A stretch of DNA of 64,000 bases from Eutreptiella sp. 'Long Island Sound 2002' (Eukaryota; Protista; Euglenida): contig OZ038378.1 of NCBI GenBank assembly GCA_964036045.1, positions 3,348,001-3,412,000 on the forward strand. Direction: 5' to 3'. The position numbers were made by a program, and so were the translations under genes. Shown piece by piece: positions 1 through 64,000 of this stretch. Under the pieces are notes generated by a model. The model was given only the letters and a program-made list of their open reading frames with translations, was not told the DNA's origin and made no database searches. Each line of letters begins with the position of its first letter. Positions within the stretch are counted from its first letter, which is position 1.

Positions 1-577
1 CATGGTCTTGTGCGCGGCCCCTCGCCGGGTTGTTTGCGCCGCTCCACGTGCTCACCGCGGCGCACGTCACCCTCGTTGCCCCTCAAGAGCCCACCCCTAG
101 ATCAGGCTGTCACTTCCCCCGCTCCGAAGCTTTGGTGACCCCCTCGACGGCAGGGATTATGTAGCCAATCCGCCATTCTAGTGCCTTGGTGGCACTAACA
201 TTGGTCATGGCCCTGTCAAGACTCTTTTCTTAACCCTGATTTTGTTTCTAGTGCCAATTACACCATGTGATACTATGTTATATTGGCCGAGTCCCAACTA
301 ATTGGTGGCCACACAGAGTACTTGGTCCTTTGTGGATTCAGCGTTCCATGGTTAAGGTCACTCTGCGGTGCCGTAGGTGCTGCAAAACAATTACACGACT
401 TGACGATTTTTTTGTACACAAGTTACATTCTTCACACGTTATGTTCTGCGTCCTCCTTATGCATTTTGGATCGCTCCCAACCCCAGCCCCTGCGGGAGAG
501 TTCAACAACTCAGCACCAGTAGGAGGGCTTGGGAGTCCCAGACCACCATCTCCCCCTAGACCCCCTCCCCCCTAATT

Positions 578-1633
578 TTGCTCCAGGCCTTCGGCCAATC
601 AAAGTTTTTCTCTGGCCCAGTCAGTTTGCGACAAAAATTTTTCTTCGGCCCTGTGCCCTCCATTACTTCGGGACCAGTAGGGGGGGGGGGGGGAGGGCAC
701 CCACCCACCCACCCACCCCCCTCGGACCCCCCCCCCCTCCCCTTAAGTGGAACTCCTGAGACTCCTTTCTTGTTCCCAAGCCCCACCACATTCAGCCCCA
801 CCACATTCCACACTTTCTTTCTTTGGCCACATTGTTTGCAGTGGCAAACAGAAGACAATGTGCAGGAGGTTGGGCATGGCCATGCCCGAGGTGACATTCC
901 TTGTGCACGCCCTTCTACGCCCGACGTGGTGCCGCTGTCTGACGCGCCCGCACGCCACCTGCAAACTGCTCGCCCACCCCCTGAGCCTCGGGGGAATTCG
1001 GAGGAGGAGGAGGACGACGACGTGCAGGTGGTAGGCTACGGACATGCCCGCCCGTCTACGCCCGATGTGGTACTCTTGTCTGCTGCGCCCGCACGCCCGT
1101 CTGGTGCGCCCGCACGCCATCTGCAAACCGCTCGCCCACCCCCTGAGCCGGAAGAAGACGACGTGCAGGTGGTGGGCTACGGCCGTGCGCACCCCGACAA
1201 CATCATCCTGCCCTCTCTCCGCTACTGCCATGTCCCTCGTGGGGAGGAGCTGGAGGAGGGTGTGGTGTTTGCAGGGGAGAGCTGTGCGCCATCCGCTACC
1301 CCTGATGTGGCATTGCATCCCGCTGCACCTAAACCCCAGGCACGGAATGCTGGTGTCACCGCCTTGCCCTCCGGCGCTCCTTGGGTGTACCGGCCCCCTC
1401 AGGTGCAGCGGGGGCGGCCTGGGCCAGTCCGCGGCCCAACCCGCCCGGTTGGCCCGCCTTTCTTTTCGTCGCCGCCGGCGCAGCGGCCGCCAGCACGGGC
1501 AGCGGCAGTGCCTGCACGTTGGGCTCCACCAGCACTGCTGCCCTGGGGCTGGGGTTGGAATCAGTACGCGGTCTGGTTGGACGAGCGCTGGATCGAGAAA
1601 TGGGGCTGGGGGTCCTGGGCGGGACTCCCGTGA
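578..1633 (+). other. Pro/Gly-rich low-complexity ORF with an internal ~140-bp tandem duplication (about 905-1040 and 1050-1190); probably a degraded repeat-element ORF
   Basis: Two similar blocks (ARPSTPDVV...ARHLQTARPPPEP...EDDVQVVGYG). No recognisable domain. Confidence 0.25.
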
Positions 1634-3142
1634 CAGAGCCCTTGTTGATAGGCGGTGGTCTGAGGGCTACTGATGGCTGGCAAGGTCGGGCCGTAATTTG
1701 GGGGGGGGGGCGGAGGGCAAACAAAACATTTCGCCGAGACCGTCGCCATGACCATCATCCGGGTCCCTGTGAACAAAGGGAGCAGAACCGGGAGTGTATG
1801 TGCAGTGGCCCCATGCGGTCTGAGTGTGGGCTGCGCTGTGCTGTCAGACATGCGCAGATGCGGGGGCATCAAATCCAACGGAACCTGACGCTGCTTCATT
1901 CGTTCATGGCTTTAAGGGGCCACCTCCCGTAGAGCCCCCAGCCGTCTGTACATTAAAGGGGCACATTGATTGCGTTGTGTTTTGTCTTCACGGACCCTGC
2001 TCAGAAAACGGGTCGACTGCATTTTCTGGCTGACCGCTGTCACTTGCCTGCCAACTGCGGGCGGTGACGGCCAAGGGTGACAGTTTGCGGCCACGTGCCA
2101 TCGGTTGACCACTCAACCGTCGCCCATGAGGCGCCAACCACCGCTGATTGGCTGCCGCACGGCCCTTCTCTTTGAGTTTGTATGGCAATGGAGGTGTGGG
2201 TTGTGGTCACGCGCCATTGTTTGTCCAACATGGCCACCGCAGTCAAATCAAGGGTGGGTTCGTTGGGCAGTCGAGGTGTCGGTGATGCCCCACCCTGTTT
2301 CTGGTTCGGCCTTGTGTGGGGTAATTGCATGGCATGACCCTTTTCTCTGCGGAAGAAGCACGTTACCTTGGCTGCTTGATACATGCACCCCCCCCCTTTT
2401 TTTCACTTTGATACACATCTCTCAGCCAACCCTGTTGGGGGTCTCACAGTCATACATATCTCTCGGGGACATCCGGTTCCCTCCAACACCGAGCGAATTT
2501 GCAATTTTTCGGGGATATTTCAATTTTTGGTCCAATGCAGCAGAATGTTGTTACTTAGGGCGGGACACGTGTGTGCTTTTTGAAGTCTGTGAGAAAAGGT
2601 CGTTTCAAAAATGTATGGGGTGGGGGATGGGGGTAGGTGGTCACAGTTTTGAGCACAGAGCTGTAAATGAAACGCCGCACATGACGAGGCAATGCTCACG
2701 GGATCACTCATTCTTCAGAATCCGAGTCGTTGTCATGTCATTGTTGCCCCTGTCCACGAGGGCTGGCACTCCATTGGGGCACACATCCCCCTGCTTGTTA
2801 CTGGGAACATATTTCTTACTTCTTCAATTTTTCCCAATCCTGCAGCCTGCGTGCCTTCACTGGCACCCACCTTGTGTTCAAGGACATGGCCCACAGGCCG
2901 TAAGTTCCTCGTGGGAACATGCAGGTTGCTGTTACCTGGCAGAGTCCCGGGTCACCTTCACCAAGTTTGCACCCCAGAGCGCGCTCTTTTGCGCACCAAA
3001 GGTTTCTGTGGTGCATCAGGGGAAGCAACAGCACATCGCGTGAATTTGTATGCAGACATGGTAGCTGCTTGTTGACAACAGGAAGCAGCAAGCAACACAG
3101 GCATGTGCAATTTGGAAGAAAAATTTTTAGCAATGCCAGCAT

Positions 3143-3730
3143 CGGGGTCCCAGCAAAAGGAAAAAACATCAGAATGGGCTATCTCACCCATGCCTTCTTG
3201 CGGGCCCACAAGTGGGCGGAATTGCTACGTAAACCCCTGCATTCTCGGGGGTCCCCTGCAAAGGGGACAAAATCAGAATTGGCTACCTCACTCCTGCCTT
3301 CTTGGGGGTCCACAAGTGGGCGGAGGTGCTACGTAACCCTGCATTCTCGGGGTCCCCACAAGAGGGGACAAAATCAGAATTGGCTACCTCACCCCTGCCT
3401 TCTCGGGGGTGCACAAGTGGGCAGAGGTGCTAAATAACCCCTGCATTCTTGGGGGTCCCCATCAAAGGGCACAAAATCAGAATTGGCTACTTCACCCCTG
3501 CCTTCTTGTGGGCCCACAAGTGGGCGGAGGTGCTACGTAACCCTGCATTCTCGGGGATCCCAATCAAAGGGTACAAAATCAGAATTGGCTACCTCACCCA
3601 TGCCTTCTTGGGGACGTACAAGTGGGCGGAAGTGCTACGTAACCGTTGCATTCTCGGGGGTCCCCACAAGAGGGGACAAAATCAGAATTGGCTACCTCAC
3701 CCTTGCCTTCTTGTGGGTCTAGAAGTGGGC
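3143..3730. repeat. Tandem repeat, ~102-bp unit, ~6 copies
   Basis: The core CAGAATTGGCTACCTCAC (or a variant) recurs at 3170, 3274, 3375, 3478, 3580 and 3683, with spacing of 101-104 bp. Confidence 0.9.
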
Positions 3731-5299
3731 AATGCATGTTCGTCTGTTGACACCATCGCCCTCCACAAAACAATGCAGGCGTTGGCTCCATGTCAGAGTC
3801 CGATGACGCTTGCACATCGTTGGAGATGATTTAAAAGAGTTCCCAACAGAATCGTGGCAACACACAAATATGGAACCGTTGCATACGACCAATTATTGTA
3901 GGTATAAGAAAGGACGAGGGGAGAGCGACATGTCGTGTCTCGTCCCTACAGATTGTGTGAATTGACTTGCACACATTCCATGTGGCACAAAAGCACAACC
4001 AAACCATGTGCCCCCCCTTATGGCCCCACACTGATGAGTTTCATTTGCAAATGTTCTTGCTAAAGCAGTTCCCGATGCAAGATTCAATAGCGACTTCCAT
4101 TGGTCCTGTAGAGACCCACATAGAGCACAAAATTCAGGATCAAATTGCCAAAAGGATCCACACTCCTAATATTCGTAAGTTTCTCTTCTGGCGCACCGCA
4201 CCCCCCGGGCAGACTTCAGAGTCAACCCGGTGTCGATGTGGTATATGAACAAGAAGTGTAGCTCCACACCCTATAAGAGGGAGACATAGGGAGAGGAATT
4301 GCACGCAAAAGGTGAACCTGGTTATGACGGTTATGCGAGTAGCCCCCCCCCCCCCCCAACACTCACCACACACACGCACACACACCACACACACGCAAAC
4401 ACACAAACAGGCATCAAAAATGATAGACATGAGGAGCATGTCTGCCTGGCCCCAGATGCCGTATCAATTGTGCTGAGTGTGCACTATGTCATGCCATATG
4501 TTCACTAATATGCACAGGCATGCCGCCTTCTCAACTTCCCGGCATGGAGGTTACATTGTTCCTCCCTCACTCTCCTTCAATGTTAACCCCCCAATTGTTG
4601 CGTTTTATGATCGCCAACCTTGTGGGGTGGGGTTGGGTGGGGCGGGCTTGGAGGGATGGGGGAAGGTGGGTAGGTCACAACAGACATACCTCAAAATGAT
4701 AGCCGAACAGAAATTGTAGCACCCTCTTCTTGTGGCAACAAAGTCTTTAGCAGAAACATTCTGCAGCACCATCGACGGCTGTCTATCGTGGCGGCGGACA
4801 AACAGGCACATGCCTGTGTCTACTGCACGTTGTTCGGTCTTGTTTTCAGGAGTGATCGCCAACATATAGCCCCATCACAACAGTGCCTTGACAAAGTCTC
4901 ACAGAGACGTGGTGAACAAGAGTAAATGTGATAGAGCAGCCTGCCGTGTCAGAAAAAAAGCAGTCATAAACCACACAGGTGATGGAAATCGGTTAAGGTC
5001 GTTATTGAGGGGCGGTGGCGAGAATTGAAGGGTTGTGAACAGTTGTTGAAGAATGTGAGGTTTTGTTGTTTGTTGAGGGTTTTCTTTTGAGTGTTGTTGA
5101 GATTCTTTGAGGTCAAGGGCTTTGGCTGTCACTGGCCTGCTGGTCTGCTCGCCGTCCTCGGTGCTCCAAGCGGAGGGAGAAAGGGGGAGGGAGGAGGGAG
5201 AGCATGTTCTGGCTGCTGCCTCTGCCCCCACACTAGCACGTGGCCCCAGCTTGAGTCCATCACGAGTCCCGCCGGCGCCTTGTGGACTGCACCTTAGAC

Positions 5300-6804
5300 C
5301 GGGTTGAGCAAGGACGTCTTTGCTGAGGAGGTACAGGGATCTTGGGGCTCTGCAGACCAAGGCCCTTCGCGCCCGCCTTCAGGTCCTCCAATATCGCTAG
5401 AGCATCGGCTTGGATCTGAGAAATCTAGCCATTCAGCAACATGTTCTCCGCGGCCCTCTCCATTAGCACAGGGTCCTTCACTGCCATGTCGATTGTGATA
5501 TCCGTTGGCGTCAAAAGTGAGTGATCATGCGACAACGGGAGTTTTGATGGGCCCTGAAGATCCTGAGAGGCCCTTCGGGAGTAGCTGGTGCGTATTGGAG
5601 GCAGGGCTGACGGCGTGTATGCGATGTTTTGGCGGCGCTGCCCCGTTCGGGGCCCACGGCTTTACACTGGTCGTTTTGGTAGCAAAGGTTGAGGCTCCTG
5701 TTGTGTACGCGCGGCCAGCTGCTCCATTATCGCCAGTGTACCGGTCTTCAGAGCCTTTTCCACATGTTGCAAGCGGTTTAGTGTTTGGAGAGCCTCTTTG
5801 TGTTGCTCATCCAGCAAGAGGCCTTTCATCTCGACAACGGCTTGGAATGGTGGCTCAATCATGGGCTCAATCGAGTGCTCAAATATGGGCGGCACGGGCT
5901 CCTCTCCACTGGACGCAATCCAAAGATTGTTGATCTCAGCCCAAAGATTGTTGATCTCAGCCCGTGTTTTGGCCGCTACCACGGCTGCGACGTCTGCCTT
6001 CCGTTTGGCCTCCTCTTCTACCTGCCGCCTTTTGGTCTGCGCTTCTGCTTCGCATCGTTGTATCTCCTCCTCTCCATGCACTGCTCTTCGCTGCATCTCC
6101 TCCTACGCATTAGTTTCTCTTCTTTTCGCCTCTTCCTATGCCTCTACTACGTACCTTGCGGCCTTCCTCTTTTCCACTTCCATTTCCTCCGCCTCTCGTC
6201 GCTTTGCCTTCATCGCCCCCAACCTTCTTCCCTCCTCCTCCGCCTCCACCCCCACCCTCTTTGCCTCCTCCTCAACCTCCACCCTCTTTGCCTCCTCCTC
6301 AATCTCCACCCTCTTTGCCTCGCTCCTGATTGACGACGCCTCCCGCCTCCGAGCTTCGAAGTCGAGTTGTGCGAGTTGCATAGCATCTACAGAGCTCCTT
6401 CGAATTCCCTCCAAAGCTGGGTTCCACTTGTCGCTTCCTGATGCCTTGTTTGCGTGGTATGGTTGTGGGTTGGGAGTGGGCATGGAGTACATTCCTCCAA
6501 TTCGCCATTCCAGGTGATCTTCGCTGGTCTCTTGCTCAACGACCTTGCACCTGGAGACTAGATGAGCATGGATCTCCAGGGCGTGTGCGATCTTGGTCTA
6601 CAAAATGCCATCCTCGTTCCACTGGTCAATCGGCTCATAATCTGCTATAACTTGCTCGCCAACAAACACCTGAGGCATGTGCGGCTTCTTGCTTCTGGTT
6701 GTGATCCAATTGCAGGTGACCAACTTTTGATCCGCGAGGTCCACCTCTGTATGCAGGAATATGGGCAAAAAAAAAGCTGCCGCAGTGCGATGCAGGCATT
6801 CCAC
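5300..6804 (-). pseudogene. Degraded coiled-coil ORF (Glu/Ala/Lys/Arg-rich), possibly ORF1/gag-like of an old retroelement
   Basis: ORFs 6598-6804, 6136-6492 and 5662-6096 share one frame and are separated by in-frame stops. They contain EEEAKRVE repeats and a 21-bp in-frame duplication (AEINNLW x2, about 5920-5961). Confidence 0.5.
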
Positions 6805-8240
6805 TCCCGGCGGACTGCGCCGATGCTTGTGGTGTACACAGTCAGGCCTTGGGGCAACATCATTGCGGCCAGGAATGTCTAATTGGTTTTGATCTGTGAT
6901 AGTGCATTTAGAAAGGTTGGAGGAAATTGGAGAACTCTTCCCCTACGGCAGTTGCGGCATCGGGAAGCAACCCCTTGGAGATAAACAAATGAGACTTGGC
7001 CTGGCACCATCTTCCTCATTGCTTCATATACCGCATGCTTGGCACACTGTGCCGAATAACCACACACCAACCACTCCAATGTGTCCATTTTGCCCAAGAA
7101 CACACAACATGCAGTGTCAAGCCTAAACAATGCCATTGAATGCGCAGTGTGCCTGCATAGTGTGCAATACGCAGAGTGGCCGCCAAAGGATTTTTTTTCA
7201 TTTGTGCTTCCCTTGGAACCAAAGTAGGAACATCATATACTGGCAAACTGGAGAGTATTACCTTTCCAAATCAGGTATACTGAACCTTCAACTCCTCTTG
7301 GGCTAGGAGGGATCAGATTGACAATTAGTGTCATAAACCCCGAAATGTCAAAAGTGCTCTCATGTGTCCAATTGAGCAACCTAGCAAGTGGCCATCCTCC
7401 TTGGCCAAAAATTCAAACTGAACATGGGTGGGGTAGAGCGTCGTCCAGAGTTCACCAAGCACCTTCCTCCTCATGTTTGACAAATCAAATGGGCTATGCA
7501 AGTGAAAGAGCTTCATCTCATGTTGTTAGATCACCTGAGTTCGGATTTCAACGCATAAGGTGCGGACGCGGTGCGCGCGCAGTGCAACAACTCCCACAAA
7601 AAGCAATTTCAACGTCAAAGCGGCACTGCACCAGGGGGCAAGCGTTCTCGGAATGCAGCTCCTCTTCCCGTCAGGGTCAAGACTCGCAATCTGCTGAACC
7701 GCTGCCATACAACCAGGATCTATCGTACACGGTGAGACCACTTGACAGACCTGCCCACTTTGTGGCCCCTCTGGACCCCAACAACCACCATGGTTGAGTA
7801 TTTCAACAGAAAGCCCCTCATTTGCACAACCGTCTGGAACGACATGTACCCTGGTGGGATTACCCGAGTGTACCTAGCTGCCTCAGACTTTACAACTGTT
7901 GCAGTGCGAACTAATGATTGTGCCAATGAGGCAGAGATGGAATAGCTTGACAATGTGGATTGCTTCCCTTTGTCAAGCTGAAGTGAAGCCTCAGTCTGCT
8001 GCATTCACTGCTCACCACAACTCCCTGTGCGGCCAATGTAGGGAATGCATGTTGCAGGCCCTGTCTCTACTGCATTGTCGCTCTGCATCCGGTGACCTAA
8101 GCCCAAGACTGACTCCTCTTTGTCTGGTTGTGCATCCCGGACCATTCTTGTGTCTTGAAGGGTTAGCCCCCTCCCCATAGACGTGGCCCGAAGATCTGAG
8201 CCAAACCCAAAAGAACGTCTCTGTGCTGTTGCGTCTTCAG

Positions 8241-9716
8241 ATGTTGGTTTGCACGATCGCCGGGCCACGTGAGGCTCTGGACGCCGGCGGTGTCGAGATG
8301 AAGTTGGTGGAGCCGCGCAAGGTAGCCACCGACCACTTGGGCCAGGTGCTGGTGCTTGACAAGCAAGGCCTATGGCGCCTAGGCAGCACTGGACCGCCCT
8401 CGAAGCTGCTCGACGGGGAGTTGTGCGATTTCGCCATTGATCTGCGTGGCATTGTGTATGCTGTTGGCCCCGAGTGTTCCGTGCGCAAAGTTGACGCAGA
8501 TGGTGTGGTCACAGATGTGTTTCCAAAGGCCTGCGAAAACGGTTCTCCGTGCGATTGTTCCATAGTAGTAGACCTCGTAGCACCATACCCAGACGGTACC
8601 GTTCTGGCGAGGTGCCACAGCTACGGCCAAACCCACTTCGTCTTGGTCACTTCCGAGGGGAAAATGCGCGTCCGCCCTAAGGACGACGACTTCCCAGAGT
8701 GCAGGTCGTTCCCCATATCAGATGCATCGTGCATGGACACCGATCCAGATGGGACGGTGTTCATAGCCGACCCCACTGCCAATTGCATCCGCAAGATCAC
8801 ATTGGACGCAGCGGAAGTGCTCGCAGGGTCGACTGCGAGTTCCATTCCACACAAGGATGGGCCGAGGCAATGGGCCTGCTTCAACGGACCCCGCGGGGTG
8901 GCCGTCAACGGAGACGGGGACGTGCTCGTGGCGGACACCTCCAACCACTGCATCCGCCTGGTCTCGAGTCTGGGCATCGCCACCACCCTGTGCGGCCGGC
9001 CCGGGAAGCGGGGGGCGGCCGTGGCCCGGGCCCGGGACGCCCTCTTCGCGGAGCCCAGTGCTGTGGCCGTCGACGCGCATGGCCACGTGCTGGTGGCCGA
9101 CACGGGCAACGGGTGTATCCGCAGGGTGCACGCCCACCTCCAACCGCCCGCGCGGCTGCTCGCGCCCGCGCCGCCGCCCACCGTCGGGGAGGACGTGGGG
9201 GCTCTGCTGCAGTCCGGCCTCTACGCGGACGTCACGTTTGTGGTGGGCGGGGACGAGGTGCGGGGGCACCGCTGCATCCTCGCGGCCCGCAGCCCGTACT
9301 TCGCGACCCTCTTGGGCTCGCATTTCCAAGAGGCCACCGCCCCGGCCATTGCGGTCACGGACACCACCGCCGCGGCGTTCCGTGCGCTGCTGCGCTTTCT
9401 GTACACGGGGCACGTGGACGTGGAGGAGGAGGCGCTGATGGACCTCATGGGCCTGGCACACCGCTATCAGGCCGATCCCTTGTACCACGCGTGCGTGCGC
9501 CGGTGCCGCGGGGTCCTGACGCTGAGGAATGCGGTGGCGTGGTACGTTGCGGCGGACGCCGGGTGCCTGCAGGAGGCCCGGAAGTGCATTCTCCGGTACA
9601 TCGCCAACAACTTGTCGCGGATTGTTGTGGAAGCCCCAGAGACGATGGAGGAGCTGAAGGCGCACCCGGAGTTGCTCTATGAGGTGACCATGGCCCACAG
9701 CATGAAACACGGCTAA
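8241..9716 (+). CDS. NHL-repeat beta-propeller + BTB/POZ (+BACK-like helices) protein, probable Cullin3 substrate adaptor; intronless as seen
   Basis: NHL repeats: DPDGTVFIAD..NCIRKI, FNGPRGVAVNGDGDVLVADTSNHCIRLV, FAEPSAVAVDAHGHVLVADTGNGCIRRV. BTB: YADVTFVVGGDEVRGHRCILAARSPYFATL...FRALLRFLYTG. The coding region is GC-rich. The ATG at 8241 directly follows a pyrimidine tract + CAG. Confidence 0.9.
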   Translation: MLVCTIAGPREALDAGGVEMKLVEPRKVATDHLGQVLVLDKQGLWRLGSTGPPSKLLDGELCDFAIDLRGIVYAVGPECSVRKVDADGVVTDVFPKACENGSPCDCSIVVDLVAPYPDGTVLARCHSYGQTHFVLVTSEGKMRVRPKDDDFPECRSFPISDASCMDTDPDGTVFIADPTANCIRKITLDAAEVLAGSTASSIPHKDGPRQWACFNGPRGVAVNGDGDVLVADTSNHCIRLVSSLGIATTLCGRPGKRGAAVARARDALFAEPSAVAVDAHGHVLVADTGNGCIRRVHAHLQPPARLLAPAPPPTVGEDVGALLQSGLYADVTFVVGGDEVRGHRCILAARSPYFATLLGSHFQEATAPAIAVTDTTAAAFRALLRFLYTGHVDVEEEALMDLMGLAHRYQADPLYHACVRRCRGVLTLRNAVAWYVAADAGCLQEARKCILRYIANNLSRIVVEAPETMEELKAHPELLYEVTMAHSMKHG

Positions 9717-12700
9717 GGCTGTGGCTGTGGCCGCGGCTGGCACTGGCCCCAGCCAGAGCTCCTGCGGTCAGGGCCATCCCCCCCCCGCCCACACACAAAG
9801 TCCCCAAATTGCTATTTGCGGGCTGTACAGTTGCACTTGAATATTTTCGGGAATTTGACCTTTTCCAAAAACCTCCCGATGTCTCTCGGATGGGTTTGGA
9901 TCATTTTTGAAAATGCGAGTAGTCCAGCACCCAGAGGGGGCGCGCAGTCTGCGAAGTGCGTGTGTAGTGGGTGTGCAGGGCGTGCGCAGAACCAAAAGTA
10001 GGGCATTTTCAAGAAGCAAATGGCTAGAAAGCAAGGTTCCTGTTGATTGTTGTGTCATGTCCAAATAGAATGTTTTTTGAGGGTGGAGGAGGTCCAGTCT
10101 CACCCCATTTCGCCATTTGTCCCTTGCAATTGTCCATTCCTCTTTTCTTGGTCTAGTGTTCTACAGACAAACACATGCCTGCCACATGTGCGGGGACGCC
10201 TGGGCCAGTCAACGAACCTCGGGGGAAAGGGGCACCCCAGCGGCGAAAAACCGCCTGATGAGGCAGCCCCACCACAGAGGGAAGGCGTGCACGCGCCCCA
10301 CACGGCCTACACAGCAGACCCCAAGTCAGAAGGGGGTAGGAGGCAAGCGTGGAAGGGAAAGCCCCACCCCCGGAGTCACCCAGCAAGCGCATGCGCATCC
10401 ACATGTGCTCAGGTGAGCGGCATGGCTGTGCGGGAATGGAATGTTCGTAACACCCAACCGCATAGAGGCTCTGGTACTGTGGTACTGTAGGGACGTGCAG
10501 TAGGGAATCCCCAGAAACCTCTGCCCATTGCTCACCTCTTTCTCAGAATTTTTTGGAATTCTGGGTGGGCTACTGCCCCCTCGCAGCCCCATCTGGCGCC
10601 ATCTGAGCCATCCAGGCCAGTGGAGAATGGAGGGGGGCATAGTGGCGCTCCGTGTAACGGTGGTGGTGGCTGACCGGCCGGTCTCCCCCCTTTCCCTGTT
10701 GCAAGACAGTTGGGGGGGGCGGGGGGCGACAGCGGGAGGGCTGCCCCCCGTGCGGGGGCCACGGCAGCACCCCCCGTTTGGGGCGCAGAGAGTAGGCGAA
10801 CGCCGGCGGTGACGTTCGAGGACAAGTTCTCAAGGTGCATCATCCTTTGCAAGTGGCTTTTGGTTGTTTTGGTTGGTCACAAGATGATTAACAGAGCTTT
10901 TGCAAATTTTGAGCCTTCGCCCTCAGGGGCTGAAAAGGGTCAGGCACCCAGAGACCAGTGTGGCGGTGAAGATTGAGCTGCAGAGCACCAATGCCGTCAG
11001 TCTTTCCTCTTCTTTTTATCCTCCTTGCCCCTCCGCCTTTCCCTCTGGCCCTGGGCCATCCACGTCACCTTGCCCCGCACCCTGTCCGCCCTGCCCTTCA
11101 TGCAGCTCTGACAATGCTGGCTGAAGGCCGAGTCAAATGCATCACTGAGTGTATCATACGATCCAATTCAGCTGGGGCTGTAGGTTATCTATCACAATGG
11201 CAATCAAAACAACCTGGCTGAAGGCGGGTCTGCTGAGAAAGTGAAATAAATGGCTGGAAGTGTCTAGTGCCGGATCACCCGGTTGATCACATCTGATCAT
11301 TTAGTCCAGATTAAGATTTTGTCCCAGCATGCCTTTGTCCCGATAGGCCTGTCCAAACATGCTCTTGGCAGCCTCAACCCTAACTTCAGAGACCATTCTG
11401 TGGGGCTGGGGGGCTGGCGGCGCCATTGGGACAACTTGCTTGTATTCACGTGGGTGCCTGCGGCGCCTTGTCTCGGAGAAAGGCTGCACATTGTGAAGGA
11501 TTGGAGAGCCTACCTGGGGCGCCTTGTCTGGACGATGCCAAGAGAGTTAGTGATGTGCCCGGCGAGGTGCCAGGGGGTGGCGGCCATCACTGGGATACAG
11601 CCAAGCATGCTCTTGTCTAGAGACACCCTTGCCCATACACGCCATCGTCGACATATGCCTCTGGTCCAACACACCCATGTCCAAGCACATGCTTGTCCAA
11701 CCACGCCCTTGTCTAGACATGACCTTATCTACGCATGCACTGGCCTAAGTACACCTTTGTCCAAGCACACCCTTGTCCAAGTGCCTAAGCACAGTGTGTC
11801 CAAACGCGCCCTCCCGTGGACTTCCCCGGCTGAGTGCCTTCTTGGCTCACGCCCCCCCCACCGGCAGGCGGGGCTGGAGCTAAGTGGCGGGTCCACACCT
11901 GACCTTTTGAGCCCCCCCCCCCCCCCCCGGTGGCCACGAGCCTGGCCTGGGGGAATCACTGGCGGTTGGTGGTCAGCGGTTCGGCAAGTGAAATTCTCCG
12001 TTGAATGCACTCGACGGTTGAAGAGAAGCGGCGAATGGATGGCGGTTGTGGGGCCAGCGACGGCAATTGGTCGTCTTTGGGTTGTTGGGCATCAATCACC
12101 GGGGGTTTTTTCAAGGGTCATGTTGGCAATGTGTCTGTCGCTTTCTGAGTGTCTAGTGTTGTTTCGAAAGGGGACCCCCCCCCCCCCCGCATCCCCTTTT
12201 GGGCAAAGCCCGCGCCGCTGATTTTTCTGACGTTATTTTGTTTTTTTGGACAGAGTTGTGGTTTGGTTGATGCGCAATGAATTCCGCAGCCCCCAGAACG
12301 AAGTGTTACGCCCGTGGGATGAGAGGGAAGGCACATGGAATGAAAATCGGAGCACATGGGACGAATTTTGAGGGCCCTGGGACAATATTGCGGACCATTT
12401 TCTGTGGGTCAGGGAGGCCCACACGCGGTGCTGGCGTGGTGCATTGGTGTTGTCCCAGGCCCCTGCCCAGCGTGTTGAGAAGGCAGCGCATGCAGGCCCC
12501 AGGCCCCCAGGAAATGCCAGGACCCATCCACAGACCCCCAGAAAAGAAACACAGGCTTCCAAAACCCCCTGGCCTCCGAGGGGCGGCGTTTCAGGGGGTC
12601 CCAAAGCCGAACCACGTCCTCGGGCAGTTGTGCCGATACCCTGCGCGGTGCGCGTTTTGCCAGACAGGGCGGGGGGGGGGGTGGGCGCGATGAAGAGGTT

Positions 12701-13800
12701 CGTGGGGGTTGAAGAGGTTGGACCCCGGTTTTTTGGTCATTTCCCCAGCCATAGCCCCGCTTTTGGGAGGGGTCTGCCGTGTGTGTGTGTGTGTGTGGGT
12801 GTGCTCAGGGCAGGTCAGGGAGCAGGATCTGAACTGATGAATATGCAGTGCAGCACATTGCCGCGTTTTCTGACAGACCGAAAGACGTCTAGGGCAGCTC
12901 TGCTGTCCCTGAGGAGTTTTCTTTCACCGCTTTTCTTGCTCTGTTCTTGTTTTTGCGGTTCTCATTGTGTCGGTGTGCACCTGCATGTATGTGGGTGTGT
13001 GACGCTTGGCGGCGCTTGGCAGGAATGCGTTTGATGCTCGGCGCGGCAGGCGCTACCGGGGAGTGTGCCCTGGGATCTGACACCCTTGCGCTCCCCAGGG
13101 CTATCCTGTAGGAAGAGGCTTGGGGTTTTTCTTTCTGTCCCTGGGCCCAGCCTCACGCTCGGATGGCAGAATGGCGGTTATCAACAGCAGTGCATGGTTG
13201 ACTGACTGTGGGTGGCTGTCATTTGACGGTGGTTGATGGTTGGCCAACGGCGGTCGACAGCAGTTGCTGGTGAGCCGGCACTTTGTTGCTGGGGCATGAC
13301 GGAGCCAGGCAGTTCTTGTTTTCCCATTGCGTTACGTTGCATTCTTTGAGCCCCCCCTGACCGCGCCAGTGCCATGCCCCACCCTCTGGATAGATCCGCT
13401 GGACCTTTGTTTAAGAGGCCCAAACAGGGGGGGTACGTGGTCATCTCATCAACGCATGCTCGCCTGGCTTTGGTCTCACAGCCTTTGTGAGGTGATATAT
13501 CAATTTTCACCCCCAAAAGGACTAAAAAGGCCGAAATCCCTACCGCAGGGGGCCCATAGGGTGACAACAATGCTCGCACTCCTTCAGCATCAGGTCTTAG
13601 AACTCAGTCGACGTCCCCGTTTCAGCTTTCCTTGCTTCGCTCCCTCTGCTCGTTTGCCATGCATTGCGGTGCGTGGTTTAGCAGGTCTGGACCTTAATAA
13701 ATGCATGCACTCTGTCCCGATGGTCCAGTGCATCGCGGCATGCGAAGGGGTAGGGACGGAGAGGGGCCTGTCCAGAATGTGGGGTGCAGTAGAACTATGA

Positions 13801-13850
13801 CCCTAGCCTAGGGTGAGAGCCAGGGCTAGGGTTAGGGCTAGGGTTAGGGT
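13801..13850 (+). repeat. Degenerate telomere-like (TTAGGG/CTAGGG) tract
   Basis: CAGGGCTAGGGTTAGGGCTAGGGTTAGGGT lies immediately left of the repeat unit at 13852. Confidence 0.75.
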
Positions 13851-13851
13851 C

Positions 13852-14983
13852 ACCGAGCTGGTGGAACCAGTCTTGGTTTTATAACCCTTTTTAGTGTCTA
13901 GGGTGGACCTACCAGGTTTAGCAGCAGCAGCAGCAAGCAAGCAGCAGCAAGCAAGCAAGCAGCACGCGCGAAATGGGTAAAAATCAGAACTCCGTCGTGG
14001 TGCATTGGATTTGGTTGAAATTTTGGTGCATGATACCTATGGGTGTGAAGTACAATCACACAAAGTTTGAGCAAGAAACTCAACGGTGGCGGCCGGGAAC
14101 GGGATTCGCAAGTGGCGGACCTCAGTTTCAAAAACTGCACTTTAGGGCCAAAAACAGCCATTTTTGGGCCAAAAAAGCCCTGGAACCTACTCAAAACGGC
14201 CAAACGAAGGGAAACGGTGGGTACACTCCATGTGCGTCTTGACTTCCCCGTATCCACGAGCTCTTTGCGGCCCTCTAACTCCATGATATGTCCCGGAAAC
14301 GGCCCAAAAAGGCCCCCAGAAGCTCCAAATGCCGACAGCCACAAACCAAGAATAGGCCATATCTTTGGCTACATGGCTCAAAATGCGATTCCGAGGGCAC
14401 CTACTCCACCCGCAACCCCCCACTTTTTGTGGTTTCCACCCCTCAGAATTGCCCAAACGGACGCCTACACCCCAATACCTAGGCCCACTAGGCTGCAGCA
14501 AGCTGCAAGCTCAAGCCCAAACAGGTGGGTGCCCAAATGGGTCAACAGGGTCCAGTAGGGGCAAAAAGATGACTTTTCTCAAAAATGATCCTAGACCATG
14601 TGCGACGCTGAAACAAGTGTTTTTGGACCGTTTGGAGCTTGTGGTGGCCCATTTTGGTCCTCCGAAAATCCCAAAATGCCTTGAAAATGGGCTGTTTTGG
14701 GACCAAAAATGGGTCAAAAATGGGTCAAAAACGCTTTTTTCCAAACCTCATCCTAGACCATTTGGGGTGCACAAACGGGTGAAATGAGCCCGTTTTGAGC
14801 CCATTTTGGGGCATTTTGGCCCCTCAGAAGTCCAAAAAGCCTTGAAAGTGGGCCTCGTGGTGATGGGGTTCACTTGCAAGACTTTGTCAAGAGCCATCAA
14901 TGTGTGAATCATTCTTGATGTCCCTCACCAGTCATAGCTGATGTTCCCTCCCCCACCAGCTCGGTCCCAATATTCAGTCTTGA
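13852..14983 (+). mobile_element. Non-autonomous repeat unit 1 (~1.13 kb) with asymmetric 13-bp inverted repeats and a CAG/CAAG microsatellite; HINE/Helitron2-like or MITE-like
   Basis: ACCGAGCTGGTGG (13852-13864) is inverted as CCACCAGCTCGGT (14953-14965), 18 nt from the end. A (CAG)/(CAAG) run lies at about 13921-13963. A near-identical copy follows. Confidence 0.7.
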
Positions 14984-14991
14984 TTAGGGTT

Positions 14992-16141
14992 ACCGAGCTG
15001 GTGGAACCAGTCTTGGTTTTATAACCCTTTTTAGTGTCTAGGGTGGACCTACCAGGTTTAGCAGCAGCAGCAGCAAGCAGCAGCAAGCAGCAGCAAGCAG
15101 CAAGCAGCAGCACGCGCGAAATGGGTAAAAATCAGAACTCCGTCGTGGGGGTTCAGATTCGGGTGAAATTTTGGTGGATGATACCTATGGGTGTGAAGTA
15201 CAATCACACAAAGTTTGAGCAAGAAACTCAACGGTGGCGGCCGGGCACGGGATTTGCAAGTGGCGGACCTCGCTTTCAAAAACTGCACTTTAGGGCCAAA
15301 AACAGCCATTTTTGGGCTTAAAAAGCCCTAGAACACATTCAAAACGGCCAAACGAAGGGAAACGGTGGCTACTCTGCACGTGCGGCTTGACTTCCCTGTG
15401 TCAACGAGCTCTTTGCCGCCCTCTAACTCCATGACATGTCCCGGAAACGGCCCAAAAAGGCCCCCAGAAGCTTCAAATGCCGACAGCCACAAACCAAGAA
15501 TAGGCCATATCTTTGGCTACATGGCTCAAAATGCGATTCCGAGGGCACCTACTCCACCCGCAACCCCCCACTTTTTGTGGTTTCCACCCCTTAGAATTGC
15601 CCAAACGGACGCCTACACCCTCGTACTTAGGCCCACTAGGCTGCGGCAAGCTGCAAGCTCAAGCCCAAACAGGTGGGTGCCCAAATGGGTCATTAGGGTC
15701 CAGTAGGGGCAAAAAGATGACTTTTCTCAAAAATGATCCTAGACCATGTGCGACGCTAAAACAAGTGTTTTTGGACCATTTTGAGCTTGTGGTGGCCCAT
15801 TTTGGTCCTCCGAAAATCCCAAAATGCCTTGAAAAAAGGCTGTTTTGGGACCAGAAATGGGTCAAGAATGGGTCAAAAACGCGTTTTTCCAAAAATCATC
15901 CTAGACCATTTGGGGTGCACAAACGGGTGAAATGAGCCCATTTTGAGCCCATTTTGGGGCATTTTGGCCCCTCAGAAGTCCAACAAAAGCCTTGAAAGTG
16001 GGCCTCGTGGTGATGGGGTTGACTTGCAAGCTGATTTCACTTTGTGAAGAGCCATCAATGTGTGAATCATTCTTGATGTCCTTCACCAGTCATAGCTAAT
16101 GTTCCCTCCCCCACCAGCTCGGTCCCAATATTCAGTCTTGA
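14992..16141 (+). mobile_element. Non-autonomous repeat unit 2, head-to-tail copy of unit 1
   Basis: Aligns by eye with 13852-14983 over its whole length. Inverted repeats are at 14992-15004 and 16111-16123. It is separated from unit 1 by TTAGGGTT. Confidence 0.75.
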
Positions 16142-16271
16142 TTAGGTGTAGGGATAGGAGTAGGCTGAGGGTTGGGGGTGTCGCCCCCCCCAGGAGTGGA
16201 ACGGGAAGGGCAGAGGTGAGGCCTTGCTGCATTGCGCTGCCGTCGTCACCAGAGGCTTCTTGTTGTCCGAC

Positions 16272-16568
16272 ATGGAGACCGAGGTGGTGCCCCAGCCCTT
16301 CCACATGCCTCTACCAAACCCCCCTGCAGGGCCGCCCCCCGTCCCTCCTGGGCCCTTGCCACTGCCTCTCCCGGCAGACACTGGCCCTCCCCCAGCCATG
16401 CCCCTGCCGAACCCTGCTGCCCCGCCGGACACCCCTGCCCCCCTTCTTGAGGACGTGGTCACGCAGCTGCAAATGAAGTTGGCCGGGCTGTCCACCGTCT
16501 TCTTTGACTCTCTGGGCTGCCTCCAGCGCGACGCCCCTCCTTTGGACCCTGACAACCCAAACCCACAG
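16272..16568 (+). CDS. MED21: Mediator subunit 21, exon 1 (Pro-rich N-terminal extension + conserved helix)
   Basis: DVVTQLQMKLAGLSTVFFDSLGCLQRDAPP matches the MED21/SRB7 N-terminal pattern (D..xQLQ...F...G.LQRDAPP). The exon is 99 codons and ends CAG|GTGTGT, phase 0. Confidence 0.85.
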
Positions 16569-17525
16569 GTGTGTCGCTGTGTGGGGGGTTTGCCTCACGG
16601 GGCAGGCACAACGCGAACCGTTGTGGCTGGTCTCCGTCCGCGCCCGCTTTCAGTTGGGGTGCGCCCGTTTTTGTCCGGGTTTTGGGGCCGTCCGTGAGTG
16701 GCGTCCGTTTTAAGTTTCGGGCCCCCCTTCTGTACCCGTCCGTCGGCGGGCGCCAGCGTTAGGGATGGGTACAATCTGATGCACGGCCGGACTGGAAGGG
16801 CATGTGCCGGTGTGACACCGCACGCCACTGTGGAACGGATATGTGCACCGTCCGATCTGACGCAAAAGGCGCCGACACGATAGCCCAAGAGTTTCACTGA
16901 GCAGCTCAGCCGGATAGACCCGCTGTCCTGTACGCACACCCTCCCCCTGTCGTATCCCAGGCCCCTACCGCCCGCCCACCCCCCTTGTCAACGCTACGCG
17001 ACAGTGATTCGCGTGGTTGGCTGCACAGAATGCAGGCGACGGGCTCGCTGTGTTCGTACCTGATGTACTCGGGGTGGTTCCCGGGGGTTGACGCCCATCG
17101 CTGTGGCATGGCCGCGCTGCACTACCCGCAGGCACCGTAATGCATGACTCGTTTTGCAACCACTTTGTAGTGTCATCAGAAACCCCTTGTTTTCGTGCAA
17201 TAATTGGGTCAGGTGGGTGCCGGACGGTCCAGCAGGTCAAGGCTTTACCGACTTACCGAAACCATTGGACTGTGGGCACCCAGCACGTCCACGAGCTACA
17301 CTCTGCCTCCAAGTGTGGGCAGTTTATGGGCATCGAGTAACCAAGGAACCAAGGAATGACCTTTTTGCCACAGTGTGTTGCAACACGTTCTGCAGTGCGC
17401 GCGCGGTATTGCCCTGCCCGTTTGTGTGCGCTGCATGCCGTGCCCCAGGCCGGGCAAGGGTATGCAGGCCGATTTTGGGTTACCCCCCCCCATCTGTATA
17501 AGCCACGCCCTTGTCCAAGCTACAG

Positions 17526-18837
17526 CTACGGCGAAACGCGTCCGAGGTTGGATGCAAGCAGGGTACGGGGTTTGGTTCGGGGACAACAGTAATCGTAATT
17601 TTCGGGCACACGTGCCAGCACATGAGCGACAGAGTATCAGCCGGGGGGAGTTACGAGGGGTGCTACATGCGATGCTCAGTCGGGAGGCGGGGGAGCGGAT
17701 GGTGGTGGTGGTGGATTCCGAATACATTTTTAAGGCTATCACAGTGTGGACGGACAAGTGGAAGAGGCACGGGTGGCGCACGTCGTCAGGGGAGGTGGGG
17801 CACAGAGACTTGTGGGAGCACATTGATTGGCTTCGCGGGGAGGCGGGGGACAAGTTACAGGTCCGCTGGGTGCCATCGCACCTCGGGGTGGCCGGTAATG
17901 AGGCAGCCGATGAACTAGCGGGGCAGGGCCGGGAGCTGCACCCCTATAACCTGCTGCCCCTGTCCAAGCGACGCCGAGTCACGGAGTGGGATGCATTGGG
18001 GCTGGAGCCTATGGCCGAAGTGTCCGACCGGGACCTAGGGTCAGAGGTGGACTCTGGGGGGACGTCAAGCGGCAGTTCGACCGCATCGTCAACGTCGGAC
18101 GACGAAGACGTTTTTCTGTCCAGCTCGGAAGACATGTCATTCAGTACGGATGTCAGTGACACGCGGTTGCGGGGGACGTGGGACAGTGACAGTGATGGGT
18201 TCAGTACGGACGTGAGTGAGAGCAGGAAGAGGCGGCGGAGGGGGATCGAGTCCTGAGACGGAGGGGCGCCAGTGGCGCCTCTGGAGCACGGGGCAACAAC
18301 GGGGGAGGAGCATACCAGAAACACGCGTGGCTCCCAAGCCACGGTCGGTGGCGAGGTCGACGGGCACGCCACCGGGCATATCCGCCTTGAAGGCCTGCAC
18401 TAAGTGCACACCGCAGCAGCAACCGCTGGGGTCGGTGGGGGGGGGAGAGACCTGGTGGTTTCCGCGGCCGGTGCACAGCACATCGGACAGTAGCATATCG
18501 GAAACACGCTTGTCTCCCACGTCATGGGTCGTGGGTTCGAAACCCGGCGGACAGGTCGCTGGGGGTTCATCATAGTGGGCGACACGGGGGGTGGTTTTAT
18601 TTTCGTCTCGGAGGTACCTGTCAGCTCAACCCAGTTCCTGCTGAGGGTAGGGAGGGCGACCTGACCTATCCCGAAGAACTGTGGCGGCGCCTCCGGCGCC
18701 GTATCCGAAGGAGAGCTGTGGCGCTTCGCTGGACAGATGGGACAATGTGTGCCGCGGCTCCGCCGCGTGATACTTGCTGATTGAGGGCATAGGTCTGTCG
18801 GTGGGGACCTATTGCTGAACTTTCCACTGTTCTATGG
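17526..18837 (+). mobile_element. 5'-truncated LINE fragment (RNase H + Ser/Asp-rich tail + 3' UTR) with 11-bp target-site duplication, inside the MED21 intron
   Basis: RNase H motifs AGYGVWFG, RQSISRGELR, VVVDSEY, WVPSHLGVAGNEAADELA. It is flanked by CCAAGCTACAG at 17515-17525 and 18838-18848. An uninterrupted copy of the target is at 19087-19130. Confidence 0.85.
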
Positions 18838-19626
18838 CCAAGCTACAGTAGGCGTAGGGACCATAATAATTCTGTACGTAATTTGATTACGTACAAAATG
18901 TAGTGTGGCCACATAAGACATGGGTGTGTCGTCACATTTGCCAATTTCAGCACATGTGGCCCCCTGCTGGTGCACCAGGAATTTTTTATTTTTTTTGGTC
19001 TGATGCATCCCATAGGTCCTGAATTGCCAAGTTCAGCACATGTGGCCTGCGCACGTGTGTGTCGGCAGTTGTATGTGTTGCGCGCAAGCCACGCCCTTGT
19101 CCAAGCTACAGTAGGTGTAGGGACTGTAATAATTGTGTACCTTGGCGTAGCTTATACAAGGGGGGGGGGGGGGGGTACTGGCATTCGTCACACCGACGTT
19201 CGTCAGTTGAAGGTCGGCCCGGTCTGCAACTGCAAACGTTTTCGGTCCGGGTTGTGGGGTGCATTTGGTGTGGTCTTTCGCAGTGGAATCCCACCACTTG
19301 AGCAGGGAGGGTGATTGGGGCAGGAACATCGCAACCCCCCCCCCCTGTTTCGGGGACCCGGTTTCCCCGAATCAGCCTGAAACGTTAGCCCGAATCAGTG
19401 GTGAAGAGCGTGGAGATCACAAGTTTGAAGACCAGCAATGTTTCCATGCATTTTGTGTGTGCATTTGACAGTCCCATCAGGTCGAAAACTGCAGGAAAAG
19501 TGGAAAATTTTCCGGTCCGTGGGAAGGTGCGATTGAACTTGGTACCTCCCAAAGTGCCTCATACTGCCTCACACTGTGACGTACCACAGCCCCTGCCCCA
19601 TTCGCCTCGCACGTTCTGTCACGCAG

Positions 19627-19881
19627 GTGGTGGAGCTGATACGGCGCACCGGTGATGTCCACGCCCGCAAAGTCGTGGATGTGGTCCGGGAGATGGACGC
19701 CCTGATCGACGGCCTCCCCGACGAGGATGAGGCAGCGCAGTGCCGCGAGTTGGCACGCCTGCAGGCGGAGAGTGAGGCCAAGGCCGTGAAACTGGACGAG
19801 GAGCGGCGGGGGGCTCAAAGAACGCTGGAAAGCATCCGGGAGGCGATCCAGCAGGTGGCGGCGGACCGCATCATGATGTAG
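19627..19881 (+). CDS. MED21: Mediator subunit 21, exon 2 (spliced protein 183 aa; 3,058-nt GT-AG intron 16569-19626)
   Basis: Acceptor TTCTGTCACGCAG|GTG, phase 0. REMDALIDGLPDEDEAAQCRELARLQAESEAKAVKL...QQVAAD matches the MED21 C-terminal D.L...LP/coiled-coil pattern. Confidence 0.85.
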   Translation: MVELIRRTGDVHARKVVDVVREMDALIDGLPDEDEAAQCRELARLQAESEAKAVKLDEERRGAQRTLESIREAIQQVAADRIMM

Positions 19882-22800
19882 GACCGGGGGGGCCTCGGCG
19901 CGCGTGCGTCAGGCCTGGCCCTGTGTACGGCAGCGGCGCCCCATTTCTGTTCGATCCGGATCTCCGGTAAGGATTCAGTGTCCGGTTTCGAGTCACTGAA
20001 TCCGGTTGCCGCAGCAGATTTGCATCGCACGCTCGTCAGAATCAGAGTCAGCGCTGGTGTTTGGACATTTGAAACGCGACCCAATTTTCACATCCGATTC
20101 CCAGCAAATGGGGGTTGGGCTGGACTGCAGTGCTCCTTGCGATCGAGCGGAGCGGTATCCGATGTTGCATGGCACTGGCGCGCATCCTTCTGAATACTGC
20201 TTTGGGCTGGTGCCGAAGGGTTGCCCAGAGTGTGTGCAACAGTGCGTTGCACGGGCCCCGGGTGTTCGTGAAGTTGGCGGTGCCGCAGATGCGCCAGTGT
20301 GTGGCCTGGTGGTATGGTCGTGAGGACGTGTGGAGGATGGAGGCTGCCTGGTACGTGGGGCTGTGCTGGAACGGCACTGGGGGGGCTTTGGTCCACGGAT
20401 TTCTTGCCGGGGCAAACGATGGGAGGCAATGCGGGTAATTGTGAGGCGCGAAGCCAGAGGACGGGGAGGGTGAAGCATTGTGAGACATGTGAGGAACAGT
20501 GGGGCAATGCAGGTGTGCTCACGACGCGCTCTGTATGAACTCCTCTCGGATGGAAGCGCAGGCATGGCCCAGCAAGCCTCCCGCACTTCTTTCAGTTGCA
20601 TCACACACACCAATCCAATTTGCCTCGTGCAAAGACATGCAGACACGCTTGTGCCAGCAACGTGATGATAGCTCACACAGTGACTCTGCTGGGGGCCCCC
20701 ACAAAAACTGTGCTCCCCCTGCGACTGCACCAGTGTCCACAGCTGCGGGATCGTCCAAGTGATGAACAGGCGCCAACAGGCTCGAGCTACCCCAGGGTCC
20801 AGCCCCATGGCAGGGCCGTTTTCCTCGCAGCGTAGGTCCTTCGGTACTGGTTGTGCTGGGGCTGGATTGGCAGTGCAGCGCGTTGGTCATCCGTCGGGAG
20901 TATGACGAACACCAACGCGAAGCGGTGTGCAGTTGGCCCGAGGGACGTTCGCCGCCCAATGTTCGCCCCTACGACCAGCGTACTTGCCGCTTGCCTGTCT
21001 GTGCTGTGCAGGGAGCTCCGATGGGTCATGCCCATTACAGCAGGGCCCCGCTCTGCTGTGGGGGGATTTGGGGCCCATGGGTTTTGGGGCGAGGGTTCCC
21101 CTCTGCGCAGATGGCTCTCACCACCTCTTCTCGGTTGTCTGACTCCCAACTTGTGATTGTGCTTAGCCCCGGGCGACCAAGAGAGCCCAGAAGAAAAGGG
21201 TACGGGACTGCAACCTCTTGACCGTAGTAAACCCAACTGTCACTAACCAAGGTTTCGACGTAGGGTTTGGGGGGTACTAGCAAAACGACGTCTGAACACG
21301 GCCAACCACTGCCGTGTGGCTGTGTTGCAGTGTAGAGCTCATTTCTGAAACACTGTCTGAAAAGCTGATCGCTGCCCTGACCGTTACATTCACCACTGTC
21401 CTCGCTAACCCCCGTCCCGGCCTTGGTGTGGGCCTGCACATTCCCTGTGCTCACCGGCCACCCCCTTCAGTGTCTGTATGCTTCGGCTGCTGTGTATCTC
21501 CGTCAGCCACCCCTTTGGCACACTTGACATATCAGTTAAAAAGGGAAGGGCACGGTGGGCGGTGGTTGTACACATTCAAAGGGGTTGGTGGTAGCAAAAG
21601 CTGGCGGGTCACCAAAGTTGTGCAGCGGCCACTGGCCTCGTGAACATATGGTGCGCTTAGTGTGCACTGTGCTAGAGCTGCATGTGGAGAAAAGTACACG
21701 TTCATTCACGAACCCAAATGACCATAAACAGGCATTAACACGGTTTGCGTGTGTCTCGGGGCCGCGCGCTCCCGCCCGTCAGATGGTTGTTCGGCTTATG
21801 CTGTGCCCGTGTCTTGAGGGAGCGAGGTCCAGGGAACCAGCCAAACCCAAATGACCGTAAACAGGCATTTACACGGTTTGCGTGTGTCTCATCTCGTCCT
21901 TCTAAGCATTTGTGTGTGTGTCATGGGAATGAAAAGCGCAGCCCGGTTTGGTGGCCATCTGATGTGCTCTTGTGATGTGTGCCGGCAGCTGTCGGGGGTA
22001 TCAGCCAACGCGTGCCTTTTAGGCGGCCCCTTTTGGGGGTTGTCGAAAATGGCCGCTTCCACACGACGGTCAGGCACAAAAATGAAGGGCCCATGTATCA
22101 GGCCTTTTGTGCCTTATCATTTGCATCATGGTCAGAATTCCGACACACCACAGCACTGTCAGCTGACATCACACAGGTGCGCTCCCTACAGGACACATTG
22201 TCAGAGTCCGTGCTTGTGGTGCACAGGCCCGAGCCATGTCAGGTGTGAGTTTGAAAATGTAGTCAGGCTCGGTTCCCTGGGCGACAGGAGGTATACGATC
22301 CAAGTGTCACATAGCAACCGATGCGGTACCAATTTTCTGATACCCGTGCGACATTTGTGTCCTGCAAGGCGGCGTGCACTGCACTCCTGTCATGCCATCT
22401 GTAAGCACATTGTACACAGTCAGAACTCCAACAACATACTGCACCAGGGCTCACTCAGGCGGCCCGACAGGAGTCCCAGAAAAACGCACTTACCATTCGG
22501 AGAGCCAACAAAACAGAGCAAAACAAAAGTGAGTTGTTCGCGTTTTGCGCTTCCCATTTGACCCCTCCTGCCTTGGGGGCGTTCTAACCAGCGCGACGAA
22601 GAGCGGAAATAGCTGTAGCAGACGTATGATGCCAGTGATGCTAGCATACCCTGTGGGTGGGGAAATGCATCTCCCTCCCCCCGGTCGGGTCATCAGGAGA
22701 GGACAAAATCCCCTGGGGTACAGCAGGGAGGGCACAGGCACTGGAGGGAATGGGCATGCCAAGGAAGGCACAGCGTACACTATTTCTGCCAGAAGCAGTC

Positions 22801-24689
22801 ATTCAATTGACTTGCATGGTGAATTTCATTTGCAGTGTTTCCCCGTGAAAGGTGGTTTGCCGTAGGGGTGCTGCTGGGGCCTGGCGCGTCTGACGACCTG
22901 CAGAGCAACCCAAAGGGGGTGCCGCCTGCACGGTGCACAGGGTGCGGCGCGCGGTGCGACGTCAGCCCGGTGCGCACCCAAATGATGGTAACGCTAAACG
23001 TGGCTCAAAAGTGGGCAGTGGGCACTGAATGCAATGGTTGAGTGAATCGCATTCTGGTGTCTCCCTTCGTCTCAAGAGCTCACATGTCAATGAATTTGGA
23101 ACTGTTGGAGCCAGGCAGTGGTGTGTTTCATCTGCGAGGCACTATGAACAAGAGTGTGCCCGCCACCATCGGCCCAGCACCCCCCCGGATTGTGTGGCAA
23201 TCCGTTACGAACGGTCTGGTCATCCCCAGCTGTATCCAGATTGCCCACTCCACCGCTTCACATTCCCCATGTTGTGTGTTGAACCTTCCTTGGGCCGTGA
23301 GAGCCGCCGGCCCTTTTCTATCACACGGGGATGTGGGCAGCTGCAACCATCAACACCCAAGGGATGAAGTCTTTGGACCGCAGGAGGCTGTTGTTGCATG
23401 CAAACTCCTTCAACCACCGCGTCCCTGCCTACATTCAACAAGGGTGCCCGTTACAGTGAAAAAAAAAGTTCTTTCCTCTGACGTGCGCGGTGCATGCGGT
23501 GCGATTTCAGCACCCTCAAAGCCAAGAGGGCGCGCAGGCCACTGATTGCTGGGGGCCAGGAAGCTGTGTGCTGACAGTCAGGGATGTATCGGTGCGCTAA
23601 GTGCGCCTGTCAATGGGGCAATCCAACTCCGAAGTCCTGGCTTGGGTGATCTGTGGGACTCAAAAGGCGAGGACTCAAAAGGGTGCGGCGAGGGGGTAGA
23701 TTGAGCAGGGAGGAGTTCCCAAACATTTTGTCGTGGGACTCCATCCCTTTTCGTGACAAGGCGGAATGTAGGTCGCAGATAGTGCCCTGCAAGCTGCGGG
23801 GGTTCGTGAATAGGTCCCATTGGATTTCGGGGTGCGCAAGTCACAGGGCTGACCTCTTTGTTCAGCGAGGGCGGACCGGGACCACATACCGAAAGGGGGT
23901 ACTCCACCGCAGGACTGTTCGGCACTAGTCAAATGGCTTGGGCGGTTCGTACGACATATGTTACAAGCCATCTTGCGTGGCCATTGCCCACACCCTTGTT
24001 TAGTGACCACAGTACACGGTTGGTTCGTGCAGTCGGCCCTTTTTGCGGTTTGCCCGTGCGAAAGTACCAACGCACCGGTACTGGACCCTCTCACAGGGGC
24101 ACTTCCACACTCAGTCCCACAGTCCTACTAACCTTACCCCCCCCCCTTTGTAACCCCCCCCCCCCCTGGGGAGGAATGGTCATTTGGCCCAAAAAGCATG
24201 GAAAATACTGGGTGCCAAAGGCGCCAAAGAAAAATTCTATTGCCTTCGGCATGTCCACCTCGCAGAGAACTGCCGTGAGCAATGCACACTTGAGTGATGA
24301 GCTGTTGATGGGGATCTCGCTATGAAAATTAAATTGCCCAAATTCACAGAAACTTGCCTTGTTTTATTATGAGCATCTTAAAAAATTGGTCTCATTCCAA
24401 TTCGGGTTGTAGGGTGATGGTAAATTACTCAACACAAAATGTACTTGGAGAACCAAGGATAGAGGGGTTTAGTGGCGGTCTTTCCGACGTACCCTGGAGG
24501 CCCCGCCTTGCCGTCGTTCCCGACTTGCGGGGGCCGAATGGCCGGACTTTTGATTTGGCTTTGATTTGGAAAGCCCCGGAGTGTCCTCGCCAGTAGCCCT
24601 ACCCATCTCCGGAAGCGGCAGGCAAGTAAGTAGCTGGTGGGTGTATTTGGTTGCGGCGTTGTTGTATAGAGGATTACAAGCACACGACT

Positions 24690-24930
24690 AACAGGACGTG
24701 ACATGATGCAAAATCCCCAAAGCGTCGGTATTGCTTGTATGTAGACCGTGTTCAAGAGGTCAAGAAACCGACTACCAGGATTAGACATGATCCAAAATCC
24801 CCACAACGTCGGATCTTGGTTGATGGTGGAGGTGGTCGCCAAAATCCGATTAACAGGACTAGACATTGTCCAAAATCCCCACAGCACCGGGTTCTGGTTG
24901 TTGATGGAGGTGGTGTACCACATTGCCACA
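24690..24930. repeat. Three diverged ~80-bp tandem units (GACATGATCCAAAATCCCCACA core)
   Basis: The core recurs at about 24699, 24784 and 24862. Confidence 0.6.
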
Positions 24931-24933
24931 ATA

Positions 24934-24934
<1 letters not shown>

Positions 24935-25005
<71 letters not shown>
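24935..25005. repeat. (CA)n microsatellite
   Basis: Direct reading. Confidence 0.95.
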
Positions 25006-25006
<1 letters not shown>

Positions 25007-25322
25007 AAGCTCTTTTGATTTGCCCGCCGCTTGCGAGCCGATGTTGCTAGGCTTACATCATAATGCTGTTGATGCATATGCAAAAAGAGTTTTAAGGGTA
25101 GACTTGCAAAAGCAAAATGGGAATCACCCTTCGGCCTTCGGCAAGTGAAACCAATGACCATATTGCTACCGGCGCCACCGGTTGCGAAGCTCAAGTCATG
25201 GATCCCACTTGAGTCCGGTCACCTCAGGTGACGCACATCTTACATGTGTCATGCATGACATTGTGGTTGACTACTGGCATGCACACCATTACTACTTTGG
25301 ATGTGCCTAATAGTGTGCAGCA

Positions 25323-25900
25323 TTATGGCATTTTTTGCAACATCTCATATGTCCTAAGAAGTAATGCAAATCGTTCGGTGGCATGAACGTTCGTTTGATC
25401 TTTGTCCGGGTGAAGCTTTACTGATAGGTGAAGATATTGCTTGCGGATGTTAGCTTTGTTTGTAGCCCCAAGCAATTGCATGCCAACTTCAAAATTGTTC
25501 TTGTCCAAATATTCATACATTGCCGGATATGAAGCAATGGGGAGATCAAGTGATACATGCTCTTCATCGTCATTGGTGAAAAGTTTGGGTTGATGACCAG
25601 TTGACTCCTCTTGGTGAATAGCATGCCTCTTTTTTCTCGGGGGTAATGCATATTCTTCATCATCACTAGTGATGGCCTGTGGTCGAATGTTGGTTGTTTG
25701 CTTTTCGTTGAGACCTTTGTGTGACGATTGCTCCTTGCCTTTCTCATGTTTGTCAAGTTGATTGAAACTTTTTGAAGCAACACACGAAGAACAACGCTTT
25801 TTGGTACCAAGTTTCCATTGGCTCTTTGTAAAGTCTGCACGCAACCGCTGGATACCACAAGAGAAGCATTGTAGTGCATCTTGCAATGAACGTTTGGTGG
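25323..25900 (-). CDS. Helitron polyprotein part D: Stc1-like finger + C-terminal J (DnaJ) domain
   Basis: CFSCGIQRLRADFTKSQWKLGTKKRCSSC, then IRKQYLHLSVKLHPDKDQ...ATERFALLLRTYEML with an intact HPD (25404-25412). It joins part C by a frameshift in the long T run at about 25906-25917. Confidence 0.75.
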
Positions 25901-28164
25901 GCTTCTTTTTTTTTTTGTGAGCAATGTATGCATCTTTTGTTGCTGCCTAATGCTATTTGGGTAGCGGTAAAGGATATTTTTGGCTTTAATTCATTGCACG
26001 AAGCGCATTGTAGTCCCGCGGCTTGACAATGCACACATCTTTGGTCAGCACCTCCAGCATTGAATTCACAAGGCATTCTTTCAAGGTTGCAACATGGGCA
26101 GCAGATAGTTCTACAACGTTGGCACGTTGCATGTTTACCAAATTCGGAGTGCACACGCTCTTGCTGGCAAGAAGGGCAAGTGACTTTGGTGCATTGCTGG
26201 CATGTCCCTTTTGCAGTAATTTGTGATGCCATGCACTCATGTTGGCAAGAAGGACAAGTGACTTTGGTACAACGGTTGCATGTACCCCTTGCACTAATTT
26301 CGGATGCCATGCGCTCTTGTTGGCAAGAAGGGCACGTGACTTTGGTACATCGGTTGCATATACCTTTTGCACTCATTTCGGATGCCATGCGCTCTTGTTG
26401 GCAAGAAGAACAAGTGACCTTGGTGCATCGCTTGCATGTACCTTTTGAACTAATTTCGGATGCCATGCGCTCTTGTTGGCAAGAAGGGCAAGTGACCTTG
26501 GTACATCGGTTGCATGTACCTCTTGCACTCATTTCTGATGCCATACGTTCTTGTTGGCAAGAAGGGCAAGTGACCTTGGTACATCGGTTGCATGTACCCC
26601 TTGCACTCATTTCTGATGCCATGCGTTCTTGTTGGCAAGAAAGGCAAGTGACCTTGGTGCATCGTTTGCATGTACCTCTTGCCGTGATTTCTGATTCCAT
26701 GCGCTCTTGTTGGCAAGAAGGGCACGTGACCTTGGTACATCGGTTGCATGTACCTCTTGCACTAATTTCTGATTCCATGCGCTCTTGTTGGCAAGAAGGG
26801 CAAGTGACCTTGGTACATCGGTTGCATGTACCTCTTGCACTCATTTCTGATGCCATGCGTTCTTGTTCGCAAGAAGGGCAAGTGACCTTGGTGCATCGTT
26901 TGCATGTACCTCTTGCTGTGATTTCTGATTCCATGCGTTGTTGTTGGCAAGAAGGGCAAGTGACCTTGGTGCATCGGTTGCATGTACCTCTTGCACTAAT
27001 TTCGGATACCATGCGTTGTTGTTGGCAAGAAGGGCAAATGACCTTGTTTGCCACTTGTTTGTAACATTGTTTGCAACGGCGCTCTTCAAAAGGCATTTGC
27101 CACTGGGAAGGAGAAAAGCTTGGCATTGGCTTGGGGAGTCCACATCTGTTGCAAAACTTCATTTTTGTGACATCATGTGCACAATCATCACAAGTGAAAG
27201 GTGGGGGATTAGGTAGATCGGATGATGCAATATGATGGTAGTCTTGGCAACCACACTGCACACAAGTTGCAGCAACTTGCATTGAAATAAGATGCCTTGT
27301 GGTGATGTAGGTCAAAGTTTTTTCACGGAGTCTCTTTAGAAGGAATGTAGGACCAAGCGGGTCACCACGTTGGAAGATTTCCTTAGGAAAATGACGATAG
27401 ATGAGCAAATCCGAAGAGCATCGAACCCGACTAAGTGCAATATAGCACAAAATAGGGTCATCTGCTACCAAGTCTATAATGGCAGCATTCAAGGTTTGAC
27501 CTTGCGAACTATGGCTGGTAATGCCAAATGCAGGACCGATAGGAAACTGACGGCGGCTAACACTTAAAACGGGGTTCTTCTTGTTCTTATCTAGGTACCA
27601 TATCTTTGAAGTGGGAACAATCGGGTAAAGGCCGGGTCTCGTTAAGCCCGGGACTATCCAATTGGCATCCGGTACTTCAATGAAAAGCACGACGGGTACA
27701 TAATGTAGAATACGTACACCGCCTTTCTTTGGCACGGAGTTCTCACGTGGGTCTAGAATCCAACTATCAAGAAAGGCTTCTGTCCCACGTAACAAATTCT
27801 TTTGGATAGAGCGGTCAATGTGTTCGGTTAATGCAATTGGCAATCCTTGTACGAGAGGTAACATGCCATATAAGTTTGCAGTCCAACGATCATGGTATTG
27901 CAACCGACGTACACGGGTGTCCGCATCCGTTTTGGTGATGTTGTCTGTGGTTGGTCGATCAAATGCAGGACACCAAGTCAGGTGTTTTTTATTTGAAGAA
28001 GCGTAAAGAATGGCGCGTTGCTTGTTGATTGCGTATTTTAGGTCGTTTGTAGCGACAATCATTTTTGCACTAGAAAAATGGTCGGTCGTCAAGCGGGGAT
28101 CATGAGGCCCACAAAGAACGAATTGCATGAGCCATTCGTATGTCTCATTACGTAGTTTTACCAT
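25900..28164 (-). CDS. Helitron polyprotein part C: C-terminal PIF1 helicase + Stc1-like finger + 12 tandem 26-aa C4 zinc fingers
   Basis: QFPIGPAFGITSHSSQGQTL and YIALSRV helicase motifs. It joins part B by a 1-nt frameshift in the T4 run at 28156-28159. Confidence 0.85.
26110..27045 (-). repeat. Coding minisatellite, 78-bp unit x12 (KVTCPSCQQERMASEISARGTCNRCT)
   Basis: Direct reading of the ORF translation and the DNA periodicity. Confidence 0.95.
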
Positions 28165-31100
28165 GACGGCACTCTTCCAAGGCAGCTTGGAAACGAGGGT
28201 CTCCTTGAAAGCGCATGTTTTCCGTTAATTCCGTCATTCCTTGAATACCTTGGGATGCGTTGCCCCATAACAGATTTAGTCCGTGGGATGTTAGGGCATC
28301 AGGGTTCTTCTTTGTGGGCTCAACTATCATGGACGGTGGTACTGACATGAGAGAGAAGTCCTCCCCTGGAGGTGGTATTTGCCAAAAATCACCACAAAGA
28401 ATGATGTTGAACCCCCCAAAAGGACGTATTGTCCCATCCGGGTCACATTTGTATGTTCCCGCCTTTTGGGTGTGTGTGCGGAGTCGTTCCTCAAATTTTG
28501 CTAGAAGGCGAGGACTTACCATACTAATTTCGTCAATAATGATCCACCGTAGAGTGCAATGGCGTAGAAATAGGAAAGTTGATTTTTCTTTCGAGGCATC
28601 GTTCCCAAAAAGGTTCATGGCACCAAGTTGATGGAGAGTGGAACCACCAATCAAGCGTGCCATCTTCCCTTGAAAAGCCCCAATCTCAAAATGCTTGTCT
28701 TTGACATAACCAAGCAATTCAAAGAATTGAACTACTATACCCAGCGCTTTGGACTTCCCTGTGCCTGGGCCACCATGAAGCATCCAACGCAGAGGCTCAC
28801 TACTACCATGCATTCCATTGATGTCGTCACTGACTTCCTCTTTAACACGGTTAGCAACTATTTGTAGGAAGATTTGTTGACCCTTATTCAATTGTGGAAT
28901 GCAAATTGCTAGTGCAGCATCCACCTTAGAAAGGGATATTGAGGGTATGGGGTCAACAGTTGGCTCTAAATTAGTTTTGGTAGGGAATCCCTTTGAGGTG
29001 GTGGGCTCCGCACGTGCAGTGTTGCGTGCAGATTGTAGCAACTTGCGAAGGTTTGAGTATACTGGTGCGGGGCCGTTCGATTCAAAGTTGATGTTGGGCA
29101 AATTCGTGGCACGCCATGCTTCGTGGGCGAGTTTAATACCTGTTACAGAGTCCGAGGAAATTTGTTTGTCCTTCGACTCATTGGCACCTTTCTTTGCCGT
29201 TTTTGTGTTTAGTGCCGTGTCTAATTGTGTGTGATCTAGTTTCAAAGGTGGTATCGCCTTTGCTTCAGCAGAGTCTAGTATATCATCCTTGCAACGTACA
29301 CGAGAAACATAGAGAAATTGTTGGATGACTCTTTTCATGTGCAGAGTCAGTATGTTCCCAGAAACATACGCCTTCCAAGAGCTATGGAAAGCGTGTTTTG
29401 GATCACTCAGGGCATCAACATAAGGTACATGTTGCGAGGCCAAATCTTGATGCAAGCAATATGGACGGAAATACGCTGAACACACTTTGGCGGTTTGCTC
29501 TGGATCATTGTTGCGTGCCATAGGAGACCCTATCCACATGGGCACGAAGGGGCGTGGGTTGTACTCCATAACCCAAAGATGTCTAACTTTTTCTAGAGGG
29601 GGTAGATCTGGAAAGGGAATCCAAGTAGTGCCACCCGCGTTACGGATTCGGAAATGTTTACCCGGATGAAATTCATAACCTTCGCCTTCGAGCTTTTGCG
29701 TACAAATGTATGCACGCCCTTCCGACGTGAGATCAGCATGGTACTTTGGATCACCATCCGCTAGTCTTGGGTTGATAGGAAAAGACACAGGAACTAGTCT
29801 CCAACGAGACACGAACTCATAAGGGCTTAGCCAATGTACCCGTGGGTCCTTCCCACGATAGCCGTACATCATTGCCAAATCCGGAACAGCTTGTAGTGAA
29901 GCAGCTTTACGTGTGCGCGAGACCCGGAAAACACGTTTATCTGCAATTCTTTTTGTTGGGCGATTTCGATTTTTGCGTTCTAACAATGAAACAAATTTGT
30001 TCCCGGCAAAAGTGGTTGTTATTGCTGTCTTCACACACTCCGCGGCGGTCACATCATCTTTACGACGATTGCACATCAAGTTCACAACATCAACAGCTCC
30101 ACGTGCGGTGCCCCGGGCTAACGTGTCGCTCAAGAAACGTTGCGTATGACGTCTTGCAATGTATTGTATGCTATTGGGACGTTTTGTTTTTTGAAGGTCA
30201 TTGGATAAATTGTCATGCCCACGCAACCATCTAGTAATCTCCTTTGTTGCAATAGGAGTTCCTTTTGCAACATAATCAGAGAAATACCCAATGGCACTGT
30301 CTTGTGCCAATTGAAGAGCAATTTCAATTGTAGTGTTGCTTGTTGCCAGTTCGTTCAAACATGTATCTGGAGTCGTGCAAAATTTGGAATGGGTTTCTGG
30401 ACAAATGGGCAAGCGATAGAGGACTTGAACATCACTATTACAACGGAGCAAAGAGGTTAGGACTGGATGTGTGCCATTGAGCCAACTACAGTTTCGCGGC
30501 CCATGCAATGACCCTAATGCATTACGTTGACCCGTAACCTTCAACCCAAATTGACAAGCGAGTCCGTAGCACAATATGGAAGCTTCGGGCACGAGCTCCT
30601 TGTCACGGGGAAAGCGATGCTTGCAAACATTTGGTTCACCTTTACGGACACACCCTGCCAAAAGTCGACGAGCCTCTGGGTCATCAGTGTTAGCCAATGG
30701 ATGGATATGGTGGTTCCAATGTTCCAAATTTGTTTGGACTTCCTTGCAATAGTGAACGTTCCATAAATGCACCATAGCCATATCATCCGATGCTGTATCC
30801 GTAACCAATGAGCATAAAGGAGAGCGGAAAAGGAAGGAGAATGTCGAGTCATATTCCGGCCAATCATCTTCTAGTATTTTCCTGCGCATGTGAAAACCAC
30901 ATAAATCATGATATACCTCCTGACAAACGTAACTTTTGTAAGCAGTGTATTGCTTTACTAACTTTTCGCCTTCTTTTTTGATTAACAAAGAGATGTCGTG
31001 TATTGAGGAGAATTGACTCAAACATTGGGGCCATAACAAGCAGTGAATGTGTAGAACCCCTTCTTTTTGGTTCTCAATGCTCCCTAAACAAGCATCTAAC

Positions 31101-32032
31101 CTTCCAATGAATCCACCTTCGCTAGAAGCAACCGAACCAAAGATGTTTTGGCATGCCGATTTTCCCATTGGAGAGTTGCACCGTGGACAACAAAGACACA
31201 CACGAACACCAAAGATGGTGGACATTGCCAAACGCACTATAATGCGAAATGCGGACATGCAAGCCAGGGGGTCTTGGGAGAGCATGAGCTTGCGTTGTTC
31301 ATATGATGGCAAAGCCGAAATCAATGAGTCAACTGGTAATTCCAGAGATGGATGTGCATGCCCTCCCCATTGTCTCAACCATGGTTGAGCTATGCAAACC
31401 GGATCATTTTGGCTTGTCCTTGATAGGCGAAGCATGAGCGTGTTGTGTCTCTCATTGGGAGAAAATGTGACAATGAGAGGGGCTCCATAAAAAACACGGA
31501 AGGCTTGGATTTCATGTCGCATCAAGCGGCGCACCTCATGTGTGCCTTCTATGCGCGTAGAAACATTTTGTACATTTTGTAAGATGTCTCTAGCTAGGGG
31601 GGGTAAATTTGGCACAAAGGGAACTTTTGACAAGTCACCGTTTACTTGGCGAAGAGAGCCATCTTTGGTGAGGTAGCTTCCGGTCAAACTTGCTGTTATT
31701 GCTTTGCTTGCATTGCAATACTGTTCTGCTGTAATTTGCTCGGACGCCAAAGTAGTACCATCACAAAGCCTTCCTTTGAAGATGTATCGAGAAAGATTAA
31801 TCACGGATCGGAAAATCAAGTTCCACGCTGCAAACACAAAAATCCAATCCCTCCTAAATTGACCCTCAATACGACGCACTAAAGCTGCCGCGAATTGTGG
31901 GAAGTCAACTCGAGGTGCATTGGAGTCACGTCTCCATTGCGAACGATTGCGTAAATCGGGGCTACCAACACCAAAATCAAATAAGAACGCAAACGCAATT
32001 ATTATGAAGCTTGGGTGTAGTTGGTCTTGCAT
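28148..32032 (-). CDS. Helitron polyprotein part B: HUH Rep endonuclease + N-terminal half of PIF1 helicase
   Basis: Rep motifs YGAPLIVTFSPNE and SIENQKEGVLHIHCLLW (about 31032-31079). Helicase motifs LHGGPGTGKS (about 28751-28780), IIIDEISMV, PFGGFNIILCGDFWQIPP and ELTENMRF. Confidence 0.9.
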   Translation of the reverse strand: MQDQLHPSFIIIAFAFLFDFGVGSPDLRNRSQWRRDSNAPRVDFPQFAAALVRRIEGQFRRDWIFVFAAWNLIFRSVINLSRYIFKGRLCDGTTLASEQITAEQYCNASKAITASLTGSYLTKDGSLRQVNGDLSKVPFVPNLPPLARDILQNVQNVSTRIEGTHEVRRLMRHEIQAFRVFYGAPLIVTFSPNERHNTLMLRLSRTSQNDPVCIAQPWLRQWGGHAHPSLELPVDSLISALPSYEQRKLMLSQDPLACMSAFRIIVRLAMSTIFGVRVCLCCPRCNSPMGKSACQNIFGSVASSEGGFIGRLDACLGSIENQKEGVLHIHCLLWPQCLSQFSSIHDISLLIKKEGEKLVKQYTAYKSYVCQEVYHDLCGFHMRRKILEDDWPEYDSTFSFLFRSPLCSLVTDTASDDMAMVHLWNVHYCKEVQTNLEHWNHHIHPLANTDDPEARRLLAGCVRKGEPNVCKHRFPRDKELVPEASILCYGLACQFGLKVTGQRNALGSLHGPRNCSWLNGTHPVLTSLLRCNSDVQVLYRLPICPETHSKFCTTPDTCLNELATSNTTIEIALQLAQDSAIGYFSDYVAKGTPIATKEITRWLRGHDNLSNDLQKTKRPNSIQYIARRHTQRFLSDTLARGTARGAVDVVNLMCNRRKDDVTAAECVKTAITTTFAGNKFVSLLERKNRNRPTKRIADKRVFRVSRTRKAASLQAVPDLAMMYGYRGKDPRVHWLSPYEFVSRWRLVPVSFPINPRLADGDPKYHADLTSEGRAYICTQKLEGEGYEFHPGKHFRIRNAGGTTWIPFPDLPPLEKVRHLWVMEYNPRPFVPMWIGSPMARNNDPEQTAKVCSAYFRPYCLHQDLASQHVPYVDALSDPKHAFHSSWKAYVSGNILTLHMKRVIQQFLYVSRVRCKDDILDSAEAKAIPPLKLDHTQLDTALNTKTAKKGANESKDKQISSDSVTGIKLAHEAWRATNLPNINFESNGPAPVYSNLRKLLQSARNTARAEPTTSKGFPTKTNLEPTVDPIPSISLSKVDAALAICIPQLNKGQQIFLQIVANRVKEEVSDDINGMHGSSEPLRWMLHGGPGTGKSKALGIVVQFFELLGYVKDKHFEIGAFQGKMARLIGGSTLHQLGAMNLFGNDASKEKSTFLFLRHCTLRWIIIDEISMVSPRLLAKFEERLRTHTQKAGTYKCDPDGTIRPFGGFNIILCGDFWQIPPPGEDFSLMSVPPSMIVEPTKKNPDALTSHGLNLLWGNASQGIQGMTELTENMRFQGDPRFQAALEECRHGKTT

Positions 32033-32140
32033 GGTGGTTCCTGTTCGAATGCAAAAAGAATCAATGCTGTCTTGCAGTGTCTCACTATCAACTGGCTCAT
32101 CACCAGTGGTGTTAGTTGGTTTGTCCCCACCCTGGCTTCT

Positions 32141-35100
32141 TTATGTAGAAACATGTGTCTTCGTGGAATCCACACTTTGCATTTCATATTCTTGCCCCGA
32201 CATGGCACTTATATGCGAAGAAAGGTTTGGAGGACTAGAACTTATGCTTTCCACTTCATCCTCGTCTGATGACATGTCATCTTTCGCGGTAGGGAACTTC
32301 AAGGCTTCTTCAACGGATTGGATACGATGTATACGTTGTTCATTGATGTCAACGGCGGAATTGGAGTATCTATCCAATTGCACGCCGTTGACATGGGACA
32401 GAAATATGTTGCCATCAATGGAGCGTCCGTGCTCGTGAGGTAACGCGGCCTTTCCGTCATGAAGGTCAGGGCCATTCTTGTGAGGCACTATGACCCGTAT
32501 GATCTCGGGAGGGATGCCATCAACCGGAAGGAGTGTTGATCGTTGTTCAACATCAACCATATTTATACCCACGTACGCGGGGTGGTTGCGCTCAATCATA
32601 CATGCTATCAAGTGTACGACCACAGCACGACGCACGCGCCCGTGCTGTACAACTAATTGCGTGTCATCTTGAGTGTGGCTTTCGACAACCACTTGCACGA
32701 GGCCAGCCAAATCCTCACCTAATCTGGGTAAATGATTCCTTCCACCATTTTGGGAAAATGTTTGGAGGACTTCCTCCCATGGCAGAGAAAAACAAGTGAC
32801 ATTTCCCTTTGCGCCAAGGCGTGTGTTTGACAAATGAGCTAAACTTGAGCCACTTACTCGGTCATTGAACCTTTGTAATGTCAAGCTCAACATTGCAGTG
32901 TTCACTGGACTGGCACACAACAATTCAATGTATGTAACTTGGTGCTCATAGATGTACTCATTAATGTACCCTATCCACATTTCATTTGCCAAAGCAAATG
33001 GAAGCATTTTTGGGCGTGGTCGGGATAATTCATCGGAGCAAGATGCACATATTGGCAATTCACATTTTGGACACAAGGGGCAATTCATGTCGTGTATGCC
33101 ACATGCATTACGAGGACATGCAACACAACGACGATCTTCGGGACAACATAGGACTTGAATAATTCCATCTGTGAAAGGAACATTCAGGCACCATTTGGTT
33201 TGTACTTGTTGTCTCATGCCACTGTCTTTGGTTCCGTAGGCATTGAAATATGTGGTGAGACCAAGTAATCTCTCGGTGTCTTCTTTGCACATCCCAAAAA
33301 AGGATCCTCCATTGTTGGAGTCCAATGGGGAATGCCATTGAATTGGTGGCCTTCCATGACATTCAAAATCCACACTATGAATTTGTGCACAAATGCTGCA
33401 TACGAGTGACATAATGTTTTCATCTCGGTAGCGCCGCGCGAATGAAACAGCAATGCGACGGTCAATTGCAAAACCAACCAAGGGCATGCGCTGACGTTCA
33501 ATGTGGGCAATGGCTTCTTGGTACAAATGGTATGCATCTTGCATCGTGATACAAGCATGTGATAATTCGTCAACGTGGGCAAAAGATGCTTTGTGGTGGC
33601 CCGTCACATGCTCGATTAAGCTAGCTTCGTCATCTCCTTGCCACGTGCAACCACGAAAAGCACAATGCTTTTGTGGTAGAACAATTCCGTTTGATTTCAA
33701 TTCATCCAAACAATTTTGGAAAGCCCATGGTATTGTGGGAAATGGCGACAATTCGGCAGATAAAACGCCAATGAAGCATTCCACTTTAGCCAGTGGGGAT
33801 GGTGATAGCGGTGAAGGAAGGGTTGCTAGCATAGTGGTGAATTGAAAGTCGGATGTTTGATCCGCATTAGCTGGTGACCCCGGCCTAGTATTGGGCACAG
33901 ACATTTGTGTATCTCCACTTTCATTTGAGTCATTGGATGTGGTTTTTGTGCAATGCGACTTGCTGGAACAAGTATCATCTTGATCATTGCAAGTGTCATT
34001 GGATTCATCAGACACGTGTTCAGCCGCACTCATTGCGCAGTCATGCATTGACTCATCATCCCCATGTCGGCTTTCTTGACCAGTGCAATTATCACTGAAC
34101 ATGTTGGACATGTGCTCAGTTGCACTGAATGTGCAATCATGTACCGATTCACAATCCTTGTTGGACATTTGCTCAAGTGCACTCATACCTTTGTCACTTG
34201 GATGGGCATTGTTCAAATCTTGAATTGTGGTTTTGAACATATACATGTATGGTGTGAAGTCGTCATTGTTCAGAAGCCATTGATTGGGCGCCTCAACAAG
34301 TGTGACACCTTCATCGTCACAGGCGTACCACAAACCTTTCCGTTGAGTCAAGCACACATAATGACCCGACAAGGTAGAGCTACCGCGGTGTAAGATGATA
34401 CTCATCAACTGCAAATGCAACACCTTATTTGGTGAGCCTACGGAACAATCTTCAATAGTAAAATGTGATGGGCACCCATAAAAACATTGTAGCTTTGAAG
34501 GTTGTTGAGTAGCTGCATTGAAAGTGAACAAGGACAAATGTATCATGATATATTGCGATGCCGTTATCAGTTGCTTTCGACGCTTCAAGCACGCCATTCC
34601 CGAACAAGCCGTACAATTTCCAACATTACTTTCTGTGGCAAATAAACTTTGCATGGCACCTTGTAAACCTTGTGTATTACTTACACCGACCGTCCAAGAA
34701 GAAATGTCGATGCATACTTGTAAATTGCCATATTGACAATTTGAGCATGAAATGGAATGTAAAACTTGGCTGCCTACTTTGGACATTGCTTGTGGTACAA
34801 AGGGGAATTCAAGAGTCGACGCCTCTGCTTCAGTGCGAACGTCTGCACTTTGCAATGGTAATACAAGGTTCCAAATCCACGCGAATAGCAAGCCCAGAAA
34901 TTCATGCACATCTTGTTGCCGGTTGTGTGTTGGATGGAAATGAACTAAGTACTCCGCAGCATGGGCAACATGAATTCGCAATTGTTGGTGACAATCATCA
35001 TTATTACCAAACGTGTATGGCGATTTGGGTGGCAGTTCTCCATTACCACATTCCATCAAAGCAATCAAAAGGTGTTCCACTGCAAGACGGATTTGAGAGT

Positions 35101-35227
35101 CTGTCTTATTGGATTCCAAGTCACTGCTCACAGAATCAACAAAAAGTGGGATTGTGCCAAGGAATTGGAGACTGGATGCCGCAAAGCAGCTGTTGTTCAT
35201 CCAAACTAGTCCATAATGCGCTGTCAT
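32141..35227 (-). CDS. Helitron polyprotein part A: USP/peptidase C19 domain, low-complexity linker, C2H2 finger, Cys cluster, DUF6570-like region
   Basis: Cys box GLVWMNNSCFAASSLQFL, QQDVHEFL, His box IILHRGSSTLSGHYVC...WYACDD, C2H2 CAFRGC...LIEHVTGHH, then FALANEMWIG...GNVTCF...VRRAVVVHLI. It is in the same frame as part B and separated from it by one TAA (32141-32143). Confidence 0.8.
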   Translation of the reverse strand: MTAHYGLVWMNNSCFAASSLQFLGTIPLFVDSVSSDLESNKTDSQIRLAVEHLLIALMECGNGELPPKSPYTFGNNDDCHQQLRIHVAHAAEYLVHFHPTHNRQQDVHEFLGLLFAWIWNLVLPLQSADVRTEAEASTLEFPFVPQAMSKVGSQVLHSISCSNCQYGNLQVCIDISSWTVGVSNTQGLQGAMQSLFATESNVGNCTACSGMACLKRRKQLITASQYIMIHLSLFTFNAATQQPSKLQCFYGCPSHFTIEDCSVGSPNKVLHLQLMSIILHRGSSTLSGHYVCLTQRKGLWYACDDEGVTLVEAPNQWLLNNDDFTPYMYMFKTTIQDLNNAHPSDKGMSALEQMSNKDCESVHDCTFSATEHMSNMFSDNCTGQESRHGDDESMHDCAMSAAEHVSDESNDTCNDQDDTCSSKSHCTKTTSNDSNESGDTQMSVPNTRPGSPANADQTSDFQFTTMLATLPSPLSPSPLAKVECFIGVLSAELSPFPTIPWAFQNCLDELKSNGIVLPQKHCAFRGCTWQGDDEASLIEHVTGHHKASFAHVDELSHACITMQDAYHLYQEAIAHIERQRMPLVGFAIDRRIAVSFARRYRDENIMSLVCSICAQIHSVDFECHGRPPIQWHSPLDSNNGGSFFGMCKEDTERLLGLTTYFNAYGTKDSGMRQQVQTKWCLNVPFTDGIIQVLCCPEDRRCVACPRNACGIHDMNCPLCPKCELPICASCSDELSRPRPKMLPFALANEMWIGYINEYIYEHQVTYIELLCASPVNTAMLSLTLQRFNDRVSGSSLAHLSNTRLGAKGNVTCFSLPWEEVLQTFSQNGGRNHLPRLGEDLAGLVQVVVESHTQDDTQLVVQHGRVRRAVVVHLIACMIERNHPAYVGINMVDVEQRSTLLPVDGIPPEIIRVIVPHKNGPDLHDGKAALPHEHGRSIDGNIFLSHVNGVQLDRYSNSAVDINEQRIHRIQSVEEALKFPTAKDDMSSDEDEVESISSSPPNLSSHISAMSGQEYEMQSVDSTKTHVST

Positions 35228-35559
35228 TCTTAATGGACTGGATGGTAGTCGGTCAATCGAAGATCAAGGCAAAGTTGACAGAAAAGTGCAAGAGCACCCT
35301 AAGACAAAGATCCTGAAAGAACAAAAGACACAATGCATGATAAACATTCTCGAGCAATGAACGATGAGCGAAGGGTGGGGGAACACAAGTTAATTTAAGG
35401 TAAATATCATGCAACCTTCTTTGGAATGCCTTTGGGATTATTTGGGTCTACCTATTGGGTGCAGTGATCACATACGGCAAGCACTCAAACTCATCAAACA
35501 GCAAAGGGGAATGAAGTTCAAAGTTAAGTGCCCCATGTCATCTACGTATTGAGGTCTTA

Positions 35560-36030
35560 TGTGTCCTATAGGTCTTATATCGTAAATAGGAGGTAGAGGT
35601 GTTATAGCTCTTACAAGTTATGTAAATGCCATACGCCCTGTTGGTGCTGTAGGTGCTATAGGTGTAATAGGCCCGGTACTTGTGATAGGTTGTGTACGTC
35701 CTGTATGTCCTACATCTCCTATAGGTTTAATAGGTCCCGTAGGTTTTTAGGTGCTACATGTCATATAGGTGGGTGGGTGTCATTGGTGCCATAGGTTGTT
35801 TTGGTCATATGAGTCCCACACGTTGCATAGGTGCTATAGAGCCTATGGGTGATATGGGTCTTATAGGTACAATAGGTAATATAAAGCCTCCACGCGTAGT
35901 ACACATGGGGTCATAGGTGAAGGGCCTCGTCCTCCTAGTTGAGTATCTTATAGGTACAATAGGTAATATAAATCCTCCACGCGCAATACACATGGGGTCA
36001 TAGGTGAAGGGCCTCGTCCTCACAGTTGGG
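35560..36030. repeat. Degenerate ATAGGT-rich low-complexity tract with an 87-bp tandem duplication, in the Helitron 5' non-coding region
   Basis: CTTATAGGTACAATAGGTAATATAAA...GGGCCTCGTCCTC occurs at about 35860-35934 and 35947-36021. Confidence 0.7.
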
Positions 36031-36271
36031 TATCCGGCCTACCAGGTTAACCTTCATAATTTTGCACCGGTCCCTAATGAGAACACTTTGATGGTGTAGT
36101 TAACAAAATAAAAAAGGCCTCATGGCACGCAACCTAGTGAAATATGCATATCCATAATATGCCACAAAAAAGAGTGTTCTTATTAGGGATGACAGAGGGT
36201 TAGCTCGAATGGTGGTGCGAGCTTCGCAATGTGGATCTCAGGACATTGCCATATAGCCACAAGTGTTCACA

Positions 36272-39200
36272 CCAAGCTGGTTCACACAACGGAGATCCAA
36301 GCTGGTTCAGAAAACGAAGATCCAAGCTGGTTCACACAAAGGAGATCCAAGCCGGTTCACACAACGGAGATCCAAACTGGTTCACACAATGGAGATCCAA
36401 GCTGGTTCACACAACGGAGATCCAAGCCGGTTCACACAATGGAGATCCAAGCTGGTTCACACAATGGAGATCCAAGCTGGTTCACACAATGGAGATCCAA
36501 GCTGGTTCACACCATGGAGATCCAAGCCGGTTCACACAATGGAGATCGAAGCTGGTTCACACAATGGAGATCCAAGCCGGTTCACACAATGGAGATCCAA
36601 GCTGGTTCACACAACGGAGATCCAAGCTGGTTCACACCATGGAGATCCAAGCTGGTTAACACAATGGAGGTCCAAGCTGGTTCACACAACGGAGATCCAA
36701 GCTGGTTCACACAATGGAGATCCAAGCCGGTTCACACAACGGAGATCCAAGCTGGTTCACACAACGGAGATCCAAGCTGGTTCACACCATGGAGATCCAA
36801 GCCGGTTAACACAATGGAGATCCAAGCTGGTTCACACAACGGAGATCCAAGCCGGTTCACACAACGGAGATCCAAGCTGGTTCACACAATGGAGATCCAA
36901 GCCGGTTCACACAATGGAGATCCAAGCTGATTCACACAACGGAGATCCAAGCCGGTTCACACAACGGAGATCCAAGCTGGTTCACACAAAGGAGATCCAA
37001 GGCGGTTCACACAACGGAGATCCAAGCTGGTTCACACAATGGAGATCCAAGCCGGTTCACACAACGGAGATCCAAGCTGATTCACACAACGGAGATCCAA
37101 GCTGGTTCACACAACGGAGATCCAAGCTGGTTCACACAAAGGAGATCCAAGCCGGTTCACACAACGGAGATCCAAACTGGTTCACACAATGGAGATCCAA
37201 GCTGGTTCACACAACGGAGATCCAAGCTGGTTCACACAATGGAGATCCAAGCCGGTTCACACAACGGAGATCCAAGCTGGTTCACACAACGGAGATCCAA
37301 GCCGGTTCACACCATGGAGATCCAAGCTGGTTCGCACAAAGGAGATCCCAGCCGGTTCACACAACGGAGATCCAAACTGGTTCACACAATGGAGATCCAA
37401 GCTGGTTCACACAACGGAGATCCAAGCTGGTTCACACAATGGAGATCCAAGCCGGTTCACACAATGGAGATCGAAGCTAGTTCACACAACGGAGATCCAA
37501 GCTGGTTCACACAATGGAGATCCAAGCTGGTTCACACAACGGAGATCCAAGCTGGTTCACACAATGGAGATCCAAGCCGGTTCACACAATGGAGATCCAA
37601 GCTGGTTCACACAACGGAGATCCAAGCTGGTTCACACAATGGAGATCCAAGCCGGTTCACACAATGGAGATCCAAGCTGGTTCACACAACGGAGATCCAA
37701 GCTGGTTCACACAACGGAGATCCAAGCCGGTTCACACAATGGAGATCCAAGCCGGTTCACACAATGGAGATCCAAGCCGGTTCACACAATGGAGATCCAA
37801 GCTGGTTCACACAACGGAGATCCAAGCTGGTTCACACAACGGAGATCCAAGCTGGTTCACACAATGGAGATCCAAGCCGGTTCACACAACGGAGATCCAA
37901 GCTGATTCACACAACGGAGATCCAAACTGGTTCACACAATGGAGATCCAAGCTAGTTCACACAACGGAGATCCAAGCTGGTTCACACAATGGAGATCCAA
38001 GCCGGTTCACACAATGGAGATCCAAGCTGGTTCACACAATGGAGATCGAAGCTGGTTCACACAACGGAGATCCAACCTGGTTCACACAATGGAGATCCAA
38101 GCTGGTTCACACAACGGAGATCCAAGCTGGTTCACACAATGGAGATCCACGCCGGTTCACACAATGGAGATCCAAGCTGGTTCACACAACGGAGATCCAA
38201 GCTGGTTCACACAATGGAGATCCAAGCTGGTTCACACCATGGAGATCCAAGCTGGTTCACACAATGGAGATCCAAGCCGGTTCACACAATGGAGATCCAA
38301 GCCGGTTCACACAATGGAGATCCAAGCTGGTTCACACAACGGAGATCCAAGCTGGTTCACACAATGGAGATCCAAGCCGGTTAACACAATGGAGATCCAA
38401 GCTGGTTCACACAAAGGAGATCCAAGCCGGTTCACACAACGGAGATCCAAGCTGATTCACACAACGGAGATCCAAGCCGGTTCACACAACGGAGATCCAA
38501 GCTGGTTCACACAACGGAGATCCAAGCTGGTTCACAAAACGGAGATCCAAGCTGGTTCACACCATGGAGATCCAAGCCGGTTCACAAAACGGAGATCCAA
38601 GCTGGTTCACACAATGGAGATCCAAGCCGGTTCACACAACGGAGATCCAAGCTGGTTCACACAATGGAGATCCAAGCCGGTTCACACAATGGAGATCCAA
38701 GCCGGTTCACACAATGGAGATCCAAGCTGGTTCACACAACGGAGATCCAAGCTGGTTCACACCATGGAGATCCAAGCCGGTTCACACAATAGAGATCCAA
38801 GCTGGTTCACACAATGGACATCCAAGCTGGTTCACACAACGGAGATCCAAGCTGGTTCACACAATGGAGATCCAAGCCGGTTCACACAATGGAGATCCAA
38901 GCCGGTTCACACAATGGAGATCCAAGCTGGTTCACACAACGGAGATCCAAGCCGGTTCACACCATGGAGATCCAAGCCGGTTCACACAATGGAGATCCAA
39001 GCTGGTTCACACCATGGAGATCCAAGCTGGTTCACAAAACGGAGATCCAAGCTGGTTCACACCATGGAGATCCAAGCCGGTTCACACAATGGAGATCGAA
39101 GCTGGTTCACACAACGGAGATCCAAGCTGGTTCACACAACGGAGATCCAAGCTGGTTCACACAATGGAGATCCAAGCTGGTTCACACAACGGAGATCCAA

Positions 39201-39700
39201 GCTGGTTCACACAACGGAGATCCAAGCTGGTTCACACAACGGAGATCCAAGCTGGTTCACACAATGGAGATCCAAACCGGTTCACACAACGGAGATCCAA
39301 GCTGGTTCACACAACGGAGATCCAAGCCGGTTCACAAAACGGAGATCCAAGCTGGTTCACACAATTGAGATCCAAGCCGGTTCACACAATGGAGATCCAA
39401 GCTGGTTCACACAACGGAGATCCAAGCCGGTTCACACAACGGAGATCCAAGCTGGTTCACACAACGGAGATCCAAGCTGGTTCACACAACGGAGATCCAA
39501 GCCGGTTCACACAACGGAGATCCAAGCTGGTTCACACAATGGAGATCCAAACCGGTTCACACAACGGAGATCCAAGCTGGTTCACACAACGGAGATCCAA
39601 GCTGGTTCCCACAACGGAGATCCAAACTAGTTCCCGAAACGCATTACGCAATGGAGATCCAAGGCGGTTCACACAACGGAGATCCAAGCCGGTTCCCACA
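36272..39700. repeat. Homogeneous 25-bp satellite (GGAGATCCAAGCYGGTTCACACAAY), roughly 135 copies
   Basis: Continuous 25-bp periodicity with no unique spacers. The long ORFs here are artefacts. Confidence 0.97.
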
Positions 39701-40084
39701 ATGCGTAAATGCCCCCGGTGGGTGACCTAAGACCCCACCCACCCCTATATGAAGAGAGGTGCCCGGCCATTGCCTGGAGGGGCCACAAAGTATGGAAGAC
39801 GACGGCAAACACGAAAGAAGGGAGTAGTGGGAATGGAGATGCAAGCTTGTTTATACAATCGGGATCCAAGCAGGTTCCCACAACCGAGATCCAAGCCGGT
39901 TCCCACAACGGAGATCCAAACTAGTTCCCGAAACGCATTACGCAATGGAGATCCAAGGCGGTTCACACCACGGAGATCCAAGCCGGTTCCCACAATGCGT
40001 AAATGCCCCCGGTGGGTGACCTAAGACCCCACCCACCCCTATATGAAGAGAGGTGCCCGGCCATTGCCTGGAGGGGCCACAAAG
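39604..40084. repeat. 187-bp block duplicated at 294-bp spacing, forming the right end of the satellite
   Basis: 39604-39790 and 39898-40084 are near-identical (satellite-derived units + unique GC-rich tail). Confidence 0.85.
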
Positions 40085-40311
40085 AAGAAGTGTGTAGTCA
40101 TGATTTGCCAACTCAGAGTCCATCTCAAGGGCCCACACAAGGCGTGTGGGAGTCCATCCCGCGCCAGGGGCCCCTTGTCTGCAGGATGACGATTGCATTT
40201 AACAAGGTCGATTTTTGAATAAGCAGGTTGTGTACCATTCCCTGCGAGCCCCCCCCCCGCCGCGACCTAATACCGAACTATGGTGAAAACCACATAAATA
40301 CAGCCTAAAAA

Positions 40312-43039
40312 ATGCTTGACATACAGGGGGTGTACTGCACACGGCCGCAAGACATCGCGACCGCATTTAAGGAATTCTGGGAGCAAGTCATGAAAAAACC
40401 AGACCAGTCGGTAGAACAGTGCAGAGAGTGGATGGAAGGTCTGGGGATACCGCGCAGGGTGCGACAGGCATTGCCCAAGCTGACAAAGAAAGTGTCCGGG
40501 GACACGGTGCAGGCTGCGCTCGAGCGCATGAAGAAGGGATCGTCGCCGGGATTAGACGGGATCCCGGTTGAGGTCTACTCAGCAATGGCAGAGGTGTTCA
40601 TCCCTCCTATGACTATAGCGATCAACAGCTGTCTTCAACAGCGTCAGGCGCCAGCACAATGGCTGGTGAGCTTGCAGCGAAATATACCAAAGGGTCGGGC
40701 AGCGGACACAGTTGGCGAGATGCGACCTATTGCATTACAGACGGTGATTTGGAAATGGATGGCAACAACCATCCTAGTCCTCATAGAGGACGCGTTACAG
40801 GTAGCAGTGCCACCAGCCCAAAAGGGGTTTTTGAAAAATAGACAAATGCTCCAGCACATAATAAACGCCAAGGGCCTGTGGCACTCGGAGACAGAGGGCA
40901 CATTTCTGTCAGTGGACTTCGCCAAAGCTTATGATTCAGTATCACACAGCTTCTTTGCAGCAGGCATGCAGTTCTTGGGAATGCCGACTGAGATCACAGA
41001 GCTTCTGGTACATTCACTGTCAGGACAAGTGCAGTTCTGTGTGGACAATGGTGTGGTTCCTGGCATATCCATGCAACCGGAGTCTGGGATTCGCCAAGGC
41101 GACCCACTATCCCCGCCAATCTTTGCGTTACTAACAATCTTCCTGGTGTACCAGTTCCGGAAACGGTGTCCGGAAGCACAGCTAATGCTGTATGCAGATG
41201 ACTTATTAATATGGATACCTGGGGGGGATGAGGAAGCTCTGAATCAGGCAGAACGAGCTATGAATCTGCTCAATGAATTCGGGAAGTTCTCGGGACTACA
41301 TGTCAATCCGTCCAAGTCTTTTGCGGTACTCAAACGGGTGTGCGGTCCGTTGCCAGAGCGCTATGTTGGGTTGGAAGTGCGGGAAAGAGTCAAGTACCTG
41401 GGTGTTTTAATCGGACAGGTGAATGCGGAGCAGGCCTATGCTGGCCCAATGGCTAAAATGAAGTCCAGGGCGACTTTTCTGAAAACATTACCATTGGATC
41501 TGTGGGAACGTGCGGAAATCTACAAGGTGTGGGTGCAGCCTGTGGTGCAGTTAACAGCACGAGTGTATGAACCATCACAGAAGGTATTGACGACTCTCAA
41601 TGTTATATTCAAAATTGCCTTGGGGATATCCACGTGGGACCTCAGTCCAGCGATGTTGGCGCTGCCGTACAACCAGGGTGGAGTGTGGACGTACCCACTG
41701 GCTGTCTGGGTGCGATTTCAGTATGGGCGCTTGTTCCAATCTGTTCTAAAGGATAAAGTGTGCTTCTCAGGCCAATGGGTAGCGAATTTCGAACAGTGGG
41801 CGGAGTCAATTGGGCTGTCCCTGAGGCCGTCCTTCTTGCCATATCTGCAGCTAGCTGTGGTAAAAATGAGCGCACGAACGTGGCTGCAAGCATCAGTGCT
41901 CATGTTTTCGCGGTTGCGCCAGCGGGCGGCAGCTCCGCCCTTGGTGGGAATACCCAGCAACATGCCGCTGTGGCACAACGTGCTCTTCAGAAACAAGTTG
42001 GGGCATACCTATTATTCTCCGAGTCTCGTGCGCAAGGGGATTAGCACTTTGGCACAAATTGTGGAGGGAGGAGAGTTGCAGGCGGCGGTGAAACTACCCC
42101 CGACATGGACGCCGGTGTATCAGACAAAAATACCACAAGTGCTAGCTTTACCGGTGCAGGATTTGCCTAAAGAGTGGACGCAACCAAATCAGAAAATGCT
42201 AGCAGTGCTTTGTCCGCTGGAGCCGCCACAAAAACGGCAGGAGCCAGAGGTGTGGGAACAGTTGGCACAACTCAAGCTACCGGGGGCGCAACGAGATTTC
42301 ATGCGAAGGGCGCTGTGGAAAAAGCTAGCGGTGGGGGCGCGCACGCAGCACGCCTATCATCAACCCAACTGCATCTTATGCTCTGTACCCGAAACTATCA
42401 AACATGTGCTTACAGCGTGCAAATTCTGGCCAGTGGCCGTGGATATTGTGCGTAAAGCCTTTGGCCCGGTATGGGGCCGGGACGGGGCCATGTGCCCCAT
42501 GGATACGTTGCTTGTGGCTCAGCCACTGCTATCGCTGAGCACCACGCAGGGACTGGCGCTATGGGCTGCGGCTAGAGCGTCCTGGGTCCTGCGATGTGAT
42601 GCAAAATTTAGATCGCTGTCGGTGGCAATGCCTGACTTTGTAGTAGCCTGGATGACACTTGTAGAGGTGTGGGCGTCGGCACCACAGTCATCATTTGTGA
42701 GGCAAGAGGCCAAACATCTGTGCAACTGTCTTAGGAAATTCTTGGATGGAGATCAGCCATTTCCCTCCATGCAGCCACAGGGGGCAATTGTCAGAGGACG
42801 GGGGGCACAAGTGCCAAAAAAGGCAAAATGGGCATCGGTTTTGCCGAGCCTGCTGCAGAAAATTGACGCTAAAGCACAGCAAGGATGGGATGTGGCTTTT
42901 GTTGATGGGTCCAAGCAGGAGACAGGTGGTGTGCATCATGCAGGCTATGGTGTGTGGTTTGGGGACAATGACGAACGCAATGAGGAGCTGCCGCTATTGA
43001 ATACAGAGCGGCAATCTATAACTCGGGCTGAGCTGAGAG
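40312..43039 (+). mobile_element. L1/Tx1-like non-LTR retrotransposon ORF2 (RT, zf-RVT, RNase H); endonuclease missing at the 5' end, 3' end lost in the gap
   Basis: SSPGLDGIP, MRPIAL, SVDFAKAYDSV, GIRQGDPLSP, YADD (41191-41202), GLHVNPSKS, KYLGV; CILCSVPETIKHVLTAC; AFVDGS...AGYGVWFG...RQSITRAEL. The frame is open for ~909 codons. Confidence 0.93.
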
Positions 43040-43239
43040 NNNNNNNNNNNNNNNNNNNNNNNNNNNNNNNNNNNNNNNNNNNNNNNNNNNNNNNNNNNNN
43101 NNNNNNNNNNNNNNNNNNNNNNNNNNNNNNNNNNNNNNNNNNNNNNNNNNNNNNNNNNNNNNNNNNNNNNNNNNNNNNNNNNNNNNNNNNNNNNNNNNNN
43201 NNNNNNNNNNNNNNNNNNNNNNNNNNNNNNNNNNNNNNN
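43040..43239. other. Assembly gap (200 N)
   Basis: Run of n. Confidence 1.
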
Positions 43240-45315
43240 CCCCCACCCCCCCCCCTAAAAAGTGGGTTTCAAGTGGGGGGGGTCTGGGGGGGTCCGGACC
43301 AAAAAACTCATTGGGGGATGCGTTTATTGGACAAAATAATGATTTTACAAGGGGTTAAACTAACAATTCAACCCCTTGGGGTAGGGTACGCGAATAGGCC
43401 CAAATGGGGGGGTATGTGGCGTTTTCCCCATATATACGCCCACCTGGCTTTGATCTAACAACCTCTGCGAGGTGATTTTACAAGGCGCCGAACCCGCCGA
43501 AGCTGATTTACACTGTGATACTATGTTGCAGTTTGGTGGTGCTATCCCCCCCCCAGGGGGGGGAACTGTCACGACACTGGTGGGGAGATTACAGGGGGGG
43601 GGGGGTAAGGTACATGCAAAACCCATTCTGTGGGTGACGGTTGGTGAAGTCGGTGTTGGGGGGGGGGGGGGCGCAGCTGATCCCGTTCACCCTCCCGAAG
43701 AGAAAGGATAGACGACCTTGACCTTTGCGGGGGGGGGGGGGGGATGACAAAGTGAGTACACAGGTGTGGTTTGTGCACGAGAACTGCAGCCGTCCGGACG
43801 TGTAGTCAGAGCTTGCTTTGGGGGCTGGCCTCAAACCTTGTGCGACCATGCAGGGCATGGCCCACAGTGAGGGAGTACGTAGCAATCCTAATGGTGCCGC
43901 AATGCATACATGGGCATGTGCCCTGTATTTCACATGCACCAGCGCCCATGCAATGGCAGAGGGGTGGTAGTAGGGAGCCGCCCGCTGCGGCACATTTATC
44001 AAGTCCTGCAGGACAGGCATGCGAGTGTCCCTTGGGGCTCCCTGCAGACCAACTGAGCAGCGACGGAGGTTTTGTGGTTGGAGGCCTTCCTCCGCAACGG
44101 TGGAGTCAAAGATCAGAATCATATCCCATGTCCGCTCCACGCCATGGCACGAAGCCATATGAAGAACGGCAGCGCTTGCCCCCGAGGACGGAGGCACATC
44201 TGCGTCTTTCCCCACTTTTGAGATCATCAACCTCACCGCTCTCTTCTTTCTCCTCTCTCTTCTTGGAGCAAGAGCTGAGCGGCCCCCCTCCAGTGTACTT
44301 GCGTGTCCAAGTTGGCTTAACTCCCCCTCGCCCCCTGTACCCACCAATTACAGCCCCCCCCCCCCCCCCCGCGCGCCTCTCACTGCTGCATTTACTTATT
44401 ACCAAATTGGTGGCATGTCCCTCTCCTCAGTTTCTGCCGATAGCAAAATCTGTGACCGCAGACGCGCTCAGTGTCGCAAAATGCTTTTTAGAGAGGAAAG
44501 TTGAGGTCTAGCGAATCCAGTTGAGGCGTGTGGCGTTCAGTAGGTGTGTATACCCGTGCCCTGTCATGGGCTCGCCCCTTAGGTGGGCGCCCACACAGGG
44601 GTCTGAGCATGGGCGTTGGCATGGGGCATTGGCAAGGATCTGAGCATGGGTGCATGTCTTTGTGTCATCCTGGGCAAGAGGATGGGCAAAGCTGTGTGTC
44701 AGCGCCGACCACACACTTTTGCTGCGGTGCGAACAGAGCCGAGCGGTATGATAGGGGACCCTACGGTTTGGTTTCGGATGCGCCTGGGCATCACAAGGCG
44801 TGACACAGATGCACTTGGGCGGAGGCTTCATACCCCTGGACCCAAGGATAGTCTCACCAGGCTGAAGGACCGGATCCAGGGATCTAGGTCTTTTGGTGAC
44901 CATTGCTGCTGGACTCAGTATGGCCGGCGGTCCTGCATGAGTACTGACGCCGCTCCCGCTGACCATCCTCTGTTGTGCTGGTGCGGGTGTTGGTACTGGG
45001 GCTCGCCAAGAGGGGTGGGGCAGGGGATTGAACCCGTCTTTTGCCCTGCAACGAACCCCTGGCGCACCAACATCCTGAACCCCAATAGCCCAATGCGCTC
45101 CTTAACATGGTGTTACCACCATCGTGTGCACACGCACACACGCCAACACACACAAACCGGCCAAAGGGGGGGCGCAGGCGCCTCCTTTCACTTTTACCCA
45201 GTGATCGGGGATGGGTGTATACCACAACGCCCGTACACAGGCACGCGCAAGCACACGCACGCAACCAAGGTGATGCCATCAGCGCCGCAGGCAGCACAAC
45301 TAGCACAACCACACT

Positions 45316-45428
45316 GCAGTACACACAACCTGCCCGCCTGTACCACATGCAAGCGATTACGGAAGCCGGCCAGTACACACAACCTGCCCGCCTGTACCAC
45401 ATGCAAGCGATTATGGAAGCCAGCCAGC
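45316..45428. repeat. Two 54-bp tandem copies
   Basis: CAGTACACACAACCTGCCCGCCTGTACCACATGCAAGCGATTA.GGAAGC.. x2. Confidence 0.8.
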
Positions 45429-46623
45429 ACCTGCTTTGCCCTCGGCCACCATGCAGCGGGTCACATCTCACGCAGGCCATAGTCATAGTAGTGTGCGGCG
45501 CACCAGCTCCCCCCATGCCCTTACTGTACTCTCAAACAACGAGGAGTAAGGCAGTGTTGTGCCAAGGGCCACCACTGTGTGTGCACCCCCGTCCCTACGC
45601 ATCGCAAGCGCACGCTTTCGTCACACGTTCATGCCCCACACAAAAAACCACGCCTGTCGAGGCCAGCACAACCACTACCAGTCTCACAAAGATCACCACA
45701 TTGCCCCCCCCACTCCTCCGGCCCCCAAGCGCAGGAGGCCAAAAGCAACACCGCCCCCGTCCCCCCCCCTTGCACGTGTGCCACAGGGGCTGGAGGAGAT
45801 GGGTGCAGAGGATATTGTACCTCGACAACTTTTCATGTCGAGGCACGGCAGAGCGAACATGGCGGTACCCCAACCAACACATCAAAGAGGTTCCGATTCC
45901 GCAGAAGAGGCACAACCACCGTTACAAAGAGGCATCAGCGCTCTGAGCCAAATAGGACGGCCGCCTTCATGCTGCATTAGGGTCTACCTCATAAATCGTA
46001 CATAAGAGCGGCCAGGACATTAAAAAGCCTTCAACCTCATAAATAGTACAGATCACACACACACAGACACACACACGTGCACCCTCTACATATGGAGATG
46101 CAGAGCCTGTATTGGCTTCCCCCCTGCAGGGCCGAACACAGAACTCATGGTTTGCAGTAGTGGTAGGATGTAGGAATGTTGAACCTCGCAGTTTGAGCAT
46201 GATTGGAAATTGATACCTTGGCACACACACGTGCACCCACGCGCACGCACGCACGCACCCCGCACCCACACACCCACACACAGACATGCTTCATGCTTCA
46301 TCCTTGGGGCACGGCTGCTTAGAGGCTTATCGGCTTTATGTCCCCCGCGCCGTAGGTCATTGTTAGTTGGAGATCCCACCAGACCCAACACTGTTGTCTC
46401 CTGCCCCCGGTAAGCACAGCACTCCAGCTAGCTGCTATGAAAATCCCACGGTTTGGGGCAAACATTGGCCCTTTCTTCGCCCCTACTACTCCCCATTCGA
46501 CAGGGGATCACCCCCCCCCCCGGGTTATTAACGTTGATGCCGAACGCTCCGCACCGCGGCACAAGCTGACAAGGTTAACTTCTTACCCCCCACCCTCCTT
46601 GTCACCGGCGCAATGCCCAGCTC

Positions 46624-46878
46624 CATGGGTGTAATGCCTTGTTCCGCGGGCGCAATGCCCACCTCCACAGGCGCAATACCCCGCTCCACGGGCACAATGC
46701 CTTGCTCTAGGTGCGCAATGCCCAACCCCATGGGCGCAGTGCCCTGTTCCGGGGGTGCAATGCCCAATTACATGGGCGCAATGCCTTGCTCTAGGTGCGC
46801 AATGCCCAACCCCGTGGGCGTAGTGCCTTGTTCCACGGGCGCACTACCGAGCTCCATGGGCGCAATGCCCTGTTTCAT
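46624..46878. repeat. 21-bp minisatellite, ~12 diverged copies (ATGGGCGCAATGCCYTGTTCC)
   Basis: GGGCGCAATGCC-like core every 21 bp. Confidence 0.85.
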
Positions 46879-47241
46879 GGACACAATTTGCTGCCGGCCA
46901 AAAACTAGTCAAGGCTTAACGTCTCCATTCGCTGGCCCACAAACCGGCCATGGCTTAATGCCTCCATCCTCAGAACTCTTGAACAGATGGTTTCGCTGAG
47001 AGCTCATAGGAAGAGTAGTGAATGTTAAACAACACGTCCCCAACACGGAGACATGCCTCGCCCGCATGAAGCTGTAGGTTACCCAATTCATGCTGTACAT
47101 ACTCTCTGGGCCCGAGTGCCCACGCACACCGGAGGTCGGATGGCCTGAACTCAGTCTGGTGTCAGCAACAAAAGAAAAAAGAAAAGTAAAGTAGTGAATG
47201 TTGAACCTCGCAATTTGAGCATGGATTGAAAGATTTGGGCG

Positions 47242-47284
<43 letters not shown>

Positions 47285-47537
47285 AGTGACCCACGAACCA
47301 GCCCCATTTTTGCTATGCAAGTGTGTACAAAGTACCTCAGAGAACTGCCACAGGCACGAGCAGAGCATGGATTGAATCACCCCCAACGCGGGGCAATTGG
47401 CGATTGGCGCACACACACACGCGCGCGCAAGCACGCACACGCACACACTTGCATTTTGTGCCAGCGCTCCCGATCAGCCATGAGGTATCGGCGATGTGTA
47501 TCACAGGTATTTTTCCCCCCCAACGAGAGGTCTGCCC

Positions 47538-48155
47538 ATGGCCATGCAGTGCCATTTCCTCTCCTATCTCCCCGTCATGACGACCATCTGTGGGCTGCTG
47601 ACGGTGTATGTCCCGACGGTGATCTTCTACATCTCCCACGACACCGCCACATACCACCGCGACGAGGGCATGGGGATGATCCGGTCCCTCTCGGACGCCA
47701 GCTCCCGCGCCCCCGAGTACAACTTCTTCGCCCCCTTGGCGGCCCTGACGGCGTATCTGCTCTTCACCTGCAGCGTCCTGGGCGGCATGTTCATCTGGGA
47801 CTGCTGCCCGGCCGCGGTCCCCTGCTGCGACCTGCTCCTGCTGCGCCTCGTGGTGCTGGCGTACTGGGTGCTGGGCGCGCTCTGCGCCATCGGCGCGTAC
47901 GGGGTCGGCTTTGTGCCCTCTGCTGCGGAATCGGAGCAGCACCCGGAGAACCAGGCGCACTTCATCTGCTTCGGGCTGTTCTTCATCTGCTACATTTCGC
48001 AGAGCTGGCTGTACTTGGGAGTGCTGCGCCGTGCGAGCACGAAGGGCCTGGTGCGCTTCCCGCTCGTCCGGCAGGTCTTCTCGCTGTTCTGCCTGGTGGT
48101 TGCTTGCTCCTGCCTGATTGGCTTCCTCATGTCCCCCAACCAGAGCTCCATTCAG
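47538..48155 (+). CDS. Frag1/DRAM/Sfk1-like multi-pass membrane protein, exon 1
   Basis: Several hydrophobic helices, the motif ISD-like SLSDASSRAPEY..F, a conserved His (QAHFICFGLFF), GC3-rich codons. Ends CAG|GTGTAC, phase 0. Confidence 0.7.
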
Positions 48156-48607
48156 GTGTACGCCCGGAGGGATGGGGTGCCTGTATTGTGCAGGAGGGGG
48201 AGGGGGCGTCCGCCCAGTTCTGTGCGTCTTGGATTTGTTGTGGGTGTTCCTTGCGTTGTTTTATGATGATTGCTGTGCTCTTGGCTTTGCGCGCTTGTTT
48301 TTTGGTTTGCAATTCTCATGTGAGTCCTTCGTACCCCCCCCCCCCCCTTGCGCAAGCACTGCCTTGTCTTGTGCAGTGTCTTTTGATTCGGTGTGCCTTG
48401 TGTGGACCTCCATGTGAGCACTGCGTAGATTTGACGTACGCCGAGTTGCGAATGTTCATCGTCGGCTTTGATTGCCTCTTCACGCGTACTGCTACAATTT
48501 TGCGCTCTCTCTGCGACGTTTCTGGCATGCCATACTTGTGGCTATGTTCACCGTCATCTTTGGTGTACCTCAACAGACGTGTGTCAGTGTTTCGTGAGCC
48601 GTGTCTG

Positions 48608-49005
48608 GGCGACCTGAAAATTGCTCTGCGGGGGGGGGGTGACATGGACGCCCGCCGAAGGAGGGGCAGGGGGTTGGAGAAATGGGGTTCCGTGTCGGGC
48701 CCTTTATTTTGTGTAAGAACGGATGTTGGCGCCAAAGGCGCAGGAACACAAATTTTGGCCCGAAAAAGTTTTTTCCACCAATAATTCCCCCCCCCTCCCA
48801 CATTTGAGTAGTCAAAATGATCAGCGCGACGTGGGTATCATTTTGAGCCACAGATGTTGGGTTGACCCACCCCCCCCCCGGCACGGCAGGTCGGGCACCC
48901 CCGCCCTGAACCCCCCTCCCGTCACGGCGGCCAAGGAGGGGGGGCGGGGGGTTGGGAAAATGGGCCTCCGTGTCACCCCCCCCTCAGAGCAATTTTCTTC
49001 CCGCC
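48608..49005. mobile_element. 398-bp MITE with ~45-bp imperfect TIRs in the intron, flanked by a 72-bp direct repeat
   Basis: The left end GGCG....GAAAATTGCTCTG.GGGGGGGGTGACA.GGA.GCCC is the reverse complement of 48962-49005. 48536-48607 = 49006-49077 (1 mismatch). Confidence 0.8.
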
Positions 49006-49088
49006 TTATGGCTATGTTCACCGTCATCTTTGGTGTACCTCAACAGACGTGTGTCAGTGTTTCGTGAGCCGTGTCTGTCGGTGTGCAG

Positions 49089-49502
49089 GGCGTTCTGGAG
49101 TACCTCATGCTCACCGCGATGCTGTTCGGTTTCTGGGGGCTCTCCGGTCCCTTTGCCAACACGCCGTCGTCGATCTGCTTCGGCGGAGACCAGTCCCCCG
49201 CCCAGCACCCGGAGAACTACCAGCTCCACGACCTGCTCTACCAACCCCAGCCCCAGGACAAGCCCCTGTCTCTGTTCTCTGCCGGGTCACCGTCCCCTGT
49301 CACCAACGAGGAGGGCGCTGCGGAGGCGGTGCACACCGGACTGACGGCCAGCGAGAAGACGTACGTCCTGCAGCAGTGTTCCGAGGGCTTGGTGCGTCGC
49401 CGGTCCGTGGATTTCTTGACCCGGCAATTCTCGGCAGATTCCACACGCCGCCGCTCTGTAGACCTCTCGGTATCGATTAGCGATGACCCATCGACCTGGT
49501 AG
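49089..49502 (+). CDS. Frag1/DRAM/Sfk1-like protein, exon 2 (spliced protein ~343 aa)
   Basis: Acceptor GTGTGCAG|GGC, phase 0. GVLEYLML resembles the family xxEW/EY last-helix motif and is followed by a hydrophilic tail. TAG at 49500-49502. Confidence 0.7.
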   Translation, partial: GVLEYLMLTAMLFGFWGLSGPFANTPSSICFGGDQSPAQHPENYQLHDLLYQPQPQDKPLSLFSAGSPSPVTNEEGAAEAVHTGLTASEKTYVLQQCSEGLVRRRSVDFLTRQFSADSTRRRSVDLSVSISDDPSTW

Positions 49503-49526
49503 TCCGAAGTTGGGTACCCACCCTAA

Positions 49527-49980
<454 letters not shown>

Positions 49981-51632
49981 ATTCGTCGCCACAGCGCATG
50001 GTCCCTCGAGCTGCTGGTGCTACTGCCACTGCTGCTTGTGTCGCTGTCGTCGGAGTTAGATGCTCGGCGTTTACCTTTTCGTCACCGCTCCTTCTTCTTT
50101 TGCTTCTGCGCTTTCTTCTTTTCCCTTTTGCGCTTGTCCTTTACCCTGCTCTTCAGGTCGTCTGCACCCGTCACATCGCAGTCCACCGGTGTCTTCCAGA
50201 TTTTCGCTGCCAGGGAATGCGGGCCCGGTGTGTCCGCCATTCCAGCCCCTTGCACAGGCGGATGGTCCAGCGCGGGGCCCCCGCCCGCGTTCTTGCCGAA
50301 CCCGCCGTCACCGTATCCCATTTTGGCCTTGTGTCCCCGTGCTCCTGCCGCTCGGGGTCATCGTCCATGATTCCCGCCACCCCGTCGCCATGGCCCCTGG
50401 GGCGCGCCGCCGGCGTTCCCGCGCCCCCGTTGTCCGAGTTGCCATGCCCTCCGGCGCTTGCCGCTGCAGCGAGGTGCACAGCTACAAAGCCGCCTCCGAC
50501 TGCGCCTGCGCCAGCTGCAGGTCTAGGTTTTGTTTCGCACCCCCTTGCACAGCACTGCACTGCAATTCATATGCTGATTCATCCGAGAGTCTTGTACCGC
50601 CCATCCAGGCCCACGTTCAGGGCCCTGTTGAGGGTGTTGAGCCTGCTTGTGCGCACCCAGTGTTGTATCCCGGCCTCCGGTCTCTCTAGTGGTGCTGAAC
50701 CTACTTCACCGCGATGCGACATAACTGCGGCCCTGTCCGTTGGCCTGATCCATCCTTCACAGTGCCGGAGTCTGCCCCCCTTTGTATCTTTGCCTAAGCA
50801 AAAGCAACGGCGGTCACAGCAAGGGGGTGCATCCTCCCATGGGCCCAAAAAAGTGCCCAAGCAGTCTGAGAAAGGGAACCGACGTTTCTTTGTACCCTTT
50901 GGGTCACAGATGGTCACCCTGCCCATACCGTGGCCACTCCCCCTGGTGTAGCATAGACCCCTTGTGGGCGCTTTGGTGCTCTTGAGGCTGTGAGGAATCT
51001 ATGGTGCTTTGTTGAGGTCCAGGCCTTAGTCTTAGGTATTCGGTGGAGTGGGCTACTGTAGAATATCTTGCTGCTTGTTTATGGATTGATTTGTTGGGTG
51101 ACTTAACTTCGGGGCTTGCCCCATGATCCGAACAAAAGAACATGAACATCGCTACTGATGGGCAATGCCCTTGAACACACGGTGGGTGCCTTGTAAGGCA
51201 CAGAGCCTTAAGGATTGGGAAGGCTAAAGAAATGTGCCCAACCCTGCAATTAAGCACAGTGAATGTCTGACCCAATATGGTTACTGTATTTGCAGACAAT
51301 GCAGATGATTCTGAGGACTTTTTCGCCACCTGTCCAGTGTATGCAGTGTTCCATGTACCCAGGTTTTGGTAGGTGATGGTGCAGGTGGTGATCACGACAT
51401 GGGCACCATAACCTGCAAACAATGTCTGTTGGTAAAATCTCGTTTTGTGCCGATTTCAAAAAATATAAAGATAGCCCCCACCCCCCTCCCCCAGGGACGC
51501 ATTAGGAGGAGAGGAGGGGGGGTCTGAGACCCAAGGGTTTGTGTACCAAAAATTGCCCAAAAATGTTTTCTTTTATAACATTTGATTTTTCCCCTGACGA
51601 ATTTTTTGTAGGACCCTGGGGGGCGCGGGGCT

Positions 51633-51635
<3 letters not shown>

Positions 51636-51676
<41 letters not shown>
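51636..51676. repeat. (AG)n microsatellite
   Basis: Direct reading. Confidence 0.9.
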
Positions 51677-51677
<1 letters not shown>

Positions 51678-52725
51678 AACGGTCGGTCCCAATTGACTGA
51701 CTGCCCCCGCCTTGGGCACTTTCAGCCGTAAGTCCAATGATGTGCTTCCATCTCAATAGAGCTATGGACAGTCTCCTGAGCATGGACACGGAACACACCC
51801 TGCCATGCCCCTGTGCTCGATGTCTGTCTCGACGCATTCCACTGGCAATAGTAGAAGGCGTATCATACAAATGGAAGTCTGCACTGCCGGGATTTGTCAG
51901 CAAGTCACTTTAGAGGGATCAGACCTTGGCTCGCACGGCCCTACAGCAGTGGTTTCGTGACCAAGAGCTGTCTTGCAAGGGGGCGTACAAGAGCAAGGGT
52001 TGCAGGGATAAGCTGTTCGAAGAGCAACAATCCTGGCGGGCGTAAGGGGGAACGTTAGTGCACCAGGACACGGTGGCCATTTTTTTAGGCCAAAATGCCC
52101 CAGACCAGCGCTCTCCCAAGCGCTATCCAAGGCTTCCCCATCCCCATGGACCCCCAGAAGGCACAGGTTACATGGCCAGTTTGATTCCTCCGCACTCTGG
52201 GGACTCAGAGAAGGCAGGGCTTATGTACTCAGAAACAGTTTTGGACCAGGGGAATATGTTCCCGCTCATGTCTTGGAAGACCATTGATGCAAGCAGCTCA
52301 ACTGCCATGCAAGATGATGGAGGGAATGAGGTTGAGGTTCGCATTGTGTTGCCAGGCACACCGCCATGCTTTGCGGTGCAGAAAGTGTTGCATGCAGCAC
52401 ATTGACCCACACACTTGTGGGGCAAAGCGGTTTGGGTTTGATTCTGGTCTGCTTTTTTGTTGGGGGGGTTCTAGGGGAGGATAAAGCTGGGGCTGAAGCC
52501 AGGATGGTGGGCTCTCTCGGCTCTGGTGATTCAGTTTGCAAGCACTGAGGACAGTGGCGTGCCTTTCCAATTCGTGCATGAACCCAATCACTCAGTGGAG
52601 TTCCCATAGCAGCCGTGATGGTGATGAAAGCCGCTCCTTGTTCCTGTTCCCCCCACAGCGATCATTTTCAGGCCAAAAGGGGCTAACGCGAATTTGGCCA
52701 CAGCTGCCTCTCGCTCCCTCCCTCG

Positions 52726-52825
<100 letters not shown>

Positions 52826-53689
52826 GCTTGCCCTTGCTCTGTCAAGCCCTGGGTCAAGAGTGGGATAAGTCCGGTAACCTCAGCTTGATGCAAAAGATGG
52901 GTCTTCCGGACACCAAGTGACGATGGTGACACTCATCAACAAAATTGGGATCACTGTATGTGCCAACGCAAGGGGGTGCTCACGGCCCCACTTGCCATTT
53001 GGACCACATTGTCCTGTATGCACAACAGCGTAATGCACGTGCCCCTTGCTGCCTTGACGACAGGCTGTCTGCCCACGTGGATGGGATGCGCTTGAACTCT
53101 GCCGCTCTCCAGCACGTTGGCTTTGTCGCGTGCACCAACTCGTAACAAGACGCAGGGGCTACCACCATTTATAGTAATTGGAAGGGAAGACTACGGGCTT
53201 TATGAGTAATTGCAGGGGGGAAAGTATGGCCTTTGGCAGCATTTGGGTGGGGAAACCACGGCGTTTCGTGGCAACCAGGGGCCAAGAAGCAACGAATACT
53301 TAGCTCTAGAAAGCCTCCATGTTAGAAGTTTTCGGTCACCGCTTCATGGCAACTGAGGGGGGGGGGGGGGGGCTGCTTCAGTCCGCCTTCAAGACCACCA
53401 AACCCTGCCCTCCAAGCCCCGGTTTGCCGCATGGGCGGCGTGCCATCTCTCCCAACACCGCCAACCATTTGTCCCAATGGGGAAATTTGGTTCGGGGCCG
53501 AGAGGCAACAACTCGTGAGCAACGGCACAACGTAGTGCAATGCTGGTGACAATGAGTAGAGGGGAATGCCCCCAAAAACCTAGTGCTCCGTCCGTGGGCA
53601 GGCACACTGGTACTTTGACCGGGACGAGTGGGGCTGCACGTGGGGGCGTGGCACTAGATGAACCAAAGAATGGCACCTTCCCATTTCCG

Positions 53690-54500
53690 AAGTTGCAGAG
53701 AGGCTCGCACGGGCGCTACGAGACGGGTTGGGGCGCCTTCTACGACGCGTCTGTGGTCCGGAGTCTCAACAACAAGACACTCGTGGGATACGAGCAAGCC
53801 CTTAACCACCTCTAGAGACGAGAACAGATGCAACCTGGGTGCAGGCGCCGCGAAGCTCTAGAGGACGAGCTTGCCGACATGGCGCGAAGGGGACTGAGAG
53901 AGAGCTCCGTCAAAAAGGTGCTCTCCTCCGTCAAGCTACTCGAAAAAGTTGACGTGGCTACGACGCACAGTGCAGCTCGGGGATTGGTACCTCATCAACA
54001 GGGTCCAAAAGGCCAGAGACAAGGAGGGCAGGGCCCGAGCAAAGGAATGGGGAAGCTTGGCGGCCGTCCAACATCTCGCTACTGCTGCAGGGACGCCCGC
54101 AGAGTTGGAGATCGTCGCACTCACATTCATATCCTGTGCGCATTGCCTCCGGGCCACCGAGGCCGTCACCGTGCAGGTCGAGGGCCGGCAGCTCATCTTC
54201 AATGGGACAAAGTCCAGAGCTAGCGAGCAGCGACGGGACATGGGGCCGTGGACGGAGCGATGGGCGGCATTCTTGGTGCGGCTGCTGGCGTTGCACGGGT
54301 ACCACCCAGACCAGCCAATGTGGTTCCAAGGTAGAGATGGACTACACAAAGGCCTGCGACACCTCCTCGACACGCTAGGCGTCGGCTACAAGGGGCTACG
54401 CTAGCACTCCTTCAAGCGTTATGGGGCAGCCTAGTTACACGGACTCAGCCTAGCTCTAGGGAGGCTGGAAGATGCCAGAGGTCACAGAGACATACTACAA
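53690..54500 (+). pseudogene. Degraded tyrosine recombinase of a YR retrotransposon
   Basis: SAM-like region (TLVGYEQAL..., SSVKKVLSSV), catalytic CLRATE (R), GTKSR (K), HSFKRYGAA (H-x-x-R, 54405-54431) and GWKMPEVTETYY (W...Y). Interrupted by stops and frameshifts. Confidence 0.7.
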
Positions 54501-55394
54501 GCCCCCCCCCCGCCCCTCTGAGATAGAGCTTCGTGCGCGGGGGGGGGGGGGTCCGGCAACCAGTGTGGAACGGGCGCACGCCGGGGGCGTTTCTGTAGCC
54601 GGGACAACGCTCGGGATGTGGCCGTCTTGGGTACGCCAGGAGCTTGAGGTCCCCGCTCTTTGACCTCTTGGGGTCGAGCCGAGTGCGGAGGCCGGTACTG
54701 GGACGGGCCAAAAACGGACAAGAACGGCGCCGCCGCGTAGAGAAGTGGTGGAAATCAGCAAGTCACCGTAGCAGCAGCCCACAAAGGCGGCCAGGACAAC
54801 GGGCAGAGGAGGAGCGAAGCCCAGGGCAAGACGGAGGCTCTAGGGGGAATAGGCCGCAGCGGAGGGCGGCGACGCGGGCGGGGAAGCCGGACGAAGGTGA
54901 GAGCACGAAGAAGGCAGCGCAACCGGGAGAGCCACTCCAACGGCTCTCGGAGGCGATCAGCAACCTCGAGGGCATCAAGCAAGGGCGTCGGTGGATGGTG
55001 TGGGGGGCGGTGCCATGCATGCTGCGCAAAGAAGGGTGGATAAGGAGGGGGGGGGGATATTCGCACTCAAGTCAACTCTGTGGGGCATCGAGGATGACGG
55101 GCTGGACGGGGAGGAGGATACTACTCCTCCGAGTCTGAAGACCACATCATGGAGGAGGCGGCACGGGCCAGATTGCGGGAGGCAGGCAGAGTCCGGGTGT
55201 GCCCCCAACTCTGGCGCAAGTTGGTGCCGGAGGACCCACGCGATACGTACCGCACGGCGCTTCTAAGGGGGGGGGGGGTTAGTGTGCGCAAAATTGGCCC
55301 GCTTGATGCGTGCGGTGCCAGTCCAAACCTCAGGGGTGAACACCACCACAAGCGCACCCACAGCTAGGGGGCAGCCAGGGGGCACCCAAGAACC

Positions 55395-56900
55395 AGCAAG
55401 TGCCGTATGATCCTTGATGCCACCCCAATAAACGAGGCTAACGCCGCCGACCGGAAAAATTTCAACTCCCGGGGTGGAAGGGGTTGGGATGAGGGGAGAG
55501 GGGCAAGCACGTGACAACCCAAGGTGGCAAAATTAGACTCGCAAAACGCCTTTTGGAGCAACCGGCTGCCGCGCAAGTGGCGCAAAATCTTTGTTCTGCA
55601 GACCTCAGACGGACGCAAATATCGCTATACGTGCATACCCTTCGGGTGGCGCTACTCGCCCCTCATATGCCAGACCTTGGTCAAACGCATCATCGAGGGA
55701 GCCCCACAGGGACTGCATGCGCAAGCCTGGGTGTACATAGACGACATTCTGGTGTTGGCGTTGCGGCGCTCCGAGCTACGGGAGGCGGTCCAGGCCATCT
55801 CCCGTAGGCTCACAGCATCAGGCTTCCTACTCAACAGCAAAAGTGAGCCGGAGCCCGTGCAAGACATCCCATTCATAGGCAAGCAAATCAATACGGTGCG
55901 GGGGTCGTTTGCCAATGCTGGGGGGGTGCTGAAAAGTGCGGTGTGTAAGTGGGTCGGCGCACTGTGGCAGCGCACCATCAGCACACACGGACTTTGCAAC
56001 CTGCTGGGACAACTCTGCTTGTTGTCTAGACTGTGCGCGGGGCTGGTCTGTTTCATGGCGGACAGCTCCAGGGAGTCAAGGTCAACACGGTTCACAAGGG
56101 GCATGGCACGTGGGCTAGGAATCATCCCGCTCTTTAGCTCGGTGGCGCAAAAGTACCCGGCAAAAGGTCCTAAGGTGGTTCCACCCACACAGGCCAGGCC
56201 ACGACACCTGCGGCTTTTCACTGGCGCGATGGGGGAGGGTGCAGAGTTCAGGGTAGGCATGGGGGGGAACACCGCCTATACAGGTTACTCCGCTACCCCG
56301 CGTGGATCAAGTCGCTACAGCAGGCAGAGCTGTACGGGGTATACTACGCCTGCAAACTGGCAGCTCACAGGGGGCGGAGGGAGGTGTTGGTAGGTACAGA
56401 CAGTGAGGGTAGCTGCTTGCAAACCATGCAGATGAGGGCACTGGCGAGACTCCCCCCCCCCCCCAATAGCTATTACTCAGACGAATGTGCTGGCTCTGAT
56501 TGTGGAGCGGTATAAGCAATGGAACATTCAGGGTATGGTGAGATGGCAATGCAGGAGGACCCCTGAGCAGGCTGAAATCCTACCCATCAATCGGCGTGGC
56601 ACGGCCATCTCTGAAGCCAAAGAGCGCCGTCGACGATGGGTGGGCAGAGCACAAAGGAAGGGGATTAGCAGAGCTCCACTTTGTAAACAGCTTGACCGCC
56701 CGTGATGTGCTTTTGCATCTGGACTTCATGCATCATGCAACCTTTTGAGGTGCACCGGCTGGGGCGAAGCGGGAGTCGACAAGTGCTTCGTCGAGGGACA
56801 TGGGAATATACCCTCCATTGAATCAATCATTGACAGGTTTTTCAACGGCCTGCAGCCCCTCCAGCCGACGTCCACGAAGCGGGTCAAGATGTTGAAAACC
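55395..56900 (+). pseudogene. Degraded DIRS-type reverse transcriptase + RNase H of the same YR retroelement
   Basis: KCRMILDATPINEA, KLDSQNAFWS, YRYTCIPFGWRYSP, YIDD (55734-55745), FIGKQI, then RNase H remnants RLFTGA, QQAELYGVYYA and VGTDS, with frameshifts. Confidence 0.8.
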
Positions 56901-59105
56901 TAGCTTATCCCCATTCTGTGTTATGGTCTCCTTGTGCACCGGTTCCCATCAACAGGCTACAATTCTGTATCCGAGAATTTCAAAAAACATTATTGGAAGT
57001 CGGTTGCGCAAAGTGGGAAAGTGCCTTACCCATACATCAAACTCACATAAACATACCCCCCTCACCCCTTGCGCAAGCACGCTGAAAGTCAGGAAAACGA
57101 CGGTCACATGGGGTTGCCGTGTTTAGACAAGACAGTGCCCACAAGAGGAAACTTAAAGAAGAAATCAGGAAAACAACGGTCAGACGGCGTGGTTAGACAA
57201 GCCCGTGCTTGTGCAAGGGGAAGGGGGGGTTCTGGTGAGGACAAGGGGGCAATGGGTTTGCAAGGTTTTCTCGTGTGTGTGCATTCAATTATGGTCAAAG
57301 ATTCCTTGAAGGTGGCATATGTTCCAATCCATTGCCCTTGGCGTTACAACCTCTATTGGACCGCAAATTAACTGTGTGCAATAGGCGTCTGTAGAATCGG
57401 CTGTTTCCTTCAAATGCAAATTCATGGTCTCGGGCCCGGGAACCTTGTCCACCGTTTGACTCGGTTTGTGGCTCCAGTGTTTATGTTTAGGGGGACAAAA
57501 ACGCGGTAATTCATCTCGGGAATGACACGAAGTCCCTTCTTCGTGCCACCAGTGATTTTCCTTACTTGATAATTAGTCGGTTGTCGACACGATTGCAGAC
57601 ATGGCTCATAGGACCCACGGTTCTGCTACCGATAGTGTCAATGGCAAATGGGTGATTGATTTTCGGTCACTATTTGCACAAGGCTAGCTAAAATCAGTAC
57701 ATGTTGGATCAAGGCACACGTGGGCTTTGTGGGCAACCACTGTGTGGAGTCATCTGTTAAATCTTGTTCGTTTGCCTCCCTTGTGTTGCCGAAGCAGGTT
57801 GCTGCCCCTCGTGGGGTTTGTGTTGCTCTTAATGGTACACCCTTTGGAGGCAAAATGGGTGAGCCACACAAATTCTCTCCTTCACTCGCCATGATCACAC
57901 TACATTGCATGAGGGGTGTTCATTCAACTGGGCTAAAAGCTTCACCTTTTTGTCCAGTCTTGTGTTCAAACAGTCGGCTCGCCCAAAAACTATGAACGGC
58001 TACAAAAACAGTGGGGCCCTCTGCCCTGATGCGTGCCCGAGGTGCCTAAAAGGTCACCACATGTGTATCATTGTGACCTTTGCAGCCCCCTCAATGCTTT
58101 CCGTGCCTTGCTGGTCTCAGCCACCTTATGGGGTTGTTGTTCAAAAATGGCTACATGGTGACCGCAGCCTGCGAGACTTACACCATTTTGCTTGTACTTA
58201 CCCCTCCTACCCCTTGTAAAAGCTATGCAAAAGTCCCAAATTAATCCGGTCCCTATGCCTTCGGGTGCTCGGATAAGGCCGTAGATGCCAAGGTCCAAAA
58301 AGAGAAGATTGCATGGTGAGCTAGTGCAGGAAAGGGCAATATCATGCACAAATATCCCCAAAATCAGAGCTACGTATGTTCAAATGGGCAAACACTCACA
58401 ACAAACGCTCACGAGGGGGGCCGTCTCCTCGGTTCGGGTACGCGACTCCCCCCCCCCCCTAGGGGCTTTCGGCCCACTTCTACTGGGGGGGGGGGAGTCG
58501 CGTCTAAAAGCGAGGAGACGGCCCACCCGTGCAAACGCTACGCCCGGGGGAGTAGTCGGCATGGACACGCCTCCTCTAGGTCAGCTGATATGCCGTTGGC
58601 CACCCCACAATTGCCTAGGGCACAGGCCCGGCTAAGCCTTGCACTCAATTGGGCCCACCCGCACTCCTTGATTGCATTGGCATAGGTGGTGCTGCTTAAG
58701 GCTGGGTGGTGCCCCACGGTGGATTGGCTGCGCGGTTGGAGGGGCCCCGGGGCTCGCTAAGTCTTAGCCCACGCAAACTGCACCCCCTTTTGGAAGAGGA
58801 AGACCCAAAGAACGACAGCCCGAAAAACTATTCCTTTTGGACATTTGCAGCACACATGACCCAGACACCACCAAAAAAATACAATTCCACCCAATTTGCT
58901 GCTTTTTTCCAGTTTTTGTTCATTAAAATAAACTATTATTTTGTCTGATTTGAAGGGTGTGTTTTACCAATCTTGTCGTTTTTGTATTTCAAAAACCAAC
59001 TAGTGCGTGCCTTTTCAGGAGCTCATTTTCTAAAATGACATTCTGCGGGTCTCCAGTTGCACCTATGTTTGTCCCGCAAAATAAATTGCTTTTTTATGTC
59101 CCTGA

Positions 59106-62100
59106 GTGCGCGAGGCCTCGCGCACTCAAGGTCACGGAAACAATTGTGTACGGAAGACAACAAAAACAGGACACGAAGTGCACAACGTACAAGCACTGAA
59201 ATAAAAGCTTGGCAAAAATGTACAAGCCCTTAAGGGCATATAATTGCATTCGCGTCGAAGGCGAGTGCGCGAGGCCTCGCGCACACATGACTGCAAAAAG
59301 AGGCAAAACACTTGGGTTAATGGTGACTTACTTCTTCTTCGGTCCTGCAACCTTAGACAACCTGGAACCCAGGTTTCTTGCCACCGCACTTGTCCCACTT
59401 GGGGAGGCAACGGTACCACGAGACGGCTGGGCACCAGAACGCGAGGGCGGCTTGAACTCTGCACTAGCACTCGCAGCAGTCTTCGCTTTCTTCTTCGGCG
59501 GGTCCTTACCCGAATCGGGACTTGCATCGAAGTGAGCGGCGGGTGCCCGCTTGCGCTTCAGCTGGGTCTCCAGTACTTGCTCCGGATCCTCTTCTTCTTC
59601 CTCCTCGTCGGCATCATCGTCGTCTGATTCTCCGGGCTTGTCCGATTCCTTCTCTTTTCCTTTCGCCTGCTTCTTGCTACCCGAGGGGGTTCCTTTTCCG
59701 GCCGCAGTTCCCTGAGTTGGTACGGCTTTGGCAGTCTTCTTCACCTTGGCTTGGCTTGGCAAGGTAGGTGCAGGCGCAACAGGCTCAGTGTCGTCAGCGG
59801 GGGCCTCAGTCACGACCTGTTCCTGGACGGCTTGTGCGGCATGCACCTTCTGGTGCCCTTCATACCCTCGGTTGCTGTCCAAAACCCACAGTGGAATGCC
59901 ACGCAAAAGCCACTCTTCTTGAGTATCCCAAGTTGCAGCTGTTGCTCCCTGCTCCGTCTGATCGGCCTCCAACATGTACCGCATGATGATCGCATGCTGC
60001 AGAGCACCTCTAACGGCATTCGCAAGGTCCTTTTGCTCGATCGCTGACACGGCCAGAAACGCCACTTTAGTCCTCCCCGACTCGTCGGACATCGCAATCT
60101 TTGCGGCCATGGCAGGCGTGTCATCCACAACAACCACTGCATCAGCATGCCCACTGTCCAAAAGATATTCGTCGAGGTACCACAGCACGTGAATCACAGG
60201 CATGAAACCACCGAGGTTCTTGTTCTGCATCTCTTCGAAATGTCCAGCGGAATACGTCACATAGTTCGGCAACTGTAAATGCGATGAATAAAGACGAATA
60301 ACGGAGGCAGCAGTGCGCGAGGCCTCGCGCACACAACGGCATCGAAACTGGCGAAAGAAGCAGATATACCTGCTTATCCCAGCGACTCGTTGTTCCGATC
60401 CACATACAATGCTCGTCAAACCGATACATGTTGCTGGTCACGGGACCCGATAACCAAGAGTATACCGGCAACCGGGCATGGTAGAAAGGCGCTGTGGTTG
60501 GATCCTTGTCCTTCTCCATATGCCACAGCCTCTGCATGTCGCGGCCAATACGGTGCACAACATCAGCCTCGCCATAGAAAATGACGTCCTTCCCCAGCAT
60601 CATCACATCGAACAGCCACTTCGGAACAAATCCTGCAGAGTCATATTCCACGAAAAGGTCAGCGTTGATGACCCACAACGGGTACTGCAAATCCCGGAAA
60701 CAGGCTAGTGGTGTCTCTTCGATATCCTCAATACGGCATGCCGTCAAAGCGAATTTGCTCCCTTGTTCGTCCTGCTTGGAGACATTGATCACGTCGCCAG
60801 TACTCAACTGTGTCTGTGGCGGTGCCGATGATGGTGCCTCAGTCTTCCTTTGCAGTTGTTTCCGCACGGCCAGCGTCTGCGGTGATGGAGGTGCGCCCTT
60901 GTCCCCAGTCCGCCACAGAGGTGCACCGGTCAACGTCTTCCACTTTGGCCACGGCGACCGGTACCTCGTACTTTTTGCGTCTTCCCAATAACCCCAATTT
61001 CCCAGGCCAATCTTCAGTTGCGTCGTGCCCAGCGCTGCGACTTCTGCTCGGATCTTCGCATCGGCAGCTGTACAGATGTGAAAAAGGTGGTTGAGTGCGC
61101 GAGCCCTCGCGCACTGAAGCTGCGAAACTGACGCATACCTGCGGTCTGGTTGACATACTGCTTACTGTCCGGATGGTCAAGATGGAAAATAACCCATTGT
61201 TCCGTAATCAGCGCGTCAATATAGTTCTGGGTGGTGCGTAAGGTCGAGTCCTTCAGGTTCATGTGCGCACAGACTTTCTGCAATAAACTTGGTAGATGCA
61301 GCCCTTCCAGCTTCTTGGCATTCCTTGTAACGTCCTCTTTCTTGCTCTTAGTCTCGAGGTTCTTCATACCAGTAACCGCCTCACGGCCGCAGTGATACGC
61401 CAGGGAGAAGATGTCCCTCCAGTTCTTGAATGTCGAGTCCTGCGAGGGAAAACAGTGTCATGGAGTGTGCGAGGCCTCGCGCACTGTAACCGTGCGATAC
61501 ACGACTACATACTGTGTGTCCTGGTTCCTCCAAAGCCTCGGGTGCAAGAAACGCAGAGTTGACGGCAGCCTGGACAACAGCAGTCTTGAACCGTTCGAAA
61601 TCTTGTGGCTCTTTTTCCGGCTTCTGGTCCTCAATGTACAACAACATGTTGTCCAGCGCCTCGGACAGCGGAATCCACGTCACAGATTGGCTACCAGCTT
61701 GTTGCAATCCTGCAACCTTGGCCCGGATCCTCCAAGGCGTTTCGTACTTGAGAATGTCAACATAGCAAAACTCCTGCCACTCCTCCAATTCTTTGCCTTC
61801 TGCGAGCCGCATTTGCTGTATCGCTCTGCATGTTTCTGTCCCATGTTGACCATTCAGAACGTAAAGCGAGCCATCTGCAACGCAAATCATGTACCACAGC
61901 CAAGAGAAGAAATGTCTTTGATCGAGCGCGAAGCGAGTCATACCACTATCCTCCCATGCCGTTACGCGCAACGGTCCAGGTGGTGGCAGTGCTTGGTATC
62001 CCGCCACTTTCTTGGCAACGTCGTCGTAGTTGATGGATCAGATCTGTCCTCGCTCCTTGGTCTTGTCAATCTGCAAATCAGTAATCTTTACCTTCACTGC

Positions 62101-62520
62101 TTTACCATTCTCCTTCCGCAGCCACTGTTGAACGTCGATTGTGAGCTTCATCTCCGGTATTGGCTTCTTCTCACCCTTCTTCTTGCGTCCTTTCTTCGGC
62201 GTTTCCCCTTGGTCGGTCCCTGGTGACGACTCCATGGCCTCTACGTCTGTTGCTGAACGTTCTGGCGACCCTGGTTGACTCATGATGCCAAGAAATGCCT
62301 GAAAAGGGCAAATGGCATGACATGAAACACGGTCATTTGAACTCCGAAATCAGTCGAAACGGTATTTTGCAGGTCGTTTTCGCAAATCTGTTGCACAACC
62401 GTCTTTGCTGTGACCAATTCCACCGGACTTAGCGACCTACTCAGTGCGCGAGGCCTCGCGCACTCACATCGCATTACGGACCTGTTTTTCGTATCGTTTA
62501 GTGCGCGAGGCCTCGCGCAC
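59106..62520. repeat. Seven dispersed copies of the 20-bp palindrome GTGCGCGAGGCCTCGCGCAC
   Basis: Copies at 59106-59125, 59265-59284, 60313-60332, 61095-61114 (1 mismatch), 61465-61484 (1 mismatch), 62444-62463 and 62501-62520. Five extend to 22 bp (A...T) and the first to 26 bp. Confidence 0.97.
59328..62283 (-). CDS. Five-exon gene (62283-61944, 61874-61513, 61439-61139, 61067-60370, 60272-59328; 882 codons) encoding an N-terminal ParB/Srx-like domain, a central domain weakly resembling an inactive N6/N4-MTase fold, and a Lys/acidic tail; one in-frame TGA at 62038-62040
   Basis: Four GT-AG introns (69, 73, 71 and 97 nt) exactly reconcile the frame shifts between the listed ORFs, and the exons sum to 2,646 nt. 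RGQI[*]SINYDDVAKKV...PPPGPLRVTAWEDSDGSLYVLNGQH resembles ParB-like Q.R...Y.I.DG.H patterns. Domain calls are by eye. Confidence 0.75.
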
Positions 62521-62532
62521 TGCGGGTGTCAG

Positions 62533-64000
62533 TTACCGCAAGCGTTGCCGCACGTTGCGTGTTGCTGCTTCCTGTCTGTCGGCATCCATATCTGTTCTCC
62601 GCCCCACAACAGCATCCAGTTTCCGTTTCAGTTGGTTGGTGGGATTTGTTTTCTGGTCAATGAGGGCATCCAGTACGTTGTGACCAAGTAGCCGGTAGTG
62701 GTCGTAACCAAGGGGTTGTGTTGGTGAGGGTGGAAATCTCGGTAACCTCCGCGGCCACGAAGTTGCAACGGTGCTGACTCGGTCGGACTCCCATTCCACA
62801 TAGGCCATGCAAATCCGGCAAAAATCTTGTCAGTCGTTGTCGCATCCTGTGTACCAGGTTGTGGGGAACGTTTTGCACACCCACGCGCTTGCCACCAGGA
62901 CCAACTTTTAGTAACAAGTAATGGTTTTCCACCTCCTCAACAGTAAAAGAACCGGTGTTTTTCGCCTTGTCCCGCACGAGCTTGCTCAACATCCCTTCTC
63001 CAAACTCCTCTGAGTGTGCCTGACCGGGCAGGTCCTGGTGCCACTTGCTGTTGTACAGCAATGTGCACATGATTGTGCGTTCATACTTCAGTACGGTGTC
63101 ACACGGTCCTCGACGCAGCCTCCGCAACAGACACAAACTCAACTGCAACACCTCCTGAGCTCGTGACCCTGTACCGTTGTTTTCCCCCGACCAGTTGCAT
63201 TCCCGTACTAGGTGACCCAAGTACAACAACAATGGGCACCATTCCAACAACAAATGCAAGACTGCGTTTGCCACAGCTGCCCTGTTGGCATGCGCCGTGT
63301 CACGACCACTGATTGCAGTTGCAGCTTGTGCCTTGCGACGATACGGGCGTAGTATTCTGGGTGTGGCAAGCATCAGCGCAGCAATAGTTTTTTCCATAAC
63401 TATTAGTTTGGGGTATGATAGTATGGTTGAACCAGGGCGTAGCAGACCTTTCCGTAGGTAGTTTAGAATAGGCCAGAACACCCGAAAAGTGTGAGTAACA
63501 ACAAACTTGTAGGCATGCCAAACACCGTAAACTACAGGTACATAACGCAGGTAAGCACGCATGTTCCATCGTTGGTTCTTGGCACCGTACAAAAACTTTA
63601 GTATCCTGTAGTGTATGTTTTCGTCAACCAACAGCGGTAGAACTCTGTTTGTCTGTTGTGCTGTGTCCTTTGCAAAGTGCAACAAGTTTAACAGACCAAC
63701 ACCACCAGTTACCTTTTCTTTTGACAGGGCAAACGGGCGCCACACCGGTGCCTGCACAGTCCTTGCATCCCTCCTCACATCCAACGGTGCTCTCACGTTT
63801 CCGGTGTCTGGTACACAACCATCCGCATACCCCATGTCACGCAGAGTCTGGGGGATTCTCCGTTCACGCTGTTGCACAGCCCTTGCAACTGTCGTTATCC
63901 GTGCTGCCAGGTCCTCAATGGCTGGATGTCCTCAGTACATGGGCCTCTGTTTCAGTTGAAGTACTGCCATTGCGGTACAGTTTTGCGACCGGTCACTTTC
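62533..64000 (-). pseudogene. Probable DDE-type transposase, 5' end outside the window; one upstream in-frame stop and a frameshift near 62815
   Basis: PLLVDENIHY (putative D), YGVWHAYK 36 aa later (position and form of the xxH motif of CMC/hAT/MULE/P/Kolobok-group transposases), SEEFGEGMLSKL (putative E). The C-terminus continues in ORF 62533-62808. Confidence 0.5.

Follow-up and report, generated by a model that had tools for sequence, protein, structure and literature searches.

Deubiquitinases have been described from rolling-circle transposons before. The main text of HELIANO, published in 2024, names UCH (PF00443) among 20 domains that are stably carried by Helitron-like elements and places UCH cargo almost exclusively in HLE2 (PMC11417382). 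HSP20 is also listed there as HLE2 cargo, and DUF6570 ahead of Rep is given as a marker of HLE2 versus HLE1 (PMC11417382). For Helentrons, OTU and VTD deubiquitinases have been published; the VTD type was shown to be active, and Helitrons have been proposed to profit from deubiquitinases (PMC9741609). Very little is known about the host factors that Helitrons need. In other replication systems, polyomavirus large T antigen has a J-domain, an origin-binding domain and an SF3 helicase, lambda O/P and plasmid P1/F RepA engage DnaJ/DnaK, and the chaperones thus engaged remodel the initiation complexes.

The window (the whole stretch of 64,000 nucleotides that was analysed) contains four minus-strand frames that join into a protein of roughly 3,300 aa. 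Two of the stop-free frames, 35263-32144 (1,040 codons) and 32140-28151 (1,330 codons), lie in the same frame with one stop between them, and two others follow at 28224-25756 (823 codons) and 25946-25326 (207 codons). The domain order is USP, acidic linker, C2H2-like finger and DUF6570, Rep (HUH), PIF1, zinc-module array, basic tail and J-domain (Table 1). Lesions were mapped by aligning the window to three intact sister copies, with which it shares 98.3-99.2% nucleotide identity. The differences relevant to the frame are the TAA, two A-runs with one A too many and a 138-nt deletion, with no others found; the deletion takes out 46 aa of basic, NLS-like sequence directly before the J-domain. 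An uninterrupted ORF is present in four or more sister copies of this genome (contigs C7 and C18, 3,450 aa each; C4, 3,497 aa; C13, 3,320 aa), with Pfam domains and order as in the window. Judged from these frames, the USP and the J-domain belong in frame to one RepHel protein in the intact sisters.

An earlier note on this DNA had joined the four ORFs into one Helitron protein with the same domain order, intact USP Cys/His/Asp and J-domain HPD residues, and three lesions. The sister ORFs of 3,320-3,497 aa, Pfam on the window and the motifs located below bear out this reconstruction, and the three lesions were found exactly where the note had placed them; the 138-nt deletion had been missed. 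The note had also considered that other copies might lack these domains in frame, and the intact sisters have both of them in frame.

Table 1. Features of the Helitron copy and its neighbour, with positions in the window
Feature	Position	Strand	Basis or remark
Window copy of the Helitron	24231..40324	(-)	about 16.1 kb; 5' end truncated, ORF broken
3' UTR and element 3' end	24231..25322	(-)	ends in ...GCCGAAGGCAATAGAATT, then T's
Giant RepHel reading frame	25323..35227	(-)	ATG at 35227; stop at 25323-25325; one stop and two +1 frameshifts
C-terminal J-domain, helices I-III	25326..25481	(-)	Pfam DnaJ 2e-8
138-nt in-frame deletion site	about 25550..25551	(-)	relative to sister copies
Frameshift 2: A-run, one A too many	about 25906..25917	(-)	sister alignment
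CxxC-x13-CxxC zinc-module array	25987..27153	(-)	translation; TRF
PIF1-type SF1 helicase, C-terminal limit approximate	27200..28804	(-)	Pfam PIF1 7e-10, AAA_19, AAA_30
Frameshift 1: A-run, one A too many	about 28156..28159	(-)	sister alignment
Rep (HUH endonuclease) domain	31034..31879	(-)	Pfam Helitron_like_N
In-frame TAA	32141..32143	(-)	CAA in 3/3 intact sisters
C2H2-like finger, Cys-rich region, DUF6570	32528..33802	(-)	Pfam DUF6570 5e-12
Acidic, Ser-rich low-complexity linker, aa 336-475	33803..34222	(-)	translation
USP (peptidase C19) domain, aa 1-335	34223..35227	(-)	Pfam UCH, PDB sequence, AlphaFold, Foldseek
25-bp tandem array, about 134 copies	36272..39633	(-)	TRF; inside element, upstream of ORF
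294-bp repeats and remnant of 5' leader	39538..40324	(-)	TRF, sister-copy comparison
Neighbour outside element: non-LTR retrotransposon reverse-transcriptase ORF	40312..43458	(+)	Pfam RVT_1 3e-25, zf-RVT

According to our analysis, the window very probably contains an autonomous Helitron-like element of group 2 (Helitron2 type, without AP endonuclease) in a copy that has died recently. That it is a Helitron, as the earlier note had claimed, follows from the Pfam matches to Rep (Helitron_like_N, E 3e-12 for the window, 1e-10 for an intact copy) and to PIF1, which lies C-terminal to Rep in one protein, together with two motifs, HIH (HUH) at 31043-31051 and GYFSDY (two tyrosines) at 30272-30289. 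In the window, the matches to Rep, PIF1 and DUF6570 all exceed Pfam's curated thresholds. The helicase has its Walker A motif GGPGTGKS at 28751-28774 and runs across the first frameshift. Upstream of Rep, a C2H2-like finger (HCAFRGC...HVTGHH, 33593-33667) accompanies DUF6570 (3e-12 in an intact copy), and the element is assigned to group 2 because DUF6570 is the HLE2 marker in the HELIANO main text (PMC11417382). The intact protein of 3,450 aa gave no Exo_endo_phos (AP endonuclease) match up to E 0.1, and the element is therefore not a Helentron in the strict sense.

Behind the helicase, the zinc-module array of the window consists of about 12 units of 26 aa, followed by Stc1-like modules of the form CxxC...F..Q...CxxC. 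At the DNA level it appears as a 78-nt tandem repeat at 26156-27046 (TRF: period 78, 11.4 copies). The intact sisters have about 16 modules of 26 aa, and the number of units differs between copies. With the Stc1 profile (PF12898), the tails of two related Helitron families of the genome (families B and C; the element described here is family A) score 23-24 bits, just under the cut-off of 24.8, and the intact family A protein gives no match.

In the 2.28-Gb genome the family numbers dozens to hundreds, copies and fragments taken together. Homology to sister copies spans 40324 to 24230/24231 in the window, and all 14 other copies examined extend at least 90 nt farther upstream than the end of the window copy. 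The true 5' end, which lies within tandem units of about 195 bp in the sisters, is absent here. A non-LTR retrotransposon reverse-transcriptase ORF adjoins the truncated end. The 25-bp array upstream of the ORF is also found in sister copies. The 3' end, set by flank divergence in 16 copies, reads ...GCCGAAGGCAATAGAATT plus T's; it has a small GCC-GAA-GGC hairpin, and the junctions are T-rich. An Rfam scan of the window gave no match.

The N-terminal domain has the hallmarks of a USP. Its Pfam UCH match (E 3.5e-20 in the window; about 1e-19) is above the curated cut-off, and the catalytic motifs are in place: the Cys box NSCFAAS at 35174-35194 with catalytic Cys14 in NSCF, the QQD box (RQQDVHEF) at 34898-34921, the His box SGHY at 34358-34369 with catalytic His289, and CDDEG (in WYACDDEGV) at 34307-34321, which contains the catalytic Asp. 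Sequence matches in the PDB include Ubp8, USP46, USP12 and USP36. The AlphaFold model adopts a USP fold of palm, thumb and fingers (pLDDT 81, pTM 0.83), and a Foldseek search with it against the PDB returned more than 360 USP chains at E below 1e-3. USP46, USP1, Ubp8 and USP2 were the best of these (E 1e-18 to 1e-17), and no single USP subfamily stands out among the structural matches.

The domain is shared with families B and C at 34-45% identity, and across the three families the Cys, QQD and His boxes and the WY.CDD motif are invariant. Families B and C likewise have USP and DUF6570 in one ORF (P0191). By this comparison of sequences, the USP was fused before three or more families of the genome diverged. 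A search of 1.84 billion representatives with the USP domain returned fragments and diverged Helitron families, all of this genome, and otherwise only generic USPs of scattered taxa (birds, fish, sponge, plants, algae); some of the long matches score high through tandem USP repeats. Neither a close host paralogue nor a link to the lungfish/axolotl elements was found among these representatives.

The J-domain at the other end of the protein scores 34.7 bits with Pfam DnaJ in the window and 30.8 in an intact copy, both above the cut-off of 27.8. Its HPD tripeptide lies at 25404-25412, within KLHPDKD and between helices II and III, and the protein stops right behind helix III, without helix IV. 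Among PDB sequences, 33 of the 34 matches are J-domains, with DNAJA3 as the best (2e-4), and the alignments cover helix II, HPD and helix III. The one other match was the phage helicase UvsW (E 0.9). The structural model came from a shallow alignment and is of low confidence (pLDDT 48); the helices predicted for the domain correspond to I-III. Every intact copy of either subfamily keeps HPD, and the single copy without it is decayed. A word search for the source of the J-domain found nothing beyond same-genome fragments, and in the ESM Atlas J-domain clusters were matched only below the trust level. A J-domain family with many copies was noticed besides, a possible further Helitron. The domain was found in family A only and was absent from the ORF tails and downstream ORFs of families B and C. 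Since these families transpose, or have transposed, without it, the J-domain is not essential to such elements.

Between subfamilies C7 and C4, the dN/dS values of the separate parts are as follows: USP 0.26, J 0.15, Rep 0.05, PIF1 0.12 and linker 0.68, the linker (0.5-0.7) being indistinguishable from neutral. The synonymous excess has p = 1.7e-5 for USP and p = 0.003 for the J-domain, the latter with 14 substitutions only. Judged by these substitutions, the USP and the J-domain are both under purifying selection. It is unlikely that the two are passively captured host gene fragments without a role for the element, even though Helitrons are well known for capturing genes, families B and C have no J-domain and the HELIANO main text regards extra domains as ancient captures that are possibly non-essential (PMC11417382). 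Passive capture does not sit well with two complete domains held in frame at the extreme ends of a 10.4-kb ORF that is open in several copies, nor with a dN/dS of 0.15-0.26 next to a linker at 0.68. The invariance of the USP catalytic motifs among diverged families and the absence of a close host paralogue from the representatives searched likewise speak against it.

From the two domains it can reasonably be inferred that the element may counter ubiquitination and recruit Hsp70. The USP would strip ubiquitin or a ubiquitin-like modifier off the transposase itself, or off a host protein where transposition takes place, and this removal might shield the transposition machinery from degradation or ubiquitin signalling. 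The J-domain, in turn, would dock host Hsp70 and set off its ATPase, and Hsp70 could then help to fold, load or dismantle the very large Rep-helicase-DNA complex. We tentatively posit, with a probability of roughly 0.4, that a eukaryotic rolling-circle transposase has built in both Hsp70 recruitment and ubiquitin removal, which would make Helitron transposition in this lineage chaperone-dependent in the way of polyomavirus, lambda and plasmid initiation, and convergently so.

The USP might instead act as a protease that processes the giant polyprotein, like the papain-like or USP-like proteases of RNA viruses, rather than on ubiquitin attached to host proteins or the transposase. The protein is very long, low-complexity linkers separate its modules, and viral deubiquitinases often also cut polyproteins (PMC9741609). 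However, the intact 3,450-aa protein has no LRGG, RGG or other site resembling the ubiquitin C-terminus, and the sole L.GG matches sit within the helicase core; because no useful site of this kind is present, we regard self-processing as quite improbable. USP enzymes, moreover, normally require the body of ubiquitin for substrate binding. That the long ORF is a chance alignment of separate genes (USP, RepHel, zinc-finger and DnaJ-like) in one frame, which would agree with the HELIANO main text, where UCH lies outside the RepHel ORF in the surveyed elements (PMC11417382), is highly improbable given that four independent copies of two subfamilies are stop-free over 10,000-10,500 nt in one frame, that the poorly conserved linkers are open as well, where stops would build up quickly if untranslated, and that USP and DUF6570 share an ORF in families B and C too.

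If Hsp70 recruitment and ubiquitin removal are indeed built into this transposase, Helitron transposition would have its first concretely named host factor. A J-domain that is kept by selection at the RepHel C-terminus makes Hsp70 a candidate host factor, and this is directly testable; natural copies with an uninterrupted 10.4-kb ORF make experiments possible without sequence reconstruction. The USP is the third deubiquitinase class fused to RepHel, after OTU and VTD, and strengthens the published idea that such elements gain from deubiquitination by any enzyme class (PMC9741609). The gain is limited, as USP cargo is already in the literature and the functions are inferred.

The earlier note knew of no USP and J-domain combination in Helitrons. 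This holds only in part: UCH had already been published in HLE2, according to the HELIANO main text (PMC11417382), whereas the J-domain, the in-frame USP-RepHel fusion and their combination appear unreported. Our literature search brought up no RepHel protein reported to carry a J-domain, and co-mentions of Helitron with DnaJ, J-domain or Euglena were incidental only.

Outside the genome, the nearest relatives are giant RepHel proteins from dinoflagellates and from marine metagenomes (Symbiodinium kawagutii, Polarella glacialis; P0001-P0013), which are about 30% identical over 60-75% of the protein length. The common region begins at aa 476 and runs from the C2H2-like finger through DUF6570 and Rep to PIF1. 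These relatives have other N-terminal extensions, of 1,400-1,700 aa and without Pfam match, and Pfam found neither a UCH nor a DnaJ domain in them. Further afield, T antigen, lambda O/P and RepA are similar in being initiators that bear a helicase and carry, or depend on, a J-domain for Hsp70, as the RepHel protein may do. They are unrelated to it, and the resemblance would be functional only. In T antigen the J-domain is N-terminal and the helicase of the SF3 type, whereas here the J-domain is C-terminal and the helicase belongs to SF1 (PIF1).

Among transposons, the element resembles the UCH-bearing HLE2 of the HELIANO main text in having DUF6570 before Rep and a match to the UCH model PF00443, a likeness that consists in the shared Pfam model (PMC11417382). 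HSP20, which is also listed for HLE2, is a chaperone-type cargo (PMC11417382). As described in that main text, UCH forms a separate ORF and occurs mainly in lungfish and axolotl, whereas in our element, from a protist-type genome, it makes up the N-terminus of RepHel in one frame; the J-domain, present in our element, goes unmentioned there (PMC11417382). With the OTU and VTD Helentrons (PMC9741609) the element shares a deubiquitinase that lies in the RepHel frame, N-terminal to Rep, but this deubiquitinase is of the USP/C19 class and comes without AP endonuclease, together with a J-domain and a zinc-module array.

Four consecutive stop-free stretches on the minus strand of the window, from 35263 to 25326, make up the coding region of the Helitron, which we assign to family A. 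The earlier note had joined these four ORFs into a single protein by correcting one TAA and two homopolymer frameshifts, and exactly these lesions were found on aligning the window to three intact copies. The alignment also exposed a fourth defect absent from that note, an in-frame deletion that removes a basic, NLS-like stretch ahead of the J-domain. As it still shares 98.3-99.2% identity with its sisters, the window copy died recently. At least 57 matches to stretch 1 and at least 226 to the tail were scored across the genome (2.28 Gb, 2,317 contigs), and in all four sister copies fetched, named C7, C18, C4 and C13 after their contigs, the reading frame is a single uninterrupted ORF, as the proposed joining implied. 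The Pfam domains of the intact C7 protein and their order are identical to those of the window, and all protein analysis was done on natural intact copies. Family A thus encodes one giant RepHel protein (Rep plus PIF1 helicase) with an intact USP domain at its N-terminus and a J-domain at its C-terminus. The number of zinc modules differs from copy to copy. While the observation of the earlier note was in this way confirmed, its interpretation is only partly supported.

Features of the window, sister copies of the element, and loci of related Helitron families in the same genome
Feature	Position	Strand	Details
Stretch 1	35263-32144	minus	UCH/USP 3.5e-20, DUF6570 5e-12 (Pfam)
Stretch 2	32140-28151	minus	frame of stretch 1 past single stop; Helitron_like_N 3e-12, PIF1 7e-10 (Pfam)
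Stretch 3	28224-25756	minus	shifted frame; remainder of helicase and 26-aa module array
Stretch 4	25946-25326	minus	shifted frame; DnaJ 2e-8, 34.7 bits vs cut-off 27.8 (Pfam)
CxxC-x13-CxxC zinc-module array	26156-27046	minus	26-aa tandem modules, 78-nt repeat
In-frame TAA	32141-32143	minus	CAA in sisters (alignment, window vs three intact copies)
Frameshift 1	~28156-28159	minus	one A too many in A-run (alignment vs three intact copies)
Frameshift 2	~25906-25917	minus	one A too many in A-run (alignment vs three intact copies)
138-nt in-frame deletion	~25550	minus	alignment
25-bp tandem unit, ~134 copies	36272-39633		upstream of ORF, within element
294-bp repeats	39538-40084		upstream of ORF, within element
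Non-LTR retrotransposon RT ORF, 1,048 aa	40312-43458	plus	RVT_1 3e-25, zf-RVT; adjoins truncated 5' end of Helitron
NHL repeats, then BTB/POZ domain (ORF)	8223-9716	plus	
C7 copy			ORF 3,450 aa
C7 protein domains (Pfam)			UCH 7-332; DUF6570 739-891; Helitron_like_N 1118-1399; PIF1 2133-2287; DnaJ at extreme C-terminus
C18 copy			ORF 3,450 aa; 99.6% identity with C7
C4 copy			ORF 3,497 aa; 94% identity with C7
C13 copy			ORF 3,320 aa
Family B/C locus (L039/L040)	C1:1469183-1477774		
Family B/C locus (L041/L042)	C3:162906001-162922000		
Family B/C locus (L043/L044)	C10:646001-662000		
Family B/C locus (L045/L046)	C15:24808001-24824000		

The catalytic residues of the USP domain had been described as apparently intact, and the Cys box (NSCF), QQD box, SGHY and WYACDD motifs are all present. 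Its sequence matches Ubp8, USP46, USP12 and USP36 in the PDB, and an AlphaFold model for which 25 sequences were aligned has good confidence scores (pLDDT 81, pTM 0.83). Every structural match of this model is a solved USP, among them USP46, USP1, Ubp8 and USP2 (E ~1e-18 to 1e-17); since the scores differ little from one USP subfamily to the next, they give no indication of the substrate. Among 1.84 billion representative proteins, a search returned fragments of family A, three diverged proteins of 33-37% identity and generic USPs from scattered taxa. The cluster of one diverged protein includes P0191 (889 aa), which is 100% identical to a site in the same genome as the window and combines UCH with DUF6570 in a single ORF, after which come Helitron_like_N and PIF1.

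The last ~55 residues of the protein (MQLLGATNKANIRKQYLHLSVKLHPDKDQTN.HATERFALLLRTYEMLQKMP) comprise helix I, a basic helix II, HPD and helix III, directly followed by the stop codon. Of 34 sequences matched in the PDB, 33 are J-domains, with alignments that span helix II, HPD and helix III and with DNAJA3 as the best (2e-4); the odd one is the phage helicase UvsW (E 0.9). The HPD, likewise described as apparently intact, is retained in both family A subfamilies and lost in one decayed copy only. The structure model of the J-domain is poor (pLDDT 48) because the alignment held near-identical sequences only. Elsewhere in the genome, a scan for DnaJ (PF00226) found a complete J-domain at an identical 67.2 bits in at least 45 places, in open frames of 240-1,428 aa (for example, C10:53412757-53412951, C12:9621998-9622192 and C26:24035520-24035714), probably another multi-copy, perhaps mobile, J-domain family.

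Comparison of the intact subfamilies C7 and C4 yielded dN/dS values of 0.26 for the USP, 0.15 for the J-domain, 0.05 for Rep, 0.12 for PIF1, 0.20 for the zinc array and 0.68 for an acidic linker, all of which are upper bounds because neutral changes after insertion push the ratios towards 1. Synonymous changes are significantly in excess in the USP (23/46, p = 1.7e-5) and the J-domain (8/14, p = 0.003), and not in the acidic linker (p = 0.27). According to these substitution patterns, both domains are under purifying selection, with few changes behind the J-domain test. Passive capture of the two domains by the element is therefore unlikely, as selection and the conserved motifs both speak against it. 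That they are separate genes sharing one frame is also unlikely, given that 10.4 kb stay open in four copies.

P0191 and related loci proved, once fetched, to represent two more families of Helitrons, B and C, with the architecture USP-DUF6570-Rep-PIF1-zinc region and, in one family B copy, an ORF of 2,864 aa. In the RepHel core they share 47-52% identity with family A, and in the USP 34-45% with family A and with each other. Because every catalytic motif is unchanged at this divergence, the USP fusion is older than the separation of families A, B and C and has been kept functional. No J-domain was found in the ORF tails or downstream ORFs of families B and C, and the tails give near-threshold matches to the Stc1 zinc domain.

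Homology with the sister copies extends from 40324 to 24231 (~16.1 kb) and includes the 25-bp and 294-bp arrays, which also occur in the sisters, though not at equal length; in C18, a distance of 9.4 kb separates the 5' region from the start codon downstream. The 3' end is sharp in 16 copies (...GCCGAAGGCAATAGAATT followed by T's), with diverging flanks beyond. The true 5' end is missing from the window copy, as 14 of 14 other copies extend at least 90 nt further upstream. The last ~230 nt of the adjoining RT ORF are found again near other Helitron copies. In sister loci (C7 copy, L021/L022; also C13 copy, L027/L028), the element is flanked on both sides by head-to-tail arrays of ~195-bp units that include its first bases, and in 6 of 16 copies such units come immediately after the 3' end (3' flanks in L067-L069 and L072). 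Group-2 Helitrons are known to have short non-autonomous derivatives in tandem arrays, which these arrays resemble. The NHL-BTB/POZ ORF of the window probably represents a host gene, either whole or as a single exon.

We posit that the USP would free the transposase, or a host protein present where transposition takes place, of ubiquitin or a ubiquitin-like modifier, which would shield the machinery from degradation or ubiquitin signalling, and that the J-domain would recruit Hsp70 to fold, load or dismantle the assembly that the ~390-kDa protein forms with DNA. It is very improbable that the USP instead processes a polyprotein, as the protein offers no supporting cleavage sites. The interest of the element is moderate and lies chiefly in the J-domain and its testable link to Hsp70.

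The Rep HUH motif (HIH), the two-tyrosine motif and the helicase Walker A are all present. DUF6570 is a published marker of Helitron-like element group 2 (HLE2; PMC11417382), and no AP endonuclease was found in a Pfam scan of the intact C7 protein; the element is therefore a Helitron2-type element rather than a Helentron sensu stricto. Its nearest relatives outside the genome (~30% identity across 60-75% of the length) are giant proteins of 2,100-4,000 aa from the dinoflagellates Symbiodinium kawagutii and Polarella glacialis (P0005, P0007, P0010) and from marine metagenome contigs (P0001, P0006). Their homology to the family A protein begins at its C2H2-like finger (aa 476). P0001 and P0006 have N-terminal extensions of their own (1,400-1,700 aa) with no Pfam match; neither UCH nor DnaJ was found in a Pfam scan of these two.

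The earlier note had named no precedent for the pairing of USP and J-domain in Helitrons. For the J-domain and for the pair this stands insofar as we did not find a report of either, or of an in-frame USP fusion: DnaJ does not appear in the main text of the HELIANO study (PMC11417382), and literature searches on Helitrons with DnaJ or a J-domain gave incidental co-mentions only. A USP as an addition to Helitrons is already published in kind. Of the 20 additional domains that HELIANO records as stable cargo of Helitron-like elements, UCH, DUF6570, Herpes_teg_N and HSP20 are almost confined to HLE2, with UCH enriched in two subgroups, mostly from lungfish and axolotl (PMC11417382). In zebrafish, Helentron ORFs contain VTD deubiquitinase domains that cleave ubiquitin and NEDD8, and Erven et al. 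argue that deubiquitination benefits Helitrons whatever the enzyme class (PMC9741609). In the HELIANO elements, UCH is placed in ORFs other than RepHel (PMC11417382), whereas in family A the USP lies in frame with RepHel.

Follow-up and report, generated by a model that had tools for sequence, protein, structure and literature searches.

An element-restricted palindrome array beside a predicted ParB-fold gene in a compact DNA transposon of Eutreptiella

Mobile-element proteins with comparable motifs

PAG3-type accessory genes are carried by red-algal Plavaka/EnSpm, MuDR and other transposons, and binding of their products to the element itself has been proposed (Petroll et al. 2025, doi 10.1101/2025.02.11.637652). 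The ParB-like N-terminus of the red-algal proteins is blank in InterPro and finds its best HHpred match in the Myxococcus ParB structure 7BNR (doi 10.1101/2025.02.11.637652), while a gene joining ParB and a methyltransferase is found in the Ectocarpus element Sola1 (PMC12477816). The element described here was found in Eutreptiella sp. 'Long Island Sound 2002', in a 64-kb stretch of contig OZ038378.1 that is referred to as the window. It resembles the PAG3 elements in that a gene of a eukaryotic DNA transposon, here ORF2, encodes a protein whose N-terminus is only remotely ParB-like and is accompanied by arrays of inverted repeats. A ParB-like accessory gene beside inverted repeats is already described in red-algal transposons, and the arrangement is not wholly unprecedented; the original prediction knew of no such case in eukaryotic transposons. 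PAG3 elements are giants of 10-50 kb that belong to named superfamilies, have 2- or 9-bp TSDs and carry several accessory genes, whereas the present element is compact (6.9 kb), holds two genes, makes a TSD of 5 bp and encodes a transposase of no assigned superfamily. Their repeats form tandem arrays beside the gene, whereas here single palindromes are distributed over all kinds of non-coding segments, including introns. Unlike the PAG3 and Sola1 type, ORF2 has no detectable 2OG-oxygenase or methyltransferase part, and two-thirds of it remain without an assigned fold.

The VANC proteins, anti-silencing proteins of the Arabidopsis VANDAL (Mutator-like) transposons (Hosaka et al. 2017, PMC5735166), are similar in being accessory proteins encoded by the element, with short target motifs that accumulate in its own non-coding regions. 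These motifs vary between related families and evolve fast, and they often occur in tandem repeats (PMC5735166). Anti-silencing has been shown for VANC, but is only a conjecture for the present element. VANC motifs are short and non-palindromic, and we know of no reported relationship between the folds of VANC and ORF2, nor is one shown here.

In bacteria, KorB on the OB sites of plasmid RK2 (PMC11790492) and VirB on virS in Shigella (PMC10770331) are ParB-fold proteins of mobile elements that act on a palindromic operator. Both control expression at a distance, KorB as a repressor (PMC11790492) and VirB as an anti-silencer (PMC10770331). They have the CTP-binding arginines and are CTP-dependent sliding clamps, whereas ORF2 has G-Q-H-x. 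About a dozen OB sites are distributed across RK2, and KorB works with the partners IncC (of the ParA type) and KorA. Partner genes of the IncC or KorA type are not present in the element described here, which carries no ParA gene. The element also resembles PIF/Harbinger and CACTA elements, in which a transposase is accompanied by a separate sequence-specific DNA-binding protein (such binding being inferred for ORF2): the Myb-like protein of PIF/Harbinger and TnpA of CACTA bind reiterated motifs near both ends. Those motifs are limited to the subterminal few hundred bp, whereas half of the present ones are internal, and protein folds and TSD lengths differ as well.

The transposon and its two genes

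The element, an autonomous cut-and-paste transposon with CTTAG TIRs and a 5-bp TSD, carries on one strand both ORF2 and a gene for a DDE transposase. The window copy, which belongs to the family here called A, occupies 58763-64000 on the minus strand, with 91.6% identity to the full copy L001 (blastn, across window 64000-58763). It is devoid of approximately 1.6 kb of the 5' part because the window end cuts the element; full family-A copies measure approximately 6860 bp. The 23-bp TIR begins with CTTAG and is perfect at both ends in three of these (L001, L002, L004); in the window it marks the element end 3' of ORF2 (CTTAGCCCACGCAAACTGCACCC, 58763-58785), identical in sequence to the TIR of full copies. 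A 5-bp TSD is present in all 12 complete element copies.

The transposase gene is represented by its 3' three-quarters (62657-64000, minus strand, stop at 62657-62659). Its product has conserved acidic residues (D149, D288 and E493/494/497), and its first ~140 residues are helical with a conserved arginine-rich R-x-N-x-R-T-R motif. The sequence gave no Pfam or PDB match. In structure, the model of the transposase (ORF1) comes closest to P element, hAT/Hermes and Transib transposases, which combine DDE with an alpha-helical insertion domain (6pe2 at probability 0.98, also Hermes and HzTransib), with TM-scores of only 0.2-0.4. Transib has a TSD of 5 bp, as does the present element, and the CTTAG termini are, to our knowledge, unlike the terminal motifs of P, hAT and Transib.

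ORF2, also on the minus strand, encodes 881 residues after splicing. Exon 1 (61944-62283, ATG at 62283) is followed by the in-frame, 69-nt intron 1 (61875-61943, GT..AG), exon 2 (61513-61874), intron 2 (61440-61512, 73 nt), exon 3 (61139-61439), intron 3 (61068-61138, 71 nt), exon 4 (60370-61067), intron 4 (60273-60369, 97 nt, GT..AG) and exon 5 (59328-60272, stop at 59328-59330). Exon 2 encodes the GQH motif and the helical part of the putative ParB-fold domain, and exon 5 an acidic and lysine-rich tail. Intron 1 is supported by the absence of its 23 residues from relatives and by the low confidence of the AlphaFold model at this place, and the same splicing yields an intact ORF2 in the full copy L004. 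Both neighbouring ORFs of the palindromes had been described as lesioned, and they are, by in-frame TGA codons at 62038-62040 in exon 1 of ORF2, where intact copies have R, and at 63932-63934 in the transposase gene.

Structural comparison of the AlphaFold2 model of ORF2 (pLDDT 79.5) shows that the N-terminal ~200 residues are predicted to adopt the ParB/KorB/Noc fold. In particular, 46 of the 47 top Foldseek matches in the PDB are proteins of the ParB/Srx superfamily or uncharacterised chains, with ParB-CDP (6sdk) at a probability of 0.99-1.0 and 7BNR also present. Noc and KorB aligned over ~190-200 columns, almost the entire C-terminally truncated chain of each. When only the longer alignments, with most of a ParB-type chain covered, are considered, KorB chains have the best TM-scores and rmsd. 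The strength of the matches is modest (E-values of 1.8e-3, TM-scores of 0.27-0.42). No match to Pfam ParBc was found in ORF2 or 48 relatives, and none to PDB sequences with the ORF2 profile. G-Q-H-x stands where ParB has the GERR arginines, which makes a CTP-switch behaviour doubtful. The earlier description of a ParB-like gene is therefore upheld for the fold, by structure, but not for the Pfam ParBc signature, the GERR arginines or ParA, all of which are absent.

Placement and conservation of the palindromes

The 20-mer GTGCGCGAGGCCTCGCGCAC, CpG-rich and with nested restriction-type palindromes, occurs seven times in the window between 59106 and 62520, in five perfect copies and two with one mismatch, and a search allowing up to 3 mismatches found no further match in the whole 64 kb, in agreement with the original prediction. 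None of 100 dinucleotide-preserving shuffles gave a palindrome match (zero expected by chance vs seven observed). Since an A precedes the 20-mer in 7/7 copies and a T follows it in 5/7, the full unit is a 22-bp palindrome, AGTGCGCGAGGCCTCGCGCACT.

Copy 1 (59106-59125, perfect) lies in the 3' subterminal region and copy 2 (59265-59284, perfect) 44 nt past the ORF2 stop; they are homologous to sites 11159 and 11000 of L004, respectively. Near the middle of introns 4, 3 and 2 lie copy 3 (60313-60332, perfect), copy 4 (61095-61114) and copy 5 (61465-61484), and the intergenic spacer holds copies 6 (62444-62463) and 7 (62501-62520), both perfect. The mismatch of copy 4 is central (GAGCCCTC centre) and fixed at that site among the family-A copies that keep the site recognisably, while that of copy 5 (GTGTGCG, a CpG to TpG change) is private to the window copy. 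The gene structure of ORF2 bears out the placement first proposed, with two copies between the transposase stop and the ORF2 ATG, one in each of introns 2-4, two past the stop and none in an exon. Full elements carry ten palindromes at fixed offsets, all ten within non-coding DNA, which makes up ~33% of the element (calculated chance probability ~1e-5), and every class of non-coding segment has them, namely both subterminal regions, the gene spacer and the introns.

Being short, perfect, multicopy and set in unrelated flanks, the palindromes might be taken for micro-MITE footprints or insertions, or for introner-like units, that landed by chance. The flanks indeed had no mutual similarity on inspection, as had been claimed, and the ORF2 introns share nothing with each other except the palindrome. 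This origin is nevertheless already contradicted and retains hardly any credibility: site positions are identical in every family-A copy, which indicates that the palindromes were inherited and not newly inserted, and flanking duplications are not visible. Furthermore, the palindrome is restricted to the element, with 146 copies in 113 kb of element DNA vs none in ~223 kb of non-element DNA (flanks from the window and L001-L016), and the 31 metagenome matches of the 20-mer are each single and isolated, on unrelated contigs. Of the three outcomes set beforehand as refuting the prediction, two were checked, a motif scattered through the genome and an N-terminal domain without a ParB-like fold; neither was seen in the DNA and structures compared, which leaves the prediction supported.

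Palindrome divergence between subfamilies is 1.4-1.9%, as compared to 0% for the TIRs, 7-10% for the remaining non-coding DNA and a dS of 0.09-0.18 (Fisher p = 0.0017, 6e-6 and 4e-4). The palindromes are thus ~5x better conserved than adjacent non-coding DNA. This conservation shows the palindrome to be functional without revealing what binds it. Purifying selection acts on both proteins (dN/dS of 0.15-0.26 for the transposase and 0.33-0.45 for ORF2), and ORF2 diverges faster than the transposase, which is expected of the part that sets specificity.

Motif change among related families and the likely binder

Six families beyond A (window and L001-L014; motif AGTGCGCGAGGCCTCGCGCACT) were recognised, five with palindromes of their own and one with a partly symmetric repeated motif. 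These are families B (L015; TTGCGCGAGGCCTCGCGCAA), C (L016; CTGGCCGAAATTTCGGCCAG), D (L017; ACACCGCGAGGCCTCGCGGTGT), E (L021; ATGCGCA-CT-TGCGCAT), F (L022; TTGCGTA-TT-TACGCAA) and G (L054; GACGCGATTGCGA, with a core that is only partly symmetric). Both proteins are encoded on the same strand in families A-F, and family G was recognised through the transposase-like protein only. The TIR tip and the TSD are common to A, B and C, the three families with ends on hand. Comparison of the motifs shows a change from family to family, in which motif resemblance tracks transposase relatedness while the TIRs stay alike in A, B and C; these three families share one genome and have three different motifs. 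The pairing of intron and palindrome is retained in families A, B and D. That each related family has a palindrome of its own points to a self-recognition system.

The palindromes are probably a family-specific operator array for an element-encoded protein, of which ORF2 is the likeliest binder, in the absence of binding data. The role of ORF2 as binder, its binding as a dimer and the effect of binding are all inferred. An ORF2 dimer would recognise the palindromes and thereby mark elements of its own family from end to end; the likeliest outcome would be an element-wide control of the element's expression or chromatin state, for which VANC and the ParB relatives KorB and VirB are known parallels, and the next likeliest a help to the transposase in finding, or assembling on, its own family. 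Against this operator function stands intron 1, the one of four family-A ORF2 introns that has no palindrome.

The transposase could be the binder instead, since it changes with the motif, as ORF2 does, and has a helical, arginine-rich N-terminus of ~140 residues with the conserved R-x-N-x-R-T-R. The palindromes would then be binding sites for this N-terminus that act as subterminal or internal enhancers for assembly of the transposition complex, and ORF2 would have a different role. CACTA (TnpA), Ac and P elements, with their repeated motifs, offer a parallel; half of the ten sites are no more than ~610 bp away from an element end, and terminal sites are retained in deletion derivatives. However, the other five lie internally, within introns and the gene spacer, at positions retained in A, B and D, as would not normally be expected of end-acting sites. 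The ORF2 fold is moreover of a DNA-binding type, and the TIRs are alike in A, B and C although the palindromes differ, which fits a conserved contact between transposase and TIR plus a separate, faster-evolving recognition pair. Binding by the transposase is thus rather unlikely, without being negligible.

The motif might also be recognised by a host factor (an insulator, a methylation-related protein or a transcription factor), or be exploited by the element merely for its structure, as a cruciform; either would be compatible with its CpG richness and nested palindromes, and with a conservation that implies function without naming the binder. A common host factor would favour one motif, whereas A, B and C use three in one genome; motif change tracks how far the proteins encoded by the element have diverged, and the absence of copies from the ~223 kb of host DNA also makes such a site improbable.

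The operator reading, in which ORF2 recognises DNA, has finally to be weighed against an action of the motif as RNA, namely as a hairpin in introns and UTRs that serves as a splicing or export signal, as a site for an RNA-binding protein or as a small-RNA precursor. All motifs are foldable, with stems of 6-9 bp and -6.2 to -14.8 kcal/mol, and sites are found only in introns and gene-adjacent regions, which are possibly transcribed. The family F motif is also skewed in orientation (23 plus vs 5 minus). Such a hairpin appears quite unlikely, as it is the sequence itself, and not pairing alone, that is identical between the sites of an element, with no compensatory variants among the copies listed. 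Moreover, the region 200-610 bp from the left end, which is still over 500 bp upstream of the transposase ORF, holds three sites, further sites lie near the right end, and stems of this length fall short of what Dicer-type processing needs. In families E and F, the asymmetric motif centre is found in both orientations, which speaks against the hairpin and is expected of a dyad-symmetric DNA site.

The palindrome and the transposon that carries it

The 20-mer GTGCGCGAGGCCTCGCGCAC occurs in seven copies between positions 59106 and 62520 of the window, five of them perfect and two with one mismatch each (central G to C at 61095, CpG to TpG at 61465). The base before it is A in 7/7 copies and the base after it is T in 5/7, which extends the unit to a 22-bp palindrome, AGTGCGCGAGGCCTCGCGCACT. 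No further match with up to three mismatches was found elsewhere in the 64 kb, and 0/100 shuffled sequences contained any match to the 20-mer. This recount agrees with the original prediction, which had claimed seven copies, five of them perfect, and no full copy in the rest of the window.

The palindromes belong to family A, a DNA transposon with a unit of 6.86 kb and perfect 23-bp TIRs (CTTAGCCCACGCAAACTGCACCC), whose copy in the window spans 58763-64000 on the minus strand, the 5' ~1.6 kb being cut off by the window end. A 5-bp TSD is present at 12/12 complete copies checked together and is seen at the related loci L001 and L002 too, and the criterion of TIRs plus a fixed-length TSD of DDE cut-and-paste transposons is met. 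When the protein of one exon was used as query, ~200 ORFs related to it at 62-93% identity were retrieved. Megabase contigs of one ENA metagenome assembly, ERZ25074135, account for nearly all of them and for all close relatives. Identity to the reference full copy, L004, is 99.85% or higher in seven full copies, and one exon-1 protein is repeated on 77 contigs, thus pointing to very recent activity of the family in that genome. Three family-A derivatives with internal deletions were also observed (L003, L005 and L007), their TIRs intact and 5-bp TSDs present; they keep either the first 5' palindrome or all three, plus most of the internal ones.

Full family-A copies carry ten palindromes each (near-matches included; window and L001-L014), at offsets that are fixed along 6860 bp. 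These lie upstream of gene 1, the DDE-type transposase gene (198, 423 and 609), between the genes (3103 and 3159), in introns of the second gene, ORF2 (4138, 4511 and 5293), and after ORF2 (6338 and 6497). Non-coding DNA, which makes up ~33% of the element, therefore holds 10/10 palindromes, for which we calculate a chance of ~1e-5, and 5/10 sites, those from 3103 to 5293, are internal. The source genome could be sampled through ~336 kb of loci only (the window and L001-L016), in which the 16-bp core of the palindrome is found 146 times in 113 kb of element-like DNA and 0 times in the remaining ~223 kb. A scatter of the 20-mer over the genome, which would have spoken against the original prediction, is thus not seen in this non-element DNA, and the fixed positions and the absence of copies outside the element lead us to reject the reading of the palindrome as a micro-MITE or footprint. 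On inspection the palindrome does not resemble the TIR, and derivation from it was ruled out. In JGI metagenome contigs the 22-mer had no match, and the 20-mer had 31 isolated single matches on unrelated contigs, which are uninformative on the element.

ORF2 lies on the minus strand and is interrupted by GT..AG introns at 61440-61512 (73 nt), 61068-61138 (71 nt) and 60273-60369 (97 nt), each with a palindrome no more than 3 nt from its centre. A fourth GT..AG intron on the same strand, 61875-61943 (69 nt, in frame), is without a palindrome and is supported by the absence of the corresponding 23 residues in relatives, by its boundaries and by low model confidence there. The four-intron model yields a protein of the 881 aa put forward earlier, and L004 spliced in the same way gives an uninterrupted ORF2. 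In the window copy each gene is interrupted by an in-frame TGA, ORF2 at 62038-62040 and the upstream gene at 63932-63934, in keeping with the lesions previously reported in both neighbouring ORFs. These gene models are based on sequence logic and intact ORFs, without RNA data. An introner origin was ruled out, since the introns are alike in the palindrome only and their positions are conserved across families.

L004 served as the reference against which the window copy, L001 and L002 were compared one by one. The palindromes diverge by 1.4-1.9% and the TIRs by 0%, as against 7-10% for other non-coding DNA and a dS of 0.09-0.18 at synonymous sites. Fisher tests of palindromes versus other non-coding DNA gave p = 0.0017, 6e-6 and 4e-4. 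Judged by divergence, the palindromes are among the most constrained sites despite their CpG richness. Gene 1 has a dN/dS of 0.15-0.26 and ORF2 one of 0.33-0.45, low values which indicate that the subfamilies diverged under selection.

The two encoded proteins

Residues 1-257 of ORF2 were modelled with AlphaFold2 from a 48-sequence alignment, with a pLDDT of 79.5. The 47 best Foldseek matches in the PDB are, with a single exception, ParB/Srx-superfamily or uncharacterised chains, the named ones being ParB (ParB-CDP), Noc, KorB, PadC, sulfiredoxin, SerK and SbnI, with probabilities up to 0.99-1.0 and E-values from 1.8e-3. C-terminally truncated chains of ParB, Noc and KorB align with the model over 185-218 columns, nearly their whole length. 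The E-values and TM-scores are modest, and a ParB fold of the N-terminus, as suspected in the original prediction, is supported by the predicted structure. At the level of sequence, no Pfam family, ParBc (PF02195) and related models included, matched ORF2, its pieces or 48 distant relatives from an exhaustive HMMER search, sequence and profile searches of PDB chains with ORF2 retrieved no ParB, and a Pfam scan of every exon piece, the transposase and the ORF2 pieces of five families was likewise without match; the full-length spliced protein was analysed locally and piece by piece. The GERRxR arginine motif by which ParB binds CTP is absent in the ORF2 family. According to our reading of the motif order, the equivalent position has (L/V)xGQH and then a residue that varies, arginines not being conserved there, and a separate GQxR motif is found upstream of GQH. 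The lack of the GERR arginines makes CTP-clamp behaviour uncertain. Residues 146-252 are helical in the model; a helix-turn-helix DNA-binding domain right behind the N-terminal domain, as in canonical ParB clamps, is at best a possibility there, without residue-level evidence on a recognition helix.

For residues 258-881 no fold was assigned by Pfam or PDB profile searches, and the C-terminal end is an acidic, lysine-rich tail. These sequence-level searches also detected no 2OG-oxygenase or methyltransferase part, and a single alignment of the middle region from four families has no conserved His or Asp. A Kelch-like reading of the 'DGSLYVLNGQHG' stretch, based on one weak PDB match, was dropped after the structure search. 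Profile searches gave only two genes in families A-F and no partner ParA ATPase, and no ATPase domain was found in the pieces scanned. ORF2 residues ~104-154 have several separate matches within each of two other proteins, 15 in P0307 (1798 aa) and 7 in P0369 (905 aa); these two could be repeat proteins or fragment arrays.

Gene 1 has no Pfam match and no PDB sequence match in sequence and profile searches. Its AlphaFold2 model, built from a 21-sequence alignment (pLDDT 85.9), has the P element, Hermes (hAT) and Transib transposases as best structural matches. D288 is invariant, and D149, E493, E494 and E497 are at least 90% conserved; D149, D288 and E493/494/497 are inferred to be the acidic triad residues, and this arrangement suits a DDE core with an alpha-helical insertion. 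The criterion of an RNase H-like core plus acidic triad is met, and gene 1 is accepted as a transposase of unassigned superfamily. Indeed, no named superfamily (P, hAT, Transib or others) could be given in the absence of a Pfam or PDB-sequence match and with unmatched termini. The 5-bp TSD agrees with Transib only, and the CTTAG termini are not known to match the motifs of P, hAT, Transib or others. By its 5-bp TSD and CTTAG termini, the transposase may represent an unclassified superfamily.

Family-specific motifs and their possible reader

With the gene-1 protein as query, relatives were retrieved at 30-46% identity both from the same genome and from different samples. In families A-F both proteins are on the same strand, as found by local profile search; for family G the identification rests on the transposase-like protein alone. 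The repeated motif differs from family to family: TTGCGCGAGGCCTCGCGCAA in family B (L015, 10 copies), CTGGCCGAAATTTCGGCCAG in C (L016, ~13), ACACCGCGAGGCCTCGCGGTGT in D (L017, 7), ATGCGCA-CT-TGCGCAT in E (L021, 24), TTGCGTA-TT-TACGCAA in F (L022, 28) and GACGCGATTGCGA, whose core is only partly symmetric, in G (L054, 9), near-matches being included throughout. Motif likeness tracks protein relatedness. In particular, a 16-bp core is common to A and B and its inner 14 bp to D too, and the other families differ. CTTAG-type TIRs together with 5-bp TSDs are found in A, B and C; these TIRs measure 23-30 bp, start with CTTAG and are alike, while the motifs differ. The pairing of ORF2 intron and palindrome is conserved in A, B and D, and in E and F the gap between two transposase ORF segments, which is probably an intron, carries three motif copies. 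Intron 3 of the family-B ORF2 (L015, 11357-11437) is without the family-B palindrome and carries AGTGCGC-CGCACT. This corresponds to the family-A palindrome reduced to its outer arms, apparently what is left of an older, A-type site after deletion of the centre. Sequence comparison alone, without binding data, reveals what we infer to be a private protein-site code, different in six families or more, of which three occur in one genome.

Some minor features of the motifs were also recorded. The asymmetric 2-bp centre occurs in both orientations in families E (17 to 7) and F (23 to 5), with a bias relative to the gene strand, and five family-F copies have the arm variant TTGCGTATTTTCGCAA in common; the bias and the variant may have originated by local duplication. 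At L010 (11520-16903), a family-B element adjoins a family-A element in reverse orientation, bringing both site types within 12 kb.

Collectively, these data establish a motif that is element-private, constrained, dyad-symmetric and family-specific, and that lies across all non-coding segments of an element with a ParB-fold gene. The sites are 16-22 bp long and clustered within and around ORF2, and we infer, without direct evidence of binding, that dimers of the ORF2 protein would recognise them. The palindromes might instead be bound by the transposase, which we regard as unlikely. In favour of ORF2 as the partner are the conservation of the TIRs, but not of the palindromes, among A, B and C, the higher rate of evolution of ORF2 compared with the transposase, and the DNA-binding type of fold of ORF2. 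Action as an RNA hairpin could also be envisaged, as all family motifs can fold, and is in our judgement very unlikely; the same low expectation applies to a host factor binding the sites. Recognition by ORF2 would most readily serve an element-wide role, namely regulation of expression or chromatin of the element itself, comparable to VANC, KorB and VirB, since half of the sites are internal and intron positions are conserved; a purely end-synapsis role is less likely, and assistance to the transposase in recognising its own family is plausible.

A more specific and rather doubtful version is that the transposon lineage kept a ParB-type nucleotide-switch clamp, which would load at parS-like palindromes and spread or slide over the 6.9-kb element, protein and site co-evolving; no nucleotide-binding data support it. 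If true, the clamp would create a private chromatin domain countering host silencing, or would tether and condense the DNA during excision, and through fast co-evolution every family within a genome would come to have a recognition code to itself.

Known systems and the surrounding DNA

The original prediction held such an arrangement to be unknown in eukaryotic transposons. This needs to be qualified by PAG3, an accessory protein of giant red-algal Plavaka, MuDR and other elements, which is ParB-like by HHpred only (best match 7BNR) and has a putative 2OG oxygenase part (Petroll et al. 2025, doi 10.1101/2025.02.11.637652); the present variant nevertheless differs. In the Ectocarpus Sola1 element, a gene joins a ParB-like domain to a DNA methyltransferase domain (PMC12477816). 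As far as the published description of PAG3 goes, ORF2 resembles it in having a ParB-like N-terminus; an enzymatic fusion such as those of PAG3 and the Sola1 gene was not detected in ORF2 by sequence-level searches. Moreover, the motifs are not confined near the ends as in the CACTA TnpA and Harbinger Myb-like systems, ORF2 lacks the GERRxR arginines of canonical CTP-dependent clamps (ParB, Noc, KorB, VirB), and the element, in contrast to ParABS, has no ParA gene. VANC of VANDAL elements recognises family-specific motifs in non-coding regions (PMC5735166). The element thus belongs to a kind that has only lately been glimpsed. It differs from the earlier cases in being compact, with only two genes and a transposase that is unclassified, in its dispersed palindromes, partly in introns, and in the direct comparative evidence for motif constraint and a family-specific code.

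Self-recognition of transposons and their escape from silencing are understood in very few cases, Arabidopsis VANC being the main one. The present system is compact and experimentally tractable, with two genes, one short palindrome and near-identical, apparently intact natural copies. A 2025 survey of the ParB fold gives sulfiredoxin as its main eukaryotic representative and does not mention transposons; the fold, known from eukaryotes almost only in sulfiredoxin, would be extended to sequence-specific DNA recognition in mobile elements, and orthogonal protein-palindrome pairs could serve as targeting tools.

An Rfam search of the whole window gave no match, and its remainder, mostly transposon DNA, contains transposon genes and one BTB-NHL gene only. 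The latter (8223-9716, plus strand), an ORF encoding NHL repeats plus a BTB/POZ domain, is the sole candidate host gene seen. A Helitron-like block (25753-35227, minus strand) comprises a 1294-aa ORF with Helitron_like_N and PIF1 helicase domains, an adjoining 1028-aa ORF with a ubiquitin C-terminal hydrolase domain (UCH) and DUF6570, and an 803-aa ORF without Pfam match. Retroelement remains at 40312-43458, 55524-56393 and 17375-18256, all on the plus strand, include an ORF of 1048 aa for a reverse transcriptase with zf-RVT, another reverse transcriptase fragment and an ORF for RNase H. At 36147-39730, a tandem satellite (25-bp period, ~134 or more units), A-rich on the plus strand, gives spurious long ORFs, and (GA)n and (CT)n microsatellites stand in inverted orientation at 51636-51682 and 52720-52830, with ~1 kb between them. 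At 58421-58523, some 240 bp beyond the element end, lies a long, imperfect inverted repeat whose core is a C run (~12) and a G run (~12), with the layout GCCGTCTCCTCG...ACGCGACTC-Cn / Gn-GAGTCGCGT...CGAGGAGACGGC; it looks like a foldback element or MITE.

Follow-up and report, generated by a model that had tools for sequence, protein, structure and literature searches.

The last 5.2 kb of the window, i.e. of the whole stretch of 64,000 nucleotides that was analysed, belong to a copy of a DNA transposon (family F1) read on the minus strand, and all seven palindromes of the window lie within it (Table 1). Two genes are carried by this part of the element: gene A, cut by the window end, and gene B, split in five exons. 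When pieces of these open reading frames were searched, hundreds of relatives 70–95% identical were found, all within a single ENA assembly (ERZ25074135) and on contigs of megabase size, which indicates that the locus is a repeated element.

The terminal 22-mer of the 3' end is identical at the ends of three other copies (L001, L002 and L003). The full F1 copy (L003:8908-15764, 6857 bp; the nested insertion of F1 in F3 at this locus was handled as separate pieces) has terminal inverted repeats (TIRs) of about 25 nt starting with CTTAG, and a 5-bp duplication, CGCAT. Two copies of a sister family, F2, have perfect inverted repeats of 30 nt and the duplications TCACA and TCTTT. Across copies the TIRs measure 25–30 nt, and 5-bp target duplications flank three full copies. 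With TIRs, target duplication, multiple copies and a DDE fold, the element is a TIR (class II) DNA transposon. A DIRS-like retroelement was considered and rejected: the RT gene upstream of the L002 copy, which has an integrase core, belongs to a separate LTR element, and the element itself has TIRs and a target duplication. Rfam detects no family in the window.

The copy in the window has decayed: gene A, as far as it is present, contains one frameshift plus one in-frame stop, and gene B one in-frame stop. Old copies decay mostly by CpG-type transitions, so that the host probably methylates CpG.

Table 1. Features of the transposon copy in the window
Feature	Positions	Strand	Remarks
Transposon family F1 copy, 3' 5.2 kb	58763..64000	-	blastn ~92% identity to copies L001, L002; 5' part beyond window end
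Gene A, DDE-type transposase by predicted fold	62533..64000	-	cut by window end; 91-95% identity to 400-665-aa proteins
Two spacer palindromes	62444-62463, 62501-62520	.	between gene A stop and gene B start
Gene B, five exons	59328..62283	-	frame followed across four GT-AG introns
Intron 1	61943-61875	-	69 nt; no full palindrome; remnant half-site 61924-61934
Intron 2	61512-61440	-	73 nt, GT..AG; palindrome 61465-61484
Intron 3	61138-61068	-	71 nt, GT..AG; palindrome 61095-61114
Intron 4	60369-60273	-	97 nt, GT..AG; palindrome 60313-60332
Two trailer palindromes	59106-59125, 59265-59284	.	downstream of gene B stop
3' terminal inverted repeat	58763..58790	-	+ strand reads CTTAGCCCACGCAAACTGCACC; exact 22-mer match 58763-58784
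Five bases flanking 3' end	58758..58762	.	expected place of one 5-bp target-site duplication copy; partner outside window

By sequence, gene A resembles nothing in Pfam, NCBIfam or PDB, the PDB sequence searches giving noise only; no Pfam domain—THAP, BED and hAT-dimerisation included—was matched in 38 members of its family, and a profile search collected 1153 relatives. The AlphaFold (AF2) model built on a 38-sequence alignment (pLDDT 89.8, pTM 0.81) displays an RNase H-like core in which a large, entirely helical insertion precedes the catalytic E. Its best Foldseek matches in the PDB are the transposases of the Drosophila P element and of Hermes (hAT), with E-values that are weak (0.008 to 0.4) and a probability up to 0.98; for 6pe2 and 6p5a the probability is 0.98 and 0.75, with a TM of at most 0.41. 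Three positions are invariant in the alignment, D149, D288 and E494/E497, and the model places the first of them on strand one, the second past strand four and the third on a helix following the large helical insertion. We infer that these residues would form the catalytic layout of the P element/hAT class of DDE transposases; by its predicted fold, gene A is a DDE transposase. Its N-terminus is predicted to be helical.

The exons of gene B are conserved in F2, in a further sister family (F3) and in the two distant relatives L008 and L007 discussed below, with an invariant GQH motif in exon 2. Searched exon by exon, gene B has no match in Pfam (E<=10), NCBIfam or PDB profiles. A ParB/Srx reading, prompted by the GQH motif, found no support in these three collections, and no ParB/Srx appears in the precomputed Pfam annotation of the 120 relatives listed. 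No DNA-binding domain was recognised in the proteins of either gene.

Palindromes along the element and in its relatives

The palindrome of introns 2, 3 and 4 is the 20-mer GTGCGCGAGGCCTCGCGCAC or a variant with one mismatch: that of intron 2 has one CpG-type change in the window copy, and that of intron 3 is a central variant common to all F1 copies. Matches in the 64-kb window are far beyond chance, 7 observed for 0.00 expected; all seven are inside the element and none is in the remaining 58 kb or so. Only three of them are intronic, the four others standing in the gene spacer and the trailer. The reading frame of gene B is open across all four intron junctions, and the distances from palindrome to splice sites, once re-measured, are those that the preliminary description had given (F1 row of Table 2). 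Two other details that it reported are also found: the sequence CAGTTTCG lies upstream of the palindrome in both introns 3 and 4, and the degenerate half-site of intron 1 is a genuine remnant; its counterpart in F2, when the two first introns are aligned, is the right arm of a full palindrome. Apart from the 20–22-nt palindrome and a TTTCG-like flank, introns 2–4 share nothing.

The layout of full copies is given hereafter as the number of palindromes in the 5' leader (upstream of gene A), the gene spacer, the gene B introns and the 3' trailer. It is 3+2+3+2 in F1 (L003), so that seven of the ten sites are outside introns, again 3+2+3+2 in F2 (L004), mostly with the variant TTGCGCGAGGCCTCGCGCAA, and 4+3+2+3 in F3 (L013:4553-10917), where the sites are built on ATTGCGAGGCCTCGCAAT. 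Full copies of F1–F3 hence carry 10–12 palindromes. F2 differs from F1 widely (gene A about 46% identical, gene B 30–46%), the proteins of the three families being 30–47% identical to each other, and their subterminal DNA is essentially unalignable apart from the palindromes. The last palindrome ends 342–348 nt from the 3' end of the element in F1, F2 and F3, and the first one starts 196–197 nt from the 5' end in F1 and F2. Even spacing is not required: the 2.5-kb gene A of F1 and F2 carries no site.

In the 12-nt core GCGAGGCCTCGC, aligned over the 32 sites of F1, F2 and F3, six columns never vary and the six others are at least 90% identical. The arms change symmetrically: 53 cells are doubly changed versus 28.6 in shuffles, a value exceeded in 0 of 500 shuffles, and the pairing collapses once the partner is slid. 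Examples of such pair changes are U-A/A-U at 16:12 and C-G/U-A at 17:12. A centrally deleted remnant in intron 3 of F2 has kept outer arms of the F1 type, and the intact F2 sites have mostly changed arms; judged from these sequences, this suggests that the intact sites changed together. Neither the window nor the flanks of the fetched loci contain any palindrome outside the elements, save chance matches with two mismatches. The possibility that the palindrome is itself a miniature TIR element with target duplications was discarded, as its flanks extend the inverted symmetry and form no direct repeats.

Contigs from four other samples contain relatives of gene A, about 25–36% identical, each accompanied by a palindrome of its own. 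L008 has 13 copies of TGCGCGCCNNGGCGCGCA; L007 has 11 copies of TTCGCTCCATGGAGCGAA, mostly in pairs about 68 bp apart; three further types, in L010, L011 and L009, are mostly upstream or downstream of gene A. In L008, the gene A ORF contains four palindromes in frame, translated as LRAQARN-like heptads, which in the alignment are not lineage-specific insertions. This points to a pressure for sites along the element. Each family contains 10–13 copies of its own 18–26-bp palindrome, and at the core of every family's motif stands CGCG or TCGCG. The transposon is thereby marked family by family with a palindrome of its own, which selection maintains as a dyad.

Age of the introns and position of the palindromes

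The four introns of gene B have identical positions and phases in F1, F2, F3 and L008, independently of the presence of a palindrome (Table 2). Their length is about 67–74 nt with or without it, and several homologous introns that are palindrome-free fit splice models equally well at the same length. Since positions, phases and length are the same without the palindrome, the introns of gene B are older than the palindromes and were not formed around them. The preliminary description had proposed, as one of two explanations, that these introns arose around palindrome insertions, in the manner of introners, so that a gene can house binding sites and stay intact. The origin is refuted by the palindrome-free introns—some or most of them, according to the family—that F2, F3 and L008 have at the same positions and phases; the clause on binding sites lodged harmlessly in introns, on the other hand, fits the evidence.

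Table 2. Palindromes in the introns of gene B, by family
Family	Introns with palindrome	Introns without palindrome	Distances to 5'/3' splice sites (nt)
F1	2, 3, 4	1 (half-site remnant)	28/25, 24/27, 37/40
F2	1, 2, 4	3 (centrally deleted remnant)	32/21, 34/17, 27/20
F3	2, 4	1, 3	15/32, 18/30
L008	4 (two adjacent copies)	1, 2, 3	10/34
L007	four introns, two palindromes each	others	51/41, 22/42, 27/41, 61/35 (pairs)

The centring of the palindromes does not extend beyond F1. That the three F1 palindromes all fall within 1.5 nt of the midpoint has a probability of 0.0006–0.003 under uniform placement clear of the splice signals, a nominal value for a pattern noticed post hoc in one family; F1 subfamilies have inherited this centring. 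In sister families the offset from the midpoint goes from -8.5 to +8.5 nt, and over all families from -12 to +13 nt, with distances as unequal as 10/34 in L008 and with pairs of palindromes in L007. The system as a whole does not conserve exact centring. All intronic palindromes nevertheless keep a minimum distance of 10 nt to the 5' splice site and of 17 nt to the 3' splice site, and within the zone so defined they look scattered.

Possible roles of the palindromes

We propose, with a probability of roughly one half, that the palindromes are cis-acting dyad sites for a protein encoded by the element, and not splicing devices. What this proposal directly builds on has been observed: the element and its ends, the fold of its transposase, where the motif occurs, how it is conserved and co-varies symmetrically, and the greater age of the introns. 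We infer that a dimeric protein of the element would bind the palindromes; the helical N-terminal part of the gene A transposase and the gene B product are both candidates, and their binding might serve the recognition and gathering of the element's own DNA, the regulation of its two genes, or both. Sites would be found in the gene B introns because these are the only non-coding DNA inside this 3-kb gene. Being introns of about 70 nt, they would hold the sites near their middle because the 5' splice site and the stretch formed by the branch point and the 3' splice site must stay free. A dyad with symmetric co-variation is equally expected of an RNA or DNA hairpin, and the present data cannot separate protein-DNA binding from a hairpin of the nucleic acid itself.

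The second explanation of the preliminary description was a hairpin in the pre-mRNA that juxtaposes the splice sites or gates splicing. More generally, the palindromes might be RNA hairpins in the transcripts of the element, shortening or gating the path between splice sites, marking or stabilising 3' ends, or feeding small RNAs; we regard this as unlikely. The minimum-energy fold of the window copy forms the hairpin, with a GC stem of 8–9 bp and a loop of 4 nt, in introns 3 and 4 only, and compared with shuffled sequence the fold of a whole intron is in no case significantly better (z between -1.8 and +0.9). An RNA structure would account for the central four nucleotides that vary (GGCC, GGGC, GCCC) on conserved stems, for the compensatory changes of the arms, and for the palindromes met soon after the two stop codons of F1 (13 and 44 nt); it accounts less well for the three or four sites placed 500–900 nt upstream of the first start codon, and for the non-wobble mismatches fixed at some family sites. 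As to splicing, a hairpin has no comparative support, as the motif is also upstream, between and downstream of the genes, the geometry of the introns is not conserved, and homologous introns do without it.

Could the host, rather than the element, provide the reader? The palindromes would then be sites for a host factor, e.g. a transcription factor reading CGCG, or CpG-rich marks against silencing, and work as promoter or enhancer modules, including those in introns. The CGCG or TCGCG core present in every family, the clustering of sites upstream of both genes and the 12-nt core common to F1, F2 and F3, which live in one genome, are in keeping with such a role, as is the probable methylation of CpG by the host. 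However, the arms are family-specific and have changed together within a single host genome, and outside the elements the motif is absent from the window and from the flanks of the fetched loci, chance matches apart; a host reader thus appears distinctly improbable. Still less credit can be given to the idea that the palindromes are selfish or neutral micro-repeats, which multiply within the element as short modules are duplicated or gene-converted, like the mobile GC palindromes of organelles and bacteria, and are tolerated where harmless. It is true that the repeat unit is larger than the palindrome (a 37-nt family with the TTTCG-like flank), that a module of about 85 nt with two palindromes recurs in two different introns of L007, and that some copies are in frame within coding sequence. 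But a spread of this kind would hardly keep the core in families whose DNA around it can no longer be aligned, nor conserved distances to the element ends, nor a copy number (10–13) and a layout alike in every family.

A wider picture might be drawn, to which we give rather less than even odds. The elements described here could form an undescribed superfamily of two-gene eukaryotic DNA transposons, in which each lineage would possess a private palindromic 'barcode' running along the whole element (leader, spacer, introns, trailer and sometimes coding sequence). This barcode would co-evolve with a dimeric binder encoded by the element, and so keep sister families functionally separate in one genome.

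Comparison with known systems

Introners resemble the gene B introns in being short introns with a repeated sequence. The introns studied here differ in that they have in common a palindrome and a short flank, instead of being nearly identical over their whole length; their positions are ancient and shared with palindrome-free relatives, and their ends have neither inverted repeats nor target duplications. An intronic hairpin controlling splicing is also a poor model for the system, considering that 4 of the 7 window copies and 7 of the 10 sites of the full copy are outside introns, and that offsets range so widely.

Mobile GC-rich palindromes are known as the bacterial REP sequences, the Rickettsia palindromic elements and the GC clusters of yeast mitochondria. 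Like the present motif they are short, scattered in non-coding DNA and now and then in frame within genes. Unlike them, each palindrome here is confined to one transposon family, with which it co-varies.

On the side of the transposase, the P element and Hermes provide the best structural matches to gene A, with which they share the RNase H-like core and the all-helical insertion before the catalytic E. The differences are a target duplication of 5 bp instead of 8 bp and the lack of THAP, BED and hAT-dimerisation Pfam domains in the 38 members, to which the weakness of the Foldseek scores has to be added. Membership of the hAT superfamily was rejected on these grounds (5-bp duplication, no Pfam match in the 38 members, weak similarity to the Hermes fold). 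With regard to the P element superfamily, the best Foldseek matches are 6pe2 and 6p5a, no THAP domain was matched, and the duplication is of 5 bp rather than 8 bp. With regard to Transib, characterised by a 5-bp target duplication and a RAG1-like core, the length of the duplication agrees, and no RAG1 or Transib structure is among the top 50 PDB matches.

Plasmid RK2, with KorB and its O_B sites, and the ParB/parS systems offer the example of a mobile replicon over which one palindrome is scattered in about a dozen copies, which are read by a dimeric protein that this replicon encodes. The dispersed copies make the likeness, which we use as a working analogy, the reader being in our case a putative one. 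The two differ in that no ParB/Srx domain is detected in gene B, and in that we deal with a eukaryotic chromosomal transposon and not a plasmid. We also observe that F1, F2 and F3, which share the core, live in one genome, where a host factor could possibly read it.

Binding motifs repeated close to the ends of transposons are a familiar finding. What is unusual here is that a conserved dyad motif is kept throughout the element, down to the introns of a gene that it encodes and, for some lineages, to the coding sequence, and that its arms change symmetrically between sister families of one genome. A shallow search of the searchable literature found no description of this arrangement. With more than 1000 transposase relatives in public data, these elements constitute a natural comparative series on the co-evolution of an element and its recognition sites, and on the way cis-sites are fitted into genes. 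They also illustrate that what looks remarkable in introns can simply reflect where an element has non-coding DNA to offer.

The two-protein plant transposons En/Spm, with its TnpA sites, and Ac, with its subterminal hexamers, are subterminal repeat systems. Common traits are a TIR transposon whose non-coding parts repeat a short motif over and over, sites in both orientations or as dyads, and the coding of a transposase together with a second protein. Here the motif is a perfect palindrome of 18–26 bp, which is also present in the gene spacer and in introns, where it can be as far as 3 kb from either end; the element makes a target duplication of 5 bp, its ends start with CTTAG and not CACTA, and the transposases have no sequence similarity. 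The conservation of the palindromes, their symmetric co-variation and their kept spacing point indirectly to protein-bound repeats of this sort. The working of the element would be most like that of these subterminal repeat systems of two-protein transposons, and by analogy like that of KorB/O_B on plasmid RK2.

Decay and remnants of the palindromes

In old copies of the element (palindromes at window 61465-61484 and at the loci L002, L003, L005 and L012), the departures from the perfect motif are mostly changes of CG to TG or CA, which suggests that CpG methylation followed by deamination operates in the host genome. A 13-nt remnant persists in intron 3 of an F2 copy, i.e. of a sister family of the element (L004:13397-13409); it looks like an F1-type palindrome that has lost its centre, and it retains the F1-type arms, which are changed in most of the intact F2 sites.

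Palindromes in nested copies and distant relatives

At locus L003, a copy of the other sister family, F3 (~7100-19000), has intron 1 of its gene B interrupted by an F1 copy (L003:8908-15764). The two lie on opposite strands, and the insertion is flanked on either side by F3-type palindromes.

Two distant relatives from other samples each carry a palindrome of their own. At L008 (1238-1936) the transposase ORF itself holds four in-frame copies, translated as LRAQARN-like heptads, three of them being packed into 86 nt. At L007, a module of about 85 nt is common to two different introns of gene B (L007:4398-4547 and L007:4948-5101) and contains a pair of palindromes separated by about 68 bp. Such pairs, equally spaced, are found again in two further introns and upstream of gene A.

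Sequence surrounding the element

The other features of the window are collected in the table. The block of lower GC content is probably a Helitron, and the BTB/NHL-repeat ORF looks like a host gene. The satellite has a strong AT skew, and the long ORFs called within it are repeat artefacts. The inverted repeat is situated a short way beyond the 3' end of the element and could represent the terminus of a different repeat; a comparable C-run motif lies 2 kb from it (window 56445-56463).

ORFs, mobile elements and repeats in the window
Feature	Position	Strand	Details
BTB/NHL-repeat ORF	8223-9716
Three long ORFs	25753-35227	minus	block of lower GC, 45-47%
ORF with Helitron_like_N and PIF1 helicase domain	within 25753-35227	minus	one of the three long ORFs
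ORF with UCH protease domain and DUF6570	within 25753-35227	minus	one of the three long ORFs
Tandem array	26156-27046		78-nt unit, 11 copies
Satellite, 3.4 kb	36272-39633		25-nt unit; TRF periods 50 and 75, 93% matches
LINE-type retrotransposon	40312-43458	plus	1048-aa ORF, RVT_1 and zf-RVT domains
AAC microsatellite	49526-49980		455 nt, ~153 copies
Inverted repeat, perfect	58440-58503		19-nt arms, C11/G11 runs, 26-nt spacing
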